This document shows, piece by piece, positions 1 through 64,000 of a DNA stretch of 64,000 nucleotides. Positions within the stretch are counted from its first letter, which is position 1. Each line of letters opens with the position of its first letter. The notes beneath the pieces are model-generated. The model ran no database searches and was not told where the DNA came from. It was given only the letters and a program-made list of their open reading frames with translations. The stretch is from an uncultured Ruminiclostridium sp. Lineage in GTDB: Bacteria > Bacillota > Clostridia > Oscillospirales > Oscillospiraceae. The stretch is from the NCBI GenBank assembly GCA_964453275.1, contig CAYVNT010000002.1, positions 206,417-270,416 of the forward strand. Direction: 5' to 3'. Position numbers and translations under genes: made by a program.

Positions 1-225
1 GCCAAGCAGCACACTGATGACACCATAGATCAGCATGGCCAAAAGCGGCTTCCACGGCGTTTCCAACTCGGTCGCCATCTCTGCTGCAATTGAGCCGATG
101 GTAATACCGGTGATGTAGTCGAAAAAATCCAGCTGCGCAATCTGTTTGTGGCCGACAATTTTAGCGATGATAAAAAGAATGACGAAGGACAGCGTCGCCG
201 TCAAAAACAATTTGAGTACATCCAT
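1..225 (-). CDS. DUF421/YetF family membrane protein (runs off the window edge)
   Basis: Manual translation from ATG at 225 (GAGGTG RBS): MDVLKLFLTATLSFVILFIIAKIVGHKQIAQLDFFDYITGITIGSIAAEM, the characteristic GxKQIxQLxxFDYIxGITIGSIAA motif. Confidence 0.85.
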   Translation of the reverse strand, partial: MDVLKLFLTATLSFVILFIIAKIVGHKQIAQLDFFDYITGITIGSIAAEMATELETPWKPLLAMLIYGVISVLLG

Positions 226-357
226 CGTGGCACCTCACTTTTACATACTGCACTTAGTCTGCCACCTGAATCGAAAATCATTCTATATTCATCGAAGAAA
301 AAAGCTTGCACAAACAGACAAGTGTCCGCTGTGCAAGCTTTTTGATGGATCAAAGGT

Positions 358-1437
358 TTAGGCTTCCGGCTTATCGTGCAGAACGCAGCGCCTGCCCTCG
401 CGCTCCCAGAGCACGAAACACTTGGAGCAGCTGATGCACTTGGCATCCTCGCCCGCTTCCAAATGACGGATCAAGTCGGGCTGCGCGATGAAGGGACGCG
501 CCATGGAGATAAAGTCCATGCCCGCTGCCAGCACTTCATCCAAGTCGGCCTGGCTGCGCACGCCGCCCACTAAGATCAAAGGTGTCTGAACCGCCGCGCG
601 CACCGCCTTGGCCCGCTCCATATAATAATTGTGGTTCTTGGCCTTACCCTGGGCAATCCAGTCAAAACCGGACAGTTCAATGGCGTCCACGCCAAGAGCC
701 TCAAACTGTTGGCAGAAGTAGACGATATCATTGGCAAAGGCCACGTCTGCTTCGCCGGCACAGTTGGTGTTGACCTTCACCAGGATGGGATACTCGTCGC
801 CCAAAGCGGCGCGTAGCGCAAGCAAGATCTTTTTCACGAAACGGAAGCGGTTTTCGGCGCTCCCGCCAAATTCGTCGCTTCTCTGGTTAAAGTTGGGGTC
901 CAGGAACTGGTTGAGCAAGTAACCATGCGCACAGTGCAGCTGCACGGCGTCAAAACCGATCTGCTTTCCCTTGACGGCGGCCTTGACATAATCCTCACAC
1001 AGACGATCCATATCCTGCGTGGTGATCTCCCGCGTCATCAGACCATTGGGTGCCTTCATGTTGCCCGAGGGGGCGAGCGGCGTGGGATCGGGCAGATCGG
1101 GGGTGAAGAAGACGTTCTGGCCGGCGTGGTTGATTTGCAGCGCAATCTTTGCGCCCTTTGCGTGTACCGCATCCACCACCTTCTTCTGGCTGGCATAGTG
1201 TTCTTCCTGACAAAAACCGACCTGAATGGGCGTGGCTCTGCCTTCGGGAGATACATATGTATACGCAGTGATCAGGAACGGAACGCCACTGGCGGCGATC
1301 TCACTGTGCAGGTCGATCTGCGCCTGCGTGGCGGTCCCGTCGGGCGGGCCAAAGGGATCCTGTGTGGCGGAGCGGATTAAGCGGTTGGGTAAGTTGAGCG
1401 TACCGATCTTTCCGGCTGTAAAGAGTTGAGAGGACAT
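358..1437 (-). CDS. NADH:flavin oxidoreductase, Old Yellow Enzyme family
   Basis: LPNRLIRSAT start, QINHAG, DAVQLHCAHGYLLNQFL, NQRSDEFGGSAENRFRF; C-terminal CISCSKC...C. Confidence 0.92.
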   Translation of the reverse strand: MSSQLFTAGKIGTLNLPNRLIRSATQDPFGPPDGTATQAQIDLHSEIAASGVPFLITAYTYVSPEGRATPIQVGFCQEEHYASQKKVVDAVHAKGAKIALQINHAGQNVFFTPDLPDPTPLAPSGNMKAPNGLMTREITTQDMDRLCEDYVKAAVKGKQIGFDAVQLHCAHGYLLNQFLDPNFNQRSDEFGGSAENRFRFVKKILLALRAALGDEYPILVKVNTNCAGEADVAFANDIVYFCQQFEALGVDAIELSGFDWIAQGKAKNHNYYMERAKAVRAAVQTPLILVGGVRSQADLDEVLAAGMDFISMARPFIAQPDLIRHLEAGEDAKCISCSKCFVLWEREGRRCVLHDKPEA

Positions 1438-1735
1438 GAGGCTTGTCTCCTTTATCGTCTAAATTTCCAAACCATGCTTCCTGCATGGCACTATCTTTTT
1501 CATTGTAACAAAACTGCACTAAAAAGCAAGGAAAACTTTTTATCGCGCCCTTCCCGTCTGAACTTGTCAAAACGCAACATTTCATGCAGCTTTTTCTCAC
1601 ACTTCTTAGTCAACTTTCTGGTATTCACTTATTGTTCATAAATTGATTGACAGTTTGCCCAAAAATACGATAAGATTATATCCGACTTTTCGGTTTCATG
1701 TCAAATCACAAACAACAAGAAAGGGGCTTATTCTC

Positions 1736-2281
1736 ATGCCTGTCAACCCTGAAGCCATCGGCGTATTTGGCCTGTTTGCCACCGTCATCTGTTTTGGTCT
1801 GGAGCAAATCGGCGTCGGTATCACCAAAAACACCGACCATGAAAAAATGCACCGCAGCCTTGCCTATGTCGCGCTCTTTTTCGGCTGTTTCTGTCAGCTC
1901 TTTACCGGACTTTGGATGTTCCTGTTCTCTGTCGGTGGGACACATAGCAAATTCCTCGGCGCCATCTTCACGTTCTTCGGCATGTTCTGGCTGATCGTCT
2001 CCTTCTTCTTCTTAAAGGGTGGCGATAAAAAGGTCATGGCGCACTTCTTCTTTACCGGCCTGATTTTTGTCATTCTCTTTACCATCCGCGCGTTCCAGGA
2101 TGGCCTGGTTTGGCCTCTTGGCATTGACCTGATTGTCATTGATGTTCTCCTGGTCACGCTGATCTTGGGCTGGTATACGGAAAAACCGGTCTTCACCAAG
2201 TTTGCCGGTATCTGCAACCTGGCGATCGCCTTCATCTCCTTCTTCCTGATGTATCCGCACATCCTCGCCGCCGGGCATTAA
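1736..2281 (+). CDS. GPR1/FUN34/YaaH (SatP-like) acetate/small-acid channel
   Basis: Six hydrophobic helices; NPEAIGVFG resembles the NPAPLGL motif; FFGCFCQLFTG and FFGMFW. Start moved to the ATG after AAGGGG. Confidence 0.65.
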   Translation: MPVNPEAIGVFGLFATVICFGLEQIGVGITKNTDHEKMHRSLAYVALFFGCFCQLFTGLWMFLFSVGGTHSKFLGAIFTFFGMFWLIVSFFFLKGGDKKVMAHFFFTGLIFVILFTIRAFQDGLVWPLGIDLIVIDVLLVTLILGWYTEKPVFTKFAGICNLAIAFISFFLMYPHILAAGH

Positions 2282-2348
2282 TTGTCTGGTAATGTTAACT
2301 CTCTGAAACCGTGAAAAGTACCCTGCTGCTTGAATTATTTTTACATGT

Positions 2349-2383
2349 AAAAGGCGGTCGCTCCTAGGAGCGACCGCCTTTTT
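2349..2383. terminator. Bidirectional intrinsic terminator
   Basis: Perfect palindrome AAAAGGCGGTCGCTCCTAGGAGCGACCGCCTTTT between convergent genes. Confidence 0.9.
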
Positions 2384-2405
2384 GTCTTTCGGTGTTTCTA
2401 TCAAC

Positions 2406-5400
2406 TTACCCTAATTTTGCTGTCCAGTAGGCTTTACCCAACTTGTCGCCCGTGATCGGATCCACATTAGAATGGAATTCCATAGTAAGTTTGCCACCCG
2501 GGTTGCCTGGTTCATCCACAATATCATGCAAGAAACTAATTTTCGTGCCATCTTTAATGTTTACAAAATCAATCGTGATACCAGAAATACAATCCGATGG
2601 AGAACCTGTTAGCGTAACGTTACCGTCTGTATTTTTGCTGATCATGACATTATCCCTGCTTTGCAATGCCGCGTTTGTCAGCTTCACGGTTTTACTGCCT
2701 GAAGTATCCTTAAAGATATAATAGAGGCCTTCTGTAAAGCCTACAGAAACTGAACCCCTATAATACTCATTATCACCTGTTTCAATGCTTCCGCCAATCT
2801 CATCCTTAATCTGTGGCGCTTTGCTATCGAGCGGGGACATTCTTCTAATCAATGCCACTTCTGAGGGATCGCCTGCTGGCTCAGAGCCGACATATTTTTG
2901 TGCAAAGGCAAAAATATCATATTCTACGCCATACTCCAATCCCGGGAAGCTAAGCGTAAATTGTTTGCCCGCGTACACATCAATCACCCCAGTGGCCACC
3001 GGATCTCCCGTGCTTTTCGCATTGAGAATATCGTCTGGCGTTGGTGTTTGTTTACCGGTTGTATAGACCACATAATGCATCCTGGCATCGGAATCCCAGG
3101 CGCCGGTAACGGACACAGCTCCCTTACTTCCCTGATATGCCAGCTTCTGAAGTATGAGCGGACTGGTGATCCTGGTGGTGGTGAATGTTCCCTTGTAGAC
3201 ATCCGAATTGCCGCCCGCACCCTTCAAATAGTAGTAGACAACATATTTCTTTTCAGGTATCAAGCCCGTCATAGTGTGTTGTGTCGGCACAATTAGATCT
3301 TCCACCTTAAAAGAGCCGGCGGAATAGCCAAGGCTTGTATTGGATGTCGCATTATCAATATCAAACTGCGTAGGTTGCGTGATATCCTTAGTATCGGGCG
3401 CCGCATAGTAGCGCACGGTACAAGCCTTGCTTGGCTTAATCGCCATCACAGCCTGGCGGTCACCTGCTGTATATTTCACACTTTTGACGTCGACAGTGGG
3501 CGCCACTTCGTCTGACATGGTGATGTTGAGCTTAAACGGATTGGGGTTGGTCACAACAGAGACATCCCCTCTGTCCACAGCGTCCTTCAAGCGTGTCTCG
3601 AATGTGGCTGCTTCACCTTTTAAGCTGGGAACATTGTTGCCAATCAAACCGTTCATGGTCAGGTTAATTTCTTTTGATATAGGCGTTGGTCCAACTTCCG
3701 GAATGGGTGTATTTTCGATCTTGGTCAGTCTGATCGCGAAGTAAGTTTCCTTCAAGTTTTTATACGCCGTTTTATTACCGATCACGCTTGTGATGGGAAC
3801 CACCTGATCTGCGAGAAGCGCATGGGTCGTATTATTCACAAGCTCCAGCTTATCCATCGTTTCTCCGCTGTACAGTTTAAATTCGACGGAGACATCCGTG
3901 CGCAGCATAATATCAAAATAAATATTGTTGCCGGTGTTCTGCGCTTCCGGGCTGATGAAGAACGCGGCATGGAACTTTGTGCTATCAAAGTTTGATTCTT
4001 TTGAGAAACTCGTCAAGGGCGGCACTGTTTTAAATATCAAACTGGTGCCGGTCTTCATCTCATTCTTTGAGGTGTCCCTGATATAATAGTTCTTTTCAAA
4101 GCTCAGATCAAAGCGATATTTATTGTTATTGGACAAGGAGATTGCCTCCGGCGGGAAGGTGATCACCGTCTTGGCGTTGACATCTTCCACGGTCACCTTC
4201 GTCCAGTCAATGGGAGATTCTTTCTCCTTGGCCGGTGTGGTATCCATCAGGCGGATATACTTGGTCAGTGCGTTTTTGTTGTCGGCGAACAGCTTGGAAA
4301 GGCGGATATGATCCCCGTTGGCGTCGGTTTGCGCGCCGCAGACGATTTCTGAGAAGGTCATCACGACCGGGCTATCCACGCTAAACGCCTCACCGATGAT
4401 CTGCGCGCTGCTCAGGGCGACCGTCGGCGCTTTCACGTCCTTGGTTTTGGCTTCCATCATATAGAGGTTGGACTGGTTACCATTCTTGTCTTCCAACAAG
4501 AAATAGAAGTCATAGGGCATTTCCGATTCGAGTGCGGAAGCCGTGATCTTATAACCAGTGTTGGCCTTGGCTGCGGTCGCCTTACCGGACTTATTCACAT
4601 TGATGGCGTTTTTGACAATGTCCTTCGACTTTTGATTCATCAAGTCAGGGCTGCCGGCATATTCAGGCAATATCTTTTTGCCGCTGGTGACAGAAACCCA
4701 ATACACCGTACAGGGTTCATCCACCATATAGTCAATGGGAATGGTTTTTTCGGTGATCGCACCGATTTTGGGATAATCCTCTTTAAAGGCAGGAGGCGTA
4801 GTATCCTTGGTGGTAAAGGGCAGCTTATATGGTGTTTTTGACATATTGTCGGCGCTATCGCGCAAGACAACATAAAACATATAGTCAGTGTATTCTTGCA
4901 GGCCGGACAGATCAATGTCGGTGGCGGTGTTCAGCGTTCCGCCACGCGTCACACCCTTGAGTTTTGAGCCGGGTACATTTTGCGCATAGAGCTGATCGAC
5001 AGTCGGCGCAATGGCCTTATTCTCCATGACCGCCCAGTAGAACGAAGTGCTCTTATTCGGCATCACGGTGATGATGCCGCCGTCCTGCCGCGCAGTGGTC
5101 AGCTTGGGGTAGCCGGCCAACAGTGTGGGGATAACATTGTCCACCGTAGTGACCGTATTTTTCACCACTTCAGACTGCTTACCGCGCAGATCCACAAACA
5201 GAGAGTACACCACATATTCCGTGCCCGCTTTTTGGCCGGAGACCGCCACGGTGGCTTCCTTTTCCGGCAGGGCATTCAAGGTGCCGGACTTCAGGGCATC
5301 CTTGGGCGGCGTATTTTTGGCGAGCAGCGCGTCGGCGCTGGGCTTGGGTGCGCCGGGCAGATAAACACCGTAGTAAATCTTGCCTGGTTTATTGGTCATA

Positions 5401-6779
5401 TAGTACTCGGTAAAGCCTGTGGGCAAAATTTTATCAGCATTGGGATAGCCGGAGGCGAAATCAGGACTCATACCGTCCACTTCGGCTTCCAGAGACGTCA
5501 TCTTTTTACCATTGATGGTAGCCGTCACGCCAGGACGGATATAGATATGCTCGGGCAACTGTGCAATGCTCACGCCGTCATTGTTGATCAGCACGCTGTA
5601 AATCTTACCTGTTCCGGTCACGGTTGCGCCAGTATCAAAATAAATGGCGTTGGTTTTCGTGTCTTTTTCAAGGAAGATCTTTGCACCTGTGGCAGCTTCG
5701 TCGACCTGAATGGTGTCCACTTCACCCTTATAGAGATTCAACACAGCGCCGGGGCTGAGCAGGCGCACTTCGCCAAAGGTACCACGCAGGTTAAGGGTGG
5801 TGCCGCTGGGTCCATTGACTGTTACGTTTTCAAAACCATTATAATTGTTGGAGAGTTCTTCCAAATACGTGCTTGATTTGATCGTTGTGTTTTCCACCGT
5901 TGTGGAGCGATCGGTTTTCAGCGTTAAGATCTTTCTCTTTGCCACATCCACGGTCAGGTTATTGATGGTGCAATCGGTCAAGGTGACGCTGCTCTCGCCA
6001 ACGTTACTTTCACCGGCGCCGCTGATGATCATCTCGCCGTTGACCTGCACATTGCGCAGGTTAACATAACCCAGACCAACGCCCTCGGTGATATAGAGGT
6101 CACCGGTGACGATGACATTGGAGAGCGTCACGCCGGAGGAGGCAATGGTCAAATTGCCATTGACCGTGCTGCCGCTATAGGGGGACTCATCAGAGACAAT
6201 TTCACCGGCCACTTCAGAGATGAGTTTGGCCGCCTCGCCACGGGTAATGTTATTCTGCGGACGGAAGGTATTGTCTGCGTAACCATTGACAATGCCCTTT
6301 TCCACAGAGGAATTGATAAAGCCGCGGCTCCAGCTGGAGAAGTTGCGCTCATCGTCCATTTTAAAGTCCAAGCCATCGCGGCCTTCGATCTTCAGGGCAC
6401 GACAAAGCATGCTGACCGCCTCTTCACGGGTCAACTTGCCGTTGGGGTTGGCGCCTTTGCCGTCACCCTGCATATAGCCCTGGCCGGCAGCAATGCTAAT
6501 GTCATTGGCAAACCAGGAAGTGGCCGGAACATCCTTAAAACTCTTTGTGCTTTTCTCATAGAAGCCAAAGGCTCGGTTCATCATCGTCGCAAATTCTGCG
6601 CGCGTGATCGAATCGTCAGGGCGCAAATTGCCTTTGGCGTCCCCTTTCATGACAGTGCGTCGAACCAAGTTCTGCAGATAAGGGTCTGCCCAGTGTGCCG
6701 CGCTGGCATTTGGGGCAACGCTCACCCACAGACACAAGCTTAACATCAGAACCATCGTGTACGAAATCAGCCTTTTCAT
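2406..6779 (-). CDS. Secreted S-layer homology (SLH) protein with tandem Fn3/Ig-like beta domains, 1457 aa
   Basis: Signal peptide; three N-terminal SLH motifs (LRPDDSITRAEF, NPNGKLTREEA, FRPQNNITRGEA); repeated P-x-F/L-x-x-GYPK beta modules. Confidence 0.88.
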   Translation of the reverse strand: MKRLISYTMVLMLSLCLWVSVAPNASAAHWADPYLQNLVRRTVMKGDAKGNLRPDDSITRAEFATMMNRAFGFYEKSTKSFKDVPATSWFANDISIAAGQGYMQGDGKGANPNGKLTREEAVSMLCRALKIEGRDGLDFKMDDERNFSSWSRGFINSSVEKGIVNGYADNTFRPQNNITRGEAAKLISEVAGEIVSDESPYSGSTVNGNLTIASSGVTLSNVIVTGDLYITEGVGLGYVNLRNVQVNGEMIISGAGESNVGESSVTLTDCTINNLTVDVAKRKILTLKTDRSTTVENTTIKSSTYLEELSNNYNGFENVTVNGPSGTTLNLRGTFGEVRLLSPGAVLNLYKGEVDTIQVDEAATGAKIFLEKDTKTNAIYFDTGATVTGTGKIYSVLINNDGVSIAQLPEHIYIRPGVTATINGKKMTSLEAEVDGMSPDFASGYPNADKILPTGFTEYYMTNKPGKIYYGVYLPGAPKPSADALLAKNTPPKDALKSGTLNALPEKEATVAVSGQKAGTEYVVYSLFVDLRGKQSEVVKNTVTTVDNVIPTLLAGYPKLTTARQDGGIITVMPNKSTSFYWAVMENKAIAPTVDQLYAQNVPGSKLKGVTRGGTLNTATDIDLSGLQEYTDYMFYVVLRDSADNMSKTPYKLPFTTKDTTPPAFKEDYPKIGAITEKTIPIDYMVDEPCTVYWVSVTSGKKILPEYAGSPDLMNQKSKDIVKNAINVNKSGKATAAKANTGYKITASALESEMPYDFYFLLEDKNGNQSNLYMMEAKTKDVKAPTVALSSAQIIGEAFSVDSPVVMTFSEIVCGAQTDANGDHIRLSKLFADNKNALTKYIRLMDTTPAKEKESPIDWTKVTVEDVNAKTVITFPPEAISLSNNNKYRFDLSFEKNYYIRDTSKNEMKTGTSLIFKTVPPLTSFSKESNFDSTKFHAAFFISPEAQNTGNNIYFDIMLRTDVSVEFKLYSGETMDKLELVNNTTHALLADQVVPITSVIGNKTAYKNLKETYFAIRLTKIENTPIPEVGPTPISKEINLTMNGLIGNNVPSLKGEAATFETRLKDAVDRGDVSVVTNPNPFKLNITMSDEVAPTVDVKSVKYTAGDRQAVMAIKPSKACTVRYYAAPDTKDITQPTQFDIDNATSNTSLGYSAGSFKVEDLIVPTQHTMTGLIPEKKYVVYYYLKGAGGNSDVYKGTFTTTRITSPLILQKLAYQGSKGAVSVTGAWDSDARMHYVVYTTGKQTPTPDDILNAKSTGDPVATGVIDVYAGKQFTLSFPGLEYGVEYDIFAFAQKYVGSEPAGDPSEVALIRRMSPLDSKAPQIKDEIGGSIETGDNEYYRGSVSVGFTEGLYYIFKDTSGSKTVKLTNAALQSRDNVMISKNTDGNVTLTGSPSDCISGITIDFVNIKDGTKISFLHDIVDEPGNPGGKLTMEFHSNVDPITGDKLGKAYWTAKLG

Positions 6780-6879
6780 GTCTCAATCTCCCGTGCTAAA
6801 GTTTTATCAAAGTATACCATATGGCCTGCCTTGTTGCAATGCCTTTCCGCGCTTTTTCAGCCGTATGATACAAAATTCA

Positions 6880-6910
6880 ACAGGGCATGGCCACATCAAC
6901 CATGCCCTGT
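6880..6910. terminator. Hairpin, probable terminator of the upstream minus-strand gene
   Basis: ACAGGGCATGG-N9-CCATGCCCTGT. Confidence 0.6.
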
Positions 6911-7017
6911 ATAAACATCGGCAAATCTTCCAAATACATAATAGATTTGGTGCAAAATGGGGGCAAAAACAGTCCTGATAAACACGTCCAATTTTTACCG
7001 TTTCTAAGCGGCCACCG

Positions 7018-7506
7018 TCAGGCGTAGGTATCAATCATCTTATCGCCCTTTTGGGGCGGCTCCGGCGTATGATTTCCACGCGTGGTGGTACGCGTGGTGC
7101 CGCCGGAAATATAGACCTTGCCGCACTCCGGACAGATGGCGTTATGATAGGTCACAGATTGGGAGACAACTTGGCGACCTTCCCGCTTGGCCTTGCCCTG
7201 CTCACGGCTCACGTGTTCTTGTTCATGGCCTCGCACGGCTGAAGCCACCTGACTGGGCGCGATTTTCGTCGCCGTTTTAAAGGAAACCCCGGCGTCATTA
7301 GAACCGTCCTGGTAGGTTCGATTTTCACAGGTGCTGCATTCTTTTGCATTATTCAAACGCTTGGTATCCTGCGATTCCTGCGTCCCGCCCGCCGATAGGC
7401 CCTCAATTCCACCTGGATCACGGCGGTCCATTAAGGAGCGGCGATAATTATCATATATCTCCCACGCATCGGCGGGTTTATCTTTCCCGAGGGCATCAAT
7501 TTTCAT
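7018..7506 (-). CDS. Small HExxH/CxxC protein, SprA-related (CJM1_0395-like) family
   Basis: Start at ATG 7506 after GGGAGG; CSTC, AVRGHEQEHV, CPECG, YISGGTTRT. Confidence 0.6.
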   Translation of the reverse strand: MKIDALGKDKPADAWEIYDNYRRSLMDRRDPGGIEGLSAGGTQESQDTKRLNNAKECSTCENRTYQDGSNDAGVSFKTATKIAPSQVASAVRGHEQEHVSREQGKAKREGRQVVSQSVTYHNAICPECGKVYISGGTTRTTTRGNHTPEPPQKGDKMIDTYA

Positions 7507-7651
7507 CTCAAGTCCTCCCTTTACTCTGCTCAAGTGTTCCATAGACAGGATACAGGATATAGTAACTTTACATGAATATGATATCACAATTCGACGATCG
7601 CTGCAATCCATATTTTTCATTCACAGAACAACGCATCTCGGTGATAGAAAC

Positions 7652-7689
7652 AAAAAAGCGCGGAGGTGATGAAACACTTCCGCGCCTTT
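7652..7689 (-). terminator. Intrinsic terminator
   Basis: A-tract plus GCGCGGAGGTG...CACTTCCGCGC stem. Confidence 0.75.
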
Positions 7690-7732
7690 CCAAACACAGG
7701 AAAACCGTTGCAAACGCTGAGGGGGTGGCGTT

Positions 7733-8635
7733 TTACTGCGGTACTTCTGTCAAGGTAATATTGCCGTCGGCATCCGTTCTGGCGGAGATAGGAGCATCGG
7801 GCGTCTGCTCAGCGTCTGCGTCGGCTGCGCTGTCCGGCTCCCACAAACCTTCCAGGTACTGCTTTGCCTGCGCCGGATCTGCCTTAGCGGGGTCAAGCGG
7901 CAGATCAAACAGCAGGTTGACGCCCTGGAACGAGGGATTTGGCGTCACCAAACCGCTTTCGGCATCGTAATCAAAGGCCTCCACGCTATAAAAGTTGGTG
8001 GAGCTGACGATCAGAGAGAGGCCGCGGTCTGCAAACATGTCCAGGCCGTCGCATTCAATCATATAATACTGAACGCCGTCGACAACACAAGTGACATACG
8101 CACCGCCCATGCTGGCAATATTAAACTGCCAGGGGTTTTGGCCGTGGATCAGCGGCGAGACAAAAAACGGTGTCGCGCCATAGTCCGGGTCAGAGGTTTT
8201 GGGCATGGCGCTGCCATCCTCTTTGGCGATGGCCAGAACGGCATAGCTTTTGTTTTCTTGGATATCCTCGGCAAACTGGCTCAGCCCTTTGCCGGACACC
8301 ATACCCAGTAAAGTGACGTCAAATCCGTCCTGGGATTTGGTCTGATTGAGAATGATCGCCTCGTTGCCGCGGAAAGCTTCGGCCACGGCTGTGTGACCCA
8401 GCTGGTTGGCCACATCAGCCGGAGAGAGAAAGTGCCAGGCCGCCAAAGCGGACACGGACATGGTTGCCACCAGGGCTACCGCTACAGCGGGACGTAAAAA
8501 GATTGAACGATGTTTTTTCATTGGGATTGCTTCCTCCATTCTTACCTTCAGTGCTTGATTGAGAGAAGGGGCGGGTTGTGCCGTCGAGGAAAGGGCCTCT
8601 TTATAAGATGGCTCGAAACAGTCTGGCTTCTTCAT
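7733..8635 (-). CDS. Probable membrane-anchored anti-sigma factor (DUF4179-like)
   Basis: Overlaps the ECF sigma stop; short N-terminal domain, one TM helix (PAVAVALVATMSVSALAAW), extracytoplasmic domain with QTKSQDGFDVTLLG. Confidence 0.6.
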   Translation of the reverse strand: MKKPDCFEPSYKEALSSTAQPAPSLNQALKVRMEEAIPMKKHRSIFLRPAVAVALVATMSVSALAAWHFLSPADVANQLGHTAVAEAFRGNEAIILNQTKSQDGFDVTLLGMVSGKGLSQFAEDIQENKSYAVLAIAKEDGSAMPKTSDPDYGATPFFVSPLIHGQNPWQFNIASMGGAYVTCVVDGVQYYMIECDGLDMFADRGLSLIVSSTNFYSVEAFDYDAESGLVTPNPSFQGVNLLFDLPLDPAKADPAQAKQYLEGLWEPDSAADADAEQTPDAPISARTDADGNITLTEVPQ

Positions 8636-9143
8636 TGGGTTTCGCCTCCAATCGTTTTTGAATCAACGCGCGCGCTTTATGTAATCTGCTTTTGACTGTG
8701 CCGGAAGGAATACCTAACACATCTGCAATGCCGGAGATATCCATATCCAAGGTGTAGTAGAGATAGAGCGGGATACGATAGATATCGTTTAAATCATCGC
8801 TGATCACGCGGATGTTCTGATGGATGTCCTGCGTGATGACCCGCTCCTCCACGTCTTCCCTGGCCTGCACCTGTTCCGCCTCATCGAGCGACACGGTTGG
8901 GGCAAGACGCTGGCGACGGGCATACTTGCGGCAATTGTTCTTCCAGATCTTCACAGACATAGACAACAGGTATGCCTTCGGATTTCTGTTTTGGTCTATC
9001 TTATGGCACTTTTCCAGCGCCGCCAAAAACGTCTCCTGATATAAATCATCGGCATCGGTCTGATTGCGTGTGAGTTTATGGCAGAAACGGTATACCGCCG
9101 TGCCGTGTTCATCCACCAGATCAATCATATCTTCTGCTTGCAT
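8601..9143 (-). CDS. ECF RNA polymerase sigma-70 factor
   Basis: DADDLYQETF (region 2) and IADVLGIPSGTVKSRLHKAR (region 4). Confidence 0.93.
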   Translation of the reverse strand: MQAEDMIDLVDEHGTAVYRFCHKLTRNQTDADDLYQETFLAALEKCHKIDQNRNPKAYLLSMSVKIWKNNCRKYARRQRLAPTVSLDEAEQVQAREDVEERVITQDIHQNIRVISDDLNDIYRIPLYLYYTLDMDISGIADVLGIPSGTVKSRLHKARALIQKRLEAKPNEEARLFRAIL

Positions 9144-9204
9144 GGTTTTCTTCCTCCTTCCGGGGCCCCTTCACTAGAGTATTGGTCACGAGGAAAACAA
9201 TGGT

Positions 9205-10479
9205 TCACAACGAATTGTTTTCTTCTGTGGTTCTCTCCATCGACATATGATGAAACACGCTTCGTGAGAGCAGCGCAATGCCCATAGATACAATGGCGCC
9301 ACCAAACACAACCAGATACTGCATGGAAGAAAGTGCGTCGAATAAAAAGCCATACATGGCCTGCCCCACCGGCTGCGCGCACATGGATAACGCCATGACG
9401 CAGGCGATGACCTTTCCGGTCAGCGCTGTTGGCGTTTCCATCTGTATGTAGGTCAAAAGCTGAATGGTCGCCATGGTGGCCAGGCACATGAGGATAAAAA
9501 AGCTCGCGACGATTACGATATACCGCAGCATCGCCGACAGCGGAAGAAAGAGCACGACAGCAGCCGGCAGCAAGAATACTGCCCCCAAAAACAACAAGGT
9601 GGACACACTTTTGATGCGCAAGCGCTTGGCAAACACGCCCACCAAAATGCCGCCGACAATACCGCCCAAACCCAAGGTTCCCTGGGCCACGCCATAGAGG
9701 GCGTCCGACAAGGCCAGCGTTTGGGTGATCAAAACGGGCATGGCAATGATGATCAGGGCTGACAGGAAAAGATTGATGCCGCAAATGACCACGATGCCCT
9801 TTAAGATGATGGGTTTTTCCCGGCGCATAAAATGAAAGCTGTCTTTCGTGTCCTGCTTGACAATGCCAAAGATCCCCTGACCGCCGTCACGAGGTGTGTG
9901 CGGAATGACGATGAACAATTCCATCACGGCAGAGATGAAAAAGCAAACGCCGCCAATGATGATAATGGGACGGATACCATACAGACCAAACACGACCCCG
10001 CCCAGCATAGGCGAAATTAGGCCTGCCAATGCACTGACCTGATTGATCACGGCATTGCCCTGCAACAAGTGCGATTCATCCTGCAACAGCGGAATGCTGG
10101 CCTGCACGGCCGGCTGATAGGTGCCTTGGATGCCAAAGAGCAGCATCAAGACAATGACAAGTAAAATCACCAGATCAACCTTGCCCAGCAGCAAAAGCAG
10201 CACGAGCATCAATAGCGCCGTAAAAAAATCAAGCGCAACCATGATATTGCGCTTGTTGACCCGGTCTGCGATAATCCCGCCGATGGGCATCAACACAATC
10301 ATCGGTATGAATGACAGCGCCATGACCAGGCCGTAGAGCGTCGACGAGCCGCTTTCTTTGAGCAAATACAAGGGTAAGGCAAAGCGGATCATACCGTTGC
10401 CAAAGAGCGAAATGATCTGCCCGATGACCACCAGGGAAAAATCCTTGTGAAATAGCTTACTGTGTTCTCTTGTCTGCAT
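9205..10479 (-). CDS. MFS transporter (MefA/DHA3-like efflux)
   Basis: GQIISLFG, GGIIADRVNKRNIMV motif A, 12 hydrophobic segments. Confidence 0.9.
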   Translation of the reverse strand: MQTREHSKLFHKDFSLVVIGQIISLFGNGMIRFALPLYLLKESGSSTLYGLVMALSFIPMIVLMPIGGIIADRVNKRNIMVALDFFTALLMLVLLLLLGKVDLVILLVIVLMLLFGIQGTYQPAVQASIPLLQDESHLLQGNAVINQVSALAGLISPMLGGVVFGLYGIRPIIIIGGVCFFISAVMELFIVIPHTPRDGGQGIFGIVKQDTKDSFHFMRREKPIILKGIVVICGINLFLSALIIIAMPVLITQTLALSDALYGVAQGTLGLGGIVGGILVGVFAKRLRIKSVSTLLFLGAVFLLPAAVVLFLPLSAMLRYIVIVASFFILMCLATMATIQLLTYIQMETPTALTGKVIACVMALSMCAQPVGQAMYGFLFDALSSMQYLVVFGGAIVSMGIALLSRSVFHHMSMERTTEENNSL

Positions 10480-10494
10480 ACATCTTCTCCTTTT

Positions 10495-10512
10495 ATACCG
10501 TCCGTCGGTATG
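10495..10512. promoter_or_regulatory. Probable TetR operator upstream of the MFS gene
   Basis: Palindrome ATACCG-N5-CGGTAT, related to two copies upstream of tetR. Confidence 0.6.
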
Positions 10513-10545
10513 TATTTGATCAAAATAAAAAGCCTCAACGGCTCT

Positions 10546-11208
10546 TTATTTCCTCGCTTCTTTGGGCAGGTAGCCCTGCAAGTCCACGATGATTTCCACC
10601 ATTTCATCATCTAAAATGTCAAAACCCAAGCGCGCCGTCAAGAGCTGAAAGAAGTGGCATTTGCGGCGCAGCTCCTCCTCTGTCATGGCAAATACAAAGG
10701 GATTCAACCATATATTTAGGAGCATGATAAGCACTTGCGCCAATTCAAGCGGGTAATCCGTCTGGATGGAACCATCGGCTATGCCTTCTTGAATGAGCGG
10801 CGCAATGACTTTGGGCACCAGTTCATTTTGTCCACTCTCCAACTGCATGGCCAGGAATTTGGGATTGTGCAGAATCGTGGGCACGGTTTCAGCCAATTGA
10901 CGCTGCCGCGGCGCTTTGAGCGTTTGGAGCATAATCTCACGCAGCTTCTCCAGACCGGTCAGCCCAGCTTGATGGGAAATGGTCTCACAGCATTCCAGCA
11001 GACCGTTCTCCAGCCGCTCCACTACTGCGATCACGATTTCTTCCTTGGATTTAAAATGATGATAAATCGCACCCTTACTCAAGCCGCCTAACTCATTGAT
11101 GATATCCTGAATGGATGTCTGCTCATAGCCTTTTTTTAAGAACAACTGGGAGGCTGCCGAAAGAATTTGTTTGACGGTTTGCTCCGGATGTTTATTGCGT
11201 GCCATCAT
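10546..11208 (-). CDS. TetR/AcrR family regulator
   Basis: ILSAASQLFLKKGYEQTSIQDII...LSKGAIYHHFKSKEEI HTH. Confidence 0.93.
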   Translation of the reverse strand: MMARNKHPEQTVKQILSAASQLFLKKGYEQTSIQDIINELGGLSKGAIYHHFKSKEEIVIAVVERLENGLLECCETISHQAGLTGLEKLREIMLQTLKAPRQRQLAETVPTILHNPKFLAMQLESGQNELVPKVIAPLIQEGIADGSIQTDYPLELAQVLIMLLNIWLNPFVFAMTEEELRRKCHFFQLLTARLGFDILDDEMVEIIVDLQGYLPKEARK

Positions 11209-11223
11209 CGCACCTCCTCATAA

Positions 11224-11271
11224 AAACAAACCGCTGGTATGTTTGCAGTTTAACATACCAACAGTCTGTTT
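11224..11271. promoter_or_regulatory. Two inverted TetR-operator-like sites (autoregulation)
   Basis: CATACCAGCGGTTTGTTT (minus strand) and CATACCAACAGTCTGTTT (plus strand) versus CATACCGACGGACGGTAT at the MFS promoter. Confidence 0.5.
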
Positions 11272-11311
11272 GTCAAATCTATATTTACAAAAAAATTTAT
11301 AACACTTAGCT

Positions 11312-11821
11312 TTATAAGCCAAATTCTTTGGCATAGGTCACAATGCCGCATAGCTGCTCGCCTTCGGGAGACAAAGGCAGGGCCATAAAATTCTCAGACG
11401 GCACGGGGAAGGGCGCCTGAATGCCAAACCGCTCTGCCGGCACATAACCCACTCTGGGATAGTAACGCTCGCTGCCCAACACAATCGAACAGGAAAACCC
11501 CAAGGCACGGGCGATGCGATGTCCCTCATCCATCAGCGCCGTGCCCACGCCGCTGCCCTGATAGGCGGGCAGTACCGCCAAAGGCGCCAGCGTCAAGGCA
11601 TCGTGCGCTCCAATTTTATTTTTACTGAAGAGAATATGCCCCACTAATTTGCCGTCTGCCTCCGCCACAAGCGAAAGTTCCGGTATAAAAGCCTCACTTT
11701 TGCGCAGCGCAACGACCAGATCCTGCTCTGTGCCATCGCTGTGCTCTGCGCCTTCAAAGGCCTCTTGCACCAACTGATAGACGGCTGGATAATCCTGCTG
11801 TGTCTCCTGTCTGATGATCAT
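11312..11821 (-). CDS. GNAT N-acetyltransferase (YhbS-like)
   Basis: LSLVAEADGKLVGHILFS, LAPLAVLPAYQGSGVG, VLGSERYYPRVGY. Confidence 0.9.
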   Translation of the reverse strand: MIIRQETQQDYPAVYQLVQEAFEGAEHSDGTEQDLVVALRKSEAFIPELSLVAEADGKLVGHILFSKNKIGAHDALTLAPLAVLPAYQGSGVGTALMDEGHRIARALGFSCSIVLGSERYYPRVGYVPAERFGIQAPFPVPSENFMALPLSPEGEQLCGIVTYAKEFGL

Positions 11822-11848
11822 AAAACCGTTTTCCTTTCCCGGGCAATG

Positions 11849-13006
11849 TTAGCCCTCCTGGTATGCCAACTCCGATGCTCCAATCTGGATCGGAACACCA
11901 TTGAACTCCACGCCCTCATCCGCGCGGATCATGATATAGTTCACCCCATCTAAGACGCGGGTTTGCACCAGATCGCTGCGTTCCGGGTTGACGCGAATGC
12001 TCACATCCGGCAGTGAGAGCTCCATCTTTTTGCCCCCCACCAAATTGCGCGGCGGCAGTTCCGTTGTCTCACCAAAAACAGTGTCAAACTGTTTCTCAAA
12101 CGCTTCGGCGTGCTCCTCCGTCGCCCCACAATCGAGCAAGACGCGCGCCATCTCCCGCTTATTCAGGAGCAGCGGCGGCGCCGAGCGATCCGCCTTTTGT
12201 TCTTCGACCATCTCGCCAAGCTGCTCTTGCACGGCTTGTACCAAATCCATGCTGCAATCCTCAGCCAGCACTTCGCTCAGAACGGTATCAAAGGCCGTTT
12301 TTTGGACACTGGCCGGCAGGGGCAGCTCTTGTTGAAACACGGCAGTCACGAAATCCGTGTGGCTGGCCGTTGTATCGCGTGTGTAGTAAAGCGCCTGGTA
12401 GAGGTTGGCGCTGCGGTCATCAAATGCCGGAAACAAAAAGCCCAGTTCCGGCGGCGAGACAAGCCAGTCCTGTCTGCAATTATGAAATTCATTTTCATGG
12501 ACGCGATAACCAAGCGCAGGCTTGGCCATTTTGATCGGGCAGATGCTGCACAAAATGTAAGTATACACCTCGGCAGACGCGTCTTGCTGCACGGCGTCGT
12601 CCTTGGCGCGAAAAGGTACATCATAGGTATCTTGCGTGAGTAAAATCAAATACGCCCCCTCCAGATCGAGGCTGGCAATCACCCGCTGAAAAAAAGTCTG
12701 CACCGCCGTCTCCTCTCGCAGCGCGGAGCCGCGCAGGGCCATGAGCAGCTGATGCTCCTCCCCTTTTGCCACCTGCTGGGTGGAAAATGTGATATCAATA
12801 AGGTTTTTGCCTAGTCCACCGGACAAGGTGCGCTTTAAAATGGCCAAAATCTTCTCGCCCTCTTCCTGCGAAAGCATGGCCATTGACTGGTCAAATTGTG
12901 AAACAATCTCGTGTCTATCATTCACATAACAACCCCGGAAACGGGTGATGTTACTTTTATCTTGCCGAAACCGGCGGCGGATTTCCGCCACTTCTCTTTC
13001 TGTCAT
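11849..13006 (-). CDS. DUF4317 family protein
   Basis: MTEREVAEIRRRF...GCYVN...LKRTLSGGLGKNLIDITF...GFLFPAFDDRSANLY. Confidence 0.8.
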   Translation of the reverse strand: MTEREVAEIRRRFRQDKSNITRFRGCYVNDRHEIVSQFDQSMAMLSQEEGEKILAILKRTLSGGLGKNLIDITFSTQQVAKGEEHQLLMALRGSALREETAVQTFFQRVIASLDLEGAYLILLTQDTYDVPFRAKDDAVQQDASAEVYTYILCSICPIKMAKPALGYRVHENEFHNCRQDWLVSPPELGFLFPAFDDRSANLYQALYYTRDTTASHTDFVTAVFQQELPLPASVQKTAFDTVLSEVLAEDCSMDLVQAVQEQLGEMVEEQKADRSAPPLLLNKREMARVLLDCGATEEHAEAFEKQFDTVFGETTELPPRNLVGGKKMELSLPDVSIRVNPERSDLVQTRVLDGVNYIMIRADEGVEFNGVPIQIGASELAYQEG

Positions 13007-13138
13007 CCTACTCTTTGCTCCGTTTCTATGCTTTAGGTTTCCATGTGTTCACACATGACATGATCGGTCGAATAAAAAAACAAACGACGGCATGACTTGG
13101 ACACAACTCTCATGTCCCAGCGCATACCGTCGTTCATT

Positions 13139-13229
13139 TGGCGGAGAAGGAGGGATTTGAACCCTCGCTACGGTTTCCCGTACTACTCCCTTAGCAGGGG
13201 AGCCCCTTCGGCCACTTGGGTACTTCTCC
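13139..13229 (-). tRNA. tRNA-Ser(GCT)
   Basis: GGAGAAG acceptor stem, CTCCC-CT GCT AA-GGGAG anticodon arm, long variable arm, GGTTCAAATCC T-loop, encoded CCA. Confidence 0.97.
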
Positions 13230-13254
13230 AAATGACAGAACAAAACAAAATAAA

Positions 13255-13341
13255 TGGCGGAGAGAGTGGGATTCGAACCCACGGCCCTTTCGGGTCACTG
13301 GTTTTCAAGACCAGCTCCTTAAACCGCTCGGACATCTCTCC
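13255..13341 (-). tRNA. tRNA-Ser(TGA)
   Basis: GGAGAGA acceptor stem, CTGGT-CT TGA AA-ACCAG, variable arm, GGTTCGAATCC, encoded CCA. Confidence 0.97.
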
Positions 13342-13375
13342 GCGTATCGCTTTGATCCGGTCAGATGCGAGATTT

Positions 13376-13404
13376 AGAATAGCATATTCAGACTACTTTG
13401 TCAA
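13376..13404 (-). promoter_or_regulatory. Sigma-A promoter of the tRNA-Ser pair
   Basis: TTGACA-17 nt-TATTCT with extended TG. Confidence 0.8.
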
Positions 13405-13528
13405 CTGTAATCGGAATATTTTTCAAATCAGTCATATCGCAACAGACCGTTTCCTGTCCTGCTCAAGCAAGCGAGCCAGCCGATCGGACACGCGCGCCCA
13501 ATCGGCTGGTTTTTCCTGTATTTTCAGC

Positions 13529-13891
13529 TTAAAAAGGCAGATTCAGACCGCCGGTCAGTTGACCCATTGTCTGGCTCATATCCTCCATCGCGCTGCGATT
13601 GGCTTCGTTGACCGCTGCAATCACCATATCCTGCAGGATTTCGACATCCTCCGGGTCCACGGCGTCCGGGTCGATCTCCAGCTTTGTGAGCACATGCTTA
13701 CCTGTCACCGTGGCGGTCACAACGCCGCCGCCGGCCGTCGCGGTATACTCTTTTTCCGACAATTCGCCTTGCAGGCGTTCCATATCCTGCTGCATCTTTT
13801 GGGCCTGTTTAATCATATCCATGTTGATACCGCCCATACCCATGCCGCCACCTTTTTTGCCCATAGGCGGCCGTCCAAATCCCTTTGCCAT
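13529..13891 (-). CDS. ybaB: YbaB/EbfC nucleoid-associated protein
   Basis: KQAQKMQQDM, TAGGGVVTATVTG, DPEDVEILQDMVIAAVNEA; directly downstream of dnaX. Confidence 0.95.
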   Translation of the reverse strand: MAKGFGRPPMGKKGGGMGMGGINMDMIKQAQKMQQDMERLQGELSEKEYTATAGGGVVTATVTGKHVLTKLEIDPDAVDPEDVEILQDMVIAAVNEANRSAMEDMSQTMGQLTGGLNLPF

Positions 13892-13912
13892 GTATCCTCT
13901 CTCCTTTTGACT

Positions 13913-15607
13913 TTATTTAATGGTGATATTTTCGAATTGTTTTCCCAATTGCATGAGGGAGTCAAACTTATCTGCGGCTTCCGGCCCCTTGGCAGGCGTC
14001 TGTACCGTTTCCGCTTTTCCCACATGAATGTGTACTTGCAGCGTCCTTCCCGTGTAGCGTTCGGCCTCCCGTGTCAGTGTTTCCAGGACCTCAGGTCGAC
14101 TCAAAATGGTCTTAGTCATGTCCGAGTCCACATAAATCTGCAACGCTGAGACTTCAAAAACCCCGCTGACAAAGGAGGGTTTACTCAAAAATGTATAGGC
14201 CGCCGGGGGAATCTTCCCTCGTACGCCGGCCACGTAGGTCTTAAACACCTCTCCACCGGGGGCGGCCTGCCGCGGCGCGGCGATAGGGGCTTCGGCCTGC
14301 GGCGGCGTTTGGTTCACTTCTTTGGGTTCTGCGGATGGCAGCGGTTCCTGTACATGCTGCGCTGCCTGTTCCCAGGGTGGCAACGTCGCCCCAACCGTCG
14401 GTTCAGGGCTTGGTGCGGCAGATACGGGTGGTGCACTTGCTGCGGTTTTGATCGACGGGGCGCCTTGCGAGAGTTGTTCCTCCAAACGGCTGATGCGTGC
14501 CAGAAGGGCATCCGGCGCTGACGAAAGCCGCTGTTCACAAAGTCGCAGGATACAAATTTCCACATCGGTACGGCGTTTGCTGCTGCGATAAAGCTCCGCC
14601 ATGGCGTTTTGCAGCACCGTGAGCATATGGAGCAGCACAGCGGCGTCCAGGCGTGGCGCAAAATCCCGCAGCACACTTTCCTCGAACCCACCGCTGAGCA
14701 GCGACTCGCCACCGGCGCCTGCCATCTGGCGGATCAGCAGGTCCCGTACCAGGTCGGACAGCTCCCCCAACAGTGCGCTCATATCCTTACCATCGCGGTA
14801 GAGCTGTGCAATGCGCGCCAGCGCAGCGGTACTATCGTTTCGCACGATACAGTCCATCAGGCGAACAATTTCCACCTGTCCGGCCAGGCCGAGCACTTGC
14901 AGGACCTGTTCCTCACCCAATTCGCTGCCGCCGCCCATACATTGATCCATCAAAGAGAGCGCATCACGCAAGCCCCCTTCGGCCAAACGGGCAATCAGGG
15001 TGGCCGCCCCGTCGGAGAGGCTTATCCCCTCCTCTTTGGCCACAAAGCTGAGGCGATCTACAATCTCCTCCGGTAAAATGCGCTTAAAGGCAAATTGCTG
15101 ACAGCGCGACTTGATCGTTGCCGGCACCTTATGCAGCTCCGTCGTGGCCAAAATAAAGAGTAGGTGCGCCGGCGGCTCCTCCAAGATCTTTAACAGAGCA
15201 TTGAAGGCCGGCGTGGACAGCATATGCACCTCGTCGATGATATACACACGCTTGCGCACCGCCGCGGGGGTGTAGATGGCCTCGTCCCGCAGGGCGCGCA
15301 CTTGATCCACACCGTTATTGGACGCCGCATCCAGCTCCAACACATCCAAGATAGAACCGGAATCAATACCCAGACAGGAAGGACAGCGATTGCAAGGGTT
15401 GCCGTCTTCCGGCGCTTCGCAGTTGATGGCCTTGGCTAAAATCTTGGCACAGCTGGTTTTGCCAGTGCCTCGCGTGCCGGTAAAGAGATAAGCATGCGAC
15501 AGCCGATCCTGCGCCACTTGGCGTTTGAGCGTCTGCGTGATATGCTCTTGACCCACCACATCGTCAAAGCGGCGCGGACGCCACTTGCGGTAAAGCGCTT
15601 GATACAC
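13913..15607 (-). CDS. dnaX: DNA polymerase III subunit gamma/tau
   Basis: GTG start giving MYQALYRKWRP; GTRGTGKTS Walker A, PCNRCPSC Zn motif, IIDEVHML, TIKSRCQ. Confidence 0.97.
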   Translation of the reverse strand: MYQALYRKWRPRRFDDVVGQEHITQTLKRQVAQDRLSHAYLFTGTRGTGKTSCAKILAKAINCEAPEDGNPCNRCPSCLGIDSGSILDVLELDAASNNGVDQVRALRDEAIYTPAAVRKRVYIIDEVHMLSTPAFNALLKILEEPPAHLLFILATTELHKVPATIKSRCQQFAFKRILPEEIVDRLSFVAKEEGISLSDGAATLIARLAEGGLRDALSLMDQCMGGGSELGEEQVLQVLGLAGQVEIVRLMDCIVRNDSTAALARIAQLYRDGKDMSALLGELSDLVRDLLIRQMAGAGGESLLSGGFEESVLRDFAPRLDAAVLLHMLTVLQNAMAELYRSSKRRTDVEICILRLCEQRLSSAPDALLARISRLEEQLSQGAPSIKTAASAPPVSAAPSPEPTVGATLPPWEQAAQHVQEPLPSAEPKEVNQTPPQAEAPIAAPRQAAPGGEVFKTYVAGVRGKIPPAAYTFLSKPSFVSGVFEVSALQIYVDSDMTKTILSRPEVLETLTREAERYTGRTLQVHIHVGKAETVQTPAKGPEAADKFDSLMQLGKQFENITIK

Positions 15608-15682
15608 GTACCTTCTCCTCCCCCAGGCCGCTTTTGGCCCAAACGCAAGCAACCTTCCAAAAACGCCATTTCGGCACAATGC

Positions 15683-15954
15683 AGGACCGCACACCGGCCT
15701 TTGAAGTATATGTTATCTCCGCCTCTCCGACAGCTGGCTCAAACCCGGCGCTCCCACGGCACACACAGCGATCTGCTTAGTGCTGCTTAGTTCCCTACCT
15801 GACACGGTTCACAGGACCATGTTGCGCGGGACCGGCTTCTCATCGCTGCTCATCGGCAACTGACAAAACAACATATATCCGGGGGCCGGGATTCATCCCT
15901 GCTGTAGCGGATTGCAGGCATAGGGCACCGCTGACTCCCCGACTAGTGCGGCCT
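15683..15954 (-). ncRNA. ffs: Large (Firmicutes-type) signal recognition particle RNA
   Basis: Terminal stem GGCCGCAC/GTGCGGTC, Alu-like GCGGTGCCCT..CCTGCAATCCGC, helix 8 GTGAACC.TGTCAGG-TAG GGAA CTA-AGCAGC; canonical position upstream of dnaX. Confidence 0.93.
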
Positions 15955-15998
15955 TGCGCTGTCCCGATTATGGGCACCCGGAAGGCTGTTGAATTTAT

Positions 15999-16027
15999 AT
16001 TGTACAATATGGAGAAAAAATAATCAA
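15999..16027 (-). promoter_or_regulatory. Sigma-A promoter for ffs-dnaX
   Basis: TTGATT-17 nt-TACAAT. Confidence 0.65.
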
Positions 16028-16166
16028 CAATAATTTTTGAATATCAGGCGCAATCGAAAGGATATCATCCAAGTAGTGCTATTTACAGTGTCATAAAGAC
16101 TTGATATAATAGTATCGTGATTCTGTACGCAAAAATTAGATATACATGAGAGGATGAACGAAATAC

Positions 16167-17921
16167 ATGAAACGTATACCCAAATCCCTGCTCTCGCTGA
16201 TGCTGTCCACGCTACTCTGTCTGACCCTTGTCGGTCCGCTTAGCGCAGCGGCAGCGTCGGAGCTGCCGCCCACCACGTTCTCTGCCATCACCACCCTCAC
16301 GCCCAACGCCGGCAATCTGCGCGCAAACAGTTCAGCATGGACCGCCTCCACCTTCGGCGCACAGCTCGACGGGGATGCGCTCGTCCTCTATCAAGCGCTC
16401 GTGAACGCCAAAGATAAGGAACTCAGCCAGCCCGGATCCGGCCCGGACGGCATCCTGATCGCCGAAGACGGCACCCGTTATATGCAGCCCGTTTCCATCC
16501 GCCTGCCGCTCGTCTATAACACAAGCGGTATGAGCAACGAAACCTTCTTAGAAAATAAGTGGGACAGCCTAAAGGACGCCTGGAATCTGGCCATGGGCGC
16601 CTTTGACCGTGATTATCCAAGCTATGGCTGGATCAGCGGCACCGCCGAAACTTCCATGCTGGCCGAGGGGGAAGGCGCAGGCATCCGCATGACCATGACG
16701 CTCTATCCTCGCATGATCAAAGGCTATCAGTCTGCCGCTGATGTGGCTGGCTACAAGCAAGCACAGGAGCGCGCAGCCACGAACATCGAAACCGCCATCG
16801 GCGCCGCCGGCATCACCGACCCCTATACCTTCCTTCTTGCTGCACAGGACTGGCTGGTCCGCAACAACCAGTATAACAAAAGCGTCTCTCTCACCGCCAT
16901 GGGCAATAGCGACATGCCCTGGCGCGCACTCAGCGCGTTACAGGGCAACACCAGCGGGCCCAATCGCCCCGTCTGCGAAGGTTACGCCAGGGCACTGAAA
17001 TATTTGAGCGACCGCCACGGCCTTACAACCATCTTAGTCAGTGGTAAAGGTGTCAACAAAAATGGTTCCGAGCCGCATATGTGGCTGTACGCTCAGCTTG
17101 GCGGCAGTTGGTATGCCCTTGACCCCACTTGGGAATATGTCAAGAACGGCGTCTCTACCCAAGACTGGTTCCTCAAGGGGAGCAATACCTTCACCAACGC
17201 CAACCACATTCCGCAAGGCGCTTTTATGACAGGTCAAAGCACCGCGCTGACGTATCCCATCTTGAGCACTGCCGCCTATACGCCGGGCAGCGCTCCCGTT
17301 CAGCCGCCTATTGACAATCCGGTTGACAACACCTTGCTCTTTGGGGATATTCAGTCACACTGGGCCAAGGATGATATCACCTTCATCGCCACCCGCGGCC
17401 TAATGACAGGCACCGGTACCCGCCAGTTCAGCCCCAATGCCAACATGACGCGCGGCATGTTCGTCACCACGCTGGGCAGACTCGCCGGCATTGATCCGGC
17501 CAGCTATCCCGGCAGTCCTTTCCGCGATGTAGCCGTCGGGCAATACTACGCCCCCTATGTCGCTTGGGCAGCGCAAAAGGGTATTGTGAGTGGCACGTCC
17601 GCCACCACCTTCTCCCCCTCGTCGAATGTCACTCGACAGGAAATGGCTCTCATCATGCAAGGCTATGCCAGGACCATGCAAGTCCCCCTGCCCCATGTGC
17701 AGACGCCGATCACCTTTGCCGACCAGGGCAGCATCGCCGCCTGGGCAAAGGATGCCGTCAGCAATATGCAGCTTGCCGGCATCTTAAGCGGCAAAGCAAA
17801 CGCCCGCTTTGAACCGACCGCAGGCGCCACCCGCGCCGAGGTTTCGACCATGCTGCGGCGCTTTATCGAGCAGAATGTCGAACCCAAAACCGACCTGCCC
17901 CAACAAACGCCCGCCGCCTAA
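16167..17921 (+). CDS. Secreted transglutaminase-like protein with three C-terminal SLH domains
   Basis: Signal peptide; VCEGYARA...HMW...ALDPTW (Cys-His-Asp); FSPNANMTRGMF, FSPSSNVTRQEM, FEPTAGATRAEV. Confidence 0.88.
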   Translation: MKRIPKSLLSLMLSTLLCLTLVGPLSAAAASELPPTTFSAITTLTPNAGNLRANSSAWTASTFGAQLDGDALVLYQALVNAKDKELSQPGSGPDGILIAEDGTRYMQPVSIRLPLVYNTSGMSNETFLENKWDSLKDAWNLAMGAFDRDYPSYGWISGTAETSMLAEGEGAGIRMTMTLYPRMIKGYQSAADVAGYKQAQERAATNIETAIGAAGITDPYTFLLAAQDWLVRNNQYNKSVSLTAMGNSDMPWRALSALQGNTSGPNRPVCEGYARALKYLSDRHGLTTILVSGKGVNKNGSEPHMWLYAQLGGSWYALDPTWEYVKNGVSTQDWFLKGSNTFTNANHIPQGAFMTGQSTALTYPILSTAAYTPGSAPVQPPIDNPVDNTLLFGDIQSHWAKDDITFIATRGLMTGTGTRQFSPNANMTRGMFVTTLGRLAGIDPASYPGSPFRDVAVGQYYAPYVAWAAQKGIVSGTSATTFSPSSNVTRQEMALIMQGYARTMQVPLPHVQTPITFADQGSIAAWAKDAVSNMQLAGILSGKANARFEPTAGATRAEVSTMLRRFIEQNVEPKTDLPQQTPAA

Positions 17922-17963
17922 GGCAGTGTCCTCTCTTTCAGATATCAACAGGTGTGAGATAGA

Positions 17964-17999
17964 AAGAAGCCGAACGAGTCATTTCTCGTTCGGCTTCTT
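17964..17999. terminator. Bidirectional terminator
   Basis: AAGAAGCCGAACGAG-N6-CTCGTTCGGCTTCTT. Confidence 0.85.
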
Positions 18000-18009
18000 A
18001 TGTGTTTTA

Positions 18010-19668
18010 TTATTGTTCTTTTAACTTAAATCTGCCAACCATCTCGCGCAATACCCTGGCCTGTCCATTGAGTTCTTCACTGGTGGCTGCGCTCTCTTGT
18101 GCGGTTGCGGAATTGCTCTGCACGATGGCGGAAATTTGATTGATGCCATCAAGCACCACCGTCGCAGCCTCGGATTGACGGTTGGACTCGGAAGAAATTT
18201 CTTCAATGGTAGCCGAGACATTTCTCGCGCCTGCCACACTGACCGTCAAAAGCTGCGCGGTCTCTTTGGCAATGCGCACACCGTTTTCAACAGACTGAAT
18301 GGAATCCCCGATCAGCTTGGTTGTGGTACGGGCCGCCTGAGAAGATTTCGCAGCCAAATTGCTCACCTCATCGGCCACAACGGCAAAGCCCTTGCCGGCC
18401 GATCCGGCGCGTGCGGCTTCCACCGCCGCATTCAGCGCCAGGATATTGGTCTGGAACGCAATATCTTCAATCGTTTTGATGATCTTACTGATCTGCTGTG
18501 AGTGTTCGCCGATTTCATCCATGGCCTCGGTCATTTCGTTCATCTTTTGGTTGCTGGCCAGCATGCTGTCGCCCACCTCTTGGGCCATCACGCGGGCATT
18601 ATCGGCATGTTCTGTATTCTTTTTGATTTGACCGGTGATATCCTGCACGGTATCCGCCAACTCTTGAACGGAAGCGGCTTGTGTCAGCGAACCGTTTGCC
18701 AAAGACTGCGCGCCTTCAGAGACCTGTTCAGAAGCTTCCGCCACCTGCTCGGAGGCTTTTTTGATTTGTATAAACGCATCGTTGATGGCTTCCTCAAAGT
18801 CAAAGATCGCCACTTGGATGGCGCGGAACTCACCCTTAAACGCCGCAGAGCTTTGTACGGTCAAATCCCCGCTGGCCATCTTAGACATGGCAACGCGGAT
18901 GGCCGTCACATAAGTGCGCAGCTGCGCGACGGATTCGTTCAAAGACCCGGCCAAGACGCCCACTTCGTTATGGTTTGTGCCGATATCAATTTCAAAGTCC
19001 AGTTCGCCCTCGGCCAGTTTTCTGCTGGACTTGGTGATCTCCACCAGAGGATCTACAACCTTCGGCATAATATAACGCACCATCAGGAAGCAGGCAAAGA
19101 GTGTGATCAAAATACCAAGCCCTGTGGAGAGCAGTGTCATTTGAATGCTTGAGGCCAGCTTTTCAGCGGACATGTTGGAGATATCCTTACTTTTGGCGAT
19201 GATGTCATCCAGCTTAGCCACCAGGTTTGTCACATCAGGCTTGACCTGCTTACCATACAGATCCAAGTCTCTTTTGGAATCCGCTTCTTGACTGCGCAGA
19301 ATTTGATCGGCTGTTTCATGAATTCTCTGGTGCATGGGTTTGATTTCTTCCACCAGCGTAGCCAACTCAGGATAAATGGTATCATATGTGCTTAAATCGG
19401 AATACAGAAAATGACCAAGCACGCAGTTTTTATAGTCCTTGGGCTTAAACTCGGAACCCAAGCTGATGTAAGACTGCAAGCCCTCCAAGAACAGGTAGTG
19501 CGCCTTTTCACTGTCCAGGGCAGTGGAGTGGAGCGTTTTGGCCAATTCTGTGGACTGATCCGCGTTTTTAATATTGAACAGTCCAAAAACCGTCAGCCCG
19601 CCACTGAGCAGGATCGCAAATAGAATCACACCGATACGAATCCAAACCGATTTTCTAATTGATGCCAT
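18010..19668 (-). CDS. Methyl-accepting chemotaxis protein with a CZB (zinc-binding) sensor between two TM helices
   Basis: [33 protein letters not shown] hairpin tip; HAMP; [20 protein letters not shown] zinc ligands. Confidence 0.92.
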
Positions 19669-19875
19669 AACGACGCCCCCAAAAAAGTTTTGTGTCCGAC
19701 CAGCATTTTCCTGATCCAACACCTATTAAATGATAAGTAGCAAAAGTATATCAAATTATGTCGAAAAAAACAACTGTTAGAATAAATTTCTTATCACTTT
19801 CCCTTTTTTCGCTTTAATTGAACGTGTAAACCATCTCTGATTCGTCAAAACAGCACACGAATCTGTCGGATTTTG

Positions 19876-19928
19876 TTGACAGAAAAGTATTTTCGTGATA
19901 TATTGAACATAATTAGGAATCATTCTCG
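19876..19928 (+). promoter_or_regulatory. katA sigma-A promoter followed by a Fur/PerR-like box
   Basis: TTGACA(19876)-17-TATATT with TG; TAGGAATCATTCTCG at 19914-19928 resembles the 7-1-7 TGATAATNATTATCA box. Confidence 0.6.
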
Positions 19929-19951
19929 ATAATAAAACAGGAGGTACTATT

Positions 19952-21457
19952 ATGAGCGATCTAAAAAAGCTGACCAACGAAGTGGGCGCACCCGTTGCCG
20001 ACAACGAACACGCCATCACTGCCGGTCCGAGAGGCCCGGTTGTCATGCAAGATGTCTGGATGATGGAAAAAATGGCCCATTTCAACCGTGAAGTCATCCC
20101 CGAACGCCGCATGCATGCCAAGGGCTGGGGCGCCTACGGCACCTTTACCGTCACCCACGACATCTCTCGTTACACCAAAGCAAAGGTTTTGCAACCGGGT
20201 AAAAAAACAGATCTTTTCGTCCGTTTTTCTACCGTGGCAGGTGAACGCGGCGCCGCCGACTGTGAACGCGATATCAGAGGCGTTGCTGTGAAATTCTACA
20301 CCGAGGAGGGCAACTGGGATCTGGTCGGCAACAATACCCCTACCTTCTTCATTCGCGATGTCCATAATTTCGCGGACCTGAACCGTGCGGTCAAGCGCGA
20401 TCCGCGGACCGGTCGCCGCTCCGCACAAAATAACTGGGATTTTTGGACCTTGCTGCCGGAATGCTTCCATCAAATCACCATCGTTATGAGTGATCGCGGC
20501 ATCCCTGCCTCCTTCCGTCAGATGCACTTCTTTGGCGAACATACCTTCTCTTTCTACAATGAAAAAAATGAGCGTGTCTGGTGTAAGTTCCACTTTAAAA
20601 CCCAGCAGGGCATTCAGAACCTGTCCAATGAAGAAGCGGCAAACATCAACGGTATGGACAGAGAACATCATGGCAAGGATTTATATGAGGCCATTGAAGC
20701 CAAAAACTTCCCCAAGTGGACCATGTATGTGCAGATCATGACCGAAGCGCAAGCCAAGCAGCATCATGAAAACCCCTTTGATATCACCAAGATTTGGCGT
20801 CACGCAGACTATCCCCTGATTGAAGTTGGTGTGTTGGAGTTAAATCGCAATCCCGACAACTACTTTGCCGAAGTGGAACAGGCTGCTTTTACCCCTGCTC
20901 ACGTGGTGCCCGGCATCGGTTTCTCGCCGGATCGCTTTTTGCAAGGCAGACTCTTTGCCTACGGCGATGCACAACGCTACCGTCTTGGCGTCAACCACAA
21001 TCAAATCCCCGTGAACCAAGCAAAATGCGCAGTCAGCGACTATCACCGTGATGGCGCCATGCGTGTGGACGGCAACTACGGCGGCGCACCTGCGTATACC
21101 CCAAACAGCTACGGCGCATGGACCGCCCAGCCCGAGGTGATGGAACCCCCGCTGGATTTGGACGGGGCCATGTATCGCTATGATCCAAAGGACGATCCGA
21201 GCGATGACTGTTTCCGCGCCGGCGGAGATCTGTGGCGTATTCTCACCGAGGATAAAAAACAGATTCTCATTGACAATACTGCCGGCGACATTGCCCCATG
21301 CACAGAGAATATCAAATATCGTCACGCCGTACACTGCTACTTGGCGGATGAAGAATACGGCAAACGCTTTACCGCGGCAGCAGGTTTGGACATGGACAAA
21401 GTGGTGACCTTATCCAAGTTGGATCACAACGGTCTCATCGCCGCCACCATGCCCTGA
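19952..21457 (+). CDS. katA: Monofunctional heme catalase
   Basis: [45 protein letters not shown]. Confidence 0.97.
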
Positions 21458-21481
21458 CGCTCAAAAAAGAGGAAACAACCT

Positions 21482-21877
21482 ATGCGACTGTTGCTGCTCG
21501 TCAAAGTGGCGCTTGGCTTTTTGTTTCTTGCTTTGGCGGCCATTGGCTTACTACTCCCGATCTGGCCCACTACGCCCTTTGTACTGCTCTCCGTTGGCTG
21601 TTTTTCCAGCACGCCAAAACTAAAAAAACAACTCATGCGTATCCCCTTTTTTCGTGAATATTACGAGAGCTATACAGCCGGACATGGTTTGCGCCGTAAA
21701 ACTGTGTTGTGCTCGCTTATCTTTCTCTGGGGTATGCTGCTTGTTTCAAGCCTTGTGATGTGGAAACTTTGGGTCATGCTTTTGATGATACCGATTGGGC
21801 TTGTCGTCACCGTACATATACTGTGGATCGCCAAGGGACGAGTGAAGTTGGATAAAGGCGAAGAAACCCAGGTGTAG
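21482..21877 (+). CDS. YbaN/DUF454 family membrane protein
   Basis: LLPIWPTTPFVLLSVGCF motif. Confidence 0.85.
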   Translation: MRLLLLVKVALGFLFLALAAIGLLLPIWPTTPFVLLSVGCFSSTPKLKKQLMRIPFFREYYESYTAGHGLRRKTVLCSLIFLWGMLLVSSLVMWKLWVMLLMIPIGLVVTVHILWIAKGRVKLDKGEETQV

Positions 21878-21962
21878 GTCATGTCGCCAAAAAGTATTGC
21901 AAGATACGCGCACATGCCGTAAAATGTTTCGTATATTCCTATGGCTCGGGGGGTGATTCACG

Positions 21963-22766
21963 ATGAGGTTGATGGTTGTCGATACGGCACAGCAAGAGGT
22001 CGACTCCCTCATGCGTTTGCTATCCGATCTCGATCCCGGTGGTCAGCACACAGCGTTTCTCCATGCGCAGGAGGCCCTGGATTACGCCTTATCAGCCAGA
22101 CCGGACGCTGTTTTTCTGGAAATTGACCTTCCGGATGTGAGCGGCCTGACGCTTGCCAAAAACCTGCAAGAAGGCATACCGTCCATCAATCTTATTTTCA
22201 CGACAGCGGAAACCAAGTACGCCTTTGAAGCCTGGCAGCTCTACGCTTCCGCTTTTCTGCAAAAGCCCCTGCAAGCCGAACGCGTCGCGTTTGCTTTGCA
22301 TCATCTGCGCCATCCCGTTCCCTTTCGTGCACACCGCATGCGGGTACAAGCATTTGGTAACTTTGAAGTGTTTGTGGATGATAAACCACTCAATTTTTCA
22401 CGGCGTAAAACAAAAGAGCTGTTCGCCTATTTGGTGGATCGCAACGGCGCGTCGGTGACCTCTCCGGAAATCGCCGCCATACTGTTTGAAGATAAGGCTT
22501 ATACGCGATCCCTGCGCAGCCAAGTGCAGACTTTGACCTCCGACATGATGCGCACATTGCGCGCCTTAGACTTGGCGCATGTCGTGCGAAAAAGCTACAA
22601 CAGCCTGGCCGTGGACACCAGCTCTTTTGCGTGCGATTACTACGACTTTCTGCAAGGTGATGCCAAAGCAATCCACGCGTTCACTGGAGAGTATATGTCA
22701 AATTACAGCTGGACAGAGTACATGGCTGGCGCACTCAACAAACGAACGGAAACACAACAAACTTAA
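21963..22766 (+). CDS. Atypical response regulator: receiver-like domain plus SARP-type winged helix/BTAD-like domain
   Basis: PDAVFLEIDLPDVSG (Glu at the phospho-Asp position), IFTT, FLQKP; VQAFGNFEVF, KTKELFAYLVD, CDYYDF, FTGEYM. Confidence 0.8.
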   Translation: MRLMVVDTAQQEVDSLMRLLSDLDPGGQHTAFLHAQEALDYALSARPDAVFLEIDLPDVSGLTLAKNLQEGIPSINLIFTTAETKYAFEAWQLYASAFLQKPLQAERVAFALHHLRHPVPFRAHRMRVQAFGNFEVFVDDKPLNFSRRKTKELFAYLVDRNGASVTSPEIAAILFEDKAYTRSLRSQVQTLTSDMMRTLRALDLAHVVRKSYNSLAVDTSSFACDYYDFLQGDAKAIHAFTGEYMSNYSWTEYMAGALNKRTETQQT

Positions 22767-22776
22767 AATAACATGA

Positions 22777-22811
22777 AAAACTTTGGATGTAACTCATCCA
22801 GAGTTTTTTTT
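22777..22811 (+). terminator. Intrinsic terminator after the regulator
   Basis: AAAACTTTGGATG-N6-CATCCAGAGTTTTTTTT. Confidence 0.75.
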
Positions 22812-22860
22812 GTTGAAAACTAAATATAACCCCTTTATGTTCAATTTTCGGCCCGTTTAG

Positions 22861-22892
22861 ATGCACTTTGGATGCACTATTTGCTGTAAAAT
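22861..22892 (+). promoter_or_regulatory. SARP-type activator-dependent promoter candidate
   Basis: ATGCACT-N4-ATGCACT-N8-TAAAAT. Confidence 0.55.
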
Positions 22893-23016
22893 ATACGGTA
22901 ATGATAGGCAATTACCCAGTTGGGTTCGGCTGCCGATGGTCAAATCTTGGCAATCGCGCAGTCGTTCTATCGCGTACATAACGTCATTTTTTGAAGAGAT
23001 GGAACGGAGGAACTTT

Positions 23017-26000
23017 ATGAACATTTACAAGCACAAAACCGGCTCACGTGCCGTAGCATTTTTGCTATCGGTATTTCTGCTGTGTTCGATGCTGCCGATC
23101 AGCTCCCTGGCAGCCAACACGGAGGACAAAGTTGACCGTTTGATTGCTGCCTTCGACACACTTGACGTGTCCTTTTCGAAGGCTGCCGATGGGGTGTATG
23201 AGCAAACGGTGGCGCTTCGCACGCCGCTGGACAGACTCGGCCTGCCGGATACTTTGACGGTTTGCTTGCTGTCCGAGCAGTTGGACGAAGACAACAAACC
23301 CGAGGCGCCTAAGCCCGAGGATTCCGCACCTGAGGCGCCTAAACCTGAGAATCCCGCACCTGAGGCGCCCAAGCCGGAGAATCCCGCACCTGAGGCGCCC
23401 AAACCGGAAAACCCCGCACCTGAGGCGCCTAAGCCGGAGAACCCCGCACCTGAGACGCCCAAGCCGGAGAACCCCGCACCTGAGACGCCCAAGCCCGAAG
23501 TTACCACGCCCGACGCGCCCAAGGTAGACGGCGCTCCCACCACAGAGGGAGAAAAACTTCCTTCTCCGGAAATCAATGAAGTGCAGAAGATTTCGCTGTT
23601 TGCGCAAGCCGGCAATCTCCTGCAAACTTTCCAGTCGGAAAAAATCTCCGTGCGCTGGGAAGCCACCCCGTCCTATGACGGCGAGGCCGGCACCTACCTG
23701 TTTCAGCCTGTGCTGCCAGCGGGCTATCAAGTTGCCGACAATGTCACGCTGCCGGAAGTGCGGATCATTGTGGAGGATACGCCCTGCACCTGCATCATCA
23801 CTTGCACCTCCAACGACGTTGCCGATTGCGCCCGCTGCGCCAACGACTTTACCAAGTGCAAATCCATCTTCAACCCCTTCGACCTCAACCCTATGACGTT
23901 TTTGACCGGAAAGCCTCTGAGCAAAAAATTTCGCAGCGGCCCGGTCGTAGCCGATAAGGCCGACTTTGATGTCTTTATCTCCGCGGATCCCAATCACGAT
24001 CCGGATGCCGATGTGATGTCCGGAAAAATCCAAGGGTACTTGAATCAACTGATTCAAAATGGCGGAGGCGGCAAAACCAGCCGTTTCCAAACCGAAGCCA
24101 CCAAGGTTGTGATCGATACAACAGACTTGACTAAGTGGTATTTATTTGACCATTATGATAATCAACATTTTACCAGCGACAATGGTACAACATTTGATAA
24201 AGCCGAATGGGAAAAATGGATAAAGACAAGAGAGGATACAAAGGGAACCCTCCCTGCGCATTGGTATCCCTACGGTCTTCAAAATAATGAAGGTCATGAC
24301 GGCAATGCACCTGCAGGTTCAGCTCCAACAAACATAGAGGAACTCTATGGCACACCCGAGAATCCTGGACCTAACTGGGGAAATACTGCTTATTTGCGTG
24401 AACACATTGCAACGGCCATTGAGACAGTGAATGGGGCTAGCCTCCCCGCCATGCAGTTTTATGGCTATTTTGCAGGCTTATTTGCCGATTTCCTCTTTTA
24501 CCCCGCCGATAAGGCCAGCACCAAAAAAGTTACTTTTGACGTAGATGCCAATAATGTTCTGCCTCACTCCCTGCGTTATGCCGGTTTCCTGATCAATACC
24601 AGCATTGAAAACAAGGGAACTTCCGGGGCAACCATCAGCGGTTATGCCCTTGTCCTTGAGTATGGCCCTATCAATCAGGATGCTACAGTAGCTGTCAACT
24701 CAATAACAGGTGGCTATCTTTACCGCTTAGAAAACGTCAATGTTGATGACTTACATGCAAAGGGTATTCACGATGGAAGCGCTTCCGTAGGAACCCTTCT
24801 TTCGGGCGTCTCTGCAGAAAATCCAGAAAGTATATATGATCGACTTCTCCTTGAGCAGTATGGAAACGATTTCTGGAAAAAAAGCCAAATTAATTTGGAA
24901 ATCACGTCAACGCATTTGACGGCCACCATTTCTAAGCTGGACACAGCCGGAAAATTGACCGGAGAATCAACAAAAATTCTGGATAATTATAAACTATCAA
25001 AAGAAATGCCCGGCGGCGGCTTCGGCCCCTATGTGGATTACAGCGTTTCTACTCAACAACACACCTGTAACATCACCTCCGCTTACCGTTTCTCCAACCT
25101 AAAGATGTCCTTTGAAAACACAGGGGCCGGCGGCACAGACTCTGTCTTGAGTGGTCTGGCGCAATCCGACTACTTAAACGACAGCGGAAAGCGCTTCTTC
25201 ATCAATCTGACCGATCCTAATAAGTCAGATTATACCGAAACAGCAAATCAGGTCGACCTGGGTTACCTGAAGAAGATGCAAGACGAAAATATCGTTTTGC
25301 TGACAGATGAAAGCCAGACAGGTGGTAAGGACATCTTCCCGAAAACCCATCTGGGCGAGAACAGCAAGGATGCCAACAACCCATATGATGTCACAGACGC
25401 TAACATTCAGGACATTTACAGCGGTACTGATAAAACAGAAAAGCTGGCGGCCAAGCTCGCCTGGTTGATCTACCATACCAACAAGGGCAACACCGGCGAT
25501 CCCGCTATACCGACCGAGACCGCCGTCCCCACCCTCAAATTGATGGACCAAGCGGACTGGGGTACCCCTGGATCAACCTCCAAGCAGGTCAGCACCGTGC
25601 AGCGGGAAATAATCCCGGGCGCTGCCGGCTCCAAGCAGTTGAAGGTCTTTTTGAACAACGATTATACCGTCAACGGCTTAGCTGAAAGGGCCATGTACAG
25701 CATCAAGCTGCCCGACAACACGATTAAAACAATCGCAGATGGCGGCGATATTGAACTCAAAACCGACACTGACAGCGGCAAGCTCTACTTCTATGTGACA
25801 GACCAGTGGGCCACCGGCGAATACGCGGTTTCTTTGACTTATAACACGAATCCCAATTATGAGCTTGGCGCTGATCCCGACAAGAAAATCATCAAGCAGT
25901 CCCAAACCGCTACGACCAAGTTCACTGTCGCCACTGATACAGTGAAGCCGACCGTTGGCACGCCAACCGTTGGCGCCACGGCAGACAATAAGATCACCGC

Positions 26001-29000
26001 GACCATCCAGGTAACCAATACAGCCAGCACCGGCGCCTATACCTACACCTCGGATCTGGCCAAGTATGCCGTCGTGGTGAATGGCACCGCAACGGCACCC
26101 GATGTTTCCACCGTCACCCCCATCAACATCACGGCTGACGCCCCACTGCCCTCCTCCTATACCAACACAACAGCAAGCGCACCCGGCGACTATTACGTCC
26201 ACGTCTACGTCTGGGACGCCGCCGGTAACTACCATGTGGCCAGCTCTGCGAAATACACCGTGACAACCATAAAAGGCACAGCCACTGCCGTTCTGCATCT
26301 GATGGACAAATCTGGACCGGACAACACAGAGATCACCGAGGTGAAGAAAGAGCTGATCCCCGAAGATGCTTCCAACAAGAAGCAAATGAAAGTCTACTTG
26401 AACGGCGATGGCAGCACAAACGGCCTGGCCGGAAAAGAAGTGTACACCATTAAGTTCCCCGGTGGAACTGATGAAAAAACCATTAAAGTCGGCGGCGATA
26501 TCGAGCTTCAAGAAGACGCTGGCAAGCACTTCTTCTATGTAGAAAACAGCGACGCTTGGCCTGCCGGTGAGTATACGGTTTCTTTGAACTATGATACAAA
26601 CCCACCCTACACGGTAAACGGTTTAGAAATCGACTCATCCACCCCCGACAGCACAACCTTTACCATCCTCGCAGACAAACTTGCGCCGACTGTGACAGCA
26701 CCCACCGGTCTGAACTTGACCGCAGATGGCAATATCACAGCCACGCTCGGAACTGTCACCAACACAGCCGGCAGCGATCCTAAGAGCGACTACGCTTCAG
26801 ATCTGACCAAGTACGCTGTGGTGTTGAGTACGGATCCAACTCCGGCAGCGGCCAACACTATCCCCGATGCTGACAAGACAGACGTCGCCAACCAGACCAC
26901 CAACCCCTGGACCAGTGCCACTTTTACCAGTGATGCGATCACCGCAGCTGGCACTTACTACGTCCATGTCTACGTCTGGGATAAAGCCGGCAATGTAGGC
27001 ACCGCGACCTCGACTCCGTATACTGTGACAGCCGAAACAGCAACAGCCAAACTCTCTCTGGAAAACAAAAGCAACTGGGACTCAACAAGCAATCTCACAG
27101 AGGTGCAGAGAGAACTGGCAAGCAACCCCGTCAAGGTTTTCTTAAACGGCGAGGGCCACACGAACGGCCTGGCCGGAAAAGAAGCGTATACCATTACTGT
27201 CCCCGGCGTTGTTACGCCAAAGACCATCAAGGCAACGGGTGGCGATATTGATCTCAAAACCGAAGGCGGCAAACCCTACTTTGAGGTCAATCCCACTGAT
27301 AAGACCAACTGGCCCAACGGCAGCTACACCGTTACCATGACCTATACCACACCTTATGGCATTGGTGGAGCAAACAGCGGTACGCTCGTAACTTCCTGCA
27401 CTCCCGCAAACGATACTTTCTCCATAAAGACAGACAATGTCGCGCCAACGGCGAATAAACCCACACTCACCTGGTCGCCCGACAGCAGTAGCTTTTCCGT
27501 CGACATCGGCGCGACCAACACACCAAGCACCGACCCCGACACCTATACTTCCCCGCTGGCGAAGTATCTGCTTGTTGTGAATACCGAGGTCAATGCCGTG
27601 GCAGATCCAAGCAGCCTGGTAGACAGTGCAACCACTATCACGAACGACACCTTGCCCTCGCCAGCCACCGTCCCGATCGGTACAGCCGGCACCTATTATG
27701 CGCATCTCTACGTCTGGGACGCAGCAGGTAACGTGGGCAAGGACAGCTCCGCTGGATACACTGTCAACCTCACAAAAAAGCCGCAGACTCTGGCGGATGG
27801 GTGCGGAAACCCCGTTACACCGCATGAACATGTTTTGGAACTGGGTAAAGACACCAGCTGGACACTCCCTGTCAGCAACACAACTGTGTTTGACGATACC
27901 ACAAACGATGTTGCCCCGGATCCAAAGGTAACTTTTGCGCTGGGAGATGCGACCGGCACCCTCACTTTGACAAATGGAACCGTGTCACCAACCAAGCTCG
28001 GCACAACCACGGTCATCGCCACGGCCGCCGCTACCACTACCCATTCGGCAGCCACGCTGACACTCACCATCAAGGTCGTGGATCCCTTGAAGGTCAAGCT
28101 GGAAAACGCCAACACCGGGACGGATCAGTTCACCGTCACGCCGACCAAGGCGGAAGGTAAGTATCCAGCCGATGACGGCAGCAAAAAACTGCAATACCGC
28201 GAAGTCGGCAGCGCTGACTGGACTGATGTACCCGGCTGGAACTGGAACGCTCCCATCGATATCCCCTTCGCCGGACTCAAGCCGAATACGCAGTATGAAG
28301 TTCAGCTCACCGCGCAGGATACCCGTCCGGGCACTCCCACCTCGGCAAGCGACACGACCACTTTCACAACGCCACCGGCGGCCAATCAGGGTAAAATTGA
28401 AGTAGACGTCAACGATGTCCCGAAGGATAAACCCATTTTTGTAACCATTGAACGCGGCGGTACAGTTCTGGATTCCAAGAGCGGCATCGGCCCGGATCCC
28501 TCCGGCAACCTCCACTTCACCTTTGACAATCTGCCCGACGGTATTTATAACATTGTCATAAAGGATGAAAACGGCAACACCCGTATCGAAAAGGTAGAGC
28601 TCAAAAACGGTAACCCCGGCAATGTCAACGTCAGCTATGAAGACCTTGCCAAAAAGGAAACCGAGCTGATCCTTGATCTGGCCGGCACTGCCGCCCCCCC
28701 CAAGCTGGTGGTCGGCGGCCTGAACGAACAGTACGACAATGTCACCAACACCGACGACAAAAAGGGCGTCACCGTGGATGACATGAATATCATTGACCCT
28801 CCCGGCGTACCTCAGAAGGGCTCTGTTAAAATCGAGCTCAAGGTGAAGGGCGTGGCCGAAAGTGACCCGAACCAGTTACACAAACGCGACATTAACCTGA
28901 TCAAGGAAAAGACCCCCGGCCAGAAGTTCGCCTTGATCACAGACCTCACACTCTGGAAAACCATCACCCCGCCTGCATTGCCTTCCAGAGACCCTGTGCA

Positions 29001-30219
29001 GCTGAATGAATCCAATCAGCTCATCACGGTTTATATCCCAATGCCCAAGTTTGAAGGCACGGATATGCGCGTCCACCGCGTCCATGACGACACGACCGGC
29101 GGCAAGGTTTTTGCCACTTCTTTCCCCCAGGGCGCTTCCAATGCCACGCCTGACGGTGAATATTACACCATCGAAGGCGACTGGATCGTGCTGCACTCCA
29201 AGCTGTTCTCGCTCTATGCCATCACCTACACGCCGAAGAGCACCGGAAACAATACCGGTGGCGGCGGCGGCGGTGGCGGCGGCGGTGGAAACACCACTCC
29301 GAGCAACCCCGACTATGCCGTTAAGCCTGAAAAAGACCCCTCAAATGGCAGCGTCAACAGCAACAAAGACACCGCCAAAGCAGGTGACACCGTCACCATC
29401 ACAACCAAGCCCGACAATGGCTTCGTGCTTGACGACCTGGTCGTCATTGATAAGTACGGCAACAAAGTCCCCGTCAAAGACAACGGCAACGGCACATACA
29501 CCTTTACCATGCCCAAGAGTGATGTCACCGTCAAACCCATTTACCGTGAGCGTCTGAGCCCGCTGGAGAAAACCGGCGTTGACAGACTGCTCAACACCGA
29601 CGACCACATCCTCTACTTAATCGGCGATAACTTCGGTCAATTCCGCCCGAACGCAAACATGACCCGCGCGGAAGTGGCGCAGATGTTCTTCCGTCTGCTG
29701 CGCGATCAGAATGTCGCCATCACGAAAAGCTTCAGCGATGTGCCCGGCGATGCTTGGTACTCGCATGCGGTCCAGACAATGGCCAGCCTTGGCATCGTCG
29801 AGGGCTACCAGGGCAACTTCCGCCCGAACGCTCCTGTTACCCGTGCTGAATTCACCGCCATCGCCATGCGCTTTGCCAATGCCAACGACGGCAAGGCAAA
29901 CTTCAGCGATGTGCCGGCCAGCCACTGGGCCTATGGCGCCATCGGTCAGGCCTGCGCTTACGGCTGGATCAACGGTATGCCGGACGGCACCTTCCGCCCG
30001 GATGAGCAGATCACCCGCGCACAGGTCACGCGCATTGTCAACGGTATGCTCCTGCGTATCGCGGACGAAGCGTATATCAAAGCGCAGCTGTCTACCCTGC
30101 TCATCTTCCCCGATGCAGCAGATCAGCAGTACTGGGCCTGGCTCGACATCGTCGAGGCCACCAACGCGCATGACTTTACGCGTGACGGTCGTGAAACCTG
30201 GACCGGTGTACGCAAGTAA
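23017..30219 (+). CDS. Giant SLH-anchored surface protein (about 2400 aa) with Pro/Glu repeats, Ig/Fn3-like repeats and a poly-Gly linker
   Basis: Start at ATG after GGAGG; signal peptide; three YYxHxYVWDxAGN repeats; C-terminal SLH x3 (FRPNANMTRAEV, FRPNAPVTRAEF, FRPDEQITRAQV). Confidence 0.9.
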   Translation: MNIYKHKTGSRAVAFLLSVFLLCSMLPISSLAANTEDKVDRLIAAFDTLDVSFSKAADGVYEQTVALRTPLDRLGLPDTLTVCLLSEQLDEDNKPEAPKPEDSAPEAPKPENPAPEAPKPENPAPEAPKPENPAPEAPKPENPAPETPKPENPAPETPKPEVTTPDAPKVDGAPTTEGEKLPSPEINEVQKISLFAQAGNLLQTFQSEKISVRWEATPSYDGEAGTYLFQPVLPAGYQVADNVTLPEVRIIVEDTPCTCIITCTSNDVADCARCANDFTKCKSIFNPFDLNPMTFLTGKPLSKKFRSGPVVADKADFDVFISADPNHDPDADVMSGKIQGYLNQLIQNGGGGKTSRFQTEATKVVIDTTDLTKWYLFDHYDNQHFTSDNGTTFDKAEWEKWIKTREDTKGTLPAHWYPYGLQNNEGHDGNAPAGSAPTNIEELYGTPENPGPNWGNTAYLREHIATAIETVNGASLPAMQFYGYFAGLFADFLFYPADKASTKKVTFDVDANNVLPHSLRYAGFLINTSIENKGTSGATISGYALVLEYGPINQDATVAVNSITGGYLYRLENVNVDDLHAKGIHDGSASVGTLLSGVSAENPESIYDRLLLEQYGNDFWKKSQINLEITSTHLTATISKLDTAGKLTGESTKILDNYKLSKEMPGGGFGPYVDYSVSTQQHTCNITSAYRFSNLKMSFENTGAGGTDSVLSGLAQSDYLNDSGKRFFINLTDPNKSDYTETANQVDLGYLKKMQDENIVLLTDESQTGGKDIFPKTHLGENSKDANNPYDVTDANIQDIYSGTDKTEKLAAKLAWLIYHTNKGNTGDPAIPTETAVPTLKLMDQADWGTPGSTSKQVSTVQREIIPGAAGSKQLKVFLNNDYTVNGLAERAMYSIKLPDNTIKTIADGGDIELKTDTDSGKLYFYVTDQWATGEYAVSLTYNTNPNYELGADPDKKIIKQSQTATTKFTVATDTVKPTVGTPTVGATADNKITATIQVTNTASTGAYTYTSDLAKYAVVVNGTATAPDVSTVTPINITADAPLPSSYTNTTASAPGDYYVHVYVWDAAGNYHVASSAKYTVTTIKGTATAVLHLMDKSGPDNTEITEVKKELIPEDASNKKQMKVYLNGDGSTNGLAGKEVYTIKFPGGTDEKTIKVGGDIELQEDAGKHFFYVENSDAWPAGEYTVSLNYDTNPPYTVNGLEIDSSTPDSTTFTILADKLAPTVTAPTGLNLTADGNITATLGTVTNTAGSDPKSDYASDLTKYAVVLSTDPTPAAANTIPDADKTDVANQTTNPWTSATFTSDAITAAGTYYVHVYVWDKAGNVGTATSTPYTVTAETATAKLSLENKSNWDSTSNLTEVQRELASNPVKVFLNGEGHTNGLAGKEAYTITVPGVVTPKTIKATGGDIDLKTEGGKPYFEVNPTDKTNWPNGSYTVTMTYTTPYGIGGANSGTLVTSCTPANDTFSIKTDNVAPTANKPTLTWSPDSSSFSVDIGATNTPSTDPDTYTSPLAKYLLVVNTEVNAVADPSSLVDSATTITNDTLPSPATVPIGTAGTYYAHLYVWDAAGNVGKDSSAGYTVNLTKKPQTLADGCGNPVTPHEHVLELGKDTSWTLPVSNTTVFDDTTNDVAPDPKVTFALGDATGTLTLTNGTVSPTKLGTTTVIATAAATTTHSAATLTLTIKVVDPLKVKLENANTGTDQFTVTPTKAEGKYPADDGSKKLQYREVGSADWTDVPGWNWNAPIDIPFAGLKPNTQYEVQLTAQDTRPGTPTSASDTTTFTTPPAANQGKIEVDVNDVPKDKPIFVTIERGGTVLDSKSGIGPDPSGNLHFTFDNLPDGIYNIVIKDENGNTRIEKVELKNGNPGNVNVSYEDLAKKETELILDLAGTAAPPKLVVGGLNEQYDNVTNTDDKKGVTVDDMNIIDPPGVPQKGSVKIELKVKGVAESDPNQLHKRDINLIKEKTPGQKFALITDLTLWKTITPPALPSRDPVQLNESNQLITVYIPMPKFEGTDMRVHRVHDDTTGGKVFATSFPQGASNATPDGEYYTIEGDWIVLHSKLFSLYAITYTPKSTGNNTGGGGGGGGGGGNTTPSNPDYAVKPEKDPSNGSVNSNKDTAKAGDTVTITTKPDNGFVLDDLVVIDKYGNKVPVKDNGNGTYTFTMPKSDVTVKPIYRERLSPLEKTGVDRLLNTDDHILYLIGDNFGQFRPNANMTRAEVAQMFFRLLRDQNVAITKSFSDVPGDAWYSHAVQTMASLGIVEGYQGNFRPNAPVTRAEFTAIAMRFANANDGKANFSDVPASHWAYGAIGQACAYGWINGMPDGTFRPDEQITRAQVTRIVNGMLLRIADEAYIKAQLSTLLIFPDAADQQYWAWLDIVEATNAHDFTRDGRETWTGVRK
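23299..23523 (+). repeat. Intragenic 30-bp tandem repeat (PEAPKPENPA) x7.5
   Basis: Seven full units plus a half unit, with synonymous variation between copies. Confidence 0.95.
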
Positions 30220-30259
30220 GTGCACGTTCCCGCAAGATCCGCAGCAATCTAATCTGCAG

Positions 30260-30300
30260 CGCCCACTCCAAGCTAAACAACGCTTGGAGTGGGCGTTTTT
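30260..30300 (+). terminator. Intrinsic terminator
   Basis: CGCCCACTCCAAGC-N8-GCTTGGAGTGGGCG-TTTTT. Confidence 0.9.
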
Positions 30301-30480
30301 TATGCCTTTTGCGCTACCGCTGCGCCACACTGAACTTCGCTCGTCCCTTTCTATGCCCGAAGAAATCATTTGTTATTTTGCAGTAAGTCCCCTCTTATGA
30401 AATTACAATCAATCTTTCTTGCAAAAATAGAGGCTCATTTTTTCATTGCAGCGATTAAATTTCTTCATGTTTGAATTGAT

Positions 30481-30518
30481 AAACCGCGATTGACTTTCAA
30501 TCGCGGTTTCGTTATACT
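30481..30518 (+). promoter_or_regulatory. Promoter with an overlapping 12-bp inverted repeat (probable TetR operator)
   Basis: AAACCGCGATTG-N5-CAATCGCGGTTT overlapping TTGACT-17-TATACT. Confidence 0.65.
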
Positions 30519-30580
30519 CAACATAACTTCAGGGGGAATTAGAGCGAAAAATAAACAAAAACGCAAAAGGATGTGAATAT

Positions 30581-31288
30581 ATGACGAAACAAGAGCGGCT
30601 TTCCATGAAACTTGCGGAGGCGAGTCAGTGCCGCAGACAGCTTCGAATCGACCGAACGAAGAAGTTGTTCATAGAAGCCGCTTATGAATTAATACAAGAG
30701 CACGGGTTGCAAAATATCAGCATTCGCAAACTGGCGGACGTCACCGGCTACGGCACGGCAACCCTGTACAGCTATTTTCAGGATTTGGACGAGTTGATCA
30801 TCTTCGCCTCCATCAAGAACAGGCGCGAATACCTTCTACGCTTAAGCCGAGAGATACACAACAACATGACCTCTCTGGAACAGTACGAAAAACTGTACGA
30901 GGTTTTCAATGTCTATTCCTTCGCTGCACCCAGCCTGTATCTGAATATGTACTTCGGCACGCATGCCGAGCACATCGGTGAGATTCTAAACAACTACTAC
31001 GCACTCTATCCCGAAGAGGAAACCGCGCTCCCCCCTTTTTTATTCGAGGCCTTGCAGCAAAGAAATCTCTTTCTCTGCGATCAAGTGTTCACACGCCGCT
31101 TGGCACAGGATGGTTTCATTCTACCGGAACATATCGAAATGGTGGCCGAAATCATCGTGCGCGTACAAGAAACCCTGATGTATGAGATTGCAGTCCACCC
31201 ACATCTGGACCCTGAAGCGCAGAATCAAAAGTTTATGAGTATGTTCCATCATGTCATTCAAAGTAACGCGCCACCGAAAGAAGCCTGA
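30581..31288 (+). CDS. TetR/AcrR family regulator
   Basis: GLQNISIRKLADVTGYGTATLYSYFQDLDEL. Confidence 0.9.
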   Translation: MTKQERLSMKLAEASQCRRQLRIDRTKKLFIEAAYELIQEHGLQNISIRKLADVTGYGTATLYSYFQDLDELIIFASIKNRREYLLRLSREIHNNMTSLEQYEKLYEVFNVYSFAAPSLYLNMYFGTHAEHIGEILNNYYALYPEEETALPPFLFEALQQRNLFLCDQVFTRRLAQDGFILPEHIEMVAEIIVRVQETLMYEIAVHPHLDPEAQNQKFMSMFHHVIQSNAPPKEA

Positions 31289-31326
31289 CCAGAACTGGCC
31301 CCGGCCGTTCTCACAACAAAAAGGAG

Positions 31327-32352
31327 ATGACCGTTATGACAAACATGAAAAAACTTGGTAGCTTGGTTCTCACAATCGCCCTTCTCTGTGCCCTGCTCAG
31401 CGCTTGCGGCGACAAGAAGACCGGATCAGACGGTACAAGCAAGGAAATTGTCATCGGACATGTGTACAGCGAAACCCACAACGTCAATGTCGCCTGTAAG
31501 GAATTCAAAGAGTACGTCGAGCGCGAATCCGGTGGAAGCCTGACCGTGAACATTCAGGCGAACAGTCTGCTCGGCGGCGACGAGGATATGCTCGAAATGT
31601 GCGCCGTCGGCACTGTGACTTTAATGACGCCCTCGGTTGCTTCCATGGAAATGTATTCTACCGACTGGTCCATCGTCAGCCTTCCCTATCTCTACGACAG
31701 CGCCGAAGGCATGTATGCCGCGTTGGACGGCGACCTGGGCGATTACCTCAAAGGCACGCTCAAAGATACCGAATATGTCGCCCTGGGCTTTAACTCCAAC
31801 GGCATTCGCAACATGTCCAATAATGTCCGCCCCATCACAAAGGTCGCTGACCTAAAGGGCATCAAAATGCGCGTGATGAACAACCCAACCTATGTCAAGT
31901 GGATGAATGCCCTCGGCGCCAACGCCACCCCCATGGGATTCAACGAAGTGTTCACCGGCCTGCAGCAGGGTACCGTACAGGGCCAGGAGAACTCCGCTTC
32001 TCTGGTCTACGAGAGCAAGTTCAATGAAGTACAGAAGTATTACAGCATCACCGAGCATGTTTATGACATGAACGCCATCATCGCCAACCGTGCTTTTTAT
32101 GAGAGCCTGACCGATCAGGAAAAGGAAATCTTTGATTACGCGCTTGAGGAATACCTGGTCAAGCACCAGCGTCAGATGGAGGCCGATTCCAATGCCGACT
32201 ACATCAAGAAAATTGAAGACAGCGGCACAGCCATCAACTATCTCAAGGACGAGGACAAGGCAGGCTTCCGCACGGCGCTCGAAGGTGTTTACGCCGAGTC
32301 CCGCGAGAGCTTAGGCGCAGAGATCTGGTCTCTGGTCGAAAAGTATCAGTAA
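31327..32352 (+). CDS. dctP: TRAP transporter substrate-binding lipoprotein
   Basis: Lipobox LLSAC; DLKGIKMRVM, NATPMGFNEVFTGLQQGTVQGQEN. Confidence 0.93.
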   Translation: MTVMTNMKKLGSLVLTIALLCALLSACGDKKTGSDGTSKEIVIGHVYSETHNVNVACKEFKEYVERESGGSLTVNIQANSLLGGDEDMLEMCAVGTVTLMTPSVASMEMYSTDWSIVSLPYLYDSAEGMYAALDGDLGDYLKGTLKDTEYVALGFNSNGIRNMSNNVRPITKVADLKGIKMRVMNNPTYVKWMNALGANATPMGFNEVFTGLQQGTVQGQENSASLVYESKFNEVQKYYSITEHVYDMNAIIANRAFYESLTDQEKEIFDYALEEYLVKHQRQMEADSNADYIKKIEDSGTAINYLKDEDKAGFRTALEGVYAESRESLGAEIWSLVEKYQ

Positions 32353-32465
32353 GAAGGACACCGTCAGCGCGTAGAGCATCCTAAACGCTGCACAGGTGCC
32401 CGACAGACCAGGCACCTGTGCAGGAGAAAAACCCTTGCGCGATGATATCTTATGGAGGGAGCGCC

Positions 32466-33008
32466 ATGAACACCTTAAAAAAACTTGCCCATGTCTACAA
32501 CAAGCTCGAGGAATACGCCTTGGTTTATACCCTGGTTTTTAGCGTCATCATCATTTCCTTACAAGTCATCATGCGTTCTTTCTTCAACTCCTCCCTCTCT
32601 TGGAGCGAAGAAGCCGCCAAGTATCTCTTTGTCTGGCTGATTTGGCTTGGCACCAGTATTGCAGCAAAGGATCAATCTCATATTTCACTTGAAATTGTCA
32701 GCGGACGGCTGCGTGGCAGGGTCAAAACGGTCATAGCCATCCTCGTAAAACTCATTTGGGTGAGCATGTGCATTTTCCTCCTCGTCAACGGCATTGAAAT
32801 CGTGCAATCTATGATTGGGCGCGGTAAAACGGCCTCGGCCATGAGCTGGCTCAAGGTTTGGGTTGTGTATTTGGCCATCCCCGTGAGTCAAGGCGTTTTG
32901 AGCATTCGCATCCTATCTCAAATGGTTCAGGATATTAAAAACCTGATTCACCCTGAAAAACCCACGATAGAACCTATAACCGAAGCGACGGGAGGGGACG
33001 AGTTATGA
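32466..33008 (+). CDS. dctQ: TRAP transporter small permease
   Basis: QVIMRSFFNSSLSWSEEAAKYLFVWLIWLG, HISLE. Confidence 0.92.
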   Translation: MNTLKKLAHVYNKLEEYALVYTLVFSVIIISLQVIMRSFFNSSLSWSEEAAKYLFVWLIWLGTSIAAKDQSHISLEIVSGRLRGRVKTVIAILVKLIWVSMCIFLLVNGIEIVQSMIGRGKTASAMSWLKVWVVYLAIPVSQGVLSIRILSQMVQDIKNLIHPEKPTIEPITEATGGDEL

Positions 33009-34294
33009 CACAAATTGTTGTTCTATTCGTACTGTTCATTGGCCTGATCATGATCGGCGTGCCGATTGGCTACTCCATCGCCATCGCTACGGTCGCCATC
33101 TTGGCCCTGTTTACGAATACCTCTCTCACGCTGGTCACGCAGTCGTGCGTGACGGGTGTGAACTCCTTCCCGCTCATGGCCATCCCCTTCTTTATCCTTG
33201 CCGGAAATCTCATGAGCACGGGGGGCGTGGCAAAGCGAATCGTCAAATTTGCCAATACGCTCATCGGCTGGATCCCCGGCGGCCTGAGCCTGGTCAACAC
33301 CGCGGCCTGTATGTTTTTCGCGGCCATCTCCGGTTCTGCGATGGCAACGACCTCGGCCATCGGCGCCATTATGGTGCCGGAAATGGAAAAAGAGGGCTAT
33401 GACCGCTCCTTCTCGGCCTCCCTGTCTGCCTCGGCTGGTTCGATTGGCGTCATTATCCCGCCTTCGATTCCCTTTGTGATCTATGCCGTCGTGGTCGGTG
33501 CATCGGTCAGCGACCTGTTTATTGCCGGCATCGTGCCCGGTATCATGATGGGTGTTGCCATCATGATCGCCTGTTTGATCATGTGCCGCAAATATGGTTT
33601 TGTCGGCAAAACGGCGAAACCCACCTTGCGCACACTGGGCCGCTCCTTCCTCGATGCCTTCTGGGCACTGATGACACCGGTCATCATCTTGGGTGGTATT
33701 TACGGCGGTATCTTCACCCCCACCGAAGCCGCTGTTGTGGCGATCCTCTATTCCATTTTCGTCAGTATGGTCATTTACCGCGAAATGAAATGGCGCGACC
33801 TGTATCAGGCTTTTTTGAACAGCGTCAAGCTCAACGGCATCATCACCTTCATGGTTGGTACGGCCACGGGTTTTGCCAGCTATCTGGCGCTCAAGCAGAT
33901 CCCCGCCATGCTCGCGACGCTGTTGGTCAGCATCACGGATAACAAATTCCTGTTGCTTCTGATCATCAATATCTTCCTGCTCGCCCTGGGCTGCCTCATG
34001 GACAACATCCCCGCCACCATCATCCTGGCCCCCATCCTGCTGCCGGTTGTCATGCAGGTCGGTATGAGCCCCATCACCTTTGGCGTGATGCTTACTATGA
34101 ACCTTGCCATCGGTTTTGTTACCCCGCCATACGGCTCGAATCTCTTTGTGGCGGCCTCGGTCTCCGGCGTCAAACTCGAGAGTATGCTCAAGTATACGGT
34201 CTGGTTCATCGTCGCACTGCTGGCCGTGCTCATGCTGACGACCTATGTTCCCTTCTTCACAGAAGGCATCGTGAACTTGGTCAAGGCTGGATGA
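33005..34294 (+). CDS. dctM: TRAP transporter large permease
   Basis: FPLMAIPFFILAG, FFAAISGSA, IIPPSIP, GIFTPTEAA, TPPYG. Confidence 0.95.
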   Translation: MTQIVVLFVLFIGLIMIGVPIGYSIAIATVAILALFTNTSLTLVTQSCVTGVNSFPLMAIPFFILAGNLMSTGGVAKRIVKFANTLIGWIPGGLSLVNTAACMFFAAISGSAMATTSAIGAIMVPEMEKEGYDRSFSASLSASAGSIGVIIPPSIPFVIYAVVVGASVSDLFIAGIVPGIMMGVAIMIACLIMCRKYGFVGKTAKPTLRTLGRSFLDAFWALMTPVIILGGIYGGIFTPTEAAVVAILYSIFVSMVIYREMKWRDLYQAFLNSVKLNGIITFMVGTATGFASYLALKQIPAMLATLLVSITDNKFLLLLIINIFLLALGCLMDNIPATIILAPILLPVVMQVGMSPITFGVMLTMNLAIGFVTPPYGSNLFVAASVSGVKLESMLKYTVWFIVALLAVLMLTTYVPFFTEGIVNLVKAG

Positions 34295-34444
34295 GCACCC
34301 TCAAAAGTAGTATCAAACAGGGGACTTTCGCTCAAATCCTCCAAAACATATCCCTCTCTCCCCCCCTGTATGATAAGTCTCTCCCAGAACAAGCCTGTCG
34401 GGATCTCCGACGGGCCTGTTCTTTTTCATCTGAGCGGTCACAAC

Positions 34445-34479
34445 AAAAAACTTCCCCCGCACGATAAGTGCGGGGGAAG
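34445..34479 (-). terminator. Terminator of the CoA-transferase gene
   Basis: CTTCCCCCGCAC-N5-GTGCGGGGGAAG with an A-tract on the plus strand. Confidence 0.85.
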
Positions 34480-34491
34480 TGAAAGAAAGGC

Positions 34492-35775
34492 TCAATACGC
34501 CCGTTTAAACTTCTTTTCATAAGCTTCCTTGAGCGAATCGCGAAAGCTTGGGTGGGCAATCTCGATGAGGCTGCGGGCGCGTTCGGAAAGGCTGCGGCCG
34601 CGCATATCGGCAATGCCATATTCAGTGACAATATAGTGCGATTCAAAGCGCGAGAGCGTCACTGGCCGTCCGGCCTCCAGCTCCGGCGTGATGCGTGAAG
34701 CCGTGCCGCCCGCCGCCGTGGACGGCATGGCGATGATGGAAATGCCACCCTCCGAGAAGGACGCCCCACGGATGAAATCCACAAAGCCACCCGCGCCGCT
34801 GTGATGGCGCGAAGCGCTCACTGTATCGGCACAAACCTGGCCCATAAAATCGACGCTGATGGCAGAGTTGATCGAAACCACATCGGGATTCTTGGCAATG
34901 ACCATCGGATTGTTGACGTAGTCCACCGGATACACTTCAATGCCGGGATTGTTGTTTGCGTATTGATACAGGCTTTCGGAACCGTAGAGGAAGGTCACGA
35001 CAGAGACATCCTTATGCAGCAGCTTGCGGCTGTTGTTGACGTTGCCCTTCTCGATCAAAGGCAGGATTCCATCCATCAACATTTCTGAGTGGATACCCAA
35101 ATCGTTCTTCTCATTCAAATAGGCCAAGACGGCATTGGGAATGGCCCCGATACCCAATTGCAAACAAGCGCCATCACGAATCAGCGAGGCACAGTGCGCA
35201 CCAATCTGCACTTCGACCTCTGAGCTCTCGGTGGGTGGGAGATAGAACAAAGGTTCGTCATAACAAACGGCGAAGTCAATGTCATCCATGTGGATCAGGC
35301 TGTCGCCAAAGGTGCGCGGCATCCACTTGTTGACCTGGGCAATGACGATCTTGGCGCTCTCCGTCGCCGCCTTGGTGTAGTCCACGGTGACTCCGTATGT
35401 ACAAAAGCCCTTTTCATCCGGCGGCGAGACGGTGATCATGGCAACATCCACCGGGAGCGCGCCGCTGCGAAACAGACGCGGCGATTCAAAGAAAAAGTTT
35501 GGGGTAAACTCCGCCCTTGCTTCCGTGACCGCCTTACGGCTGCCGGGACCGGCAAAGAGAGAATTGTGGCGGAAATGCCCGGCCATCTCCGGCGCGCAGT
35601 ACGGACAGGGCCCCAAGGCCAGCATATGGCAAATCTCGACATTGCGATACGCGGCATAATTGTCCATCATGGCCTGAACCAAATGTTGCGGCTCACCGAC
35701 GCTGTGCGCCAGCACAACGCGGTCACCAGACTGAATATGAGATACTGCTTCCTTTGCTGTCACATAGTTTGCCAT
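34492..35775 (-). CDS. Acetyl-CoA hydrolase/transferase family (4-hydroxybutyrate CoA-transferase-like)
   Basis: LQLGIGAIPNAV, LGIHSEM (catalytic Glu), SGAGGFVDF, IVTEYGIADMRG. Confidence 0.9.
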   Translation of the reverse strand: MANYVTAKEAVSHIQSGDRVVLAHSVGEPQHLVQAMMDNYAAYRNVEICHMLALGPCPYCAPEMAGHFRHNSLFAGPGSRKAVTEARAEFTPNFFFESPRLFRSGALPVDVAMITVSPPDEKGFCTYGVTVDYTKAATESAKIVIAQVNKWMPRTFGDSLIHMDDIDFAVCYDEPLFYLPPTESSEVEVQIGAHCASLIRDGACLQLGIGAIPNAVLAYLNEKNDLGIHSEMLMDGILPLIEKGNVNNSRKLLHKDVSVVTFLYGSESLYQYANNNPGIEVYPVDYVNNPMVIAKNPDVVSINSAISVDFMGQVCADTVSASRHHSGAGGFVDFIRGASFSEGGISIIAMPSTAAGGTASRITPELEAGRPVTLSRFESHYIVTEYGIADMRGRSLSERARSLIEIAHPSFRDSLKEAYEKKFKRAY

Positions 35776-35944
35776 TGTTCTACCACTCCTGTTTGTGATT
35801 TAAAGGGCCGCATGCAGGCAGTTGATACCCTTTATTCATAGTATAAAGTCACAAAAGGAATAAGTAAAACTACAAAAATCGAAGCATAATATGAAAAATT
35901 TGCATAGACGAAACGCTTACAGCCGAACAGAAGGAGGAGCCCAT

Positions 35945-36832
35945 ATGAGCATCCGAAAATACGAGATTTTTTTAAAGACTGTCGATCTGGGCAGTCTCAC
36001 CAAGGCCTCGCAAATACTGGGCTACACCCAGTCCGCCTTGAGCCATATGATCGCAGGCCTGGAGGACGAGTGGGGCCTGAAACTGCTCATCCGCAACCGC
36101 ACGGGAGTGAGCTTGACCGACGACGGTCGCCGCCTGCTGCCCGCCATACGCAAGGTCTGTCAAGAAAATCAAGCGCTTTTTCAGCAAGTGAGTGAAATCC
36201 ATGACTTGCAAACGGGCAGCCTGCGTATCGGTACGATCCTCAGCGTATCCACGCACCTGCTGCCTGATCTGATTTACACCTTTTTGGAAAAACATCCCGA
36301 TATTGATTTTGAGCTTCTCCAGGGCAATTATGACGACATCACGCAGTGGATCAGCGAAAACAGAATCGACTGCGGCTTCTTACGCCTGCCCACAGATGAG
36401 AGCTTTGACACCATATTGATGGTGCGCGAAAAGTTTATGGCCATCTTTCCGGCGGATCGTGTGGTAGATGACCTGGTCTTTCGTTTTGAACATGTCAAAG
36501 AGGAACCGTACATCCTGCGCCCGGACACCTTAGACGGTGAGCTGAGCAAGTTTCTCAAAAATGCGTCCTATCAGCCCAAAATCACCTATTCCGCCAAAGA
36601 CGACTTCGCCGTCATGGCGATGGTGGAAAAGGGGCTGGGTATGAGCATTCTACCCGAATTGTTGATGAAGGACACCGCCTATCGGCTGAAAAAAGTGGAA
36701 TTAGATCCACCCATCTACCGTGAAATCTGCCTGGCCTACAAAAATACACAGTCGCTCTCCCCTGTTGCGCGCGCGTGGATCCGCCACGTCAAAGAAGAAA
36801 CCAACAAACGTCTTGCGCCGCCGGATGTTTAA
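35945..36832 (+). CDS. LysR family regulator, divergent from the CoA-transferase
   Basis: GSLTKASQILGYTQSALSHMIAGLEDEWG...LTDDG. Confidence 0.93.
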   Translation: MSIRKYEIFLKTVDLGSLTKASQILGYTQSALSHMIAGLEDEWGLKLLIRNRTGVSLTDDGRRLLPAIRKVCQENQALFQQVSEIHDLQTGSLRIGTILSVSTHLLPDLIYTFLEKHPDIDFELLQGNYDDITQWISENRIDCGFLRLPTDESFDTILMVREKFMAIFPADRVVDDLVFRFEHVKEEPYILRPDTLDGELSKFLKNASYQPKITYSAKDDFAVMAMVEKGLGMSILPELLMKDTAYRLKKVELDPPIYREICLAYKNTQSLSPVARAWIRHVKEETNKRLAPPDV

Positions 36833-36870
36833 CCCCATGCCATTGGGCCCTATCAACGGATGCCTTGATT

Positions 36871-37173
36871 TCAATACTGTTTGACTAGCGTTGATATCAG
36901 CGCCTTACAAGTATTCATTTGGATACAGGCATAAAACTGATCCGTCACTGCTTTGCCTTGTCCCACTGTTGTGGCGTTGTGGGCATCTTCCTCTGTTTCC
37001 CAAAGTACAAAATCAGTCCAAGTATCACCCTGCAGATATTGTTGCCAAGAAATAAAGCCTTTTGCTTTCGAGATGACCTCATCGTGCAAGTTTCTTGTCG
37101 CCTCTATAAAATCATCTTGCGTAACATTCTTTTTCAGTTTAAACGAGAAATTCCATACAGCTTTTGGCATCAT
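36871..37173 (-). CDS. Small dimeric alpha/beta-barrel (ABM-like) protein
   Basis: FKLKKNV..DDF, KAKGFIS, DFVLWETEEDA; GGAGG RBS. Confidence 0.55.
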   Translation of the reverse strand: MMPKAVWNFSFKLKKNVTQDDFIEATRNLHDEVISKAKGFISWQQYLQGDTWTDFVLWETEEDAHNATTVGQGKAVTDQFYACIQMNTCKALISTLVKQY

Positions 37174-37379
37174 GCAAACCTCCTTTTTGATTCAGTGTAT
37201 CTCATAGAAGCTGACAACAGCACGTCATGTTTGTGCGAGAATTTTCCTCCCGACCTGTGACTGCAAGGGACTTTTTTATTGCGCAGCAATAAAAAATGCC
37301 ATGTCGGCGTCCCGCCGACGGCTAGAATCCAAGGCATGGCCGCAGAGCGGCCATATGCCGTAAAAAATAGCTGTATCAG

Positions 37380-37967
37380 CTATTTTTGATTTTGCGCAGC
37401 GGCCATCAGCACGGGCGGGAGTGAGGTGCGAATAAACATCGCTATATGCTCGGACGTGATATAGCTGACTTCACGGTTGCTTTTTGCCTGGATCCATTCG
37501 ACAAGCATGCCGGCAATCGCTTCGGTATACACGAGGGTAAGAAATCTTTCGTAGTCTTCTTTGATCGTGATGCCAAGCTTTTGTGCGCCAAACTTCAACT
37601 GTGTGCCGATTACCTTATGGAAATCAGCGACAAAAAATCGCTTTAGACCTTCTCGGCCAATGCCATCTAAGGCACAGTTTAAAATATGTTTATTCTCTGC
37701 CACATACTGCATGACAAACTCAATGGCATCCTCTAAATTCAACAGCAGATCAAAATTTTGAACGACCTCAATGACGTCTTGTTCCAGCATCCATTGCAGC
37801 AGTGCATAGATATCTTCAAAATGATAATAAAACGTTTTTCTGTTCAAGTTGCATGCTTCGATGAGCTCACGAACAGTTACTTTAGAGATGACCTTTTCGG
37901 TCATCTTTTTTTTCAGAGCATTCGCAAGGGCAAGCTTTGTCTGAAGCGCTTTTTCTTCTTGTTTCAT
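37380..37967 (-). CDS. TetR family regulator (TetR_C_8-like C-terminus)
   Basis: VTVRELIEACNLNRKTFYYHFEDIYALL. Confidence 0.9.
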   Translation of the reverse strand: MKQEEKALQTKLALANALKKKMTEKVISKVTVRELIEACNLNRKTFYYHFEDIYALLQWMLEQDVIEVVQNFDLLLNLEDAIEFVMQYVAENKHILNCALDGIGREGLKRFFVADFHKVIGTQLKFGAQKLGITIKEDYERFLTLVYTEAIAGMLVEWIQAKSNREVSYITSEHIAMFIRTSLPPVLMAAAQNQK

Positions 37968-38125
37968 ACGGCCACCTCCATGATGAAAAGTATACCACGC
38001 TTGTCCGGTCATTGCAAACGCCCATCAATGTGATATCTTTTGTCCGGTTTTACTCATTCGCATGATATTTGACCGTTTTTTTCCCCTCCGCACTGCCGTA
38101 AGATGTGTGCAAAGGAGGGGTTCCA

Positions 38126-38518
38126 ATGAAAAGCGGCACTTATTGCTATCGCATTGAATTGATTGCCCCATTGGGCCCCAGACACGGCGAAATGAACATC
38201 CAACTGACCGGAAACGAACTGTCCGGCGTGTTCGCCATTCTTGGCAATACCAGCGCATTCACACATGGTCGTTATGAGAGCGGAAACATTGCCATCCACG
38301 GAGCACTCAAAACGCTGCTGTACGACCTTCCCTATGCGCTGACTGGCAAGATGGATGAAGATGTCGTTTGTTGTAAACTGCAAACGTCCAAGGGCGTTCT
38401 TTCCATGTCCGGAACAAGGATGTTTCGCCATCCTCAAACAGCAGAGCGGCAAAACAAACAAATCGTTACTAAGAAAGCAGGTAAGCAGCATCATGATGGA
38501 ATACACCAAAAAAATTGA
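38126..38518 (+). CDS. Hypothetical small beta-rich protein
   Basis: GGAGG RBS; G-x-Y...APLGP...LSG...G.I.I.G pattern; overlaps the next gene. Confidence 0.65.
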   Translation: MKSGTYCYRIELIAPLGPRHGEMNIQLTGNELSGVFAILGNTSAFTHGRYESGNIAIHGALKTLLYDLPYALTGKMDEDVVCCKLQTSKGVLSMSGTRMFRHPQTAERQNKQIVTKKAGKQHHDGIHQKN

Positions 38519-39479
38519 TTTCCAGTCGCATTTTCTCTCACCGGCATATTATGAATTTCTGGAGAGCGAGGGCCTGGAAAAACCGGACGGCTTCACCACG
38601 CCGGACTGGGACTTGGAGACACAACTGGAGAATATGGAGACTTTGGGGATCGCGTTTGCGTTTTTGGAGCTTTCTTCACCGGGACTCTACACGGCACAGA
38701 AAGAGAAAACGCTGCGGTATGCCCGCCGTATCAATGAAGAAGCGGCAGAGTATGTTTCCCAACAACCCGAGCGTCTCGGTTTCCTCGCAACGCTCCCGCT
38801 TCCATACATGGCGGACAGCATGACAGAGGCCGTTTACGCGCTGGATACCTTACATGCGGACGGGATTGGCATGCTGACCAACAGCGGCGGCGTTTACCTG
38901 GGAGACCGGCGGTACGACGATTTGATGAAAGAGCTGGACAAACGGAGCGCGTTGGTTGTCATCCACCCCACTACGCCGGCGGTCAGCGTTCCGCATGTCT
39001 GCGAGGATCTCAGCATTCCCGCCATGGAGTTCTTTTTCGAGACCACACGGGCCTTCACCAACATGGTGCTCAAGGACACCTTTGCGTGCTTTCCCAACAT
39101 CAAATGGGTGGTCCCCCATGCGGGCGCGTTCCTCAGTATTCTGGCAGACCGCTTCGAGTCATTCGCGGTCATGCTGCGCATGGAGGACCAGGACCGCCGC
39201 GCCGATTTGATGGCGGATATGCGCCATGTTTACTATGACGTCGCGGGTTTTTCCGAGAAAAAACAGTTGGAGCTGCTACTCAAGAACGTAGACGCCAGCC
39301 ATCTGCTCTATGGCTCCGACGCACCGTATACCGACATTTTTGCCTGCATGCGGCAAGCGGAGGCCCTGGAACAGACAGAAAAGCTGACCCACGAGCAAAA
39401 GCGGATGTTATTTACAGAAAACGCGCTGGAACTGATGCCACGTCTTAAAAAACTTACATTTTCGGGAGGTCGTGCGTGA
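38493..39479 (+). CDS. Amidohydrolase family 2 (ACMSD/aromatic decarboxylase-like)
   Basis: IDFQSH, RINEEAAE...PERLGFLATLP, VIHP, HAGAFL, LYGSDAPY. Confidence 0.88.
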   Translation: MMEYTKKIDFQSHFLSPAYYEFLESEGLEKPDGFTTPDWDLETQLENMETLGIAFAFLELSSPGLYTAQKEKTLRYARRINEEAAEYVSQQPERLGFLATLPLPYMADSMTEAVYALDTLHADGIGMLTNSGGVYLGDRRYDDLMKELDKRSALVVIHPTTPAVSVPHVCEDLSIPAMEFFFETTRAFTNMVLKDTFACFPNIKWVVPHAGAFLSILADRFESFAVMLRMEDQDRRADLMADMRHVYYDVAGFSEKKQLELLLKNVDASHLLYGSDAPYTDIFACMRQAEALEQTEKLTHEQKRMLFTENALELMPRLKKLTFSGGRA

Positions 39480-39796
39480 TGCAGACGGTCATTGAAACCA
39501 AGAAATTTGAAGCTAAAATCAAAAGTCCCATGGGACCCATCAAAGCTTATGTGGAGCTTAGCATGTATTCCGAAACTGCATTCGGCGGTACGGCGAAGCT
39601 GCTGGGCCTCACTGTCCCCTACGAAAACGGCAAGGTGAACGGGAGCAACTATCAGCTTGGGGTTCAGGTGAAGCTGCCGTTTGGAGAGCTGCCGGTGGAT
39701 GTGGACATCAATTTAGCCGCCGATGGAACCATCACGGGCTGGGCTTATGCCCCCAAGCATAAACCCATGAAAATAGAAGGAGCGCAAGTGAAATGA
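39476..39796 (+). CDS. Hypothetical small beta-rich protein, distant paralogue of 38126..38518
   Basis: IKSPMGP...FGG...ENGKVNG...DGTITG; GTGA coupling to both neighbours. Confidence 0.65.
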   Translation: MMQTVIETKKFEAKIKSPMGPIKAYVELSMYSETAFGGTAKLLGLTVPYENGKVNGSNYQLGVQVKLPFGELPVDVDINLAADGTITGWAYAPKHKPMKIEGAQVK

Positions 39797-42258
39797 GTGA
39801 GCACAATCGGAAAAAGCAAGATGGTGGTGTCATTATCAAGGCCGCGACCTTTATTGTGGATAAACGCAACTTGTTTTTTCTGTTGCTCATCATCGCCATC
39901 GTCTTCTCCGCCTTTTCAAGCCGCTGGGTTCATGTGGAGAACTCCTTGTCGGCTTACCTGCCGGACGATACCGAGACCAGAGTGGGACTCGACATCATGG
40001 AGCAGGAATTTGTGACCTTTGGCACAGCCGATGTCATGGTCGCCAACGTCTCCTACCCGCAAGCGGAGGAAATTCTTCAAAAGCTGGAGGCGGTGCCCGG
40101 TGTATCCGGCGTCACCTTTGACCAAACCGCCGACCACTTCACAAACGCCAGCGCCCTCTACCATATCACCTTTGCTTATGATGAACAGGAGGACGCCTGT
40201 CTCACTGCGCTCGACGCCGTAAAGCAAACCCTCGCCGGGTACGACCTCTATGTCTCCACCACGCTGGGTGACACGCTCTCGGAAACGATTGCCAACGAGA
40301 TGCAGCTTATCATCGTCATTGTGGGTCTCCTGGTGGTAGGCATTCTCTTACTGACCTCGGAGACTTATGCCGAAGTGATCGTGTTACTGGCGACCTTTCT
40401 CTCCGCTGCCATCATCAACATGGGAACCAATTTCCTCTTTGGCACCATCTCCTTTGTCTCAAACTCCGTCACCATAGTGCTGCAGCTGGCGCTGTCGATT
40501 GACTATGCCGTCATTCTGTGTAACCGCTTTAAGGAGGAGCACGAGACCCTGCCCACCCGTGAGGCGGTCATTGTGGCCCTTAGTAAGGCCATCCCCGAAA
40601 TTTCGGCCAGCTCCCTCACCACCATAGGCGGCCTGACGGCCATGACCTTCATGCAGTTTAAAATCGGCGTGGATATGGGCATCGTTCTCATCAAAGCCAT
40701 TATTTTAAGCCTGCTTGCCGTCTTTATCATCATGCCGGGACTTCTGGTCCTCTTTAGTAAGCTGATGGATAAAACGAGGCACAAAAAGCTCATCCCCCCT
40801 ATCCCCTTTGTGGGAAACATCGCATACAAAACACGCTTGATTGTCCCGCCCATATTTTTGGTCCTGGCCATCGCCGCATTGTTGATCTCCAACAAGTGCC
40901 CCTATGTATACGGTTACAGCCAGCTGACCACACCGGTTCAGAATGAATCCCAAATTGCCGAGCAGATGATCAAGGATAACTTTGGCAAGGATAATGTGCT
41001 TGCCATGATGGTGCCGGTCGGCGACTATGACGCGGAGCGACAGCTCCTTGCCGAACTGGAGGCGCAGCCCGAGCTGGATTATGCCACGGGCTTGAGCAAC
41101 ACCGAGGCGATGGACGGATACATGCTGACCGATAAGCTCAACCCGCGCCAGTTTGCGGAGCTGACAGACCTCGATTATGAGGTGGCCGAGATGCTCTATG
41201 CCGCCTATGCAGTAGACGATGAGAGTTATGCGAAAATTCTCAATGGCCTGCCCACCTATGGCGTACCGCTCATAGATATGTTTATGTTCCTTTATGACGA
41301 GGTGCAGGAGGGGTATATCACCCTTAAACCGGAATTGCAGGAGACGCTGGACGATGCCTATGTACAGATGCGGGACGGTCGCGTGCAACTGGAGGGCGAA
41401 CATTACAGCCGCATCCTCATGTCAGTAAACCTTCCCCAGGAGGGTGCGGAGACCTTTGCATTTCTTGACGAGCTGCATCAAATAGCGGGCAAATACTACC
41501 AGGGCGCGGTTTACCTCGCAGGAGACTCGACCAGCCAGTATGACCTATATCACTCCTTCCAGCAGGATAATACAGTGGTAAACGTGGTCTCCATTCTCAT
41601 TGTCCTGTCGGTGCTCCTGTTCACCTTCAAGTCGGCGGGCATGCCTGTCCTGCTGATCATGGTCATTCAGGGCAGTATCTGGCTCAATTTCTCCTTCCCG
41701 GCATTGACCCAGTCTCCGCTCTTTTTTATGAGCTACCTCATCGTCTCATCAATTCAGATGGGCGCGAACATCGACTATGCAATCGTCATCTCATCCCGAT
41801 ACATGGAGCTGTCAGAACAGATGTCACCGAAAAAAGCCATGATAGAGACGATGAACCTCTCCTTCCCAACCATTATCACCTCCGGATCCATGCTTGCTCT
41901 TGCAGGCCTCCTGATCGGCCAATTGACCTCGGAGGCGGCCATCGTGGGGATTGGGCAATCCCTTGCCAGAGGGACACTCATCTCCTTAGTCCTAGTCATG
42001 TTCATTTTGCCACAGCTGCTGCTGTTCGGAGATAGAATTATCCGCAGAACCTCATTTTCTGTCAAGCTTCCGATGCCCACACGCAGCGCGGCAGGCGGGT
42101 TTGTGCGTGTGGATGGACGCATCCATGGTCAGGTATCAGGAACAATCACCGGCACCGTTCACGCAGTCATCAAAGGCCAAGTGGATGCCTTTGTGCAATC
42201 AGGCGAAGTGAAAGAAATCGAAGCACCGGCAGAACAGGAGGATACCGATGAAACATAG
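39793..42258 (+). CDS. MMPL/RND family transporter
   Basis: LQLALSIDYAVIL...F.EE, ISASSLTTIGG, IQMGANIDYAIVISSRY; two-lobed 12-TM layout. Confidence 0.92.
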   Translation: MSEHNRKKQDGGVIIKAATFIVDKRNLFFLLLIIAIVFSAFSSRWVHVENSLSAYLPDDTETRVGLDIMEQEFVTFGTADVMVANVSYPQAEEILQKLEAVPGVSGVTFDQTADHFTNASALYHITFAYDEQEDACLTALDAVKQTLAGYDLYVSTTLGDTLSETIANEMQLIIVIVGLLVVGILLLTSETYAEVIVLLATFLSAAIINMGTNFLFGTISFVSNSVTIVLQLALSIDYAVILCNRFKEEHETLPTREAVIVALSKAIPEISASSLTTIGGLTAMTFMQFKIGVDMGIVLIKAIILSLLAVFIIMPGLLVLFSKLMDKTRHKKLIPPIPFVGNIAYKTRLIVPPIFLVLAIAALLISNKCPYVYGYSQLTTPVQNESQIAEQMIKDNFGKDNVLAMMVPVGDYDAERQLLAELEAQPELDYATGLSNTEAMDGYMLTDKLNPRQFAELTDLDYEVAEMLYAAYAVDDESYAKILNGLPTYGVPLIDMFMFLYDEVQEGYITLKPELQETLDDAYVQMRDGRVQLEGEHYSRILMSVNLPQEGAETFAFLDELHQIAGKYYQGAVYLAGDSTSQYDLYHSFQQDNTVVNVVSILIVLSVLLFTFKSAGMPVLLIMVIQGSIWLNFSFPALTQSPLFFMSYLIVSSIQMGANIDYAIVISSRYMELSEQMSPKKAMIETMNLSFPTIITSGSMLALAGLLIGQLTSEAAIVGIGQSLARGTLISLVLVMFILPQLLLFGDRIIRRTSFSVKLPMPTRSAAGGFVRVDGRIHGQVSGTITGTVHAVIKGQVDAFVQSGEVKEIEAPAEQEDTDET

Positions 42259-45200
42259 AGGAAAAATGATCAGCTTCATGATGGCGTGTGTCCTCTGCGT
42301 CGGCTTGGCAGTTCCCGCCTTTGCGGCGGATCCGGCACCCATTGTTTCCATTGACAACACGGAGGATTTTTTAGCATTTGCGAAAAACTGCACCTTGGAC
42401 ACTTGGTCGCAAGGCAAAGAATTTAAGCTCACCAGCGACTTAGACCTTGCAGGGACTGATTTTGTGTCAATCCCTACCTTTGGCGGAACCTTCGATGGAC
42501 AGGGCCATACCATAAAAGGATGGTCGGTTTCCCGCAGCATTTCTCAGACCGGTTTTTTTGGCATTGTGCAGCCGGGTGCCGTGATCAAAAACCTACAAGT
42601 CACCGGAAGCATTGTGCCTGCGGGCACGCAGGATGTCCTGGGTGGGATTGCGGGGACAAACTACGGCACCATCCACAATTGCAGTTTCACCGGAACCGCA
42701 AAGGGCAACAGCATGGTTGGCGGGATCGTCGGAAACAATGAAGCGAGCGGCGTGATCACCGGATGCCGTGCCTCCGGCATCATATCCGGCACCCATTTCA
42801 CAGGCGGTATCGTCGGCCTCAACAGCGGCAGCGTTTTGAACTCCATCAATGAAAGCGCGGTGAATACGGACTATGTGGAAGTGCCGGTTAGCCTTGAGGA
42901 TATGGAAATTGACTGGGCGCGCCTGAACTCCACGGAAAATGCCCCCGCCCATACCGACACCGGGGGCATCAGCGGGTATTCCACAGGCTCCATCGAGTCC
43001 TGCACCAACAAAGGTGCTGTTGGCTATCCACATGTCGGCTACAATGTGGGCGGTATTTCCGGCCGGCAATCCGGGTATATGAACGACTGTGTCAACAACG
43101 GAACCATAAATGGCCGAAAAGATGTAGGCGGTATTGTTGGGCAGATGGCCCCAGACATCAGCCTGAAGTTCAGCCAGACCAGCATCCAGACGCTGAAGGA
43201 CGAATTGAACACGCTACATGGACTGTTAGGAAAAATGCTCGATCATTTGGATTCCTCCTCCAGCCAAGTTTCCTCGGAGCTGACCACGGCATCGGGATAT
43301 TTGGATGCCGCACGGGATAGCGCCGGTAGCATCAATCATCAAATCACCGGTTTTGTGGATGAAAACATCAGCGCCGTCAACGATTTGACCGCTCTCATCC
43401 AGAAGTATACCGGCCAATTGCCAACAATCCTCACAGAGTTGGAGAACGCGGCGACGGCCGCTTCACAGGCATTCTCGGAATTTCAAGAGGGCGCTGCGCA
43501 GCTCAATGACCTCATAGCACTATCCGATGATGCTATCGGTGATTTGCAGAGAGCGGTTTCCAATTTGCGTCAGGCGTCTACCTACCTTGGCGCCGGGATA
43601 ACAGAAGTCAAAGCCACCGTTGACACCCTCACCAAAGACCGGTATCTGCCTGATCTGTCTGCCGAAATGAAGCAGCTACAGCTCGATGGCGCGGCATTTG
43701 CCGATGCGATCGAACGCTTCGCGGTCATCGTTGAAGAAGCAACAGCGGAATATGAGGCAGCCGGCACCATCAGTCCCGCGACTCTCGAAACGCTTCTCCA
43801 GTCACTGACTGATGTAACGACAAATGCCTCCACCGTGGCAGCAGACCTGGACGCCATCATGCAAAAAATAGATTGGACCCTTGTCGGGCAAGAAGCGGAG
43901 AACTTACAAGGTGATGTACAAACGGCCCTGCGTCATTTGTCGCAGACAGTGAACTACTTTTCCAATGCTTTTGACGAAATAGACAGTACCCTTTCAGAAA
44001 TGTCCTCCTTCTTCACACATCTGGAGGAAGCAAACCGTTCCATTGGTCCGATTGTGGACCGAACGCAGTCAGCGCTCCAATCGCTTGCATCAGCATCAAA
44101 TGACCTGTCCAGCACAGTCAATTTGCTGAGCCAATGGGCGGCGGACCTCGCCGGGGAGGACGAAATCAAGTTTCAAGGCCTGGGAGATGATTACACACAG
44201 AACGCAGAACGCCTGAACGCTGCCTTGACCGGACTTTCCGGCTCCCTATCCTCGCTCAACAGTACACTCAGTGCATCCAGCGATACGCTCATCAGCGACC
44301 TTCGCGCTGTCAACAACCAGTTTATGGTGGTCATGAATCTGATGCTCGATGTTTATACCGACGTTGGCACTGCCGAACTGAGTCGTGAAAACTATTATGA
44401 AGACATCTCCGACGAGGATATTTATGAAAAACGCGAGGGTAAGGTAGTCGGCTGTAAAAACCTTGGCGCAGTGTACGGAGACGTCAATGTAGGCGGTGCA
44501 GCAGGCTCCATGGCAATTGAGTATGACCTCGACCCGGAGGATGATATCTCCGCCAACGGGAACCGTTCCTACGACTTTAAATACCAGACCAGAGCGATTC
44601 TGCTCGAGTGCGTGAACTCAGCCGATGTAAGCGCCAAAAAAGACTATGCAGGCGGCATGGTCGGACGAATGGATTTGGGGACAGTCTACTACAGCGAGAA
44701 CTATGGCTTTATCTCCAGCACCTCAGGTGATTACGTGGGCGGCATCGCAGGACAGTCTCTCTCATCCATTCGCAAGTCCTTTGCCAAGAGCTTTCTGTCC
44801 GGACGCAGGTATGTGGGCGGCATCGCAGGGCAAGGCAAGGACATCAGTGGATGCTACACGCTGGTCAAGGTGCGAGAAGATGCGCAAAACGTTGCCGCCA
44901 TTACCGGTGATGCCACGGGAACGCTCTCAGGCAACTACTTTGTTTCGGATGACCTTGCGGGTGTGGATAGAGTGAGTTTATCAGAGAAAGCTGAGCCCAT
45001 ATCCTATGAAGCCCTGATTATGGCAGAAGGGATTCCTGATCGATTCAAAAGCCTGTCTATGATTTTCATGGCGGATGATGCTGTGGTAAAAACGCTTTCC
45101 ATCCCATACGGAGAAACCTTAGAGCAGTCCCTTGTGCCCGATGTTCCCTCCAAAGAAGGCTACTATGGGCAGTGGAGCAGGACGGATTTCACCAACCTGA

Positions 45201-45673
45201 GATTCGATGACGTCGTTGAGGCCGTTTACACAAGGTATTGCACCACACTGGCAAGCAGCGCGCTGCGCAACAATGGACAGTCTGTGATTCTTGTTGACGG
45301 ACAGTTCTCTCAGGATGAGGCGATTACCACCACACAAGGAGACGTCAGGGATGTCCCGCTGGCTAATATGGACGAATATTGGCGTCTTACCATGCCCGAG
45401 GACACAGAAACGCAGCACACCATCCGCTACCAGCCCCTAAACGGAAACCCTAAGAAAACAAGCATTTACCTGTATTCTGATGGACAGTGGAACAAGGCAG
45501 ACACCGAAATCATGGGGCGCTATCTGCTCCTGTCCGCAGACGGAACCGAGGTGCAGCTTGCAGTGAAGTCGCCGGAACAGTCCCATTGGCTGCTCGTCAC
45601 GGTTGGCGCAGGTGCCACACTGCTGGCGCTTACGCTCGTCCTATGGCGGCGGAGAACAAGACAGAACGCTTGA
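42248..45673 (+). CDS. Membrane-anchored GLUG-motif protein with a central long helical/coiled-coil region
   Basis: Signal peptide; repeated V-G-G-I-x-G motifs at both ends; Ser/Ala/Leu heptad-rich core; C-terminal TM plus RRR. Confidence 0.85.
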   Translation: MKHRGKMISFMMACVLCVGLAVPAFAADPAPIVSIDNTEDFLAFAKNCTLDTWSQGKEFKLTSDLDLAGTDFVSIPTFGGTFDGQGHTIKGWSVSRSISQTGFFGIVQPGAVIKNLQVTGSIVPAGTQDVLGGIAGTNYGTIHNCSFTGTAKGNSMVGGIVGNNEASGVITGCRASGIISGTHFTGGIVGLNSGSVLNSINESAVNTDYVEVPVSLEDMEIDWARLNSTENAPAHTDTGGISGYSTGSIESCTNKGAVGYPHVGYNVGGISGRQSGYMNDCVNNGTINGRKDVGGIVGQMAPDISLKFSQTSIQTLKDELNTLHGLLGKMLDHLDSSSSQVSSELTTASGYLDAARDSAGSINHQITGFVDENISAVNDLTALIQKYTGQLPTILTELENAATAASQAFSEFQEGAAQLNDLIALSDDAIGDLQRAVSNLRQASTYLGAGITEVKATVDTLTKDRYLPDLSAEMKQLQLDGAAFADAIERFAVIVEEATAEYEAAGTISPATLETLLQSLTDVTTNASTVAADLDAIMQKIDWTLVGQEAENLQGDVQTALRHLSQTVNYFSNAFDEIDSTLSEMSSFFTHLEEANRSIGPIVDRTQSALQSLASASNDLSSTVNLLSQWAADLAGEDEIKFQGLGDDYTQNAERLNAALTGLSGSLSSLNSTLSASSDTLISDLRAVNNQFMVVMNLMLDVYTDVGTAELSRENYYEDISDEDIYEKREGKVVGCKNLGAVYGDVNVGGAAGSMAIEYDLDPEDDISANGNRSYDFKYQTRAILLECVNSADVSAKKDYAGGMVGRMDLGTVYYSENYGFISSTSGDYVGGIAGQSLSSIRKSFAKSFLSGRRYVGGIAGQGKDISGCYTLVKVREDAQNVAAITGDATGTLSGNYFVSDDLAGVDRVSLSEKAEPISYEALIMAEGIPDRFKSLSMIFMADDAVVKTLSIPYGETLEQSLVPDVPSKEGYYGQWSRTDFTNLRFDDVVEAVYTRYCTTLASSALRNNGQSVILVDGQFSQDEAITTTQGDVRDVPLANMDEYWRLTMPEDTETQHTIRYQPLNGNPKKTSIYLYSDGQWNKADTEIMGRYLLLSADGTEVQLAVKSPEQSHWLLVTVGAGATLLALTLVLWRRRTRQNA

Positions 45674-45736
45674 GTGTCAGCTCTTGTGTCACGGCATCAT
45701 GGATTGATGAAACGGCAAATATGTCACATTAACAAT

Positions 45737-45772
45737 AATGGCAGCAAAGTTAATTTAAACTTTGCTGCCATT
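45737..45772. terminator. 15-bp perfect hairpin at the boundary between host-like and AT-rich DNA
   Basis: AATGGCAGCAAAGTT-N6-AACTTTGCTGCCATT. Confidence 0.7.
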
Positions 45773-46093
45773 TCTGCGTCATCACATGATAGTGTTGTTC
45801 TATGTTCCGATATCAGTGGGTTCACGGCCTATTGTCTACTTTTACAGGAGCGCTTCCTATTTGGACGGCTTAAAATTTTTAATTTTTATTTTGTGATATT
45901 TTATTATTTTATCCGTTACTATAGTATAAACAAATTTAGTCATAATTCATTTTCTCAAACGAAAACAAAAAAACAAGAAGCAAGGATTGTTTCCAAATTT
46001 CAATTGTGGGTTAATTGCAATAAAATCCTTAATATATTTTCCAATGTTTGGGAGTGAAATGAATCTAAATGCTTCCATTATGTCGTAGGTGAG

Positions 46094-46444
46094 TTGGATA
46101 ATACAGTGCAAGTAGTAAATTCAACATCAAAAATGGACTTTGGCGCTAATTTTATTACTATTACTGTTGGAGCTATCGTAAGCATCTTGACGGGTGGTTT
46201 TAGTTCTTGGGTTGCTGCTGGTGCTGGCTACCTGTCATCCGCTTCTATGAATTCAATTGCGAACTGGCTAAAGAATACAAATCCATATTATCAGTATGCA
46301 TCTTTTAAGGATATCAGAAATGCGCGTGCCAATAACAATCTAGTTTATTATTATAAACATTCCGTGTATGCATGGAATAAGCGTGATTATGACGGCAACA
46401 AGTACTTGGTTGAAACTTATTACCAAGCAGATTATCCACGGTAA
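46094..46444 (+). CDS. Hypothetical, possibly 5'-truncated bacteriocin/toxin-like protein
   Basis: Gly/Ala-rich hydrophobic helix pair then a Tyr-rich tail; weak TTG start, with the frame open back to 46058. Confidence 0.5.
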   Translation: MDNTVQVVNSTSKMDFGANFITITVGAIVSILTGGFSSWVAAGAGYLSSASMNSIANWLKNTNPYYQYASFKDIRNARANNNLVYYYKHSVYAWNKRDYDGNKYLVETYYQADYPR

Positions 46445-46454
46445 GGAGTAAAAC

Positions 46455-46706
46455 ATGAACTTTATCCTATCTCTACTTGTGTTCGTTGTATTATACTGGT
46501 TGCATTTGACTGCAGTGAAAAAAAATTATTGGGGATTAGCTATTGCTGAATACACGATCATCCTTTGTCTGGTTATAGTTAATGAATGTATTTGGAAAAA
46601 TCATGAGTTAATTTTTATCAGCTATACGACCGCTTTTGTTTTCTTAGGTGCAGGCGGAGCAACTTTGATTATGTCATTTATCAAACGCAAAGATAAAAGC
46701 AGATAG
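46455..46706 (+). CDS. Small 3-TM membrane protein (immunity-like)
   Basis: AAGGAG RBS; hydrophobic helices with a basic C-terminal tail. Confidence 0.65.
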   Translation: MNFILSLLVFVVLYWLHLTAVKKNYWGLAIAEYTIILCLVIVNECIWKNHELIFISYTTAFVFLGAGGATLIMSFIKRKDKSR

Positions 46707-46783
46707 GATAGTAGCAACAAATCTGTATCTAAACTTTCTATTCATTCCTTTGGAGCGTGAAATCCAGAGTTTGAATCACTAAT

Positions 46784-46818
46784 AAAAACCCTTGAGGCAC
46801 TGCGTCTCGAGGGTTTTT
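46784..46818 (+). terminator. Intrinsic terminator
   Basis: AAAAACCCTTGAG-N9-CTCGAGGGTTTTT. Confidence 0.8.
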
Positions 46819-46853
46819 ATGTTTGAAGTTTCTTCTTTGTGGTCTTATCATAT

Positions 46854-46964
46854 ACCATGGACACCTACAGTCACCTTTACCCAAGCAAGCAGGCGGAGGT
46901 TGCCACCAAGCCGGACATACTCATGGGAACGGTAGCCGATCCGCAAATTGTAGCCAATTTGTAG
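46854..46964 (+). pseudogene. C-terminal remnant of a tyrosine integrase (not in the ORF track)
   Basis: Manual translation TMDTYSHLYPSKQAEVATKPDILMGTVADPQIVANL*, containing the catalytic-Tyr TYSHLYP motif. Confidence 0.8.
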
Positions 46965-47025
46965 CCAACAAAAAGAAAAATCCTTGCAAACCCGCATAAA
47001 TGCAAGGTTTGCAAGGACATAAGAC

Positions 47026-47037
47026 TTATTCCCATTC
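47026..47037 (-). repeat. att-like copy of the guaA 3' terminus
   Basis: GAATGGGAATAA (EWE*) versus GAGTGGGAATGA at 50880-50891, 10/12 identical. Confidence 0.7.
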
Positions 47038-47161
47038 GCTCTTTGTGAGCGCAATCTAAACGGTTTTGTTTAGACGATTAAGCTGACAATATTCTGATTA
47101 CTTTGGTTATCCATAGAGTATGGGCTGTCTAAGTTTTTTGTTGCCATTGTGTTGCCGATAA

Positions 47162-48352
47162 TTAAGTCCTAGTATTTTCTAGTGCGAACATTTTTACAGT
47201 AATGAAAAGAGTTCTCCAGTGCCCTTTATCTTTGCCAACGGATTGAGGATTGTTCCCTAAAGTTCTACTGCGCTCAACAGTTGTGCAGACTAGCTCCTTC
47301 CCTAAAACTTCCATAACCAAAAAAGGATCATGCGTCCACCGATAATAACCATCATCGCCGATTTCAATTAGTGCTCTAAAAGCGCCAACAATTGGATATA
47401 AAAAACCCGTAGGCGTCAGAAAATCCATCTCCTGTTGATAAAATTTCGAGACGTTCTTAGCTCTATTTGCTTCTCCGACCACACCTTTAACTCTACCATA
47501 GCGTCCACCTTGACTACCATCGTAGTAATACTCGCCGATTTTAGTTTCTAACTTATTATAAAGCTTAAAAACATCTATAATCAAGGGTATCATTTTTACA
47601 TATGGATTTTGGATTGTTTCACCAAAAACTTTGTGCATTTTTATATAACGCTCAGTGCACTTGGCTCTTCCGGAATATGATTGTGTCGGATATGTTTCTG
47701 TTTGTGAGTTTGGATATTCGTCTAGATTAAAAAGATTTAATATTGCTAAGATCTCTGTGATGTCTATTTCCCCATTAGTATTTTCTTTATAGGCAATACG
47801 ATCCATCATTTTTGGTTCGTTTTTTAGTACATTTTTAATAATGTCAAATCGATCTTCTAATTCAGCAATTGATTGTTCACGAACTTGAACAGAAGTATTT
47901 CTTGCTGCTGCAAGTTGAGAAAAAATGTCTTCAACTCCTGTAAGAATTTCAATTTTGACAAACTGTGTTCCAGGTGTAATCTTATGTTTAAGTTCTTTTA
48001 TGATACGATACGTGTGCCCGCCATCAATGTTTCCGTGAATTTCTTCATCAGTAAAGACAATTGTCAGTTCATTATTGGAATTATTGTAAATTACTTTTTC
48101 TGCTGAAAGCACGAGACCACGATTCAAAAGGTAAAAATTCTTTTCTGCCTCTGCTTCCAAAGACTGCTTAATTCTTTTAGCCACACTAGTTCCCAGATTT
48201 TGCTCGCGTGGATTAGTTTGCATGGGGATGTCAGTTGGAATTTCGGTTACATCACAGATAGCAAAATATGTTTGTGCTGAATCATCTTTAGCATCGGGGT
48301 AAGGGTTAGGTAGTTTGCGAAATGCACTCACAATAAAAGTTGTTTTTGTCAT
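47162..48352 (-). CDS. AIPR family (abortive infection phage resistance) protein
   Basis: TNPRE, FYLLNRGL, NIDGGHTYRII, AAARNTSVQV; AT-rich. Confidence 0.8.
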   Translation of the reverse strand: MTKTTFIVSAFRKLPNPYPDAKDDSAQTYFAICDVTEIPTDIPMQTNPREQNLGTSVAKRIKQSLEAEAEKNFYLLNRGLVLSAEKVIYNNSNNELTIVFTDEEIHGNIDGGHTYRIIKELKHKITPGTQFVKIEILTGVEDIFSQLAAARNTSVQVREQSIAELEDRFDIIKNVLKNEPKMMDRIAYKENTNGEIDITEILAILNLFNLDEYPNSQTETYPTQSYSGRAKCTERYIKMHKVFGETIQNPYVKMIPLIIDVFKLYNKLETKIGEYYYDGSQGGRYGRVKGVVGEANRAKNVSKFYQQEMDFLTPTGFLYPIVGAFRALIEIGDDGYYRWTHDPFLVMEVLGKELVCTTVERSRTLGNNPQSVGKDKGHWRTLFITVKMFALENTRT

Positions 48353-48482
48353 AATGGTTTTCCTTTCTTTTTTACAAATTACGTGTAATTGTGTAGATAC
48401 GTGATTTGACTCACCATCTATTTTCTAGTATAATATGGATATTAGAAATAATCAATAATCACTTTTGATTAGAGGATATGAC

Positions 48483-48632
48483 ATGGATAAATATGAACGT
48501 GAGTTTTGCATCAAATTTGCCAGCAGATTAAAAGCTTTACGCAATAATGAAGGAATGACTCAAAAAGAATTTTCAGATGCCTGCGGCATATGTATTCCTG
48601 CATTTCTGTGCAGAGAAAGCCGGGCATTTTGA
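48483..48632 (+). pseudogene. Truncated XRE/Cro HTH gene fused to antisense integrase DNA
   Basis: MDKYEREFCIKFASRLKALRNNEGMTQKEFSDACGI, then an abrupt switch at about 48590. Confidence 0.7.
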
Positions 48633-49374
48633 CAATCCGATTGCTTTTTGGTGTCTTGGGGTCTGTGATAACATCCTCTCCCAAAAGCCGCTGATAGGAC
48701 TTGCTGATGGCAACCGTACTTTTCTCAAAGTCAAAGTCCGCAGGGGTGAGGGCTAAAAGTTCACCCAGCCGAATGCCGCACCAGTAGAGCATCTGAAAGG
48801 CATAGTAGGAAAGGGGCTTGTCCATCATCACCTCGGCAAATTTTTTGTACTCATCTTTCGTCCAAAACAGCATTTCCTTGCCCTGCCTTTTTCCCATGTT
48901 GCCAGCCTTTGCCGCTGAATTGGATTTCAGCTCATAAAACCGCACCGCATGATTTAGAATGGCAGAAAGCTGATTGTGCAGTGTTTTGAGATAGGTTTCT
49001 GAATAAGGATTGCCCTTTTCATCCCGATAACCAATCATTTCATTTTGCCACTGGATAACATCCGCTGGGCGAATGTCGTTCATCCGCTTGCCCCCAAAGG
49101 AGGGGAGCAGCTTTGTTTCAATGATGTGCTTTTTCGTCTGCCAAGTGTTGCGGCGCAACCGTACCTCCATGTCTTTTGTATAAACCTCCACAAAGCTGGA
49201 AAAGGTCATATCCAAGTTGGAGGCTTTTTGCTGCTGGAAGGTACGCTCCCATTCCAGCGCCTCACGCTTGGTCTTAAACCCTCGTTTCATTTTCTTTTCC
49301 TTTTGCCCCCTCCAATTTTCATAGTAAAAGGCGGCGTACCATGTTCCTTTTGCGTTGTCTTTGTATGCTGGCAT
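48511..49374 (-). pseudogene. Tyrosine integrase, C-terminally truncated
   Basis: Arm-binding N-terminus (KRGFKTKREA), CGIRLGELLAL, PKTPKS; HxxR and catalytic Tyr are missing after EMQEYI. Confidence 0.88.
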
Positions 49375-49385
49375 TTTGTTCCTCC

Positions 49386-49574
49386 TTACTGGCTGCTGCG
49401 CAGTCCATAAAATTTTTCCTCGTAATACTGGCGGCTTACCCGCCCGGCGATGGTCATAAAGCCTTTACCCTTTAATTCTTCGTTCATTTTCCGCACCAGC
49501 TTGTAGGCATAGGGCTTAGAAACGCCCAAATTCTTTGCAATCTCCTCCACTTTGATAAACAGCTCTTTCTTCAT
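49386..49574 (-). CDS. Excisionase-like HTH protein
   Basis: VEEIAKNLGVSKPYAYKLVRKMNEELKGKGF..IAGRV; directly upstream of int. Confidence 0.85.
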   Translation of the reverse strand: MKKELFIKVEEIAKNLGVSKPYAYKLVRKMNEELKGKGFMTIAGRVSRQYYEEKFYGLRSSQ

Positions 49575-49595
49575 CGTATCAAACCGCCTTTCTTT

Positions 49596-49652
49596 ATTAG
49601 CATATTTGTTAATGTTACCGTATCCTTAGTATACATTATCATATTTGTTAAT
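49596..49652. promoter_or_regulatory. Two 18-bp imperfect palindromes (probable repressor operators)
   Basis: ATTAGCATATTTGTTAAT (49596) and ATTATCATATTTGTTAAT (49635) between divergent xis and XRE genes. Confidence 0.75.
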
Positions 49653-49740
49653 GTCAAGTGTTTATTTCGCTTTTTTGTTAATTTTTATCTTGCATCTTTC
49701 GCTTTTTTGCGCTATACTATTCTCAAAGGCGGTGGAACAG

Positions 49741-50319
49741 ATGACAATAGGTGAGAAAATTAAGAAAATCCGTACCTTTCGTGGCATGACACAAAAGGAG
49801 TTCGGCTTGGCAATCGGGCTGGAGGAGAAGGGCGCCGACAACCGTATTGCCCAATATGAAACCAACTACCGTATTCCCAAGAGGGATATGCTGGAGCAGA
49901 TGGCGGCGGTGCTGCGTGTCAGTCCGATGAATTTTTACAGTGATGCCCCGGACTGCGCCGAGGACATCATGCAGACCTTTTTTTGGCTGGACGAGGATAA
50001 CCCCGGCGCTATCAATCTGTTTCAGCTTGTGCGCAACTCCGGCAAGACAAATGCCTCTGATGATACCTCTGTGCGCTACAACGACAATGACGATTGGCCT
50101 GCCCATGCCCCTGTGGGGATGTACTTCAAGTATGGACTGGTTGATCAATTTATGAAGGAATGGCTGCTGCGCAAAGAGGAACTAAAGGCTGGCAGTATCA
50201 CTCGCAGCGAATACTTCGAGTGGAAATTAGGCTTTCCGCAGACCTGTGATGATTGTGGAAGGCAAGAACCTTCGGTGCAGTGGAGGGAGGTACGCCATGA
50301 GGATGCCCAGAGCGATTGA
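49741..50319 (+). CDS. XRE family repressor of the integrative module
   Basis: MTIGEKIKKIRTFRGMTQKEFGLAIG...RIAQYETNYRIPK. Confidence 0.9.
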   Translation: MTIGEKIKKIRTFRGMTQKEFGLAIGLEEKGADNRIAQYETNYRIPKRDMLEQMAAVLRVSPMNFYSDAPDCAEDIMQTFFWLDEDNPGAINLFQLVRNSGKTNASDDTSVRYNDNDDWPAHAPVGMYFKYGLVDQFMKEWLLRKEELKAGSITRSEYFEWKLGFPQTCDDCGRQEPSVQWREVRHEDAQSD

Positions 50320-50707
50320 CACCGCATTCTTTGCCCCCTGTGGCATGAACTGCATGGTCTGCTATAAGCATTGCTACATGAAAAAGCCTTGTGCCGGGTG
50401 CTTGCCGGGTGATGAGGGCAAGCCGGAGCATTGCCGCAAGTGCAAAATTAAGGATTGTGTGCAGGAAAAGGGGCTTACATATTGCTATGAGTGCGATACC
50501 TTTCCCTGCAAGCTGATTAAAAATCTAGAGAAAAGCTATAACCAACGGTATGGCGCAAGTCTGATGGAAAACAGCCTATTCGTGAAAGAGCATGGGCTAA
50601 CCTCCTTTATGAAACAGCAGTTAGAGCGTTATACCTGTCCTAGCTGTGGCGGCGTGATTTCACTCCACGATGCCGAATGTAGCGAGTGCCAAACCAAAAC
50701 AAAGTAA
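50297..50707 (+). CDS. DUF3795 family Cys-rich protein
   Basis: APCGMNCMVC, CAGC, CRKCKIKDC, YCYECDTFPC, CPSCGG...CSEC. Confidence 0.85.
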   Translation: MRMPRAIDTAFFAPCGMNCMVCYKHCYMKKPCAGCLPGDEGKPEHCRKCKIKDCVQEKGLTYCYECDTFPCKLIKNLEKSYNQRYGASLMENSLFVKEHGLTSFMKQQLERYTCPSCGGVISLHDAECSECQTKTK

Positions 50708-50767
50708 AAAAGAGCAAAAAAACGCCCTGCTGAATTTGTCGTTCAGCAGAGTGTTTTTTGCTCTTTT
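50708..50767. terminator. Long bidirectional terminator hairpin
   Basis: AAAAGAGCAAAAAAAC..CTGCTGAA / TTCAGCAG..GTTTTTTGCTCTTTT. Confidence 0.75.
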
Positions 50768-50879
50768 GCTTATTATTCCGTGAGGTACTGGCGGATATGA
50801 ATAGTATCAAACCAGTATCACGGAGGGGATAGAGAGGCTATAAACCCTGTATTCATGCGGGTTTGCGCCGCTGTCTATG

Positions 50880-52169
50880 TCATTCCCACTCAATCGTTCC
50901 AACTGGTTTGGGGGTCAGGTCATATAGGACACGGTTGACGCCTTTTACCTCATTGGTAATACGGTTGGTGATATGAGAAAGCAGGGCAAAGTCGACGGGT
51001 TCGACGGTGGCGGTCATGGCGTCGATGGTATTGACAGCGCGCAGGATAACCGGCCATTCAAAGGTACGCAAATGATCGCGCACACCGACAGAATGGATAT
51101 CAGGGATAGCGGTAAAGTACTGCCAGACCTTACCTTCAAGTCCTGCCTTGGCGAATTCTTCGCGCAAGATAGCATCCGATTCGCGCACAGCCTCCAAGCG
51201 GTCGCGCGTGATAGCGCCGAGGCAGCGCACGCCGAGGCCGGGTCCCGGGAAAGGCTGACGATACACCATCTCCGCAGGCAAGCCCAGCGCGACGCCGCAA
51301 GCACGCACTTCGTCCTTAAAGAGCATTTTAAGCGGTTCCACGAGGGAAAACTGCAGATCTTCAGGCAGGCCGCCAACATTATGGTGACTCTTGACCGCTT
51401 TGACTGTTTTGGTGCCGCTTTCAATGATATCGGGGTAAATGGTACCTTGTGCAAGGAAATCAATCCCCTCGAGCTTACGCGCTTCTTCTTCGAACACACG
51501 GATAAACTCTGCCCCGATGATTTTTCGTTTCTGTTCAGGATCCGCAACGCCAGCAAGCTTGTCCAAAAAGCGATCTACCGCATCGACGTAGACCAGATTA
51601 GCCGCCATCTGATTACGAAACACCTCAACCACCTGCTCCGGTTCGCCCTTACGCAACAGGCCGTGGTTGACATGTACGCAAGTGAGCTGCTTACCAATCG
51701 CCTTGATCAGCAGCGCAGCCACCACCGAGGAATCCACGCCGCCGGAGAGCGCCAGCAGCACCTGACTTTCACCTACTTGACGGCGGATCAGTTCGATCTG
51801 ATCGGAGAGAAAGTTTTCAATGGTCCAGTTTGCTTCCGCCTGACAAGTATCAAAGACAAACGCCGAAAGCGCTTTCTTTCTCGCCGCGTCTTCCGCCGGC
51901 CAAGGTTTTTCGCCCTTGTGATCCACGCAAAGAATCGGCAGCCCACTGTCATACACTGCTTTGCTCGCGTCGATTTCCACCCCATCCACCACACGGTTCG
52001 GGCCACCATTTAAGAGGATGCCACGCACGCCCGGCAGGGCGTTCAATTCCTCTGCGGTTAAATCATGCGGATGAATCTCCGAGTATACACCCAATGCCCG
52101 GATCTCACGCGCAATTTGTGGATTTTGCTCACTACCAAGGTCCAAAATCAGTATCATGTCTTGCTTCAT
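50880..52169 (-). CDS. guaA: GMP synthase homologue with a shortened, degenerate glutamine amidotransferase domain
   Basis: ALSGGVDSSV, VNHGLLRKGE, LAQGTIYPD, KSHHNVGGLP, QPFPGPGL, DLTPKPVGTIEWE; 429 aa, with no GICYG or FHPE motifs. Confidence 0.9.
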   Translation of the reverse strand: MKQDMILILDLGSEQNPQIAREIRALGVYSEIHPHDLTAEELNALPGVRGILLNGGPNRVVDGVEIDASKAVYDSGLPILCVDHKGEKPWPAEDAARKKALSAFVFDTCQAEANWTIENFLSDQIELIRRQVGESQVLLALSGGVDSSVVAALLIKAIGKQLTCVHVNHGLLRKGEPEQVVEVFRNQMAANLVYVDAVDRFLDKLAGVADPEQKRKIIGAEFIRVFEEEARKLEGIDFLAQGTIYPDIIESGTKTVKAVKSHHNVGGLPEDLQFSLVEPLKMLFKDEVRACGVALGLPAEMVYRQPFPGPGLGVRCLGAITRDRLEAVRESDAILREEFAKAGLEGKVWQYFTAIPDIHSVGVRDHLRTFEWPVILRAVNTIDAMTATVEPVDFALLSHITNRITNEVKGVNRVLYDLTPKPVGTIEWE

Positions 52170-52261
52170 TCCTATGCCTCCTACTGCTTATGACAATTCT
52201 TGCTTCTATCGTACCACATTCCCTAGTGTCTCCGCAAGAAAAAAATAGACTAAAACAGTCA

Positions 52262-52999
52262 TTACATCTTCGGTACAAAAGTAGGCATAGGCAACAATTT
52301 ATGCAGGTTCAGTCTGTTCATCCGGTCAATAAGGGCCTTGGTGGACGCATCCTCGCAGACGCCCTCGCGAATATAGCGATCCAATACGGCATAAGAAAAG
52401 CCCAGATTATCTTCGTCGGTTTTGCCGCAGAGACCGTCTATCGGCACTTTGTCCACGAACTGATCCGGCAAACCGAGCGCCCTGCCCAGGGCCCGCACCT
52501 CTGTCACGGTGAACTTGGCCAGCGGACTAAAGTCCCCGGCCGCATCACCAAACTTGGTGGAATAACCAACCCAGTCCTCGCTCAAGTTGCAGGTGTTGGC
52601 CACACGCCCCCCCACAATCGCGGAGATGGCGTAGAGCGTACTCATGCGAATCCGCGCAGGGCTGTTGAAGGTCGCGACCTCATTGAGCGTCAGGCCCGCC
52701 TGTCCGATGGCATCATAAAGCGCCTGCACCGCAGCGGCCACATTGACCTCCACAAAGTCAATCTCCAACGTCCGGCACAGCGCGTAGGAAACCGCAATGT
52801 CTTCCTGCGACCCTTGCGGCATCAATACGCCGAGCACCCGCTCGCGCCCAAGCGCCTGCACACAGAGCGCAGCCACAACTGAACTGTCCTTTCCGCCGCT
52901 GATCCCGACGACGGCTTTGGTCTCCGGCGTTCCGTTTTGTTCAAAATAGTCTTGGACCCACTTGATGAGCTCTGATTTGATCTGATTCGCGTCAAACAT
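52262..52999 (-). CDS. nadE: NH3-dependent-type NAD+ synthetase (no glutaminase domain)
   Basis: GISGGKDSSVVA, NSPARIRM, GYSTKFGD, DFSPL, PIDGL, DEDNLGFSY; 245 aa. Confidence 0.92.
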   Translation of the reverse strand: MFDANQIKSELIKWVQDYFEQNGTPETKAVVGISGGKDSSVVAALCVQALGRERVLGVLMPQGSQEDIAVSYALCRTLEIDFVEVNVAAAVQALYDAIGQAGLTLNEVATFNSPARIRMSTLYAISAIVGGRVANTCNLSEDWVGYSTKFGDAAGDFSPLAKFTVTEVRALGRALGLPDQFVDKVPIDGLCGKTDEDNLGFSYAVLDRYIREGVCEDASTKALIDRMNRLNLHKLLPMPTFVPKM

Positions 53000-53168
53000 G
53001 TCTTAGCCCCTATTCTTACATTTGATTTTGATGCAGCTGATGAACGCTGCCAGACAAACGCTGTTCCTGCTGACTCTGCGTTTTCAATGGTAAAATGTAG
53101 TGTCTCTCCTATTCACCCTTGATATGCATTGAGTCAGTGAACTGCACCGCTATTTCTTGGTTGATAAC

Positions 53169-53197
53169 AACATATCAGCAATCGATATCTCTGTCAA
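53169..53197 (-). promoter_or_regulatory. Sigma-A promoter about 160 nt upstream of nadE
   Basis: TTGACA-17-TATGTT with extended TG. Confidence 0.7.
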
Positions 53198-53281
53198 GTT
53201 TACCGCTTCACGCGGACGCAAAAGAATCCGAACCATTGTCCGGTGACATTTGGTTCGGATTCTTGTCATGTATGCCTAAGC

Positions 53282-53980
53282 TTACACCCTGATCATGCGG
53301 TAGCCCACGCCGATGTGCGTTTGAATATACTTGGGCGCGGTGGCATCCGCTTCGATTTTCTTGCGTAGCGTCGCCATGAATACCCGCAGCGAGGCCACGT
53401 CGTTGTCCCAGGCGCTGCCCCAGATTTCACGCGTGATGAAGGTATGCGTCAACACCTTGCCGGTATGTTTGGCAAGCAGACAGAGCAGTTTATACTCGAT
53501 AGGCGTCAGGTGAAGTTCTTCTTCGCTCAAAAACGCACAGCCGGCAGCATAGTCGATCTTCAACGCGCCGTTTTCATACACGGTTCCCTCGCTCCCGGCG
53601 ACAGTGGAGGCGTAGTGCAGGCGGCGGAAGGTCACCCGCAGGCGAGCGAGCAATTCTTCCACAGAAAATGGTTTGGTGAGAAAATCGTCCGCACCGGCGT
53701 CAAGCGCCTCAATTTTGTCAACATCCTCACTTCTTGCACTGATGACAATGATGGGCATTTGCGACCAGGAGCGTATTTTCCGAATCAGAGCCACCCCATC
53801 CATATCCGGCAGGCCCAGATCCAGCAAGACGACATCCGGCTTGTGGGACACCGCTTCCAGAATCGCCGCCTCGCCGTTTGGTGCGACATGAAATTTATAG
53901 TCGTGTGTCTCCAGCGTGGTGGTCATCAGGTTGCGGATGGCGGGATCATCCTCCACCACCAAAATCAACGGTTTATTCAT
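53282..53980 (-). CDS. kdpE: KdpE response regulator
   Basis: LLDLGLPDMDG, IIVISAR, HLTPIEYKLL, LRVFMATLRKKIE, IQTHIGVGYR. Confidence 0.95.
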   Translation of the reverse strand: MNKPLILVVEDDPAIRNLMTTTLETHDYKFHVAPNGEAAILEAVSHKPDVVLLDLGLPDMDGVALIRKIRSWSQMPIIVISARSEDVDKIEALDAGADDFLTKPFSVEELLARLRVTFRRLHYASTVAGSEGTVYENGALKIDYAAGCAFLSEEELHLTPIEYKLLCLLAKHTGKVLTHTFITREIWGSAWDNDVASLRVFMATLRKKIEADATAPKYIQTHIGVGYRMIRV

Positions 53981-56663
53981 GCAAGGTCACCTCCTCCAAG
54001 GGTAGTGCAAAGGAAAACACCGTACCCTTGGGACTGTTGTCTGTGACAGAAATCGTGCCGCCATGCGCCGTGACGATGGACTTGCACAGCGCAAGCCCCA
54101 AGCCCAGGCTGCGGCGGCTATCTGCCAAGCCGGGCGCGGCGGTGTAAAACATATCAAACAGCTTCGGCTTGGCCTCGTCGGGAATCCCATCGCCGTTGTC
54201 CGCGATTTCCGTGACCACAAAGCCGTTCTCCTTGACGGTGCGTATGACGATTTTAGAACCCTTTGGCGTGTACTTAATGGCATTATCGATCATATTGATG
54301 ATGACCTGCACAATGAGCTTGGCATCCATTTTGACAACAATGAAATCCTCGGCTTGCTCCACGACGATCTCATGTTCTTCCCCTTGGCGGCAGGTATGGC
54401 TCAAGGCCTCCATAACCACCTCCTCCATCAGCTCGGCGGTCATATTAAGACGCATAGAGCCCTCCTCGATTCTGGTGACGGACAAGAGGTTTTCCACCAG
54501 GTTGATCAGCCACTGGGAGTCATCGTAAATATCAGTATAGAGGCTCTTTCGTTTTTCCTTGCTGAAGGCCTCCTCATTGTTGAGCAGAATGCCCGCATTG
54601 CCGGATATGGCCGTCAAAGGGGTGCGCAGATCATGCGAAATGGAGCGCAGCAGATCGGCGCGCAGCTGCTCGTTTTTCGCCAACACAGCGGCCTCCTGCC
54701 TCTCCTTAAGCGCTTGCTGGCTCTCCAAGGTCAGCGCGCACTCGCCTAAGAGGGAGAGCACAATGCTGTTTTCAAAGGCATCCAGAGGTGTCCCGTTCAT
54801 CGCAATGCCAACCACACCGTAAACCGTATCGTTTACGCGCACGGCAAGATACAAGCACTTGGCATTGCCCAGGGTATTGGTGGTGGCGCCGGCATGTTTA
54901 TTGTTTTTACAAACCCAGGTGGCAACCGCCCTTTCGTTCGGGGACAAATACTCCTGCTCACGAGAAGCCTCTGACACGACAAACACGGAGGGCTCTTGCA
55001 GCACCTGGTGGTCCAGCAGGTAAAACACAATATCTTTTTCCAAGAGCTTCATCAGCTGCCCTGCCGTCACTTTCACAACGGTTTTTCGATCGGTCGATTT
55101 TTGCAGCAGCTGATTGGTCTCGAGCAGCACCTTGGTACGATAGGCGGTTTGCGCCGTGCGTTGGGCATGGCGTTTGATGCGCGTGGCGAGCGTACCGGTT
55201 AAAAAGGCGGAGAGGAACATGATAAAAAAGGTCACCGGATAGCCCCTGTCATAGGCGTTGAGTGTAAAGTATGGCTCTGTGAATAAGAAGTTAAACGTCA
55301 ACACACTGACAAGGGATAGAACCAAGCTATACACCCGGTGGCTCGTCATGATGGCGGTGAGCAAGACGCCAAAAATATAGACCGTTATGATATTGGCTTC
55401 GCTGAAGTTTAAGCTGCGGAAAATGGCCCCGATGCCGGTGGCCAGAAGCAGCACAGCCAAGCTTTTGAGCGCATCCAACCAGCGAAACTCAAAGCGCTCT
55501 TGCCTTGCCTTGACCGCCCGGTAGCTGACCATATTTTTTTCCGGAATGATGTAGATATCCAGACTGGGCGCAGCGGCGGTGAGCCTCTCCGTCAAAGACG
55601 GTTTCCACAGCAAGCCCCGACGGCCCGTGCTGCTTCTGCCGAGCACAATCTTGGATACGCCGGACAATCGAGCAAATTCGGCGATCTGAAAGGGGACATC
55701 GTCGCCATACACCGTCTCAATTTCCGCGCCCAGCTGGCGGGCAAGCGCAATGTTCGTGCGCAGTCTGTTCTTATCCTCCTCGCGCATCACGGCAAAATCA
55801 GGCGTCTCGACGAACAGCGCGGTAAAGCTGCCTTTGAATGCACTGGCCATACGGGCGGCGGTACGAATAATCTTTGCGTTGGTCGGAGACGAGGACAGGC
55901 AGACAAGGACATGTTCATCCGTGTGGTAGTCCGCCTGCGACTGCCTGACCTTTTCCGAAATCTTATTGACGCGGTCGGCACAGCGCCGCAGCGCAATCTC
56001 ACGCAAGGCCGTCAGGTTCTCGACGGCAAAGAAGTGACTCAGCGCCTTATTCGCCTGTTCTTCCCTGTACACCTTGCCTTCTTTGAGCCGTTCGATCAAT
56101 TCTTCCGGTTCAATATCCACCAGTTCCACCTGATCCGCGCGATCAAACACCTTATCGGGAATGCGTTCACGCACTGAAATGCCCGTGATGGAGGCGACAA
56201 TATCGTTGAGGCTTTCAATGTGCTGCACGTTGACGGTGGTGTAAACATCTATGCCCGCTTTGAGCAGTTCGTCCACATCCTGATAGCGTTTGGTATGGCG
56301 GCAGCCTTCTGCGTTCGAGTGCGCCAATTCGTCCACCAAGATCAGCTGCGGATGGCGGCGGATGGCGGCGTCCAGGTCGAATTCTTGGACGGTGATGCCT
56401 TTGTGACTGACGGGCAGGTTGCCCAGTTGTTCCAAACCGTCGAGCAGCGCGCTTGTCTGCGGCCTGGCATGCGGCTCCACGTAACCGGCCACCACATCCA
56501 CACCGCGCCGCTTGGCCTCTTGCGCGGCCTGCAGCATGGCATAGGTCTTGCCGACACCGGCGGCGTAGCCGAAAAATATCTTCAAATGCCCGCGCTGTTC
56601 CGACAGGGCCTCATCTTTGATTTTTCTCAACAACGCTTCCGGATTTGCTCTCGGATCTTCCAC
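53973..56663 (-). CDS. kdpD: KdpD sensor histidine kinase
   Basis: GYAAGVGKTYAML, VDELAHSN, Usp-like domain, four TMs, SISHDLRTPL, GLGLALCKSIV. Confidence 0.96.
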   Translation of the reverse strand: MEDPRANPEALLRKIKDEALSEQRGHLKIFFGYAAGVGKTYAMLQAAQEAKRRGVDVVAGYVEPHARPQTSALLDGLEQLGNLPVSHKGITVQEFDLDAAIRRHPQLILVDELAHSNAEGCRHTKRYQDVDELLKAGIDVYTTVNVQHIESLNDIVASITGISVRERIPDKVFDRADQVELVDIEPEELIERLKEGKVYREEQANKALSHFFAVENLTALREIALRRCADRVNKISEKVRQSQADYHTDEHVLVCLSSSPTNAKIIRTAARMASAFKGSFTALFVETPDFAVMREEDKNRLRTNIALARQLGAEIETVYGDDVPFQIAEFARLSGVSKIVLGRSSTGRRGLLWKPSLTERLTAAAPSLDIYIIPEKNMVSYRAVKARQERFEFRWLDALKSLAVLLLATGIGAIFRSLNFSEANIITVYIFGVLLTAIMTSHRVYSLVLSLVSVLTFNFLFTEPYFTLNAYDRGYPVTFFIMFLSAFLTGTLATRIKRHAQRTAQTAYRTKVLLETNQLLQKSTDRKTVVKVTAGQLMKLLEKDIVFYLLDHQVLQEPSVFVVSEASREQEYLSPNERAVATWVCKNNKHAGATTNTLGNAKCLYLAVRVNDTVYGVVGIAMNGTPLDAFENSIVLSLLGECALTLESQQALKERQEAAVLAKNEQLRADLLRSISHDLRTPLTAISGNAGILLNNEEAFSKEKRKSLYTDIYDDSQWLINLVENLLSVTRIEEGSMRLNMTAELMEEVVMEALSHTCRQGEEHEIVVEQAEDFIVVKMDAKLIVQVIINMIDNAIKYTPKGSKIVIRTVKENGFVVTEIADNGDGIPDEAKPKLFDMFYTAAPGLADSRRSLGLGLALCKSIVTAHGGTISVTDNSPKGTVFSFALPLEEVTLHE

Positions 56664-56797
56664 GCAAACGCCCCCCTCTTGACGAGGTCACACCATACCG
56701 CAAGCCATAACGGCGTTGACCATACATATCATAGACCATCAGTTGATGCTAGTATACCACAAGGGGCTTTAAAAATATATAAACAGAACCATCACAA

Positions 56798-56814
56798 TAT
56801 TAAGATTGTATAAA
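56798..56814 (-). promoter_or_regulatory. KdpE-box-like site upstream of the kdpD promoter
   Basis: TTTATACAATCTTAATA; extended -10 TGGTATACT lies further downstream. Confidence 0.5.
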
Positions 56815-56819
56815 GAATC

Positions 56820-57011
56820 TTACATCCATCCAAATAAAAGGGAGAAGGGCAGCATCACAGCGACTGTACCCAGAAACACCGTGCCCAAGATAAACAGCGG
56901 CATGGCAAAAAAGAGCAGCAACAGCGTGATATGAGGATGATCGTCCATCCATCTGTCCAAGGTCTTGGGGCAGAGATGTTTTTTCTTCATGGTTTGCAAG
57001 AGTCCAGGCAA
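56820..57011 (-). CDS. Small membrane protein (about 63 aa)
   Basis: AGGAGGTG-6 nt-TTG start; WMDDHPH followed by a long hydrophobic hairpin ending LLFGWM. Confidence 0.65.
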   Translation of the reverse strand: MPGLLQTMKKKHLCPKTLDRWMDDHPHITLLLLFFAMPLFILGTVFLGTVAVMLPFSLLFGWM

Positions 57012-57081
57012 GTCGCTCACCTCCTTCTCCCCTATCCTAGCGCGTGTGCTGCAAAAATGGTATGAACACTTCACGCTTTGG

Positions 57082-57098
57082 CCTTAAAACGGTATAAG
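57082..57098 (-). promoter_or_regulatory. Second KdpE-box-like site upstream of the small membrane gene
   Basis: CTTATACCGTTTTAAGG. Confidence 0.4.
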
Positions 57099-57158
57099 GA
57101 GACATAAAAAAGCCGGCGACCGATGGCGGTCGCCGACCTTCTCATGAAACGCTGCGTC

Positions 57159-58232
57159 TTATTTGAACAGTTTGATGGTCCCCGTGTCATTCAAATGCCT
57201 GAGCAGCGAGAGCATGATCGGAAAACCGAACAGGCCAAGCACTCCAAACAGCTGCGCGCCGACAAACATACTGACCAGGGTTACGATGGGATGCAGGCCG
57301 ATCTGGCTGCCCACAATTTTGGGTTCCAGTATGTTGCGGATTACGGTGATGACAAGATACAGCACCAGCAAGGCAATGGCCAGCTTAAAATCGCCCTGTA
57401 TGGCGACAATGATCATCCAGGGGATCATGATGCCGCCGGTGCCCAGTACGGGCAGAATGTCAAAGATGGCAATGCCCAGCGCAATCAGGATGGCGTTTGG
57501 TATGCCGATGATGCTCAGCCCCACAGATAACTCGGCAAAGGTGATGAGCATGATGAGCGCATAAGAGCGGATACAGACGAGGAGCGTGCCAACCACATAT
57601 TCCTGCACACGCAGCAAAAATCGCTTGACTTTTTCCGTCATTTGGCGCGAGACAAATTCCGCCAGTTGGTCATAATCACCCGCGATAAAGAAGGTGGAAA
57701 TGATCATCAGCAGAATTTTGATCAGCAGGCCGGGCAAAAGCGTGGCATAACCGGATAGCGTGCGCACCGCCGTGACCGACAGGTTCGTCACCAGTTCACC
57801 GAGAGACTGCGTCAGCTGGGTGAACATATCGTTAATCGCGGACACAAGCGCGGGATCCATGCGGGCAACGGTCTGCTCCACCCCGTCAAACGCGGCGCCA
57901 AGCAGGGGTTCGATCTCCGTGCTGTAGATATGCGGCAGCTTTGACACAAAATCCGTGGCAGAGGTGATCATCTTAATGCCCGCCAGAGAGAGCATCACGC
58001 CCACCGTCGCATAAAACAGCAGCACCAAAAACAGGGCGATTGGCTTATAGGGAATCTTCGTTTTGCGGGCCAGCCATCTGGCCGGTATTTTCAGCAGGGA
58101 CGCAATCAGCAGCGCCAAAATAAACGGCGCAAGCAGCCCCAAACCATAGTGAATGATGCCGTAGACCACTAGGGCAATCAGGCCGATATAGAGCAAGTTA
58201 ATGATAAACCGTTTTCGTTTTTCGTAGTCCAT
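57159..58232 (-). CDS. ytvI: Sporulation integral membrane protein YtvI (AI-2E family)
   Basis: LLAPFILALLIA, FDILPVLGTG, IRNILEPKIVGSQIGLHP. Confidence 0.9.
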   Translation of the reverse strand: MDYEKRKRFIINLLYIGLIALVVYGIIHYGLGLLAPFILALLIASLLKIPARWLARKTKIPYKPIALFLVLLFYATVGVMLSLAGIKMITSATDFVSKLPHIYSTEIEPLLGAAFDGVEQTVARMDPALVSAINDMFTQLTQSLGELVTNLSVTAVRTLSGYATLLPGLLIKILLMIISTFFIAGDYDQLAEFVSRQMTEKVKRFLLRVQEYVVGTLLVCIRSYALIMLITFAELSVGLSIIGIPNAILIALGIAIFDILPVLGTGGIMIPWMIIVAIQGDFKLAIALLVLYLVITVIRNILEPKIVGSQIGLHPIVTLVSMFVGAQLFGVLGLFGFPIMLSLLRHLNDTGTIKLFK

Positions 58233-58289
58233 TTGTTTTTCTCATTTCAATCACTGGCTATGCAGTGCGGTCCGTGTTACCATGTCTTA

Positions 58290-59882
58290 TCATTTGCTCG
58301 GTGTCTGTATATCACAGCTGTGCAGTACACCGCGCGAGAGTGCGAAGCAGCCAAACGCCGCCAGGAGCTCCCAGAGGCTCAGAATGCCCAGGCCGAGCAC
58401 CGTTCCCATCGTGCCGCCAAGGGCTGACCCCACGACAATCGCCGCGATCAGGCCGGGCGCAATCAGGATCAACACCGCCAGGATATAGACCGTGAGCAGA
58501 ATGCCGACGCCCAACTCCGTGCCAAACCAGCGCATTGACACATAGTTTACCCCAATGAGCATCATAGAAAACAGGGTATACACCGTGATGCTTCCGATGA
58601 TCACAAGCAGCGCATCGCCGCTCAGTCCACCGGCCAGGCCAAAGAGCAGCGCGCTCTCTATGAGCACCTTCACAACAGGCTCCATATTGCTCCAAAGGAT
58701 CTTTTGAAAGGAGCTCTCCGGCACCAGGTAGATATAGTGCGTCATCGTCTCCTTGATGCCGCGGCCGGTACCGATCAAAAAGATTTGGATCCACATGATA
58801 ATCTGCAAAACCATCAGGCAAATGCCGGACTCACCCCGCAGCAGATAGGCCAACACGCCCGCACCCAGGATCATCAAGATGCTTTGCCAGGACAGCAAAC
58901 CCAAGACACTTGCGCGCGTGGTCTCCCGCACATGTTTGTAGAGGAAGGCCGAGGCCCCCGCGCCGCCCACGCCTGTCTTTGTCACCTTGGTCTTCTTGGT
59001 GTTCAGAATCGCCTCTGCATTGGTTTGCCCTTCGGCAAGGGCACGTTTTTTCTCAAACGATGTCTCGGTGGCAACCAGCACATCCTCGTAGTAGTCCATA
59101 TTGCCAAGCAAGATATAGGCCAGCAGTCCGGCAAACAGCAAAACCAGCGGCGCGGCAAATAAGAGGCCGTCTGTGCCTGCGCCGCCGATCCAAGACAGGG
59201 CGCTCTGCGCACCCCAGCCCGCAATGGGCGTCCAGGAGAGTACAGGCGAGCGCAAGGTCTGCTCCAGGGCAGGCAACAGCGCACTTCCCTGCACCAACTG
59301 CGCGGCAAACACCGCCAAGAGCGGTACAAACAGCACTGCCGTGATCCCCTTCACCAGGCGTTTGCGCGCCGGGCGGCCATTGGTCAAGTTGTAGAGCACC
59401 AGAGAGAGGATGGACAGCAGGACAGTCATCAGCAGGAAGGTGACGAATAAAATCACAACCGAGCCATAGCCCTCACCGAACACCCGTTTCAGATTGCCGC
59501 CCATGTATAGAATGAAAAAGCCGGCCCAAAAAGCCGTTTTGGTCATTTGAAACAGACCATAGCCCAAAATGGTTTTGGGACTGATGGGCGAGACAAAGAG
59601 CAAATTGACATCCTGCATCTCGAAGATCACGTCCCCGTTCGACAGGCCCTTTTGCACAGAAAGCAGAAAGAAAACCGCCAGCAGCGCAAAGAAAATACCC
59701 TTGAGCCAGATGAGGTCCGTCTGTTCGCCCAGCGGCGGCGGCGACATGACCATCTGCTGCACAATGAGCGCCACGATGCCGGCCGTACAGAGCATGTACA
59801 GGGCCAGCTTGGCAGGCTTGTGCAGCATCTCAAGGAAGCGATTTTTCAGGCTGGTGACAATGATATACCAAAGCGCCCGCAT
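58290..59882 (-). CDS. Putative ABC exporter permease
   Basis: Multi-TM; DVNLLFVSPISPKTILGYG, DYYEDVL; follows the ATPase gene. Confidence 0.8.
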   Translation of the reverse strand: MRALWYIIVTSLKNRFLEMLHKPAKLALYMLCTAGIVALIVQQMVMSPPPLGEQTDLIWLKGIFFALLAVFFLLSVQKGLSNGDVIFEMQDVNLLFVSPISPKTILGYGLFQMTKTAFWAGFFILYMGGNLKRVFGEGYGSVVILFVTFLLMTVLLSILSLVLYNLTNGRPARKRLVKGITAVLFVPLLAVFAAQLVQGSALLPALEQTLRSPVLSWTPIAGWGAQSALSWIGGAGTDGLLFAAPLVLLFAGLLAYILLGNMDYYEDVLVATETSFEKKRALAEGQTNAEAILNTKKTKVTKTGVGGAGASAFLYKHVRETTRASVLGLLSWQSILMILGAGVLAYLLRGESGICLMVLQIIMWIQIFLIGTGRGIKETMTHYIYLVPESSFQKILWSNMEPVVKVLIESALLFGLAGGLSGDALLVIIGSITVYTLFSMMLIGVNYVSMRWFGTELGVGILLTVYILAVLILIAPGLIAAIVVGSALGGTMGTVLGLGILSLWELLAAFGCFALSRGVLHSCDIQTPSK

Positions 59883-59884
59883 CT

Positions 59885-60580
59885 TCAGGACCCTCCTTCG
59901 GTGATGGAGAAATACAAGTCCTCCAGACCGTGTTCGGCGGCCTCGGCACGGTGGCAGACATGCGCGAGCTTTCCCTGTTTCATGATATAGGTGACGTCCC
60001 AGTTTTCCTCCATGCTGTCAATCATGTGCGTACTGACCAGCATGGCGCAGCCTTCCTGCTTCAGCTCTGCCATGAGCGACTTCAATTCACGGATGGCGTG
60101 CGGATCCAAGCCCACCAGAGGCTCATCAAAAATGACCGCCTTAGGGTTGGGCAGCAGCGCGCAGCAAATACTGATCTTTTGCTGCATGCCCTTGGACAGT
60201 TCTTTGGCCAGCTTCATGCGCTTATCCGTCAGTTCGAAGCGGGTGAGCAGCGACTCGGCGCGCGCCTCCCAGTGCTCCAGGCGATACGCGCGCGCGATAA
60301 ACTCCAAATGCTCATACACCGTCAGCATGGGATAGAGCGCCGGAAATTCGGGGATATACCCCAGCAGACGCTTGGCCTGCGTGCTGTGGGTTTCGTGTCC
60401 ATCTATGGTGACAATGCCGTCAAAGCGCAGCAGGCCGCAGATGCATTTGATGAGCGTTGACTTGCCCGCGCCGTTCGGTCCCAAGAGCACAGCCAGCTCG
60501 CCCGGCGCCACATCAATACAAACCCGGTCGTTGGCCAGAAACTTGCGGTATCTTTTTGAAATATTCTCTGCGTGAATCAT
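59885..60580 (-). CDS. ABC transporter ATP-binding protein
   Basis: GPNGAGKST, LSKGMQQK, IFDEPLVGLD. Confidence 0.95.
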   Translation of the reverse strand: MIHAENISKRYRKFLANDRVCIDVAPGELAVLLGPNGAGKSTLIKCICGLLRFDGIVTIDGHETHSTQAKRLLGYIPEFPALYPMLTVYEHLEFIARAYRLEHWEARAESLLTRFELTDKRMKLAKELSKGMQQKISICCALLPNPKAVIFDEPLVGLDPHAIRELKSLMAELKQEGCAMLVSTHMIDSMEENWDVTYIMKQGKLAHVCHRAEAAEHGLEDLYFSITEGGS

Positions 60581-60853
60581 GTCAATTCCTTTCTACTGTC
60601 CTCGATGTTTCATCTCAAACAGGCCTCTAACGCAAACGTCAGGCTGCGCAAACGCAAACAGACACAGCCCACCGCTCACCCGCGCAAGCATAGGCCATGT
60701 CTGATACCAGCGGATATTCTCCATAAAGAGAGCTTGTCCTTGTTCTCGTCGAAACTACTGTCCATCAAAGGATTGCTCCTCTACTTTCTGCATGAGATCG
60801 TCTGCATCATGATACCAAATGCCACGCGATTCGTCAATGACGACTTGCTTGGT

Positions 60854-61666
60854 TCAGCTAGACGCCTCGCGCACCATCACTTCTACACGCAGACAGGTTC
60901 GCTCCAAGTCCGATACGGCAATGTCGTTGAAGGGGTACTCCTCATAGACCTCACCGCAGGCGCATAAACCCTGCGCGTCGATATACGCACGCAGACGCTG
61001 ATACAGTGCGTCCGCCTGCCAAGGGTCGCACCTGCCATAGACCACGGCGTAGCGTCCTTTCGGTTTGACGGCATTGCCTCCGCTGCCCACTTTAAAATAG
61101 TACTGCTCGCTGCCCGTGGCCGCTGCGCCCAACAGGACCGCCTGCGACAGCATCGTGCCCTGCGGATAGCCCAGGTTCACCCCCTTGGCGTCCGCATATT
61201 CGTAGGAAAAGATCCCGCCCTCGAAGGTATCCATATGCGCCGGTATGGGCGGACAGAGGAACAGGGCTTCCTCCTCTTTCTCCTGCAAAAGCAGCGCCTC
61301 CTCCCCAAAGCTAAGCGCCTGCTTTACCATGTCGGCATACATGTTCAGAATCAGGCGCGTCTCGCGCAGTTGGCGGATTTCCGCCTCAATCAGTGCATCC
61401 TGTTGCGCAAACAACGCCAGAGAGGATTCCGGCGTACGCTGGGCAGCGTAGCGTTTGATGGCATCAATGCCAACCCCCAGTCCGCGCAAGCTGCTGATCA
61501 GGTAAGCCGTATTCAATTGATGGCGGGAATAGTAACGATAGTTGTTCTCCCCCCGCGTTTCGGGCGACAGGAGACCGATGCGGTCATAGTAGCGCAAATT
61601 CTCCCGTTTGATGCCAGTCAGGCGGGAAAATTCCAAGATTGTCAGCTGTTTTTTGGGGCTCATCAT
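60854..61666 (-). CDS. MerR family regulator (BltR/BmrR-like, GyrI-like C-terminus)
   Basis: LTILEFSRLTGI..ENLRYYDRIGLL.P...NNYRYY. Confidence 0.92.
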   Translation of the reverse strand: MMSPKKQLTILEFSRLTGIKRENLRYYDRIGLLSPETRGENNYRYYSRHQLNTAYLISSLRGLGVGIDAIKRYAAQRTPESSLALFAQQDALIEAEIRQLRETRLILNMYADMVKQALSFGEEALLLQEKEEEALFLCPPIPAHMDTFEGGIFSYEYADAKGVNLGYPQGTMLSQAVLLGAAATGSEQYYFKVGSGGNAVKPKGRYAVVYGRCDPWQADALYQRLRAYIDAQGLCACGEVYEEYPFNDIAVSDLERTCLRVEVMVREASS

Positions 61667-61695
61667 AAAACCTCTCTCTTTTTTTGTCTAGGCTC

Positions 61696-61726
61696 TTGAC
61701 ATTAAAGTTACTTCATGGTTTATGAT
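61696..61726 (+). promoter_or_regulatory. MerR-type promoter with a 19-bp spacer
   Basis: TTGACA-TTAAAGTTACTTCATGGTT-TATGAT; imperfect dyad centred on AAGT-T-ACTT. Confidence 0.85.
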
Positions 61727-61771
61727 ACCTCTTGGCAGCATAAAACGCAAGCACCGAAACAGGAGGTTTAC

Positions 61772-63505
61772 ATGAAATATTTGACACAGTATCTCAAACG
61801 ACAGAAAGGCAAAACAGCGCTATCACTCTTGCTGCTGCTTGGTCAGGTGGTGGGTACCCTGCTCATCCCCGCGCTGATCGCCAAGGTCGTGGATGAGGGC
61901 ATTTTACAAAACAATATGCCAGTCATCATTCGGATGGGGATACAGATGCTGATTGTCGCCGTGGTCGCCACGGCCATTTCGGTCTGGGGCAGCTGGGCCA
62001 CCAGTGACTTGGCCGCGCTGTTCGGCCGTGAGATGCGCACGCAGCTCTTTGGCAAGGTACAGACGCTTTCCGTGCAGCAATTCAATGCCCTGGGCGTCTC
62101 CTCGCTGATCACCCGCTCTACATCAGATATCACCAATCTGCAACAAACGCTCGGCATGTTTTTGCAGCTGGTTGTACCCGCCCCGCTCATCGTCGTGGTC
62201 TCCATGGTGATGACCGCTATGGTCAGCCCCACCATTGCGCTCATACAGCTGGGATTCATGGCCGTCATGCTGATCGCAGCCGCCATCATCTTCAAAAAGT
62301 CCTTACCCCTATCGAGCAGCATTCAGACGCGCCTGGACCAGATCAATAAGGTGGTGCGTGAAGTCATCACAGGCGTGCGGGTGCTGCGTGCCTTTGGCAA
62401 TGAGCGCTACGAGGAAGCGCGCGCGGGTCAGGCCTATGAGAGCTACGCCGGTAACATGATCCGCCTCAACCGGCTCTTTGCTGTGTTCAGCCCCATCGTG
62501 TGGCTGCTGATGGGCGGACTGATGGTAGTCATTTTAGGCGTGGGCGGCCTGTTTTCGCTGCATGGCTCCATGGCCGTGGGACAGATCACCGCCGCGACCG
62601 AGTACGCCACCCTGACCATGGCTTATTTAATGATGGGCGTTGCGACCCTCACCACGCTACCCAAGGCGCGGGCCTGCCTCAAGCGTCTGGAGGAAGTGCT
62701 CGACACCCAGCCGGATATCGTCGATGGCGTTACGCCGGCCAAAGAGCCAAACACAGCGGCAGCGTCGCCTGTTGTCAGCTTCGAACACGTGAGCTTCTCC
62801 TACCCCGGCGCGGAGGAAGCCGTCATAGCGGATCTCTCTTTCAGCATGTATCCTGGTCAAACCACCGCCGTCATCGGCAGCACCGGCTCCGGCAAGAGCA
62901 CGCTCGCCGATTTGCTGCTGCGCCTGCATGACGTGCAAGCGGGCCGCATCTTGCTGCGCGGGGTGGATATCCGCTCGCTTTCACAACAGGAACTGCGCGC
63001 GCGTATTGGCAGCGTACCGCAGAAAGCTTTCCTATTTTCCGGCACCATTGCGGAAAACCTGCGTATGGGTAAGGCGGATGCCAGCGAAGCGGAACTCTGG
63101 GCAGCCCTGCGCCTGGCACAGGCAGCGGACTTTGTCGAAGGACTGCCGCGCGGGCTAAACGCGCCTGTTTCGCAAGGCGGCACCAACTTCTCCGGCGGTC
63201 AGCGGCAGCGGCTTGCCATCGCCCGCGCGCTGGTCAAGCAGGCCGAGTTGCTCCTATTTGACGACAGTTTTTCCGCCCTGGACGTCAAAACCGACGCCGC
63301 CTTGCGGGCCGCCCTGCGTCAACACGTGCAAGTCCCCGCCAAGTTGATCATCGCCCAGCGCGTGAGCAGTATTCTTGACGCTGACCAGATTCTGGTCCTC
63401 GACGAAGGTCAGCTGGTGGGCATCGGAACGCACAACGACCTGTTAAACACCTGCGCGGTCTACCGCGATATCGCCGAGAGCCAGATGAACCGAAAGGAGG
63501 CCTAA
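61772..63505 (+). CDS. Heterodimeric ABC multidrug-type exporter, subunit 1
   Basis: SSLITRSTSDI, GSTGSGKST, FSGGQRQR, LLFDDSFSALD (non-canonical Walker B). Confidence 0.93.
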   Translation: MKYLTQYLKRQKGKTALSLLLLLGQVVGTLLIPALIAKVVDEGILQNNMPVIIRMGIQMLIVAVVATAISVWGSWATSDLAALFGREMRTQLFGKVQTLSVQQFNALGVSSLITRSTSDITNLQQTLGMFLQLVVPAPLIVVVSMVMTAMVSPTIALIQLGFMAVMLIAAAIIFKKSLPLSSSIQTRLDQINKVVREVITGVRVLRAFGNERYEEARAGQAYESYAGNMIRLNRLFAVFSPIVWLLMGGLMVVILGVGGLFSLHGSMAVGQITAATEYATLTMAYLMMGVATLTTLPKARACLKRLEEVLDTQPDIVDGVTPAKEPNTAAASPVVSFEHVSFSYPGAEEAVIADLSFSMYPGQTTAVIGSTGSGKSTLADLLLRLHDVQAGRILLRGVDIRSLSQQELRARIGSVPQKAFLFSGTIAENLRMGKADASEAELWAALRLAQAADFVEGLPRGLNAPVSQGGTNFSGGQRQRLAIARALVKQAELLLFDDSFSALDVKTDAALRAALRQHVQVPAKLIIAQRVSSILDADQILVLDEGQLVGIGTHNDLLNTCAVYRDIAESQMNRKEA

Positions 63506-63508
63506 GCC

Positions 63509-64000
63509 ATGAGTAAGAAAACCGACAAGAAAAAAACACAGAACGAGGACATTCCGCAGAATGCCAAAGCAACCGTGCGGCGTTTTTTCGCCCGCCTGGC
63601 CCGGCAGAAAAAGAAGCTGTTTTTGGTCGCCGGTGCCACGCTGCTCAGCGCCGCAGCCTTCACCGCTATGCCGCTGGCGCTTGGCATGGGCATTGACCGT
63701 CTGGTCGCGGCCATACAGGCCTATGACGGAAGCATCGGTGTGCTCCAAACCGCCACGCAGGCCTTGGGCCTTCCCCTGCTGCTGATGTCCGGCGCCTTTT
63801 TGCTCAGCTGCCTGCTGGCCTATGTGCAGCAGTATACCATTGCCAGCGTGGGCGAGGAGCTGACGCTCTCCTTCCGCAAGGATATCAGCGCCAAGCTCAA
63901 CCGCCTGCCCTTGCGCTACTTCGATACCCATCAGACAGGCGAGGTCATGAGCCGCGTCACCAACGACTTAGAAAAAGTCTCAAGCGTCATGCAGGTCGGC
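63509..64000 (+). CDS. Heterodimeric ABC exporter, subunit 2 (runs off the window edge)
   Basis: Manual translation MSKKTDKKK...RKDISAKLNRLPLRYFDTHQTGEVMSRVTNDLE. Confidence 0.9.
   Translation, partial: MSKKTDKKKTQNEDIPQNAKATVRRFFARLARQKKKLFLVAGATLLSAAAFTAMPLALGMGIDRLVAAIQAYDGSIGVLQTATQALGLPLLLMSGAFLLSCLLAYVQQYTIASVGEELTLSFRKDISAKLNRLPLRYFDTHQTGEVMSRVTNDLEKVSSVMQVG

Follow-up and report, generated by a model that had tools for sequence, protein, structure and literature searches.

The locus at positions 37380-45673 of the window, the 64,000-nucleotide stretch of DNA from an uncultured Ruminiclostridium sp. that we analysed, raises the question of whether a TetR regulator and the five genes divergent from it belong to a single system, and of what such a system might handle. 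The first-pass annotation had read the five genes as one operon for the capture, modification and translocation of a hydrophobic compound.

Organization of the locus

All six genes were found where the first-pass annotation had placed them. The TetR gene (37380..37967, minus strand) is divergent from five plus-strand genes, each with its own ribosome-binding site, and a control region (37968..38125) lies between. The five genes are ORF1 (38126..38518), which encodes a small cytoplasmic protein of 130 aa; ORF2 (38493..39479), an amidohydrolase of 328 aa; ORF3 (from 39479, or from a GTG at 39476, to 39796), a second small cytoplasmic protein, of 105 aa; ORF4 (39793..42258), an MMPL-family RND transporter of 821 aa; and ORF5 (42248..45673), a GLUG/helical surface protein of 1141 aa. 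The overlapping stops and starts described earlier were confirmed, and amount to 26 nt between ORF1 and ORF2, 1-4 nt (TGATG) between ORF2 and ORF3, 4 nt (ATGA) between ORF3 and ORF4, and 11 nt between ORF4 and ORF5. The motifs AAAGGAGGGG, GGGAGG and GAAGGAG stand 5' of ORF1, ORF3 and ORF4, respectively, and AGGAGG lies 6 nt 5' of the ORF5 ATG, within the 3' end of the MMPL gene. We take the five genes to be translationally coupled, with the surface protein probably made in step with the pump. A perfect 15-bp hairpin (45737..45772), 64 nt past the GLUG stop, is a candidate both for the end of the transcription unit and for the start of an unrelated low-GC island. The sequence of the locus was found in DNA gut metagenome runs only, and in no RNA run.

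Because the same gene order is repeated in Oscillospiraceae (41% GLUG identity) and in Clostridium sp. NkU-1 (74%), the sequence data indicate that the arrangement is not due to chance. To judge from DNA comparisons, the locus is also a discrete six-gene cassette that has been moved horizontally. Exactly from TetR to GLUG it has 77.5% DNA identity to the NkU-1 copy, with similarity ending at 45639, and the flanks are unrelated. The NkU-1 copy lies inside a Tn4451-like element (relaxase/TnpW/TnpV/DUF4368 genes), and the Oscillospiraceae copies adjoin ParA/ParB/giant helicase genes.

The regulator and its control region

The maximal TetR ORF covers 37380-38012, and translation likely starts with MKQEEK at 37967, behind GGAGGTGG, giving a protein of 195 aa. 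Its scores against Pfam TetR_N (25.5 bits) and TetR_C_8 (35.9 bits) are both over cut-off, its PDB matches are the DhaS-type regulators 4MK6 and 2IU5, and its 87.7 bits against NCBIfam DhaS (TIGR02366) are under the equivalog cut-off of 129. By these profiles it is a relative of DhaS and not an ortholog. DhaS itself bears the annotation 'transcriptional activator', and it acts via a protein partner. As the regulator is of this type, the role that we presume for it, that of a ligand-released repressor controlling the divergent five-gene operon, is not assured.

Within the control region, a promoter-like sequence that could serve the TetR gene is present on the minus strand at 38017-37989 (TTGCAA-17-TATACT and an extended TG), and there are two conserved blocks, TGTCC-N6-ACTCA (38041-38056) and TTTGACCGTT (38068-38077). 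When the region is aligned from five loci, TGTC...(G)ACA and TTTGACC.TT are invariant. The Oscillospiraceae copies have an inverted repeat of the TGTCA-N6-TGACA type, exact in L001 and L014 and with one mismatch in L015; none was detected in the control region of the present locus, where the copy is degenerate. A TetR relative occurs in every enzyme-bearing locus with upstream DNA. Among the 78 species loci with the MMPL-GLUG core, tblastn found a relative in only about 35 (in 31 on the divergent strand adjoining MMPL), a frequency that counts against a reading of the locus as TetR-controlled export.

The transporter and the surface protein

ORF4 matches Pfam MMPL (PF03176) in two stretches with 116 bits (cut-off 20.5), and its PDB matches fall in both halves of the protein (residues 144-366 and 573-748). 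Matches to the HAE3/actII subfamily are under the NCBIfam cut-off, those to HpnN and MmpL3 are weak, and the distant PDB matches are MmpL5, MmpL4 and MmpL3 (E ~1e-7 for MmpL4 and MmpL5). Among 69 family members, conservation of the pairs D237-Y238 and D661-Y662 is 95% or higher; they probably correspond to the Asp-Tyr pairs in TM4 and TM10 that form the proton relay of MmpL3.

ORF5 matches Pfam Glug (PF07581) in two stretches with 34.1 bits (cut-off 20.5) and has long helical stretches besides. In the AF2 model (pLDDT 79.9) a signal peptide is followed by a beta-helix, a helical region of ~390 aa, a second beta-helix, two beta-sandwich-like domains and a TM anchor with a basic tail, and the Glug repeats fall in the two beta-helices. 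The signal peptide and the C-terminal membrane anchor place the protein outside the cytoplasm. Its homologues form more than 6000 clusters, mostly full length; there was no PDB sequence match, and Foldseek gave no significant fold match to the model, the L. reuteri SRRP beta-solenoid being a weak one. Invariant residues, charged ones and His, lie where the beta-helix has its base, and might make up a site for catalysis or binding. PADLOC gives matches for residues ~300-680, to the coiled-coil portions of ZorA, LmuB, JetC and DruC. On this evidence the locus does not qualify as one of the PADLOC anti-phage defence systems: the matches are limited to this coiled-coil stretch, the other five proteins match nothing, and no other component of the matched systems is present at the locus.

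The small proteins and the amidohydrolase

Neither ORF1 nor ORF3 matches a Pfam or NCBIfam family. ORF1 belongs to a family of ~100 aa (184 representatives at E<=1e-3, nearly all of 95-115 aa) and has here an additional C-terminal tail of ~24 aa, which overlaps ORF2. This family is homologous to that of ORF3 (hhalign 95.7%, E 8.7e-9), which comprises 129 protein clusters, none of them annotated. The AF2 model of ORF3 has eight up-and-down strands (pLDDT 92.6) and no membrane helix, and the label of beta-barrel that both proteins had been given holds as a prediction, for ORF3 from the model and for ORF1 by homology. Both are without a signal peptide; their place of action is therefore the cytoplasm, and they are not capture proteins outside the cell. 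Foldseek matches of ORF3 are generic small ligand-binding barrels only (best E 1e-3). With lipocalin/FABP-like, hemophilin and fHbp/NHBA barrels ORF3 shares, in its model, the eight-stranded up-and-down barrel of ~100 residues, but it is cytoplasmic and without sequence similarity or a helix cap, and the TM score is only 0.5-0.66. ORF1 relatives often stand alone 5' of MMPL, directly upstream in ~17 enzyme-less species loci, and ORF1-type barrels go with both the pump and the enzyme sub-module; an amidohydrolase is directly upstream of ORF3 relatives in every locus with DNA there.

ORF2 matches Pfam Amidohydro_2 (PF04909) with 84.9 bits (cut-off 26.4) over profile positions 32-286 of 289, and PDB entry 2F6K, an uncharacterised 'metal-dependent hydrolase', with E 1.2e-65 across residues 6-315. 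It has the full-length TIM-barrel amidohydrolase_2 fold in common with 2F6K and with ACMSD-family (COG2159, PF04909) enzymes, and the HP, PHAG and GSD.PY motifs of 2F6K align with its own. Weaker matches are LigW, IDCase, ACMSD, the LigJ hydratase and the gamma-resorcylate, 2,3-DHB and salicylate decarboxylases, and the likeness to any characterised member is distant (profile E 1e-15 or weaker). The first-pass annotation had linked amidohydrolase-2 enzymes to aromatic decarboxylases and hydratases, and it is to aromatic-acid decarboxylases and hydratases that ORF2 is nearest. H13, H158 (HPT), H209 (PHAG) and D276 (GSD.PY) are invariant in the eight module copies and may have the metal and catalytic roles familiar from the family (HxH or ExH, His, His, Asp). 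The first His of HxH, present in 2F6K, is replaced by Gln in seven of the eight copies. ORF2 differs from the ACMSD family in this replacement and in the small beta-barrel gene that is always downstream; we know of no characterised member of that family that needs such a gene. The enzyme would most likely act on an acid, aromatic or unsaturated, that it hydrolyses, hydrates or decarboxylates non-oxidatively. The Gln at the first metal-ligand position and the uncharacterised status of 2F6K are points against this proposed role.

Linkage and modularity

The MMPL gene is directly upstream of the GLUG gene in every one of the 78 species loci examined; in 77 of them the two reading frames overlap, that of GLUG opening ahead of the MMPL stop. 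Relatives are present in at least 591 species genomes. No paper or solved structure deals with the pair. The MMPL-GLUG pair is the conserved core, found in hundreds of Clostridia species, and the five-gene set is not an evolutionary unit. The earlier view of the operon as a unit fails here, since amidohydrolase and ORF3 are present in only two of the 78 MMPL-GLUG loci. Other versions have an alpha/beta hydrolase and SnoaL as enzymes, or no enzyme. The proposal that GLUG is the extracellular partner of MMPL stands as to obligate genomic partnership and extracytoplasmic location; that the two proteins touch each other is something we infer.

Seen from the enzyme side, 24 of the 26 loci with a sufficient stretch of DNA downstream keep MMPL, GLUG or what remains of them. 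In distant Clostridia, too, the MMPL-GLUG pair occurs together with the enzyme genes, in the same order. The refutation that the first-pass annotation had set for its proposed system, failure to co-occur elsewhere together with a lack of co-transcription, was thus not obtained. The combination is kept across GLUG identities down to ~35-40%, and within the same lineages identity is 61-81% for the enzyme versus 35-41% for GLUG. The enzyme genes are placed after the GLUG gene in one locus (L007), the trio of small protein, Amidohydro_2 and small protein stands alone with TetR in another (L092), and in several lineages the MMPL-GLUG pair has decayed to remnants. The distribution of the pair is patchy, with mobile contexts; it is also very widespread and chromosomal. 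No lipid-synthesis genes recur in its neighbourhoods.

Possible functions

We tentatively favour, at a little under even probability, the reading that the locus, under TetR control and driven by protons, exports or detoxifies a hydrophobic compound with the help of a new extracytoplasmic partner and an optional enzyme add-on. The substrate may be phenolic, bile or lipid-like, as the first-pass annotation suggested, and may be captured, modified and translocated in that order. Its core would be a two-protein envelope machine, an MMPL/RND transporter running on the proton gradient and a type-I-anchored surface protein with two beta-helices, a helical bundle and beta-sandwich domains. The molecule taken by the pump, out of either the membrane or the cytoplasm, would be hydrophobic or amphiphilic, whether a lipid or a toxic compound, and the GLUG partner may receive it, hold it or conduct it through the cell-wall zone; this conduit or acceptor role is a guess, because the protein has no structural relative and no channel can be seen in the model of a monomer. 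ORF1 and ORF3, as paralogous cytoplasmic eight-stranded barrels, might be ligand-binding or adaptor subunits, the ORF1 type serving the pump and the ORF3 type the enzyme. The amidohydrolase, always paired with ORF3, would alter the same class of compound, as an optional detoxifying add-on carried by a minority of versions. Such modularity, with this enzyme, other enzymes or none, is as expected of xenobiotic modules.

A bolder proposal, which we think unlikely but worth stating, is that in monoderm Clostridia MMPL and GLUG form a two-component trans-envelope export machine that had escaped notice, fed by the mini-barrels and with its cargo tailored by exchangeable enzymes. If so, an RND pump would be docked to a membrane-anchored tower of beta-helix and helical bundle, through which hydrophobic cargo would pass the thick wall and the S-layer zone. 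The machine would then be for Gram-positive cells what the AcrAB-TolC duct or the coiled-coil tube of MmpL5 is elsewhere.

The MMPL protein may alternatively serve envelope building, exporting lipids, glycolipids or wall-linked polymers of the cell's own, with GLUG as extracellular acceptor or assembly factor and TetR sensing the pool of lipid precursors. Characterised MMPL proteins, for example MmpL3 and HpnN, mostly export the cell's own lipids and not toxins. The very widespread, chromosomal occurrence of the pair and the invariant residues at the beta-helix base are consistent with such a role, and so is the release of phospholipid, as well, when the Staphylococcus aureus pump FarE is overexpressed (PMC8844917). 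We nevertheless regard envelope building as an unlikely, if serious, alternative, in view of the patchy distribution and mobile contexts, the remnants in several lineages, the variable accessory enzymes of catabolic types (amidohydrolase_2, alpha/beta hydrolase, SnoaL) and the lack of recurrent lipid-synthesis genes nearby.

It is quite unlikely, in our judgement, that a cytoplasmic catabolic or detoxifying trio and an unrelated MMPL-GLUG surface system share a regulator through promoter sharing or hitch-hiking. The solitary trio of L092, its placement after GLUG in L007, its absence from 76 of the 78 pump loci and an enzyme identity far above that of GLUG, which suggests a separate history, all speak for two independent functions; they have to be set against the MMPL and GLUG genes or remnants in nearly all enzyme loci with enough downstream DNA, the persistence of the combination as GLUG diverged, and the ORF1-type barrels that accompany both sub-modules. 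That GLUG is an adhesin, S-layer-associated protein, phage receptor or defence component, placed or energised by an MMPL that transports no small molecule, is very improbable. In its favour, a beta-helix with a stalk is typical of adhesins (compare the weak SRRP match), models of ZorA, LmuB and JetC pick up the coiled-coil region, and the pair adjoins mobile and defence-like genes. Against it, the PADLOC matches cover the coiled coil alone, GLUG has its own Sec signal peptide, MMPL retains the full transport-type proton relay, and TetR control and enzyme add-ons fit the handling of small molecules.

Comparison with known systems

The favoured reading, regulated export or detoxification, has an analogue in FarR/FarE of S. 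aureus, in which a TetR-family regulator and the gene of a pump are divergent (PMC8844917). The pump, FarE, is an efflux protein of the RND superfamily (PMC10019231), and FarR/FarE handles antimicrobial fatty acids (PMC10019231, PMC8844917). By analogy, the likeness would lie in a Firmicute RND-type pump, a divergent TetR-family regulator and the inducible handling of hydrophobic or amphiphilic molecules. FarE, however, functions with no enzyme, small barrels or surface partner encoded alongside it, whereas in the cassette the TetR is DhaS-like (TetR_C_8) and the pump is always coupled to a GLUG protein of 1100-1400 aa.

MmpS5-MmpL5 and MmpS4-MmpL4 of Mycobacterium tuberculosis (PMC12122801, PMC11850643) resemble the cassette in that an MMPL pump is encoded together with an accessory protein, and in that transport is carried past the membrane by a helical structure; the MmpS5L5 complex has a coiled-coil tube that reaches beyond the membrane (PMC12501195). 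A cytosolic protein partner, AcpM, which MmpL5 binds (PMC12346298), and a dedicated repressor are further points of likeness. No match to the MmpS family was found among the cassette proteins with Pfam or NCBIfam, and the host, unlike Mycobacterium, appears to be monoderm. In the mycobacterial systems the coiled coil is a portion of the MmpL protein, and MmpS, which is small and anchored in the membrane, acts as the accessory protein, whereas in the cassette the helical region is part of a separate type-I surface protein with beta-helices.

Organization of the operon and its control region

The cassette comprises six genes within 37380-45673 of the window. The first-pass annotation described five overlapping plus-strand genes divergent from a TetR regulator, and this observation is correct as stated, as the gene positions, domain matches, ribosome-binding sites and terminal hairpin indicate. 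The TetR gene (37380-37967, minus strand) matches TetR_N (25.5 bits) and TetR_C_8 (35.9 bits), each above the Pfam cut-off, and has a probable start MKQEEK at 37967 with GGAGGTGG upstream. Its top NCBIfam match is DhaS, which at 87.7 bits lies below the equivalog cut-off of 129, and the closest solved structures, 4MK6 and 2IU5, are DhaS-type regulators; DhaS itself binds the protein DhaQ. On the plus strand are ORF1, a small protein (38126-38518, preceded by AAAGGAGGGG); ORF2, an Amidohydro_2 protein (38493-39479, 84.9 bits); ORF3, a small barrel (ATG at 39479, end at 39796, GGGAGG ahead of the ATG); ORF4, the MMPL protein (39793-42258, 116 bits, preceded by GAAGGAG); and ORF5, the GLUG protein (42248-45673, preceded by AGGAGG), which matches Glug at 34.1 bits and also has numerous weak coiled-coil-type profile matches. 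The overlaps between consecutive plus-strand genes measure 26, 1-4, 4 and 11 nt. No internal terminator within the operon was convincing against a shuffled background, and a 15-bp hairpin lies downstream of the final stop. The runs holding the window sequence are DNA gut metagenomes only.

The TetR gene has a promoter-like site, TTGCAA-17-TATACT with a TG, at 38017-37989. In an alignment of five loci the control region has two conserved blocks, TGTC...(G)ACA and TTTGACC.TT. Oscillospiraceae copies carry an inverted repeat of the type TGTCA-N6-TGACA, exact in L001 and L014 and with one mismatch in L015. The window counterparts are TGTCC-N6-ACTCA (38041-56) and TTTGACCGTT (38068-77); here the palindrome is degenerate, and no inverted repeat in the window control region passed the detector. 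For this reason we offer the conserved blocks as a TetR operator by way of hypothesis.

Conservation of the MMPL-GLUG pair

An alignment of GLUG proteins, searched against GTDB representatives (one genome per species), found relatives in at least 591 species. The best 80 loci are mostly from Oscillospiraceae and Lachnospiraceae, with single loci labelled Ruminococcus, Blautia, Butyrivibrio, Lawsonibacter, Anaerotignum, Oceanirhabdus and Tissierellales; two, labelled Anaerovibrio and Bacteroides, are possibly mis-binned contigs. Cultured carriers of the core pair include Lawsonibacter hominis NSJ-51, Hominifimenecus microfluidus, Anaerotignum lactatifermentans DSM 14214 and Parablautia muri. 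Neighbours were called by tblastn with the window proteins and divergent copies in the 78 loci having upstream DNA. The MMPL gene is immediately upstream of the GLUG gene in all 78, and in 77 the first ATG of the GLUG frame precedes the MMPL stop, with modal overlaps of 8 and 14 nt. A related TetR was detected in about 35 of the 78 loci, an ORF1 relative immediately ahead of the MMPL in about 17, and the amidohydrolase with ORF3 in two (L015 and L016). Clustering of all flanking ORFs from these 78 loci gave no recurrent partner beyond TetR and ORF1.

Gene orders in relatives were established by exact-protein look-ups. The full order, a divergent TetR followed by small protein, Amidohydro_2, small protein, MMPL and GLUG, is found in an abundant Oscillospiraceae species (L001-L004, GLUG identity 41%) and in Clostridium sp. 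NkU-1 (L005/L006, GLUG identity 74%). Other loci have different combinations beside a divergent TetR: MMPL, GLUG (1387 aa), an unknown protein (237 aa), Amidohydro_2 and barrel in L007; MMPL and GLUG, then an alpha/beta hydrolase and a SnoaL protein, in Faecalibacterium (L009); MMPL and GLUG alone in L010; Amidohydro_2, barrel, MMPL and GLUG in L094; and barrel, Amidohydro_2 and barrel without the pump in L092. The 237-aa protein of L007 (14178-14891), between GLUG and amidohydrolase, has an apparent N-terminal hydrophobic segment. In L007 and L010, which have no ORF1 relative, a short ORF overlaps the MMPL start (7373-7558, 61 aa, in L007; 7469-7564, 31 aa, in L010). Both end in ...VKGEQI-, and from sequence they could be a leader peptide or the remnant of a barrel gene.

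The reverse test was a metagenome scan with the ORF3 alignment. An amidohydrolase precedes every ORF3 relative having upstream DNA, and the 26 ORF3 loci with at least 800 bp downstream are followed by an intact or remnant MMPL in 23 cases, a GLUG remnant only in one and neither in two. In L102-104 and L118-122 an intact enzyme trio (barrel-amidohydrolase-barrel) sits beside an MMPL that is frame-broken or has internal deletions, and of GLUG no more than 140-220 aa are left. This points to decay of the pump pair, with retention of the enzyme part, in those lineages. The multi-frame cases L108, L110 and L114 are possibly assembly errors. The universal adjacency, the overlapping frames and the strong internal ribosome-binding site, together with length-class co-variation and joint decay, make a single MMPL-GLUG machine the best-supported model.

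The transporter and its surface partner

ORF4 consists of two MMPL halves. Across 69 aligned family members from the loci examined, two Asp-Tyr pairs, D237-Y238 (LALSIDYAV) and D661-Y662 (QMGANIDYAI), show conservation of at least 95%. These pairs would correspond to the Asp-Tyr proton relay of TM4 and TM10 in MmpL3, and an intact relay speaks for genuine transport. Of the two extracytoplasmic domains, the second exceeds the first by about 100 aa and by eye looks helical, with a helical insert at about 440-520. The weakly conserved cytoplasmic tail (about 770-821; window 42100-42258) has a Gly-spaced repeat at about 770-805, GRIHGQVSGTITGTVHAVIKGQVDAF, followed by an acidic end; the repeat resembles bactofilin-like beta-strand repeats.

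ORF5 has homologues in more than 6000 clusters. The majority are full length (1120-1180 aa), and a subgroup measures about 1270-1410 aa. Few bear a name, which is then 'GLUG motif-containing protein' or 'hypothetical protein'. The AlphaFold2 model (54 sequences, mean pLDDT 79.9) predicts an N-terminal signal helix (residues 4-25), a beta-helix (30-308, pLDDT >90), about ten helices of 25-50 residues (313-704, pLDDT 55-87), a second beta-helix (717-900, pLDDT >90), two beta-sandwich-like domains (936-1107) and a TM helix followed by RRRTRQNA (1114-1140). This predicted order of domains is that of an extracytoplasmic protein with a type-I anchor. In the long forms about 240 aa are inserted midway along the helical region, which fits a modelled helical bundle projecting between the two beta-helix halves. 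There is precedent for a helical structure taking cargo beyond the membrane in the coiled-coil tube of MmpL5 (PMC12501195). The best-conserved stretches flank the helical region, GYPHVGYNVGGIAGRQSGY...GRKDVGGIVGQM.P ahead of it and MAIEYD.DPEDD behind it. Invariant residues within them (His, Arg, Lys, Asp and Glu) may mark a functional site where the bundle has its base. A Foldseek search with the full GLUG model gave no significant fold match, only generic long-helix matches with TM <0.1. A defence system was rejected as a reading of the cassette, since PADLOC gave coiled-coil matches only.

The window also encodes three proteins with SLH domains, of 1457, 584 and 2452 aa (2406-6779, minus; 16167-17921, plus; 22861-30219, plus), which outside the SLH repeats match no Pfam family. 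They point to a host whose surface layer is anchored by SLH domains, and the GLUG protein would need to cross this layer or be embedded in it.

The amidohydrolase and the small barrels

ORF2 aligns end to end with PDB 2F6K (E 1.2e-65), an uncharacterised 'metal-dependent hydrolase' for which a literature search on '2F6K' found no functional study. A profile of eight module copies reaches 3IJ6, also uncharacterised, and then, at E 1e-15 to 1e-7, characterised enzymes: LigW2, IDCase, ACMSD, the LigJ hydratase, and the gamma-resorcylate, 2,3-dihydroxybenzoate and salicylate decarboxylases. H13, H158, H209 and D276, presumably metal or catalytic ligands from what is known of the ACMSD family, are invariant in the module copies and lie in the motifs HP, PHAG and GSD.PY, which 2F6K also has. 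In seven of the eight copies the N-terminal HxH has Gln at its first position. Our guess, based on the family, is that the chemistry may be non-oxidative decarboxylation, hydration or hydrolysis of an acid. The module enzymes are 61-81% identical across lineages whose GLUG proteins are only 35-41% identical. ORF2 defines an uncharacterised subfamily of amidohydrolases whose barrel partner is fixed.

Neither ORF1 nor ORF3 matches a family in Pfam or NCBIfam. A search with the single ORF3 sequence found only five close relatives, and one with an alignment as query found 129 relative clusters, all unnamed. In sequence searches of the PDB, ORF3 and ORF5 gave chance-level matches only (all E>=0.07) or none, ORF5 having no match. 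The AlphaFold2 model of ORF3 (58 sequences, pLDDT 92.6) has eight consecutive antiparallel strands forming an up-and-down barrel. Against the PDB, Foldseek matched it to generic small barrels only (TM 0.5-0.66, best E 1e-3), including the hemophilin barrel domain, designed ligand-binding barrels, CRABP/FABP and fHbp/NHBA. The ORF1 family has 184 representatives at 50% clustering, nearly all of about 100 aa. The window ORF1 exceeds its relatives by a C-terminal tail of about 24 aa (38440-38518); the NkU-1 copy has 106 aa and ends ...QNQTAQ. The tail runs 26 nt into the start of the amidohydrolase gene, and it seems that a stop codon was lost here. Homology between the ORF1 and ORF3 families extends along the full length (hhalign 95.7%, E 8.7e-9; pairwise BLASTP E 0.002), and they define two new, unnamed families of small barrels, of which the ORF1 type accompanies the pump and the ORF3 type the enzyme. 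Since the ORF3 model is without signal peptide or membrane helix, we place both barrels, whose predicted fold is of a ligand-binding type, in the cytoplasm. A cytosolic protein partner of an MMPL has a precedent in AcpM-MmpL5 (PMC12346298).

The near-invariant residues of ORF3 include SPMGW towards the N-terminus and AP.H.PM towards the C-terminus (Met18, Trp20, His94, Met97), a set reminiscent of small metal- or haem-binding barrels. The set may matter because the partner enzyme is without the first His ligand, and a CusF-like metallochaperone is one thought that these conserved Met, His and Trp residues allow.

Mobility of the cassette

A blastn comparison of the window with the NkU-1 locus L005 gave a single alignment, 37381-45639 to 5136-13389, with 77.5% identity over 8265 columns. 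It spans exactly the TetR stop to the GLUG C-terminus, and the flanks are unrelated. The NkU-1 cassette lies between genes for a relaxase, TnpW, DUF4368 (serine-recombinase C-terminus) and TnpV, a Tn4451-like setting, and to judge from such gene content the cassette travels on Tn4451-like elements. The long-form locus L007 is downstream of a serine recombinase gene, a SocA_Panacea gene and three genes of unknown type (1-5700). Downstream of the Oscillospiraceae cassette come ParA/ParB, DUF7007 and a helicase protein of 3121 aa; in one strain ordinary metabolic genes take their place. A search of a plasmid collection gave one weak partial match; the cassette is essentially absent there, which rules out a plasmid-borne system.

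In the window, chromosomal TRAP DctM, CoA-transferase and LysR genes are on one side and a low-GC island on the other. The island (45700-50400) begins directly after the cassette and has a GC content of 0.37-0.43 against about 0.52. It encodes an AIPR abortive-infection-type protein (47162-48352, minus), a short tyrosine integrase (48511-49374, minus) whose catalytic domain is only partial, next to Arm-binding and SAM-like domains, and an HTH_3 protein (49645-50319). The island abuts the 3' end of the GMP synthase gene guaA (50880-52169, minus) and looks like an integrated element at guaA. Elsewhere in the window, a chemoreceptor with a CZB zinc-binding domain (18010-19722, minus) adjoins a full-length haem catalase (19952-21457), which is notable as the host is presumably a strict gut anaerobe.

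Proposed function and comparison with known systems

Contacts between MMPL and GLUG, substrate and regulation are, like all functional statements on the cassette, what we infer. We propose that the pair would be an inducible export or detoxification module for an exogenous compound, hydrophobic or amphiphilic. The TetR control, the patchy and mobile distribution, the decay in some lineages and the exchangeable enzymes of catabolic type fit such a module better than a housekeeping lipid exporter, in which the MMPL would export the cell's own lipids and the GLUG protein would act as acceptor or assembly factor. FarE, the RND efflux pump of S. aureus, itself blurs the line between detoxification and lipid export (PMC8844917), and we regard a housekeeping exporter as unlikely, though by no means negligible.

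RND/MMPL pumps of Gram-positive bacteria are little understood, as is the route of hydrophobic cargo out of the membrane and past the wall. The results define an MMPL with an obligate, co-translated surface partner of 1100-1400 aa across gut and rumen Clostridia (at least 591 species), whose carriers include Oscillospiraceae, Lachnospiraceae and Faecalibacterium. The pair is widespread in dominant gut Clostridia, is entirely unstudied, has no counterpart among solved structures and bears on the passage of hydrophobic cargo beyond the wall in monoderms. Should its cargo be dietary, host or drug molecules, or protective lipids, the pair would be relevant to the tolerance of dominant gut commensals to bile, plant phenolics, fatty acids or drugs. 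Our literature search found no paper naming both GLUG and MMPL; for 'GLUG motif' it returned unrelated archaeal work only, and for MMPL/TetR/Clostridium nothing relevant.

Among known systems, the cassette resembles FarR/FarE as a TetR-controlled MMPL efflux type. It is also reminiscent of the mycobacterial MmpS/MmpL systems, but the likeness fails at MmpS. To both it adds a partner, the GLUG protein, that is without a characterised or structural relative, and we classify the cassette as a putative RND/MMPL export system whose obligate extracytoplasmic partner is new.

Follow-up and report, generated by a model that had tools for sequence, protein, structure and literature searches.

The window analysed here, a 64-kb stretch of DNA from an uncultured Ruminiclostridium sp., encodes on its minus strand a paralogue of GMP synthetase, referred to below as guaA' (protein GuaA'). 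Its start codon is preceded by a Shine-Dalgarno sequence, AGGAGG (52177–52182, minus strand), lying 7 nt ahead of the ATG. The features of the gene and of its immediate surroundings are collected in Table 1. The 92-nt gap between nadE and guaA' contains no terminator-like site, and the two genes are probably co-transcribed. Conserved pairing of nadE with guaA' was considered and rejected, as the arrangement was seen on this contig only, with one other locus having a distant nadE, ~5 kb off. Near guaA', no Rfam match to a riboswitch or another controlling RNA was obtained, and the window contains no direct repeat of the guaA' 3' end of at least 13 nt that would mark an island boundary. As a separate observation, integrative elements have repeatedly inserted at the guaA' 3' end, and one of them carries tet(W). 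DNA of the window was found in four gut-metagenome DNA runs only, and an identical GuaA' protein sequence has been assembled independently in another public run.

Table 1. Features of the guaA' locus, in window coordinates.
Feature	Position (nt)	Strand	Description and basis
guaA' ORF	50880..52169	minus	429-aa glutaminase-less GMP synthetase paralogue; stop codon 50880-50882; ORF call, domain matches, alignment to solved GMP synthases
Residues 1-82	51924..52169	minus	First half of class I amidotransferase fold (4 strands, 3 helices); PF00117 match; AlphaFold strands 5-10, 29-34, 48-54, 79-82; ends at former nucleophile elbow
Residues 83-97	51879..51923	minus	Short variable linker; replaces ~97 canonical residues, including nucleophile helix and His/Glu loop
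Residues 98-118	51816..51878	minus	Last amidotransferase helix and interdomain connector (FVFDTC..ANW..NF); aligns with canonical LLxNFVxxVCGCxGxW
Residues 119-336	51162..51815	minus	ATP-pyrophosphatase (PP-loop) domain; SGGVDSS 142-148 (nt 51726-51746), Arg215, YPD247IIE250S, lid VK260SHHN264
Residues 337-429	50883..51161	minus	Dimerisation domain; XMP-binding loop K421-P-V-G-T425-I-E427-W-E429, R413/D417; PF00958
nadE	52262..52999	minus	245-aa single-domain NAD synthetase, no glutaminase domain; PF02540, TIGR00552; immediately upstream of guaA'
Promoter-like site	53169..53197	minus	TTGACA, 17 nt, TATGTT, with TG; upstream of nadE; consensus scan only
Terminator-like site	50725..50751	minus	Hairpin and T-run, ~130 nt past the guaA' stop codon; consensus scan only

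The guaA' reading frame is unbroken and, outside the deletion described below, the protein aligns with canonical GuaA over its whole length. The models of the synthetase half are matched in full (TIGR00884, guaA_Cterm, at 451 bits against a cut-off of 339; PF00958 over positions 1–92 of 92), in agreement with an earlier sequence-only reading that the deletion is in frame and leaves the ATP-pyrophosphatase and dimerisation domains complete. On the amidotransferase side, the Pfam GATase model PF00117 covers residues 7–81 only, corresponding to model positions 1–77 of 190; TIGR00888 scores 49.5 bits, below its cut-off of 172; and the match to NCBIfam PRK00074 picks up again at residue 98, which is model position 177. 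The interval 51810–52169, which the same reading had singled out as an N-terminal domain of about 115 aa, comprises the first 120 codons of the ORF. The domain is indeed short, but it consists of an 82-residue half-GATase, a 15-residue linker and a segment, residues 98–118, that holds the last GATase helix.

Class I glutamine amidotransferases require a Cys-His-Glu triad. In alignments with solved GMP synthases and seven canonical GuaA sequences, P-I-L-C81-V82-D83-H84-K85 of guaA' aligns with P-V-L-G-I-C-Y-G, which places Asp83 where the nucleophile would be, and neither glycine of the G-x-C-x-G elbow remains. Between residues 82 and 98, guaA' has 15 residues versus 97–98 in the canonical enzymes, where this span contains the triad His and Glu (FHPE); relative to canonical GuaA, ~80 residues including the entire catalytic triad are missing. 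These alignments bear out what had been noticed from the letters, namely an Asp at the nucleophile position (PILCVDHK), the absence of FHPE and, with PF00117 cut to 77 of 190 model positions and the triad gone, a non-functional glutaminase. The complete class I amidotransferase domain with triad that characterises EC 6.3.5.2 GuaA (NF000848) is absent from guaA'. A catalytic role for Asp83 was discarded, because the position varies across the family (n = 48; D 27, G 14, E 3, C 2, N 2). The triad and the G-x-C-x-G elbow are missing from every family member, and the linker measures 6–28 residues, versus 97–98 in canonical GuaA. Judged from sequence, the glutaminase of guaA' is dead and its synthetase half is intact.

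The PP-loop SGGVDSS, the catalytic Asp/Glu helix and the IK(T/S)HHN lid of canonical GuaA (NF000848) are all found in guaA', with D247/E250 equivalent to Pf Asp371/Glu374 and K260-S-H-H-N to the lid. Together with R215, R413, K421, I426, E427 and E429, these retained residues are mostly invariant in the 429-aa clade, and of the 114 columns that do not vary among canonical GuaA proteins, 91 are conserved in 95% or more of the glutaminase-less family. Residue roles were mapped onto guaA' from published work on GMP synthetases (PMC4673825, PMC9312489, PMC10526850), and all XMP-recognition and adenylation residues named by the published structures are present. They include R215, the counterpart of the Arg that reads xanthine O6 (Mj Arg102), an equivalence assigned by residue offset and the conserved KRK motif, without a printed alignment. 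The XMP signature KPPxTxE(F/W)x reads KPVGTIEWE in guaA', with the second Pro alone changed, and R215, R413 and D417 are conserved. The family also has 18 signature positions specific to itself, and its motif GV-R364-D-H-L-R-T-F (family-wide GV(R/K)(D/N)xxR(S/T)F) stands in place of canonical GV(M/Q)GDxRTY, the Gln of which is an XMP contact in eukaryotic enzymes. This replacement is unexplained by the interpretation that we favour below and counts against it.

The remaining half of the amidotransferase domain is itself under constraint. Median identity within the family is 66% in stub residues 1–82 and 27% in the linker, and dN/dS of the stub is 0.03–0.08, similar to the rest of the protein. 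In the AlphaFold model, residues 1–80 form a compact domain with pLDDT of 71–92 (10-residue block means), and a helix at residues 94–108 reaches 90–96. The 82-residue stub and this helix would make up a folded module that is structural and plays no part in glutaminase activity. That a half-domain without a proposed catalytic role should be under strong selection is likewise left unexplained by the favoured interpretation and weighs against it.

Relatives of guaA' are numerous. Proteins of exactly 429 aa are found in more than 100 independent clusters at 90% identity, Bacteroidales clusters of the family hold 2,000–4,900 member sequences each, and the same architecture was found in all 48 of the full-length loci inspected in other genomes. 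Forms of 419–442 aa occur in Clostridia, Bacilli, Bacteroidales, Victivallaceae and Kiritimatiellaeota, amounting to at least four phyla, and a 326-aa form, in which the N-domain is wholly absent, belongs to the same clade and the same contexts as the longer forms. Database relatives of 472–572 aa were rejected as new architectures, being internal duplications, mis-called starts and frame-shifted fusions, and a representative-library search with the first 131 aa gave fragments for the most part and revealed no further architecture. From the >100 clusters of 429-aa proteins, the large Bacteroidales clusters, the low stub dN/dS and the confident model, it follows that guaA' is a selected gene and not a wreck. 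The earlier suggestion of a real, conserved and uncharacterised subfamily is upheld by the >100 clusters, but its restriction to gut Clostridia is not, given at least four phyla and the 326-aa form.

In a phylogeny of the bacterial proteins, which the sequence-only reading had proposed as a check, the glutaminase-less proteins form one clade apart from canonical GuaA in 200 of 200 bootstraps. Identity inside the clade is 72–99% across phyla, while the canonical GuaA proteins of the same genomes are 47–64% identical to the clade in the synthetase part; for the ATPPase domain, identity between the family and canonical GuaA is 58%. The GuaA' clade has probably spread between distantly related anaerobes. 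Plasmid or phage carriage was rejected as the route, since the phage matches are all below 60% identity and of the canonical type; three high-identity "plasmid" matches to the family are possibly chromosomal contigs filed as plasmids.

Gene order elsewhere links the family to guanine nucleotide synthesis in several ways. In seven loci guaB, the gene for IMP dehydrogenase, the enzyme that makes XMP, lies immediately upstream of the paralogue, which thus occupies the guaA position, and two further loci have the order guaB-guaA-guaA'. Of 80 loci, 12 have a canonical guaA no more than 10 kb away, the two genes often being tandem or overlapping, and in many genomes the paralogue follows 38–150 nt behind canonical guaA, with which it is probably co-transcribed. 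The neighbouring canonical gene is seen also in a very common gut Bacteroides and in an assembly of the window's own subclade. Conversely, guaB-guaA' pairs without a canonical guaA inside 10 kb occur in some Rikenellaceae, Marinifilaceae, Oscillospiraceae and 'Mollicutes' MAGs; in Oscillibacter hominis, canonical guaA was not found within 10 kb of the paralogue, and a canonical GuaA query (a relative's GATase domain) against named Oscillibacter and Flavonifractor matched mainly fragments. A search for a second full-length guaA, which had been suggested as a check, found none in the 64-kb window, although close relatives carry both genes: in tblastn with seven canonical GATase domains, the stub alone was matched. 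Neither the window nor the 80 10-kb neighbourhoods contain a stand-alone GuaA-type amidotransferase. In B. thetaiotaomicron, the gene adjoining canonical guaA (BT_4265) may encode a GuaA', and a literature search by locus tag returned the TFUMseq paper alone. A transposon study, as cited in PMC4380924, found mutants of BT_4265 under-represented in vitro and in vivo. Should the adjacent gene be a GuaA', the paralogue would be no full substitute for BT_4265, although polar effects could also explain the phenotype.

Taken together, we consider it probable, at roughly 0.6, that guaA' encodes a functional GMP synthetase which is unable to hydrolyse glutamine and would use ammonia, with chemistry of the EC 6.3.4.1 type. 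The PP-loop domain would bind ATP.Mg and XMP and form adenyl-XMP; free cytoplasmic ammonia, not ammonia channelled from glutamine, would then attack C2 to give GMP, AMP and PPi. The enzyme would act as a dimer through its C-terminal domain, its amidotransferase domain having been reduced to a catalytically empty half-domain (419–442 aa) or lost outright (326 aa). We infer ammonia as the nitrogen donor, homodimer formation and the physiological role; the ammonia dependence is drawn from the retained synthetase residues, the lost glutaminase, the guaB linkage and the known activity of ATPPase modules with ammonia, isolated archaeal subunits among them making GMP in vitro from external ammonia without a GATase (PMC10526850). 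Ammonia-dependent amination of XMP would also be the best fit among the three options raised by the sequence-only reading, as the XMP and ATP residues are kept and the guaA position after guaB is occupied in seven loci. The putative transcription unit shared with a glutaminase-less, single-domain NAD synthetase was also counted as support. Against this interpretation, the Km of characterised GMP synthetases for NH4+ is very high, at 26–174 mM (PMC10526850); unless the enzyme has adapted, a worthwhile flux would call for a cytoplasm very rich in ammonia. In most genomes, GuaA' probably operates alongside a canonical, glutamine-dependent GuaA and draws directly on abundant gut ammonia. A bolder version, speculative and one that we are inclined to doubt, holds that the GuaA' proteins are dedicated, adapted ammonia-dependent synthetases that moved horizontally across at least four phyla, replaced the glutamine-dependent enzyme where guaB-guaA' lacks a nearby canonical copy, and gave the stub a new role in ammonia gating, allosteric control or docking.

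The tandem guaA-guaA' arrangement is not what would be expected of a simple isozyme for another nitrogen regime, and a physical partnership would be compatible with it. GuaA' could be a partner-dependent synthetase supplied with ammonia in trans, like the archaeal two-subunit GMP synthetases, either by the GATase of a neighbouring canonical GuaA, for instance in a heterodimer, or by an unlinked GATase subunit, with the stub as docking surface. The 12 of 80 loci with a nearby canonical guaA, the same proximity in a very common gut Bacteroides and in the window's subclade, and the purifying selection on a stub without an obvious job all speak for such an arrangement, as does the merely transient association of archaeal ATPPase subunits with their GATase (PMC10526850). 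We nevertheless regard it as unlikely: no stand-alone GuaA-type GATase gene accompanies the paralogue in the window or at the 80 loci, the 326-aa relatives share clade and contexts despite having no stub, guaB-guaA' pairs occur without a canonical guaA in 10 kb, and the GATase of two-domain enzymes is attached to its own ATPPase and rotates onto it (PMC4673825). The frequent tandem, along with the dimer-interface residues R413, D417, T425 and E427 common to both types, would also suit a non-catalytic regulator that forms a heterodimer with canonical GuaA via the C-terminal domain and modulates the activity of that enzyme. We give this little credence, because a pure regulator would not need the catalytic and substrate-binding residues that are all kept under strong purifying selection, and because, in loci without a canonical copy close by, the paralogue stands behind guaB in the place of guaA; the family-specific changes in the dimerisation domain could equally keep the paralogues apart.

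The 18 signature positions and the replacement of GV(M/Q)GD by GV(R/K)(D/N) could instead reflect a changed substrate, with XMP replaced by, for example, dXMP or some other 2-oxopurine nucleotide, or ammonia replaced by a different amine. A different nucleotide substrate had been among the options put forward earlier; it is disfavoured by the invariant XMP contacts, which comprise the xanthine-O6 Arg and those to the phosphate and in the C-terminal loop, by the 58% identity of the ATPPase domain and by operon linkage to guaB, and we hold a changed substrate of either kind to be distinctly improbable. That the gene is a pseudogene, a decaying remnant or an assembly error, as strain-specific decay or misassembly would have it, is scarcely credible. 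The missing ~80 residues with the whole triad would fit, as would the few mis-assembled database entries of the family with internal duplications or frame-shifted fusions; against this, the deletion is in frame, the length is the same in >100 clusters and in 48 genomes, dN/dS lies well under 1, the ribosome-binding site is good, promoter-like and terminator-like sites flank the unit, and the identical protein comes from an independent assembly.

GMP synthase serves as a textbook case of a glutamine amidotransferase that channels ammonia. Recent reviews of GMP synthetases (including PMC10526850) recognise fused two-domain and archaeal two-subunit types only, and targeted literature searches together with these reviews gave no description of a glutaminase-less bacterial enzyme. 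The GuaA' family is large and conserved and appears to be undescribed. Every named example seen in NCBI, nr, UniRef and JGI is labelled "glutamine-hydrolyzing GMP synthase", which amounts to a systematic mis-annotation. The family would represent a third GMP synthetase architecture, in which nature itself tests how the GATase domain serves the synthetase. If the ammonia-dependent interpretation is right, abundant gut Bacteroidales and Clostridia could route free ammonia straight into guanine nucleotides, which bears on gut nitrogen economy and on metabolic models, and the route would be predicted to be insensitive to glutamine-analogue inhibitors.

Among known systems, canonical two-domain GuaA (EC 6.3.5.2; E. 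coli 1GPM, A. baumannii 7SBC, N. gonorrhoeae 5TW7) has the same fold and domain order as the guaA' model, with Foldseek TM scores of 0.78–0.82. Both types have the PP-loop, the lid-loop, the catalytic Asp/Glu, the xanthine-reading Arg and the C-terminal XMP loop, and in some genomes a guaB-linked gene position. Unlike canonical GuaA, guaA' has no second amidotransferase half, falls in a separate clade at 47–64% identity in the synthetase part, has a remodelled GV(M/Q)GDxRTY motif and has lost the second Pro of KPPxTxEW, and it usually co-exists with a canonical copy.

The archaeal ATPPase subunit GuaAB (P. horikoshii PH1347, 2DPL/3A4I; M. jannaschii 6JP9) is, like guaA', without a glutaminase of its own; it aligns to guaA' residues 119–429 with E about 1e-92 and a Foldseek target TM of 0.88, and the architecture of the 326-aa relatives is essentially that of GuaAB. 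The archaeal protein has a dedicated GATase subunit gene (about 185–190 aa), whereas for the bacterial paralogues no such gene turned up in the 64-kb window or in the 10-kb neighbourhoods of 80 loci, and guaA' keeps a conserved 118-residue N-terminal stub that GuaAB lacks. The GuaA' clade groups with itself and not with its hosts' canonical enzymes, in a tree of bacterial sequences. A further parallel is offered by NAD synthetase, where the short, single-domain NadE takes free ammonia and stands beside a glutamine-dependent NadE. The logic is the same, a PP-loop amidoligase with or without a glutaminase, and the likeness is an analogy of mechanism rather than of family membership: the NadE glutaminase is of the nitrilase type and is absent outright from the short form, whereas guaA' retains half of a class I GATase domain.

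The GMP-synthase gene of the window encodes a protein of 429 residues, GuaA', and carries AGGAGG 7 nt upstream of its ATG. By Pfam and NCBIfam its synthetase half, the ATPPase and dimerisation domains, is complete (TIGR00884, 451 bits; PF00958, 1–92 of 92 matched). The class I amidotransferase (GATase) model covers the protein at model positions 1–77 of 190 only, and the full-length GuaA model picks up again at position 177. Aligned with solved GMP synthases and with canonical GuaA of other genomes, P-V-L-G-I-C-Y-G stands against P-I-L-C-V-D83-H-K, and 15 residues replace a span of 97–98; with the frame preserved, the protein has thus lost its nucleophile Cys, the two glycines of the elbow and the His/Glu loop (FHPE). 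The sequence-only reading had described an Asp at the Cys position of PILCVDHK, no FHPE, and an in-frame deletion leaving the ATP-pyrophosphatase and dimerisation domains intact, and was right in every detail. Asp83 itself has no special catalytic meaning because the former nucleophile position is not conserved in the family (D 27, G 14, E 3, C 2 and N 2 of 48).

The remnant of the glutaminase domain is maintained by selection. Residues 1–82 (the ‘stub’) have a median pairwise identity of 66% in the family, versus 51% when canonical enzymes are compared over this region; only 27% is reached in the linker that follows (residues 83–97). The stub dN/dS is 0.03–0.08 in three subclades (Nei-Gojobori), similar to the remainder of the protein, though nearly saturated synonymous sites make the ratio approximate. 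An AlphaFold2 model built from a 31-sequence alignment (mean pLDDT 72.6; ten-residue block means of 71–92 for residues 1–80 and 82–96 for residues 81–120) folds the stub as a compact four-stranded α/β unit followed by the retained terminal helix, and superposes as a whole on bacterial GMP synthases with a TM of 0.78–0.82.

GuaA' is a genuine variant of a familiar enzyme, conserved and broadly distributed. Searching 5.8 billion protein clusters with the window protein yielded over 100 clusters that are exactly 429 aa long and 83–87% identical, with named examples in Oscillibacter hominis, Flavonifractor and Intestinimonas, and a scan of one genome per species found the stub-bearing architecture (419–442 aa) in 48/48 full-length loci inspected, which bears out the real but uncharacterised subfamily suggested in the sequence-only reading. 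Carriers include Oscillospiraceae, Lachnospiraceae, Anaerotruncus, Pelotomaculum and Acidaminobacter; Caryophanon and Lysinibacillus; Bacteroides, Alloprevotella, Rikenellaceae and Marinifilaceae; Victivallaceae and one Kiritimatiellaeota MAG. The Bacteroidales form is very common, with 2,000–4,900 member sequences in single 90% clusters and one exact protein for which the collection's index lists 1,081 blocks. The other loci of the scan encode ~326-aa proteins that start directly at the synthetase domain, have no amidotransferase remnant and are 78–84% identical to the window's synthetase half. Two longer top matches, considered as a different architecture, were rejected as assembly duplications of the same short form. 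Several longer relatives in public protein sets (P0001, P0006, P0271, P0272, P0279, P0326) are artefacts: some contain a tandem duplication within the protein, some have gained a junk N-terminal extension because the start was mis-called, and one is joined by a frame shift to the C-terminus of the canonical guaA that precedes it.

Phylogeny, proposed as a check in that reading, places GuaA' in one clade apart from canonical GuaA in 200/200 bootstraps (neighbour-joining, 288 synthetase and dimerisation columns; 48 stub-bearing, 27 stub-less and 12 canonical proteins from the same loci), with the 326-aa forms nested among the 429-type forms. Identity within the clade is 72–99% across phyla (median ~81%), versus 47–64% between paralogue and canonical GuaA of the same genomes and a median of only 58–64% among canonical enzymes. 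A likeness between Bacteroides and Clostridia above that of housekeeping enzymes is probably best explained by horizontal spread together with strong constraint.

Genes of the window around and beyond guaA'
Feature	Position	Strand	Description
guaA'	50880..52169	-	429 codons; 51810–52169 are the first 120
nadE	52262–52999	-	245-aa single-domain NAD synthetase without glutaminase domain; 92 nt upstream of guaA'
Tyrosine integrase, truncated	48511..49374	-	arm-binding and SAM-like domains, half a catalytic domain; just downstream of guaA'
HTH gene	49645..50319	+	with integrase downstream of guaA'
AIPR abortive-infection-type gene	47162..48352	-	with integrase downstream of guaA'
SLH domain protein	2406–6779	-	1457 aa; S-layer-homology repeats
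SLH domain protein	16167–17921	+	584 aa; S-layer-homology repeats
SLH domain protein	22861–30219	+	2452 aa; S-layer-homology repeats

No second guaA and no GuaA-type amidotransferase was found when the 64-kb window was checked for a full-length copy, as earlier proposed; close relatives carry canonical guaA as well as guaA'. In the window's 429-aa subclade, OY725880.1 (labelled Subdoligranulum variabile) has a GuaA' of 83% identity whose gene begins 148 nt downstream of canonical guaA, and one MAG has the two on separate short contigs. Canonical guaA, with GICYG and FHPE intact, lies in the fetched flanks of 12/80 related loci, often adjacent to or overlapping the paralogue; in one widespread human-gut Bacteroides the canonical gene and a 435-aa paralogue are 38 nt apart. 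In a Clostridia MAG (L053, 1939–4546), a 326-aa paralogue and the canonical guaA that follows it form a single 850-aa frame with no intervening stop codon; this may be a true ATPPase'-GATase-ATPPase fusion or may stem from a sequencing error. guaB occurs in 9 loci: in seven the paralogue follows it immediately, taking the classical place of guaA, and in two the order is guaB-guaA-guaA'. Rfam found no riboswitch. In the window, nadE and guaA' apparently belong to one transcription unit: one promoter-like site precedes both, and the scan picked up nothing resembling a terminator in the gap, so that two PP-loop amidoligases without a glutaminase would share an apparent operon. Other loci do not conserve this pairing. 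Directly upstream of nadE are genes for a KdpD-type sensor kinase (896 aa) and a KdpE-type response regulator (232 aa; 53282–56663, minus strand), with a terminator-like hairpin at 53228–53243 in between.

Integration has recurred at the 3' end of guaA' (window 47162–50319; also L003, L008, L027, L038, L048, L062, L166 and L168). At six other loci, guaA' is followed by intact homologues of the integrase and HTH genes. In Oscillibacter hominis the site holds two integrase/NikA/AAA_25 units in tandem, of which the first is complete, Mob_Pre relaxase included; the element in OY725880.1 carries tet(W), which is present twice. No repeat of the guaA' 3' end of at least 13 nt was found elsewhere in the window. 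In the three large SLH proteins, Pfam matched nothing but the SLH repeats at E ≤ 1e-5. Next to dnaX are two tRNA genes and the large bacterial SRP RNA, and a catalase gene lies beside that of a methyl-accepting chemotaxis protein with a zinc-binding (CZB) domain (13142–13341, 15687–15951, 19952–21457).

Judged by its residues, the synthetase half looks fully competent and XMP-specific. Seven canonical enzymes have 114 invariant columns in common; at 91 of these, at least 95% of the family retain the residue. Mapping by motifs and C-terminal register, the window protein keeps the PP-loop (S142-GGVDSS), Asp247/Glu250 (P. falciparum Asp371/Glu374, proposed to position ammonia), the lid motif K260-S-H-H-N, the phosphate-binding C-terminal loop (K421, I426, E427, E429) and the cross-subunit Arg413; Arg215, mapped by residue offset from alignment ranges, corresponds to M. 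jannaschii Arg102, the residue that reads xanthine O6 and discriminates XMP. When supplied with external ammonia, GMPS synthetase modules form GMP without help from the GATase, and this holds for isolated ATPPase subunits of archaea too (PMC10526850). Because the glutaminase is gone, the synthetase machinery intact, guaB linked and such ammonia-using modules published, we consider that GuaA' would most likely carry out ATP-dependent amination of XMP with free ammonia (probability about 0.6). A changed substrate is improbable, with Arg215 kept; the second Pro of KPPxTxEW is lost, and throughout the family the dimerisation motif GV(M/Q)GDxRTY has become GV(R/K)(D/N)xxR(S/T)F (GuaA' residues 362–370, nt ~51060–51086), a change that might prevent mixed dimers with canonical GuaA or alter a substrate contact. 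A non-catalytic regulator, set beside the retained catalytic residues, is equally improbable, and a pseudogene or artefact, beside the selection on the stub and the breadth of the family, has a negligible chance.

Ammonia-dependent amination has weak points: the Km for NH4+ of characterised enzymes is very high (26–174 mM; PMC10526850), and it gives no reason for selection to keep the stub. A synthetase that depends on a partner is unlikely, though less so than these rivals; the frequent tandem with canonical guaA, suggesting co-transcription, keeps a partnership alive, but no stand-alone GATase gene lies beside any of the related loci. The gene next to guaA in B. thetaiotaomicron may be a guaA', and sequence databases may already list second ‘GuaA 2’ entries for Bacteroides. 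If that neighbour is GuaA', the fitness loss reported for guaA mutants of this species (TFUMseq; PMC4380924, the only paper found by locus-tag search) counts against full redundancy.

The family appears uncharacterised: targeted literature searches, covering part of the journals, and GMPS reviews (PMC10526850 among them) gave no description of a bacterial glutaminase-less GMPS. Named relatives in NCBI, nr and UniRef are labelled glutamine-hydrolyzing GMP synthase; the window protein scores above the NCBIfam whole-protein cut-off for that enzyme (542 bits vs 400) yet fails its defining amidotransferase test. GuaA' is predicted to work in the same way as the synthetase half of GuaA and as the archaeal ATPPase subunit; unlike for the latter, a cognate GATase gene was not detected. 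In its logic the closest parallel is NadE, with its single-domain NH3-dependent and its glutamine-dependent forms.
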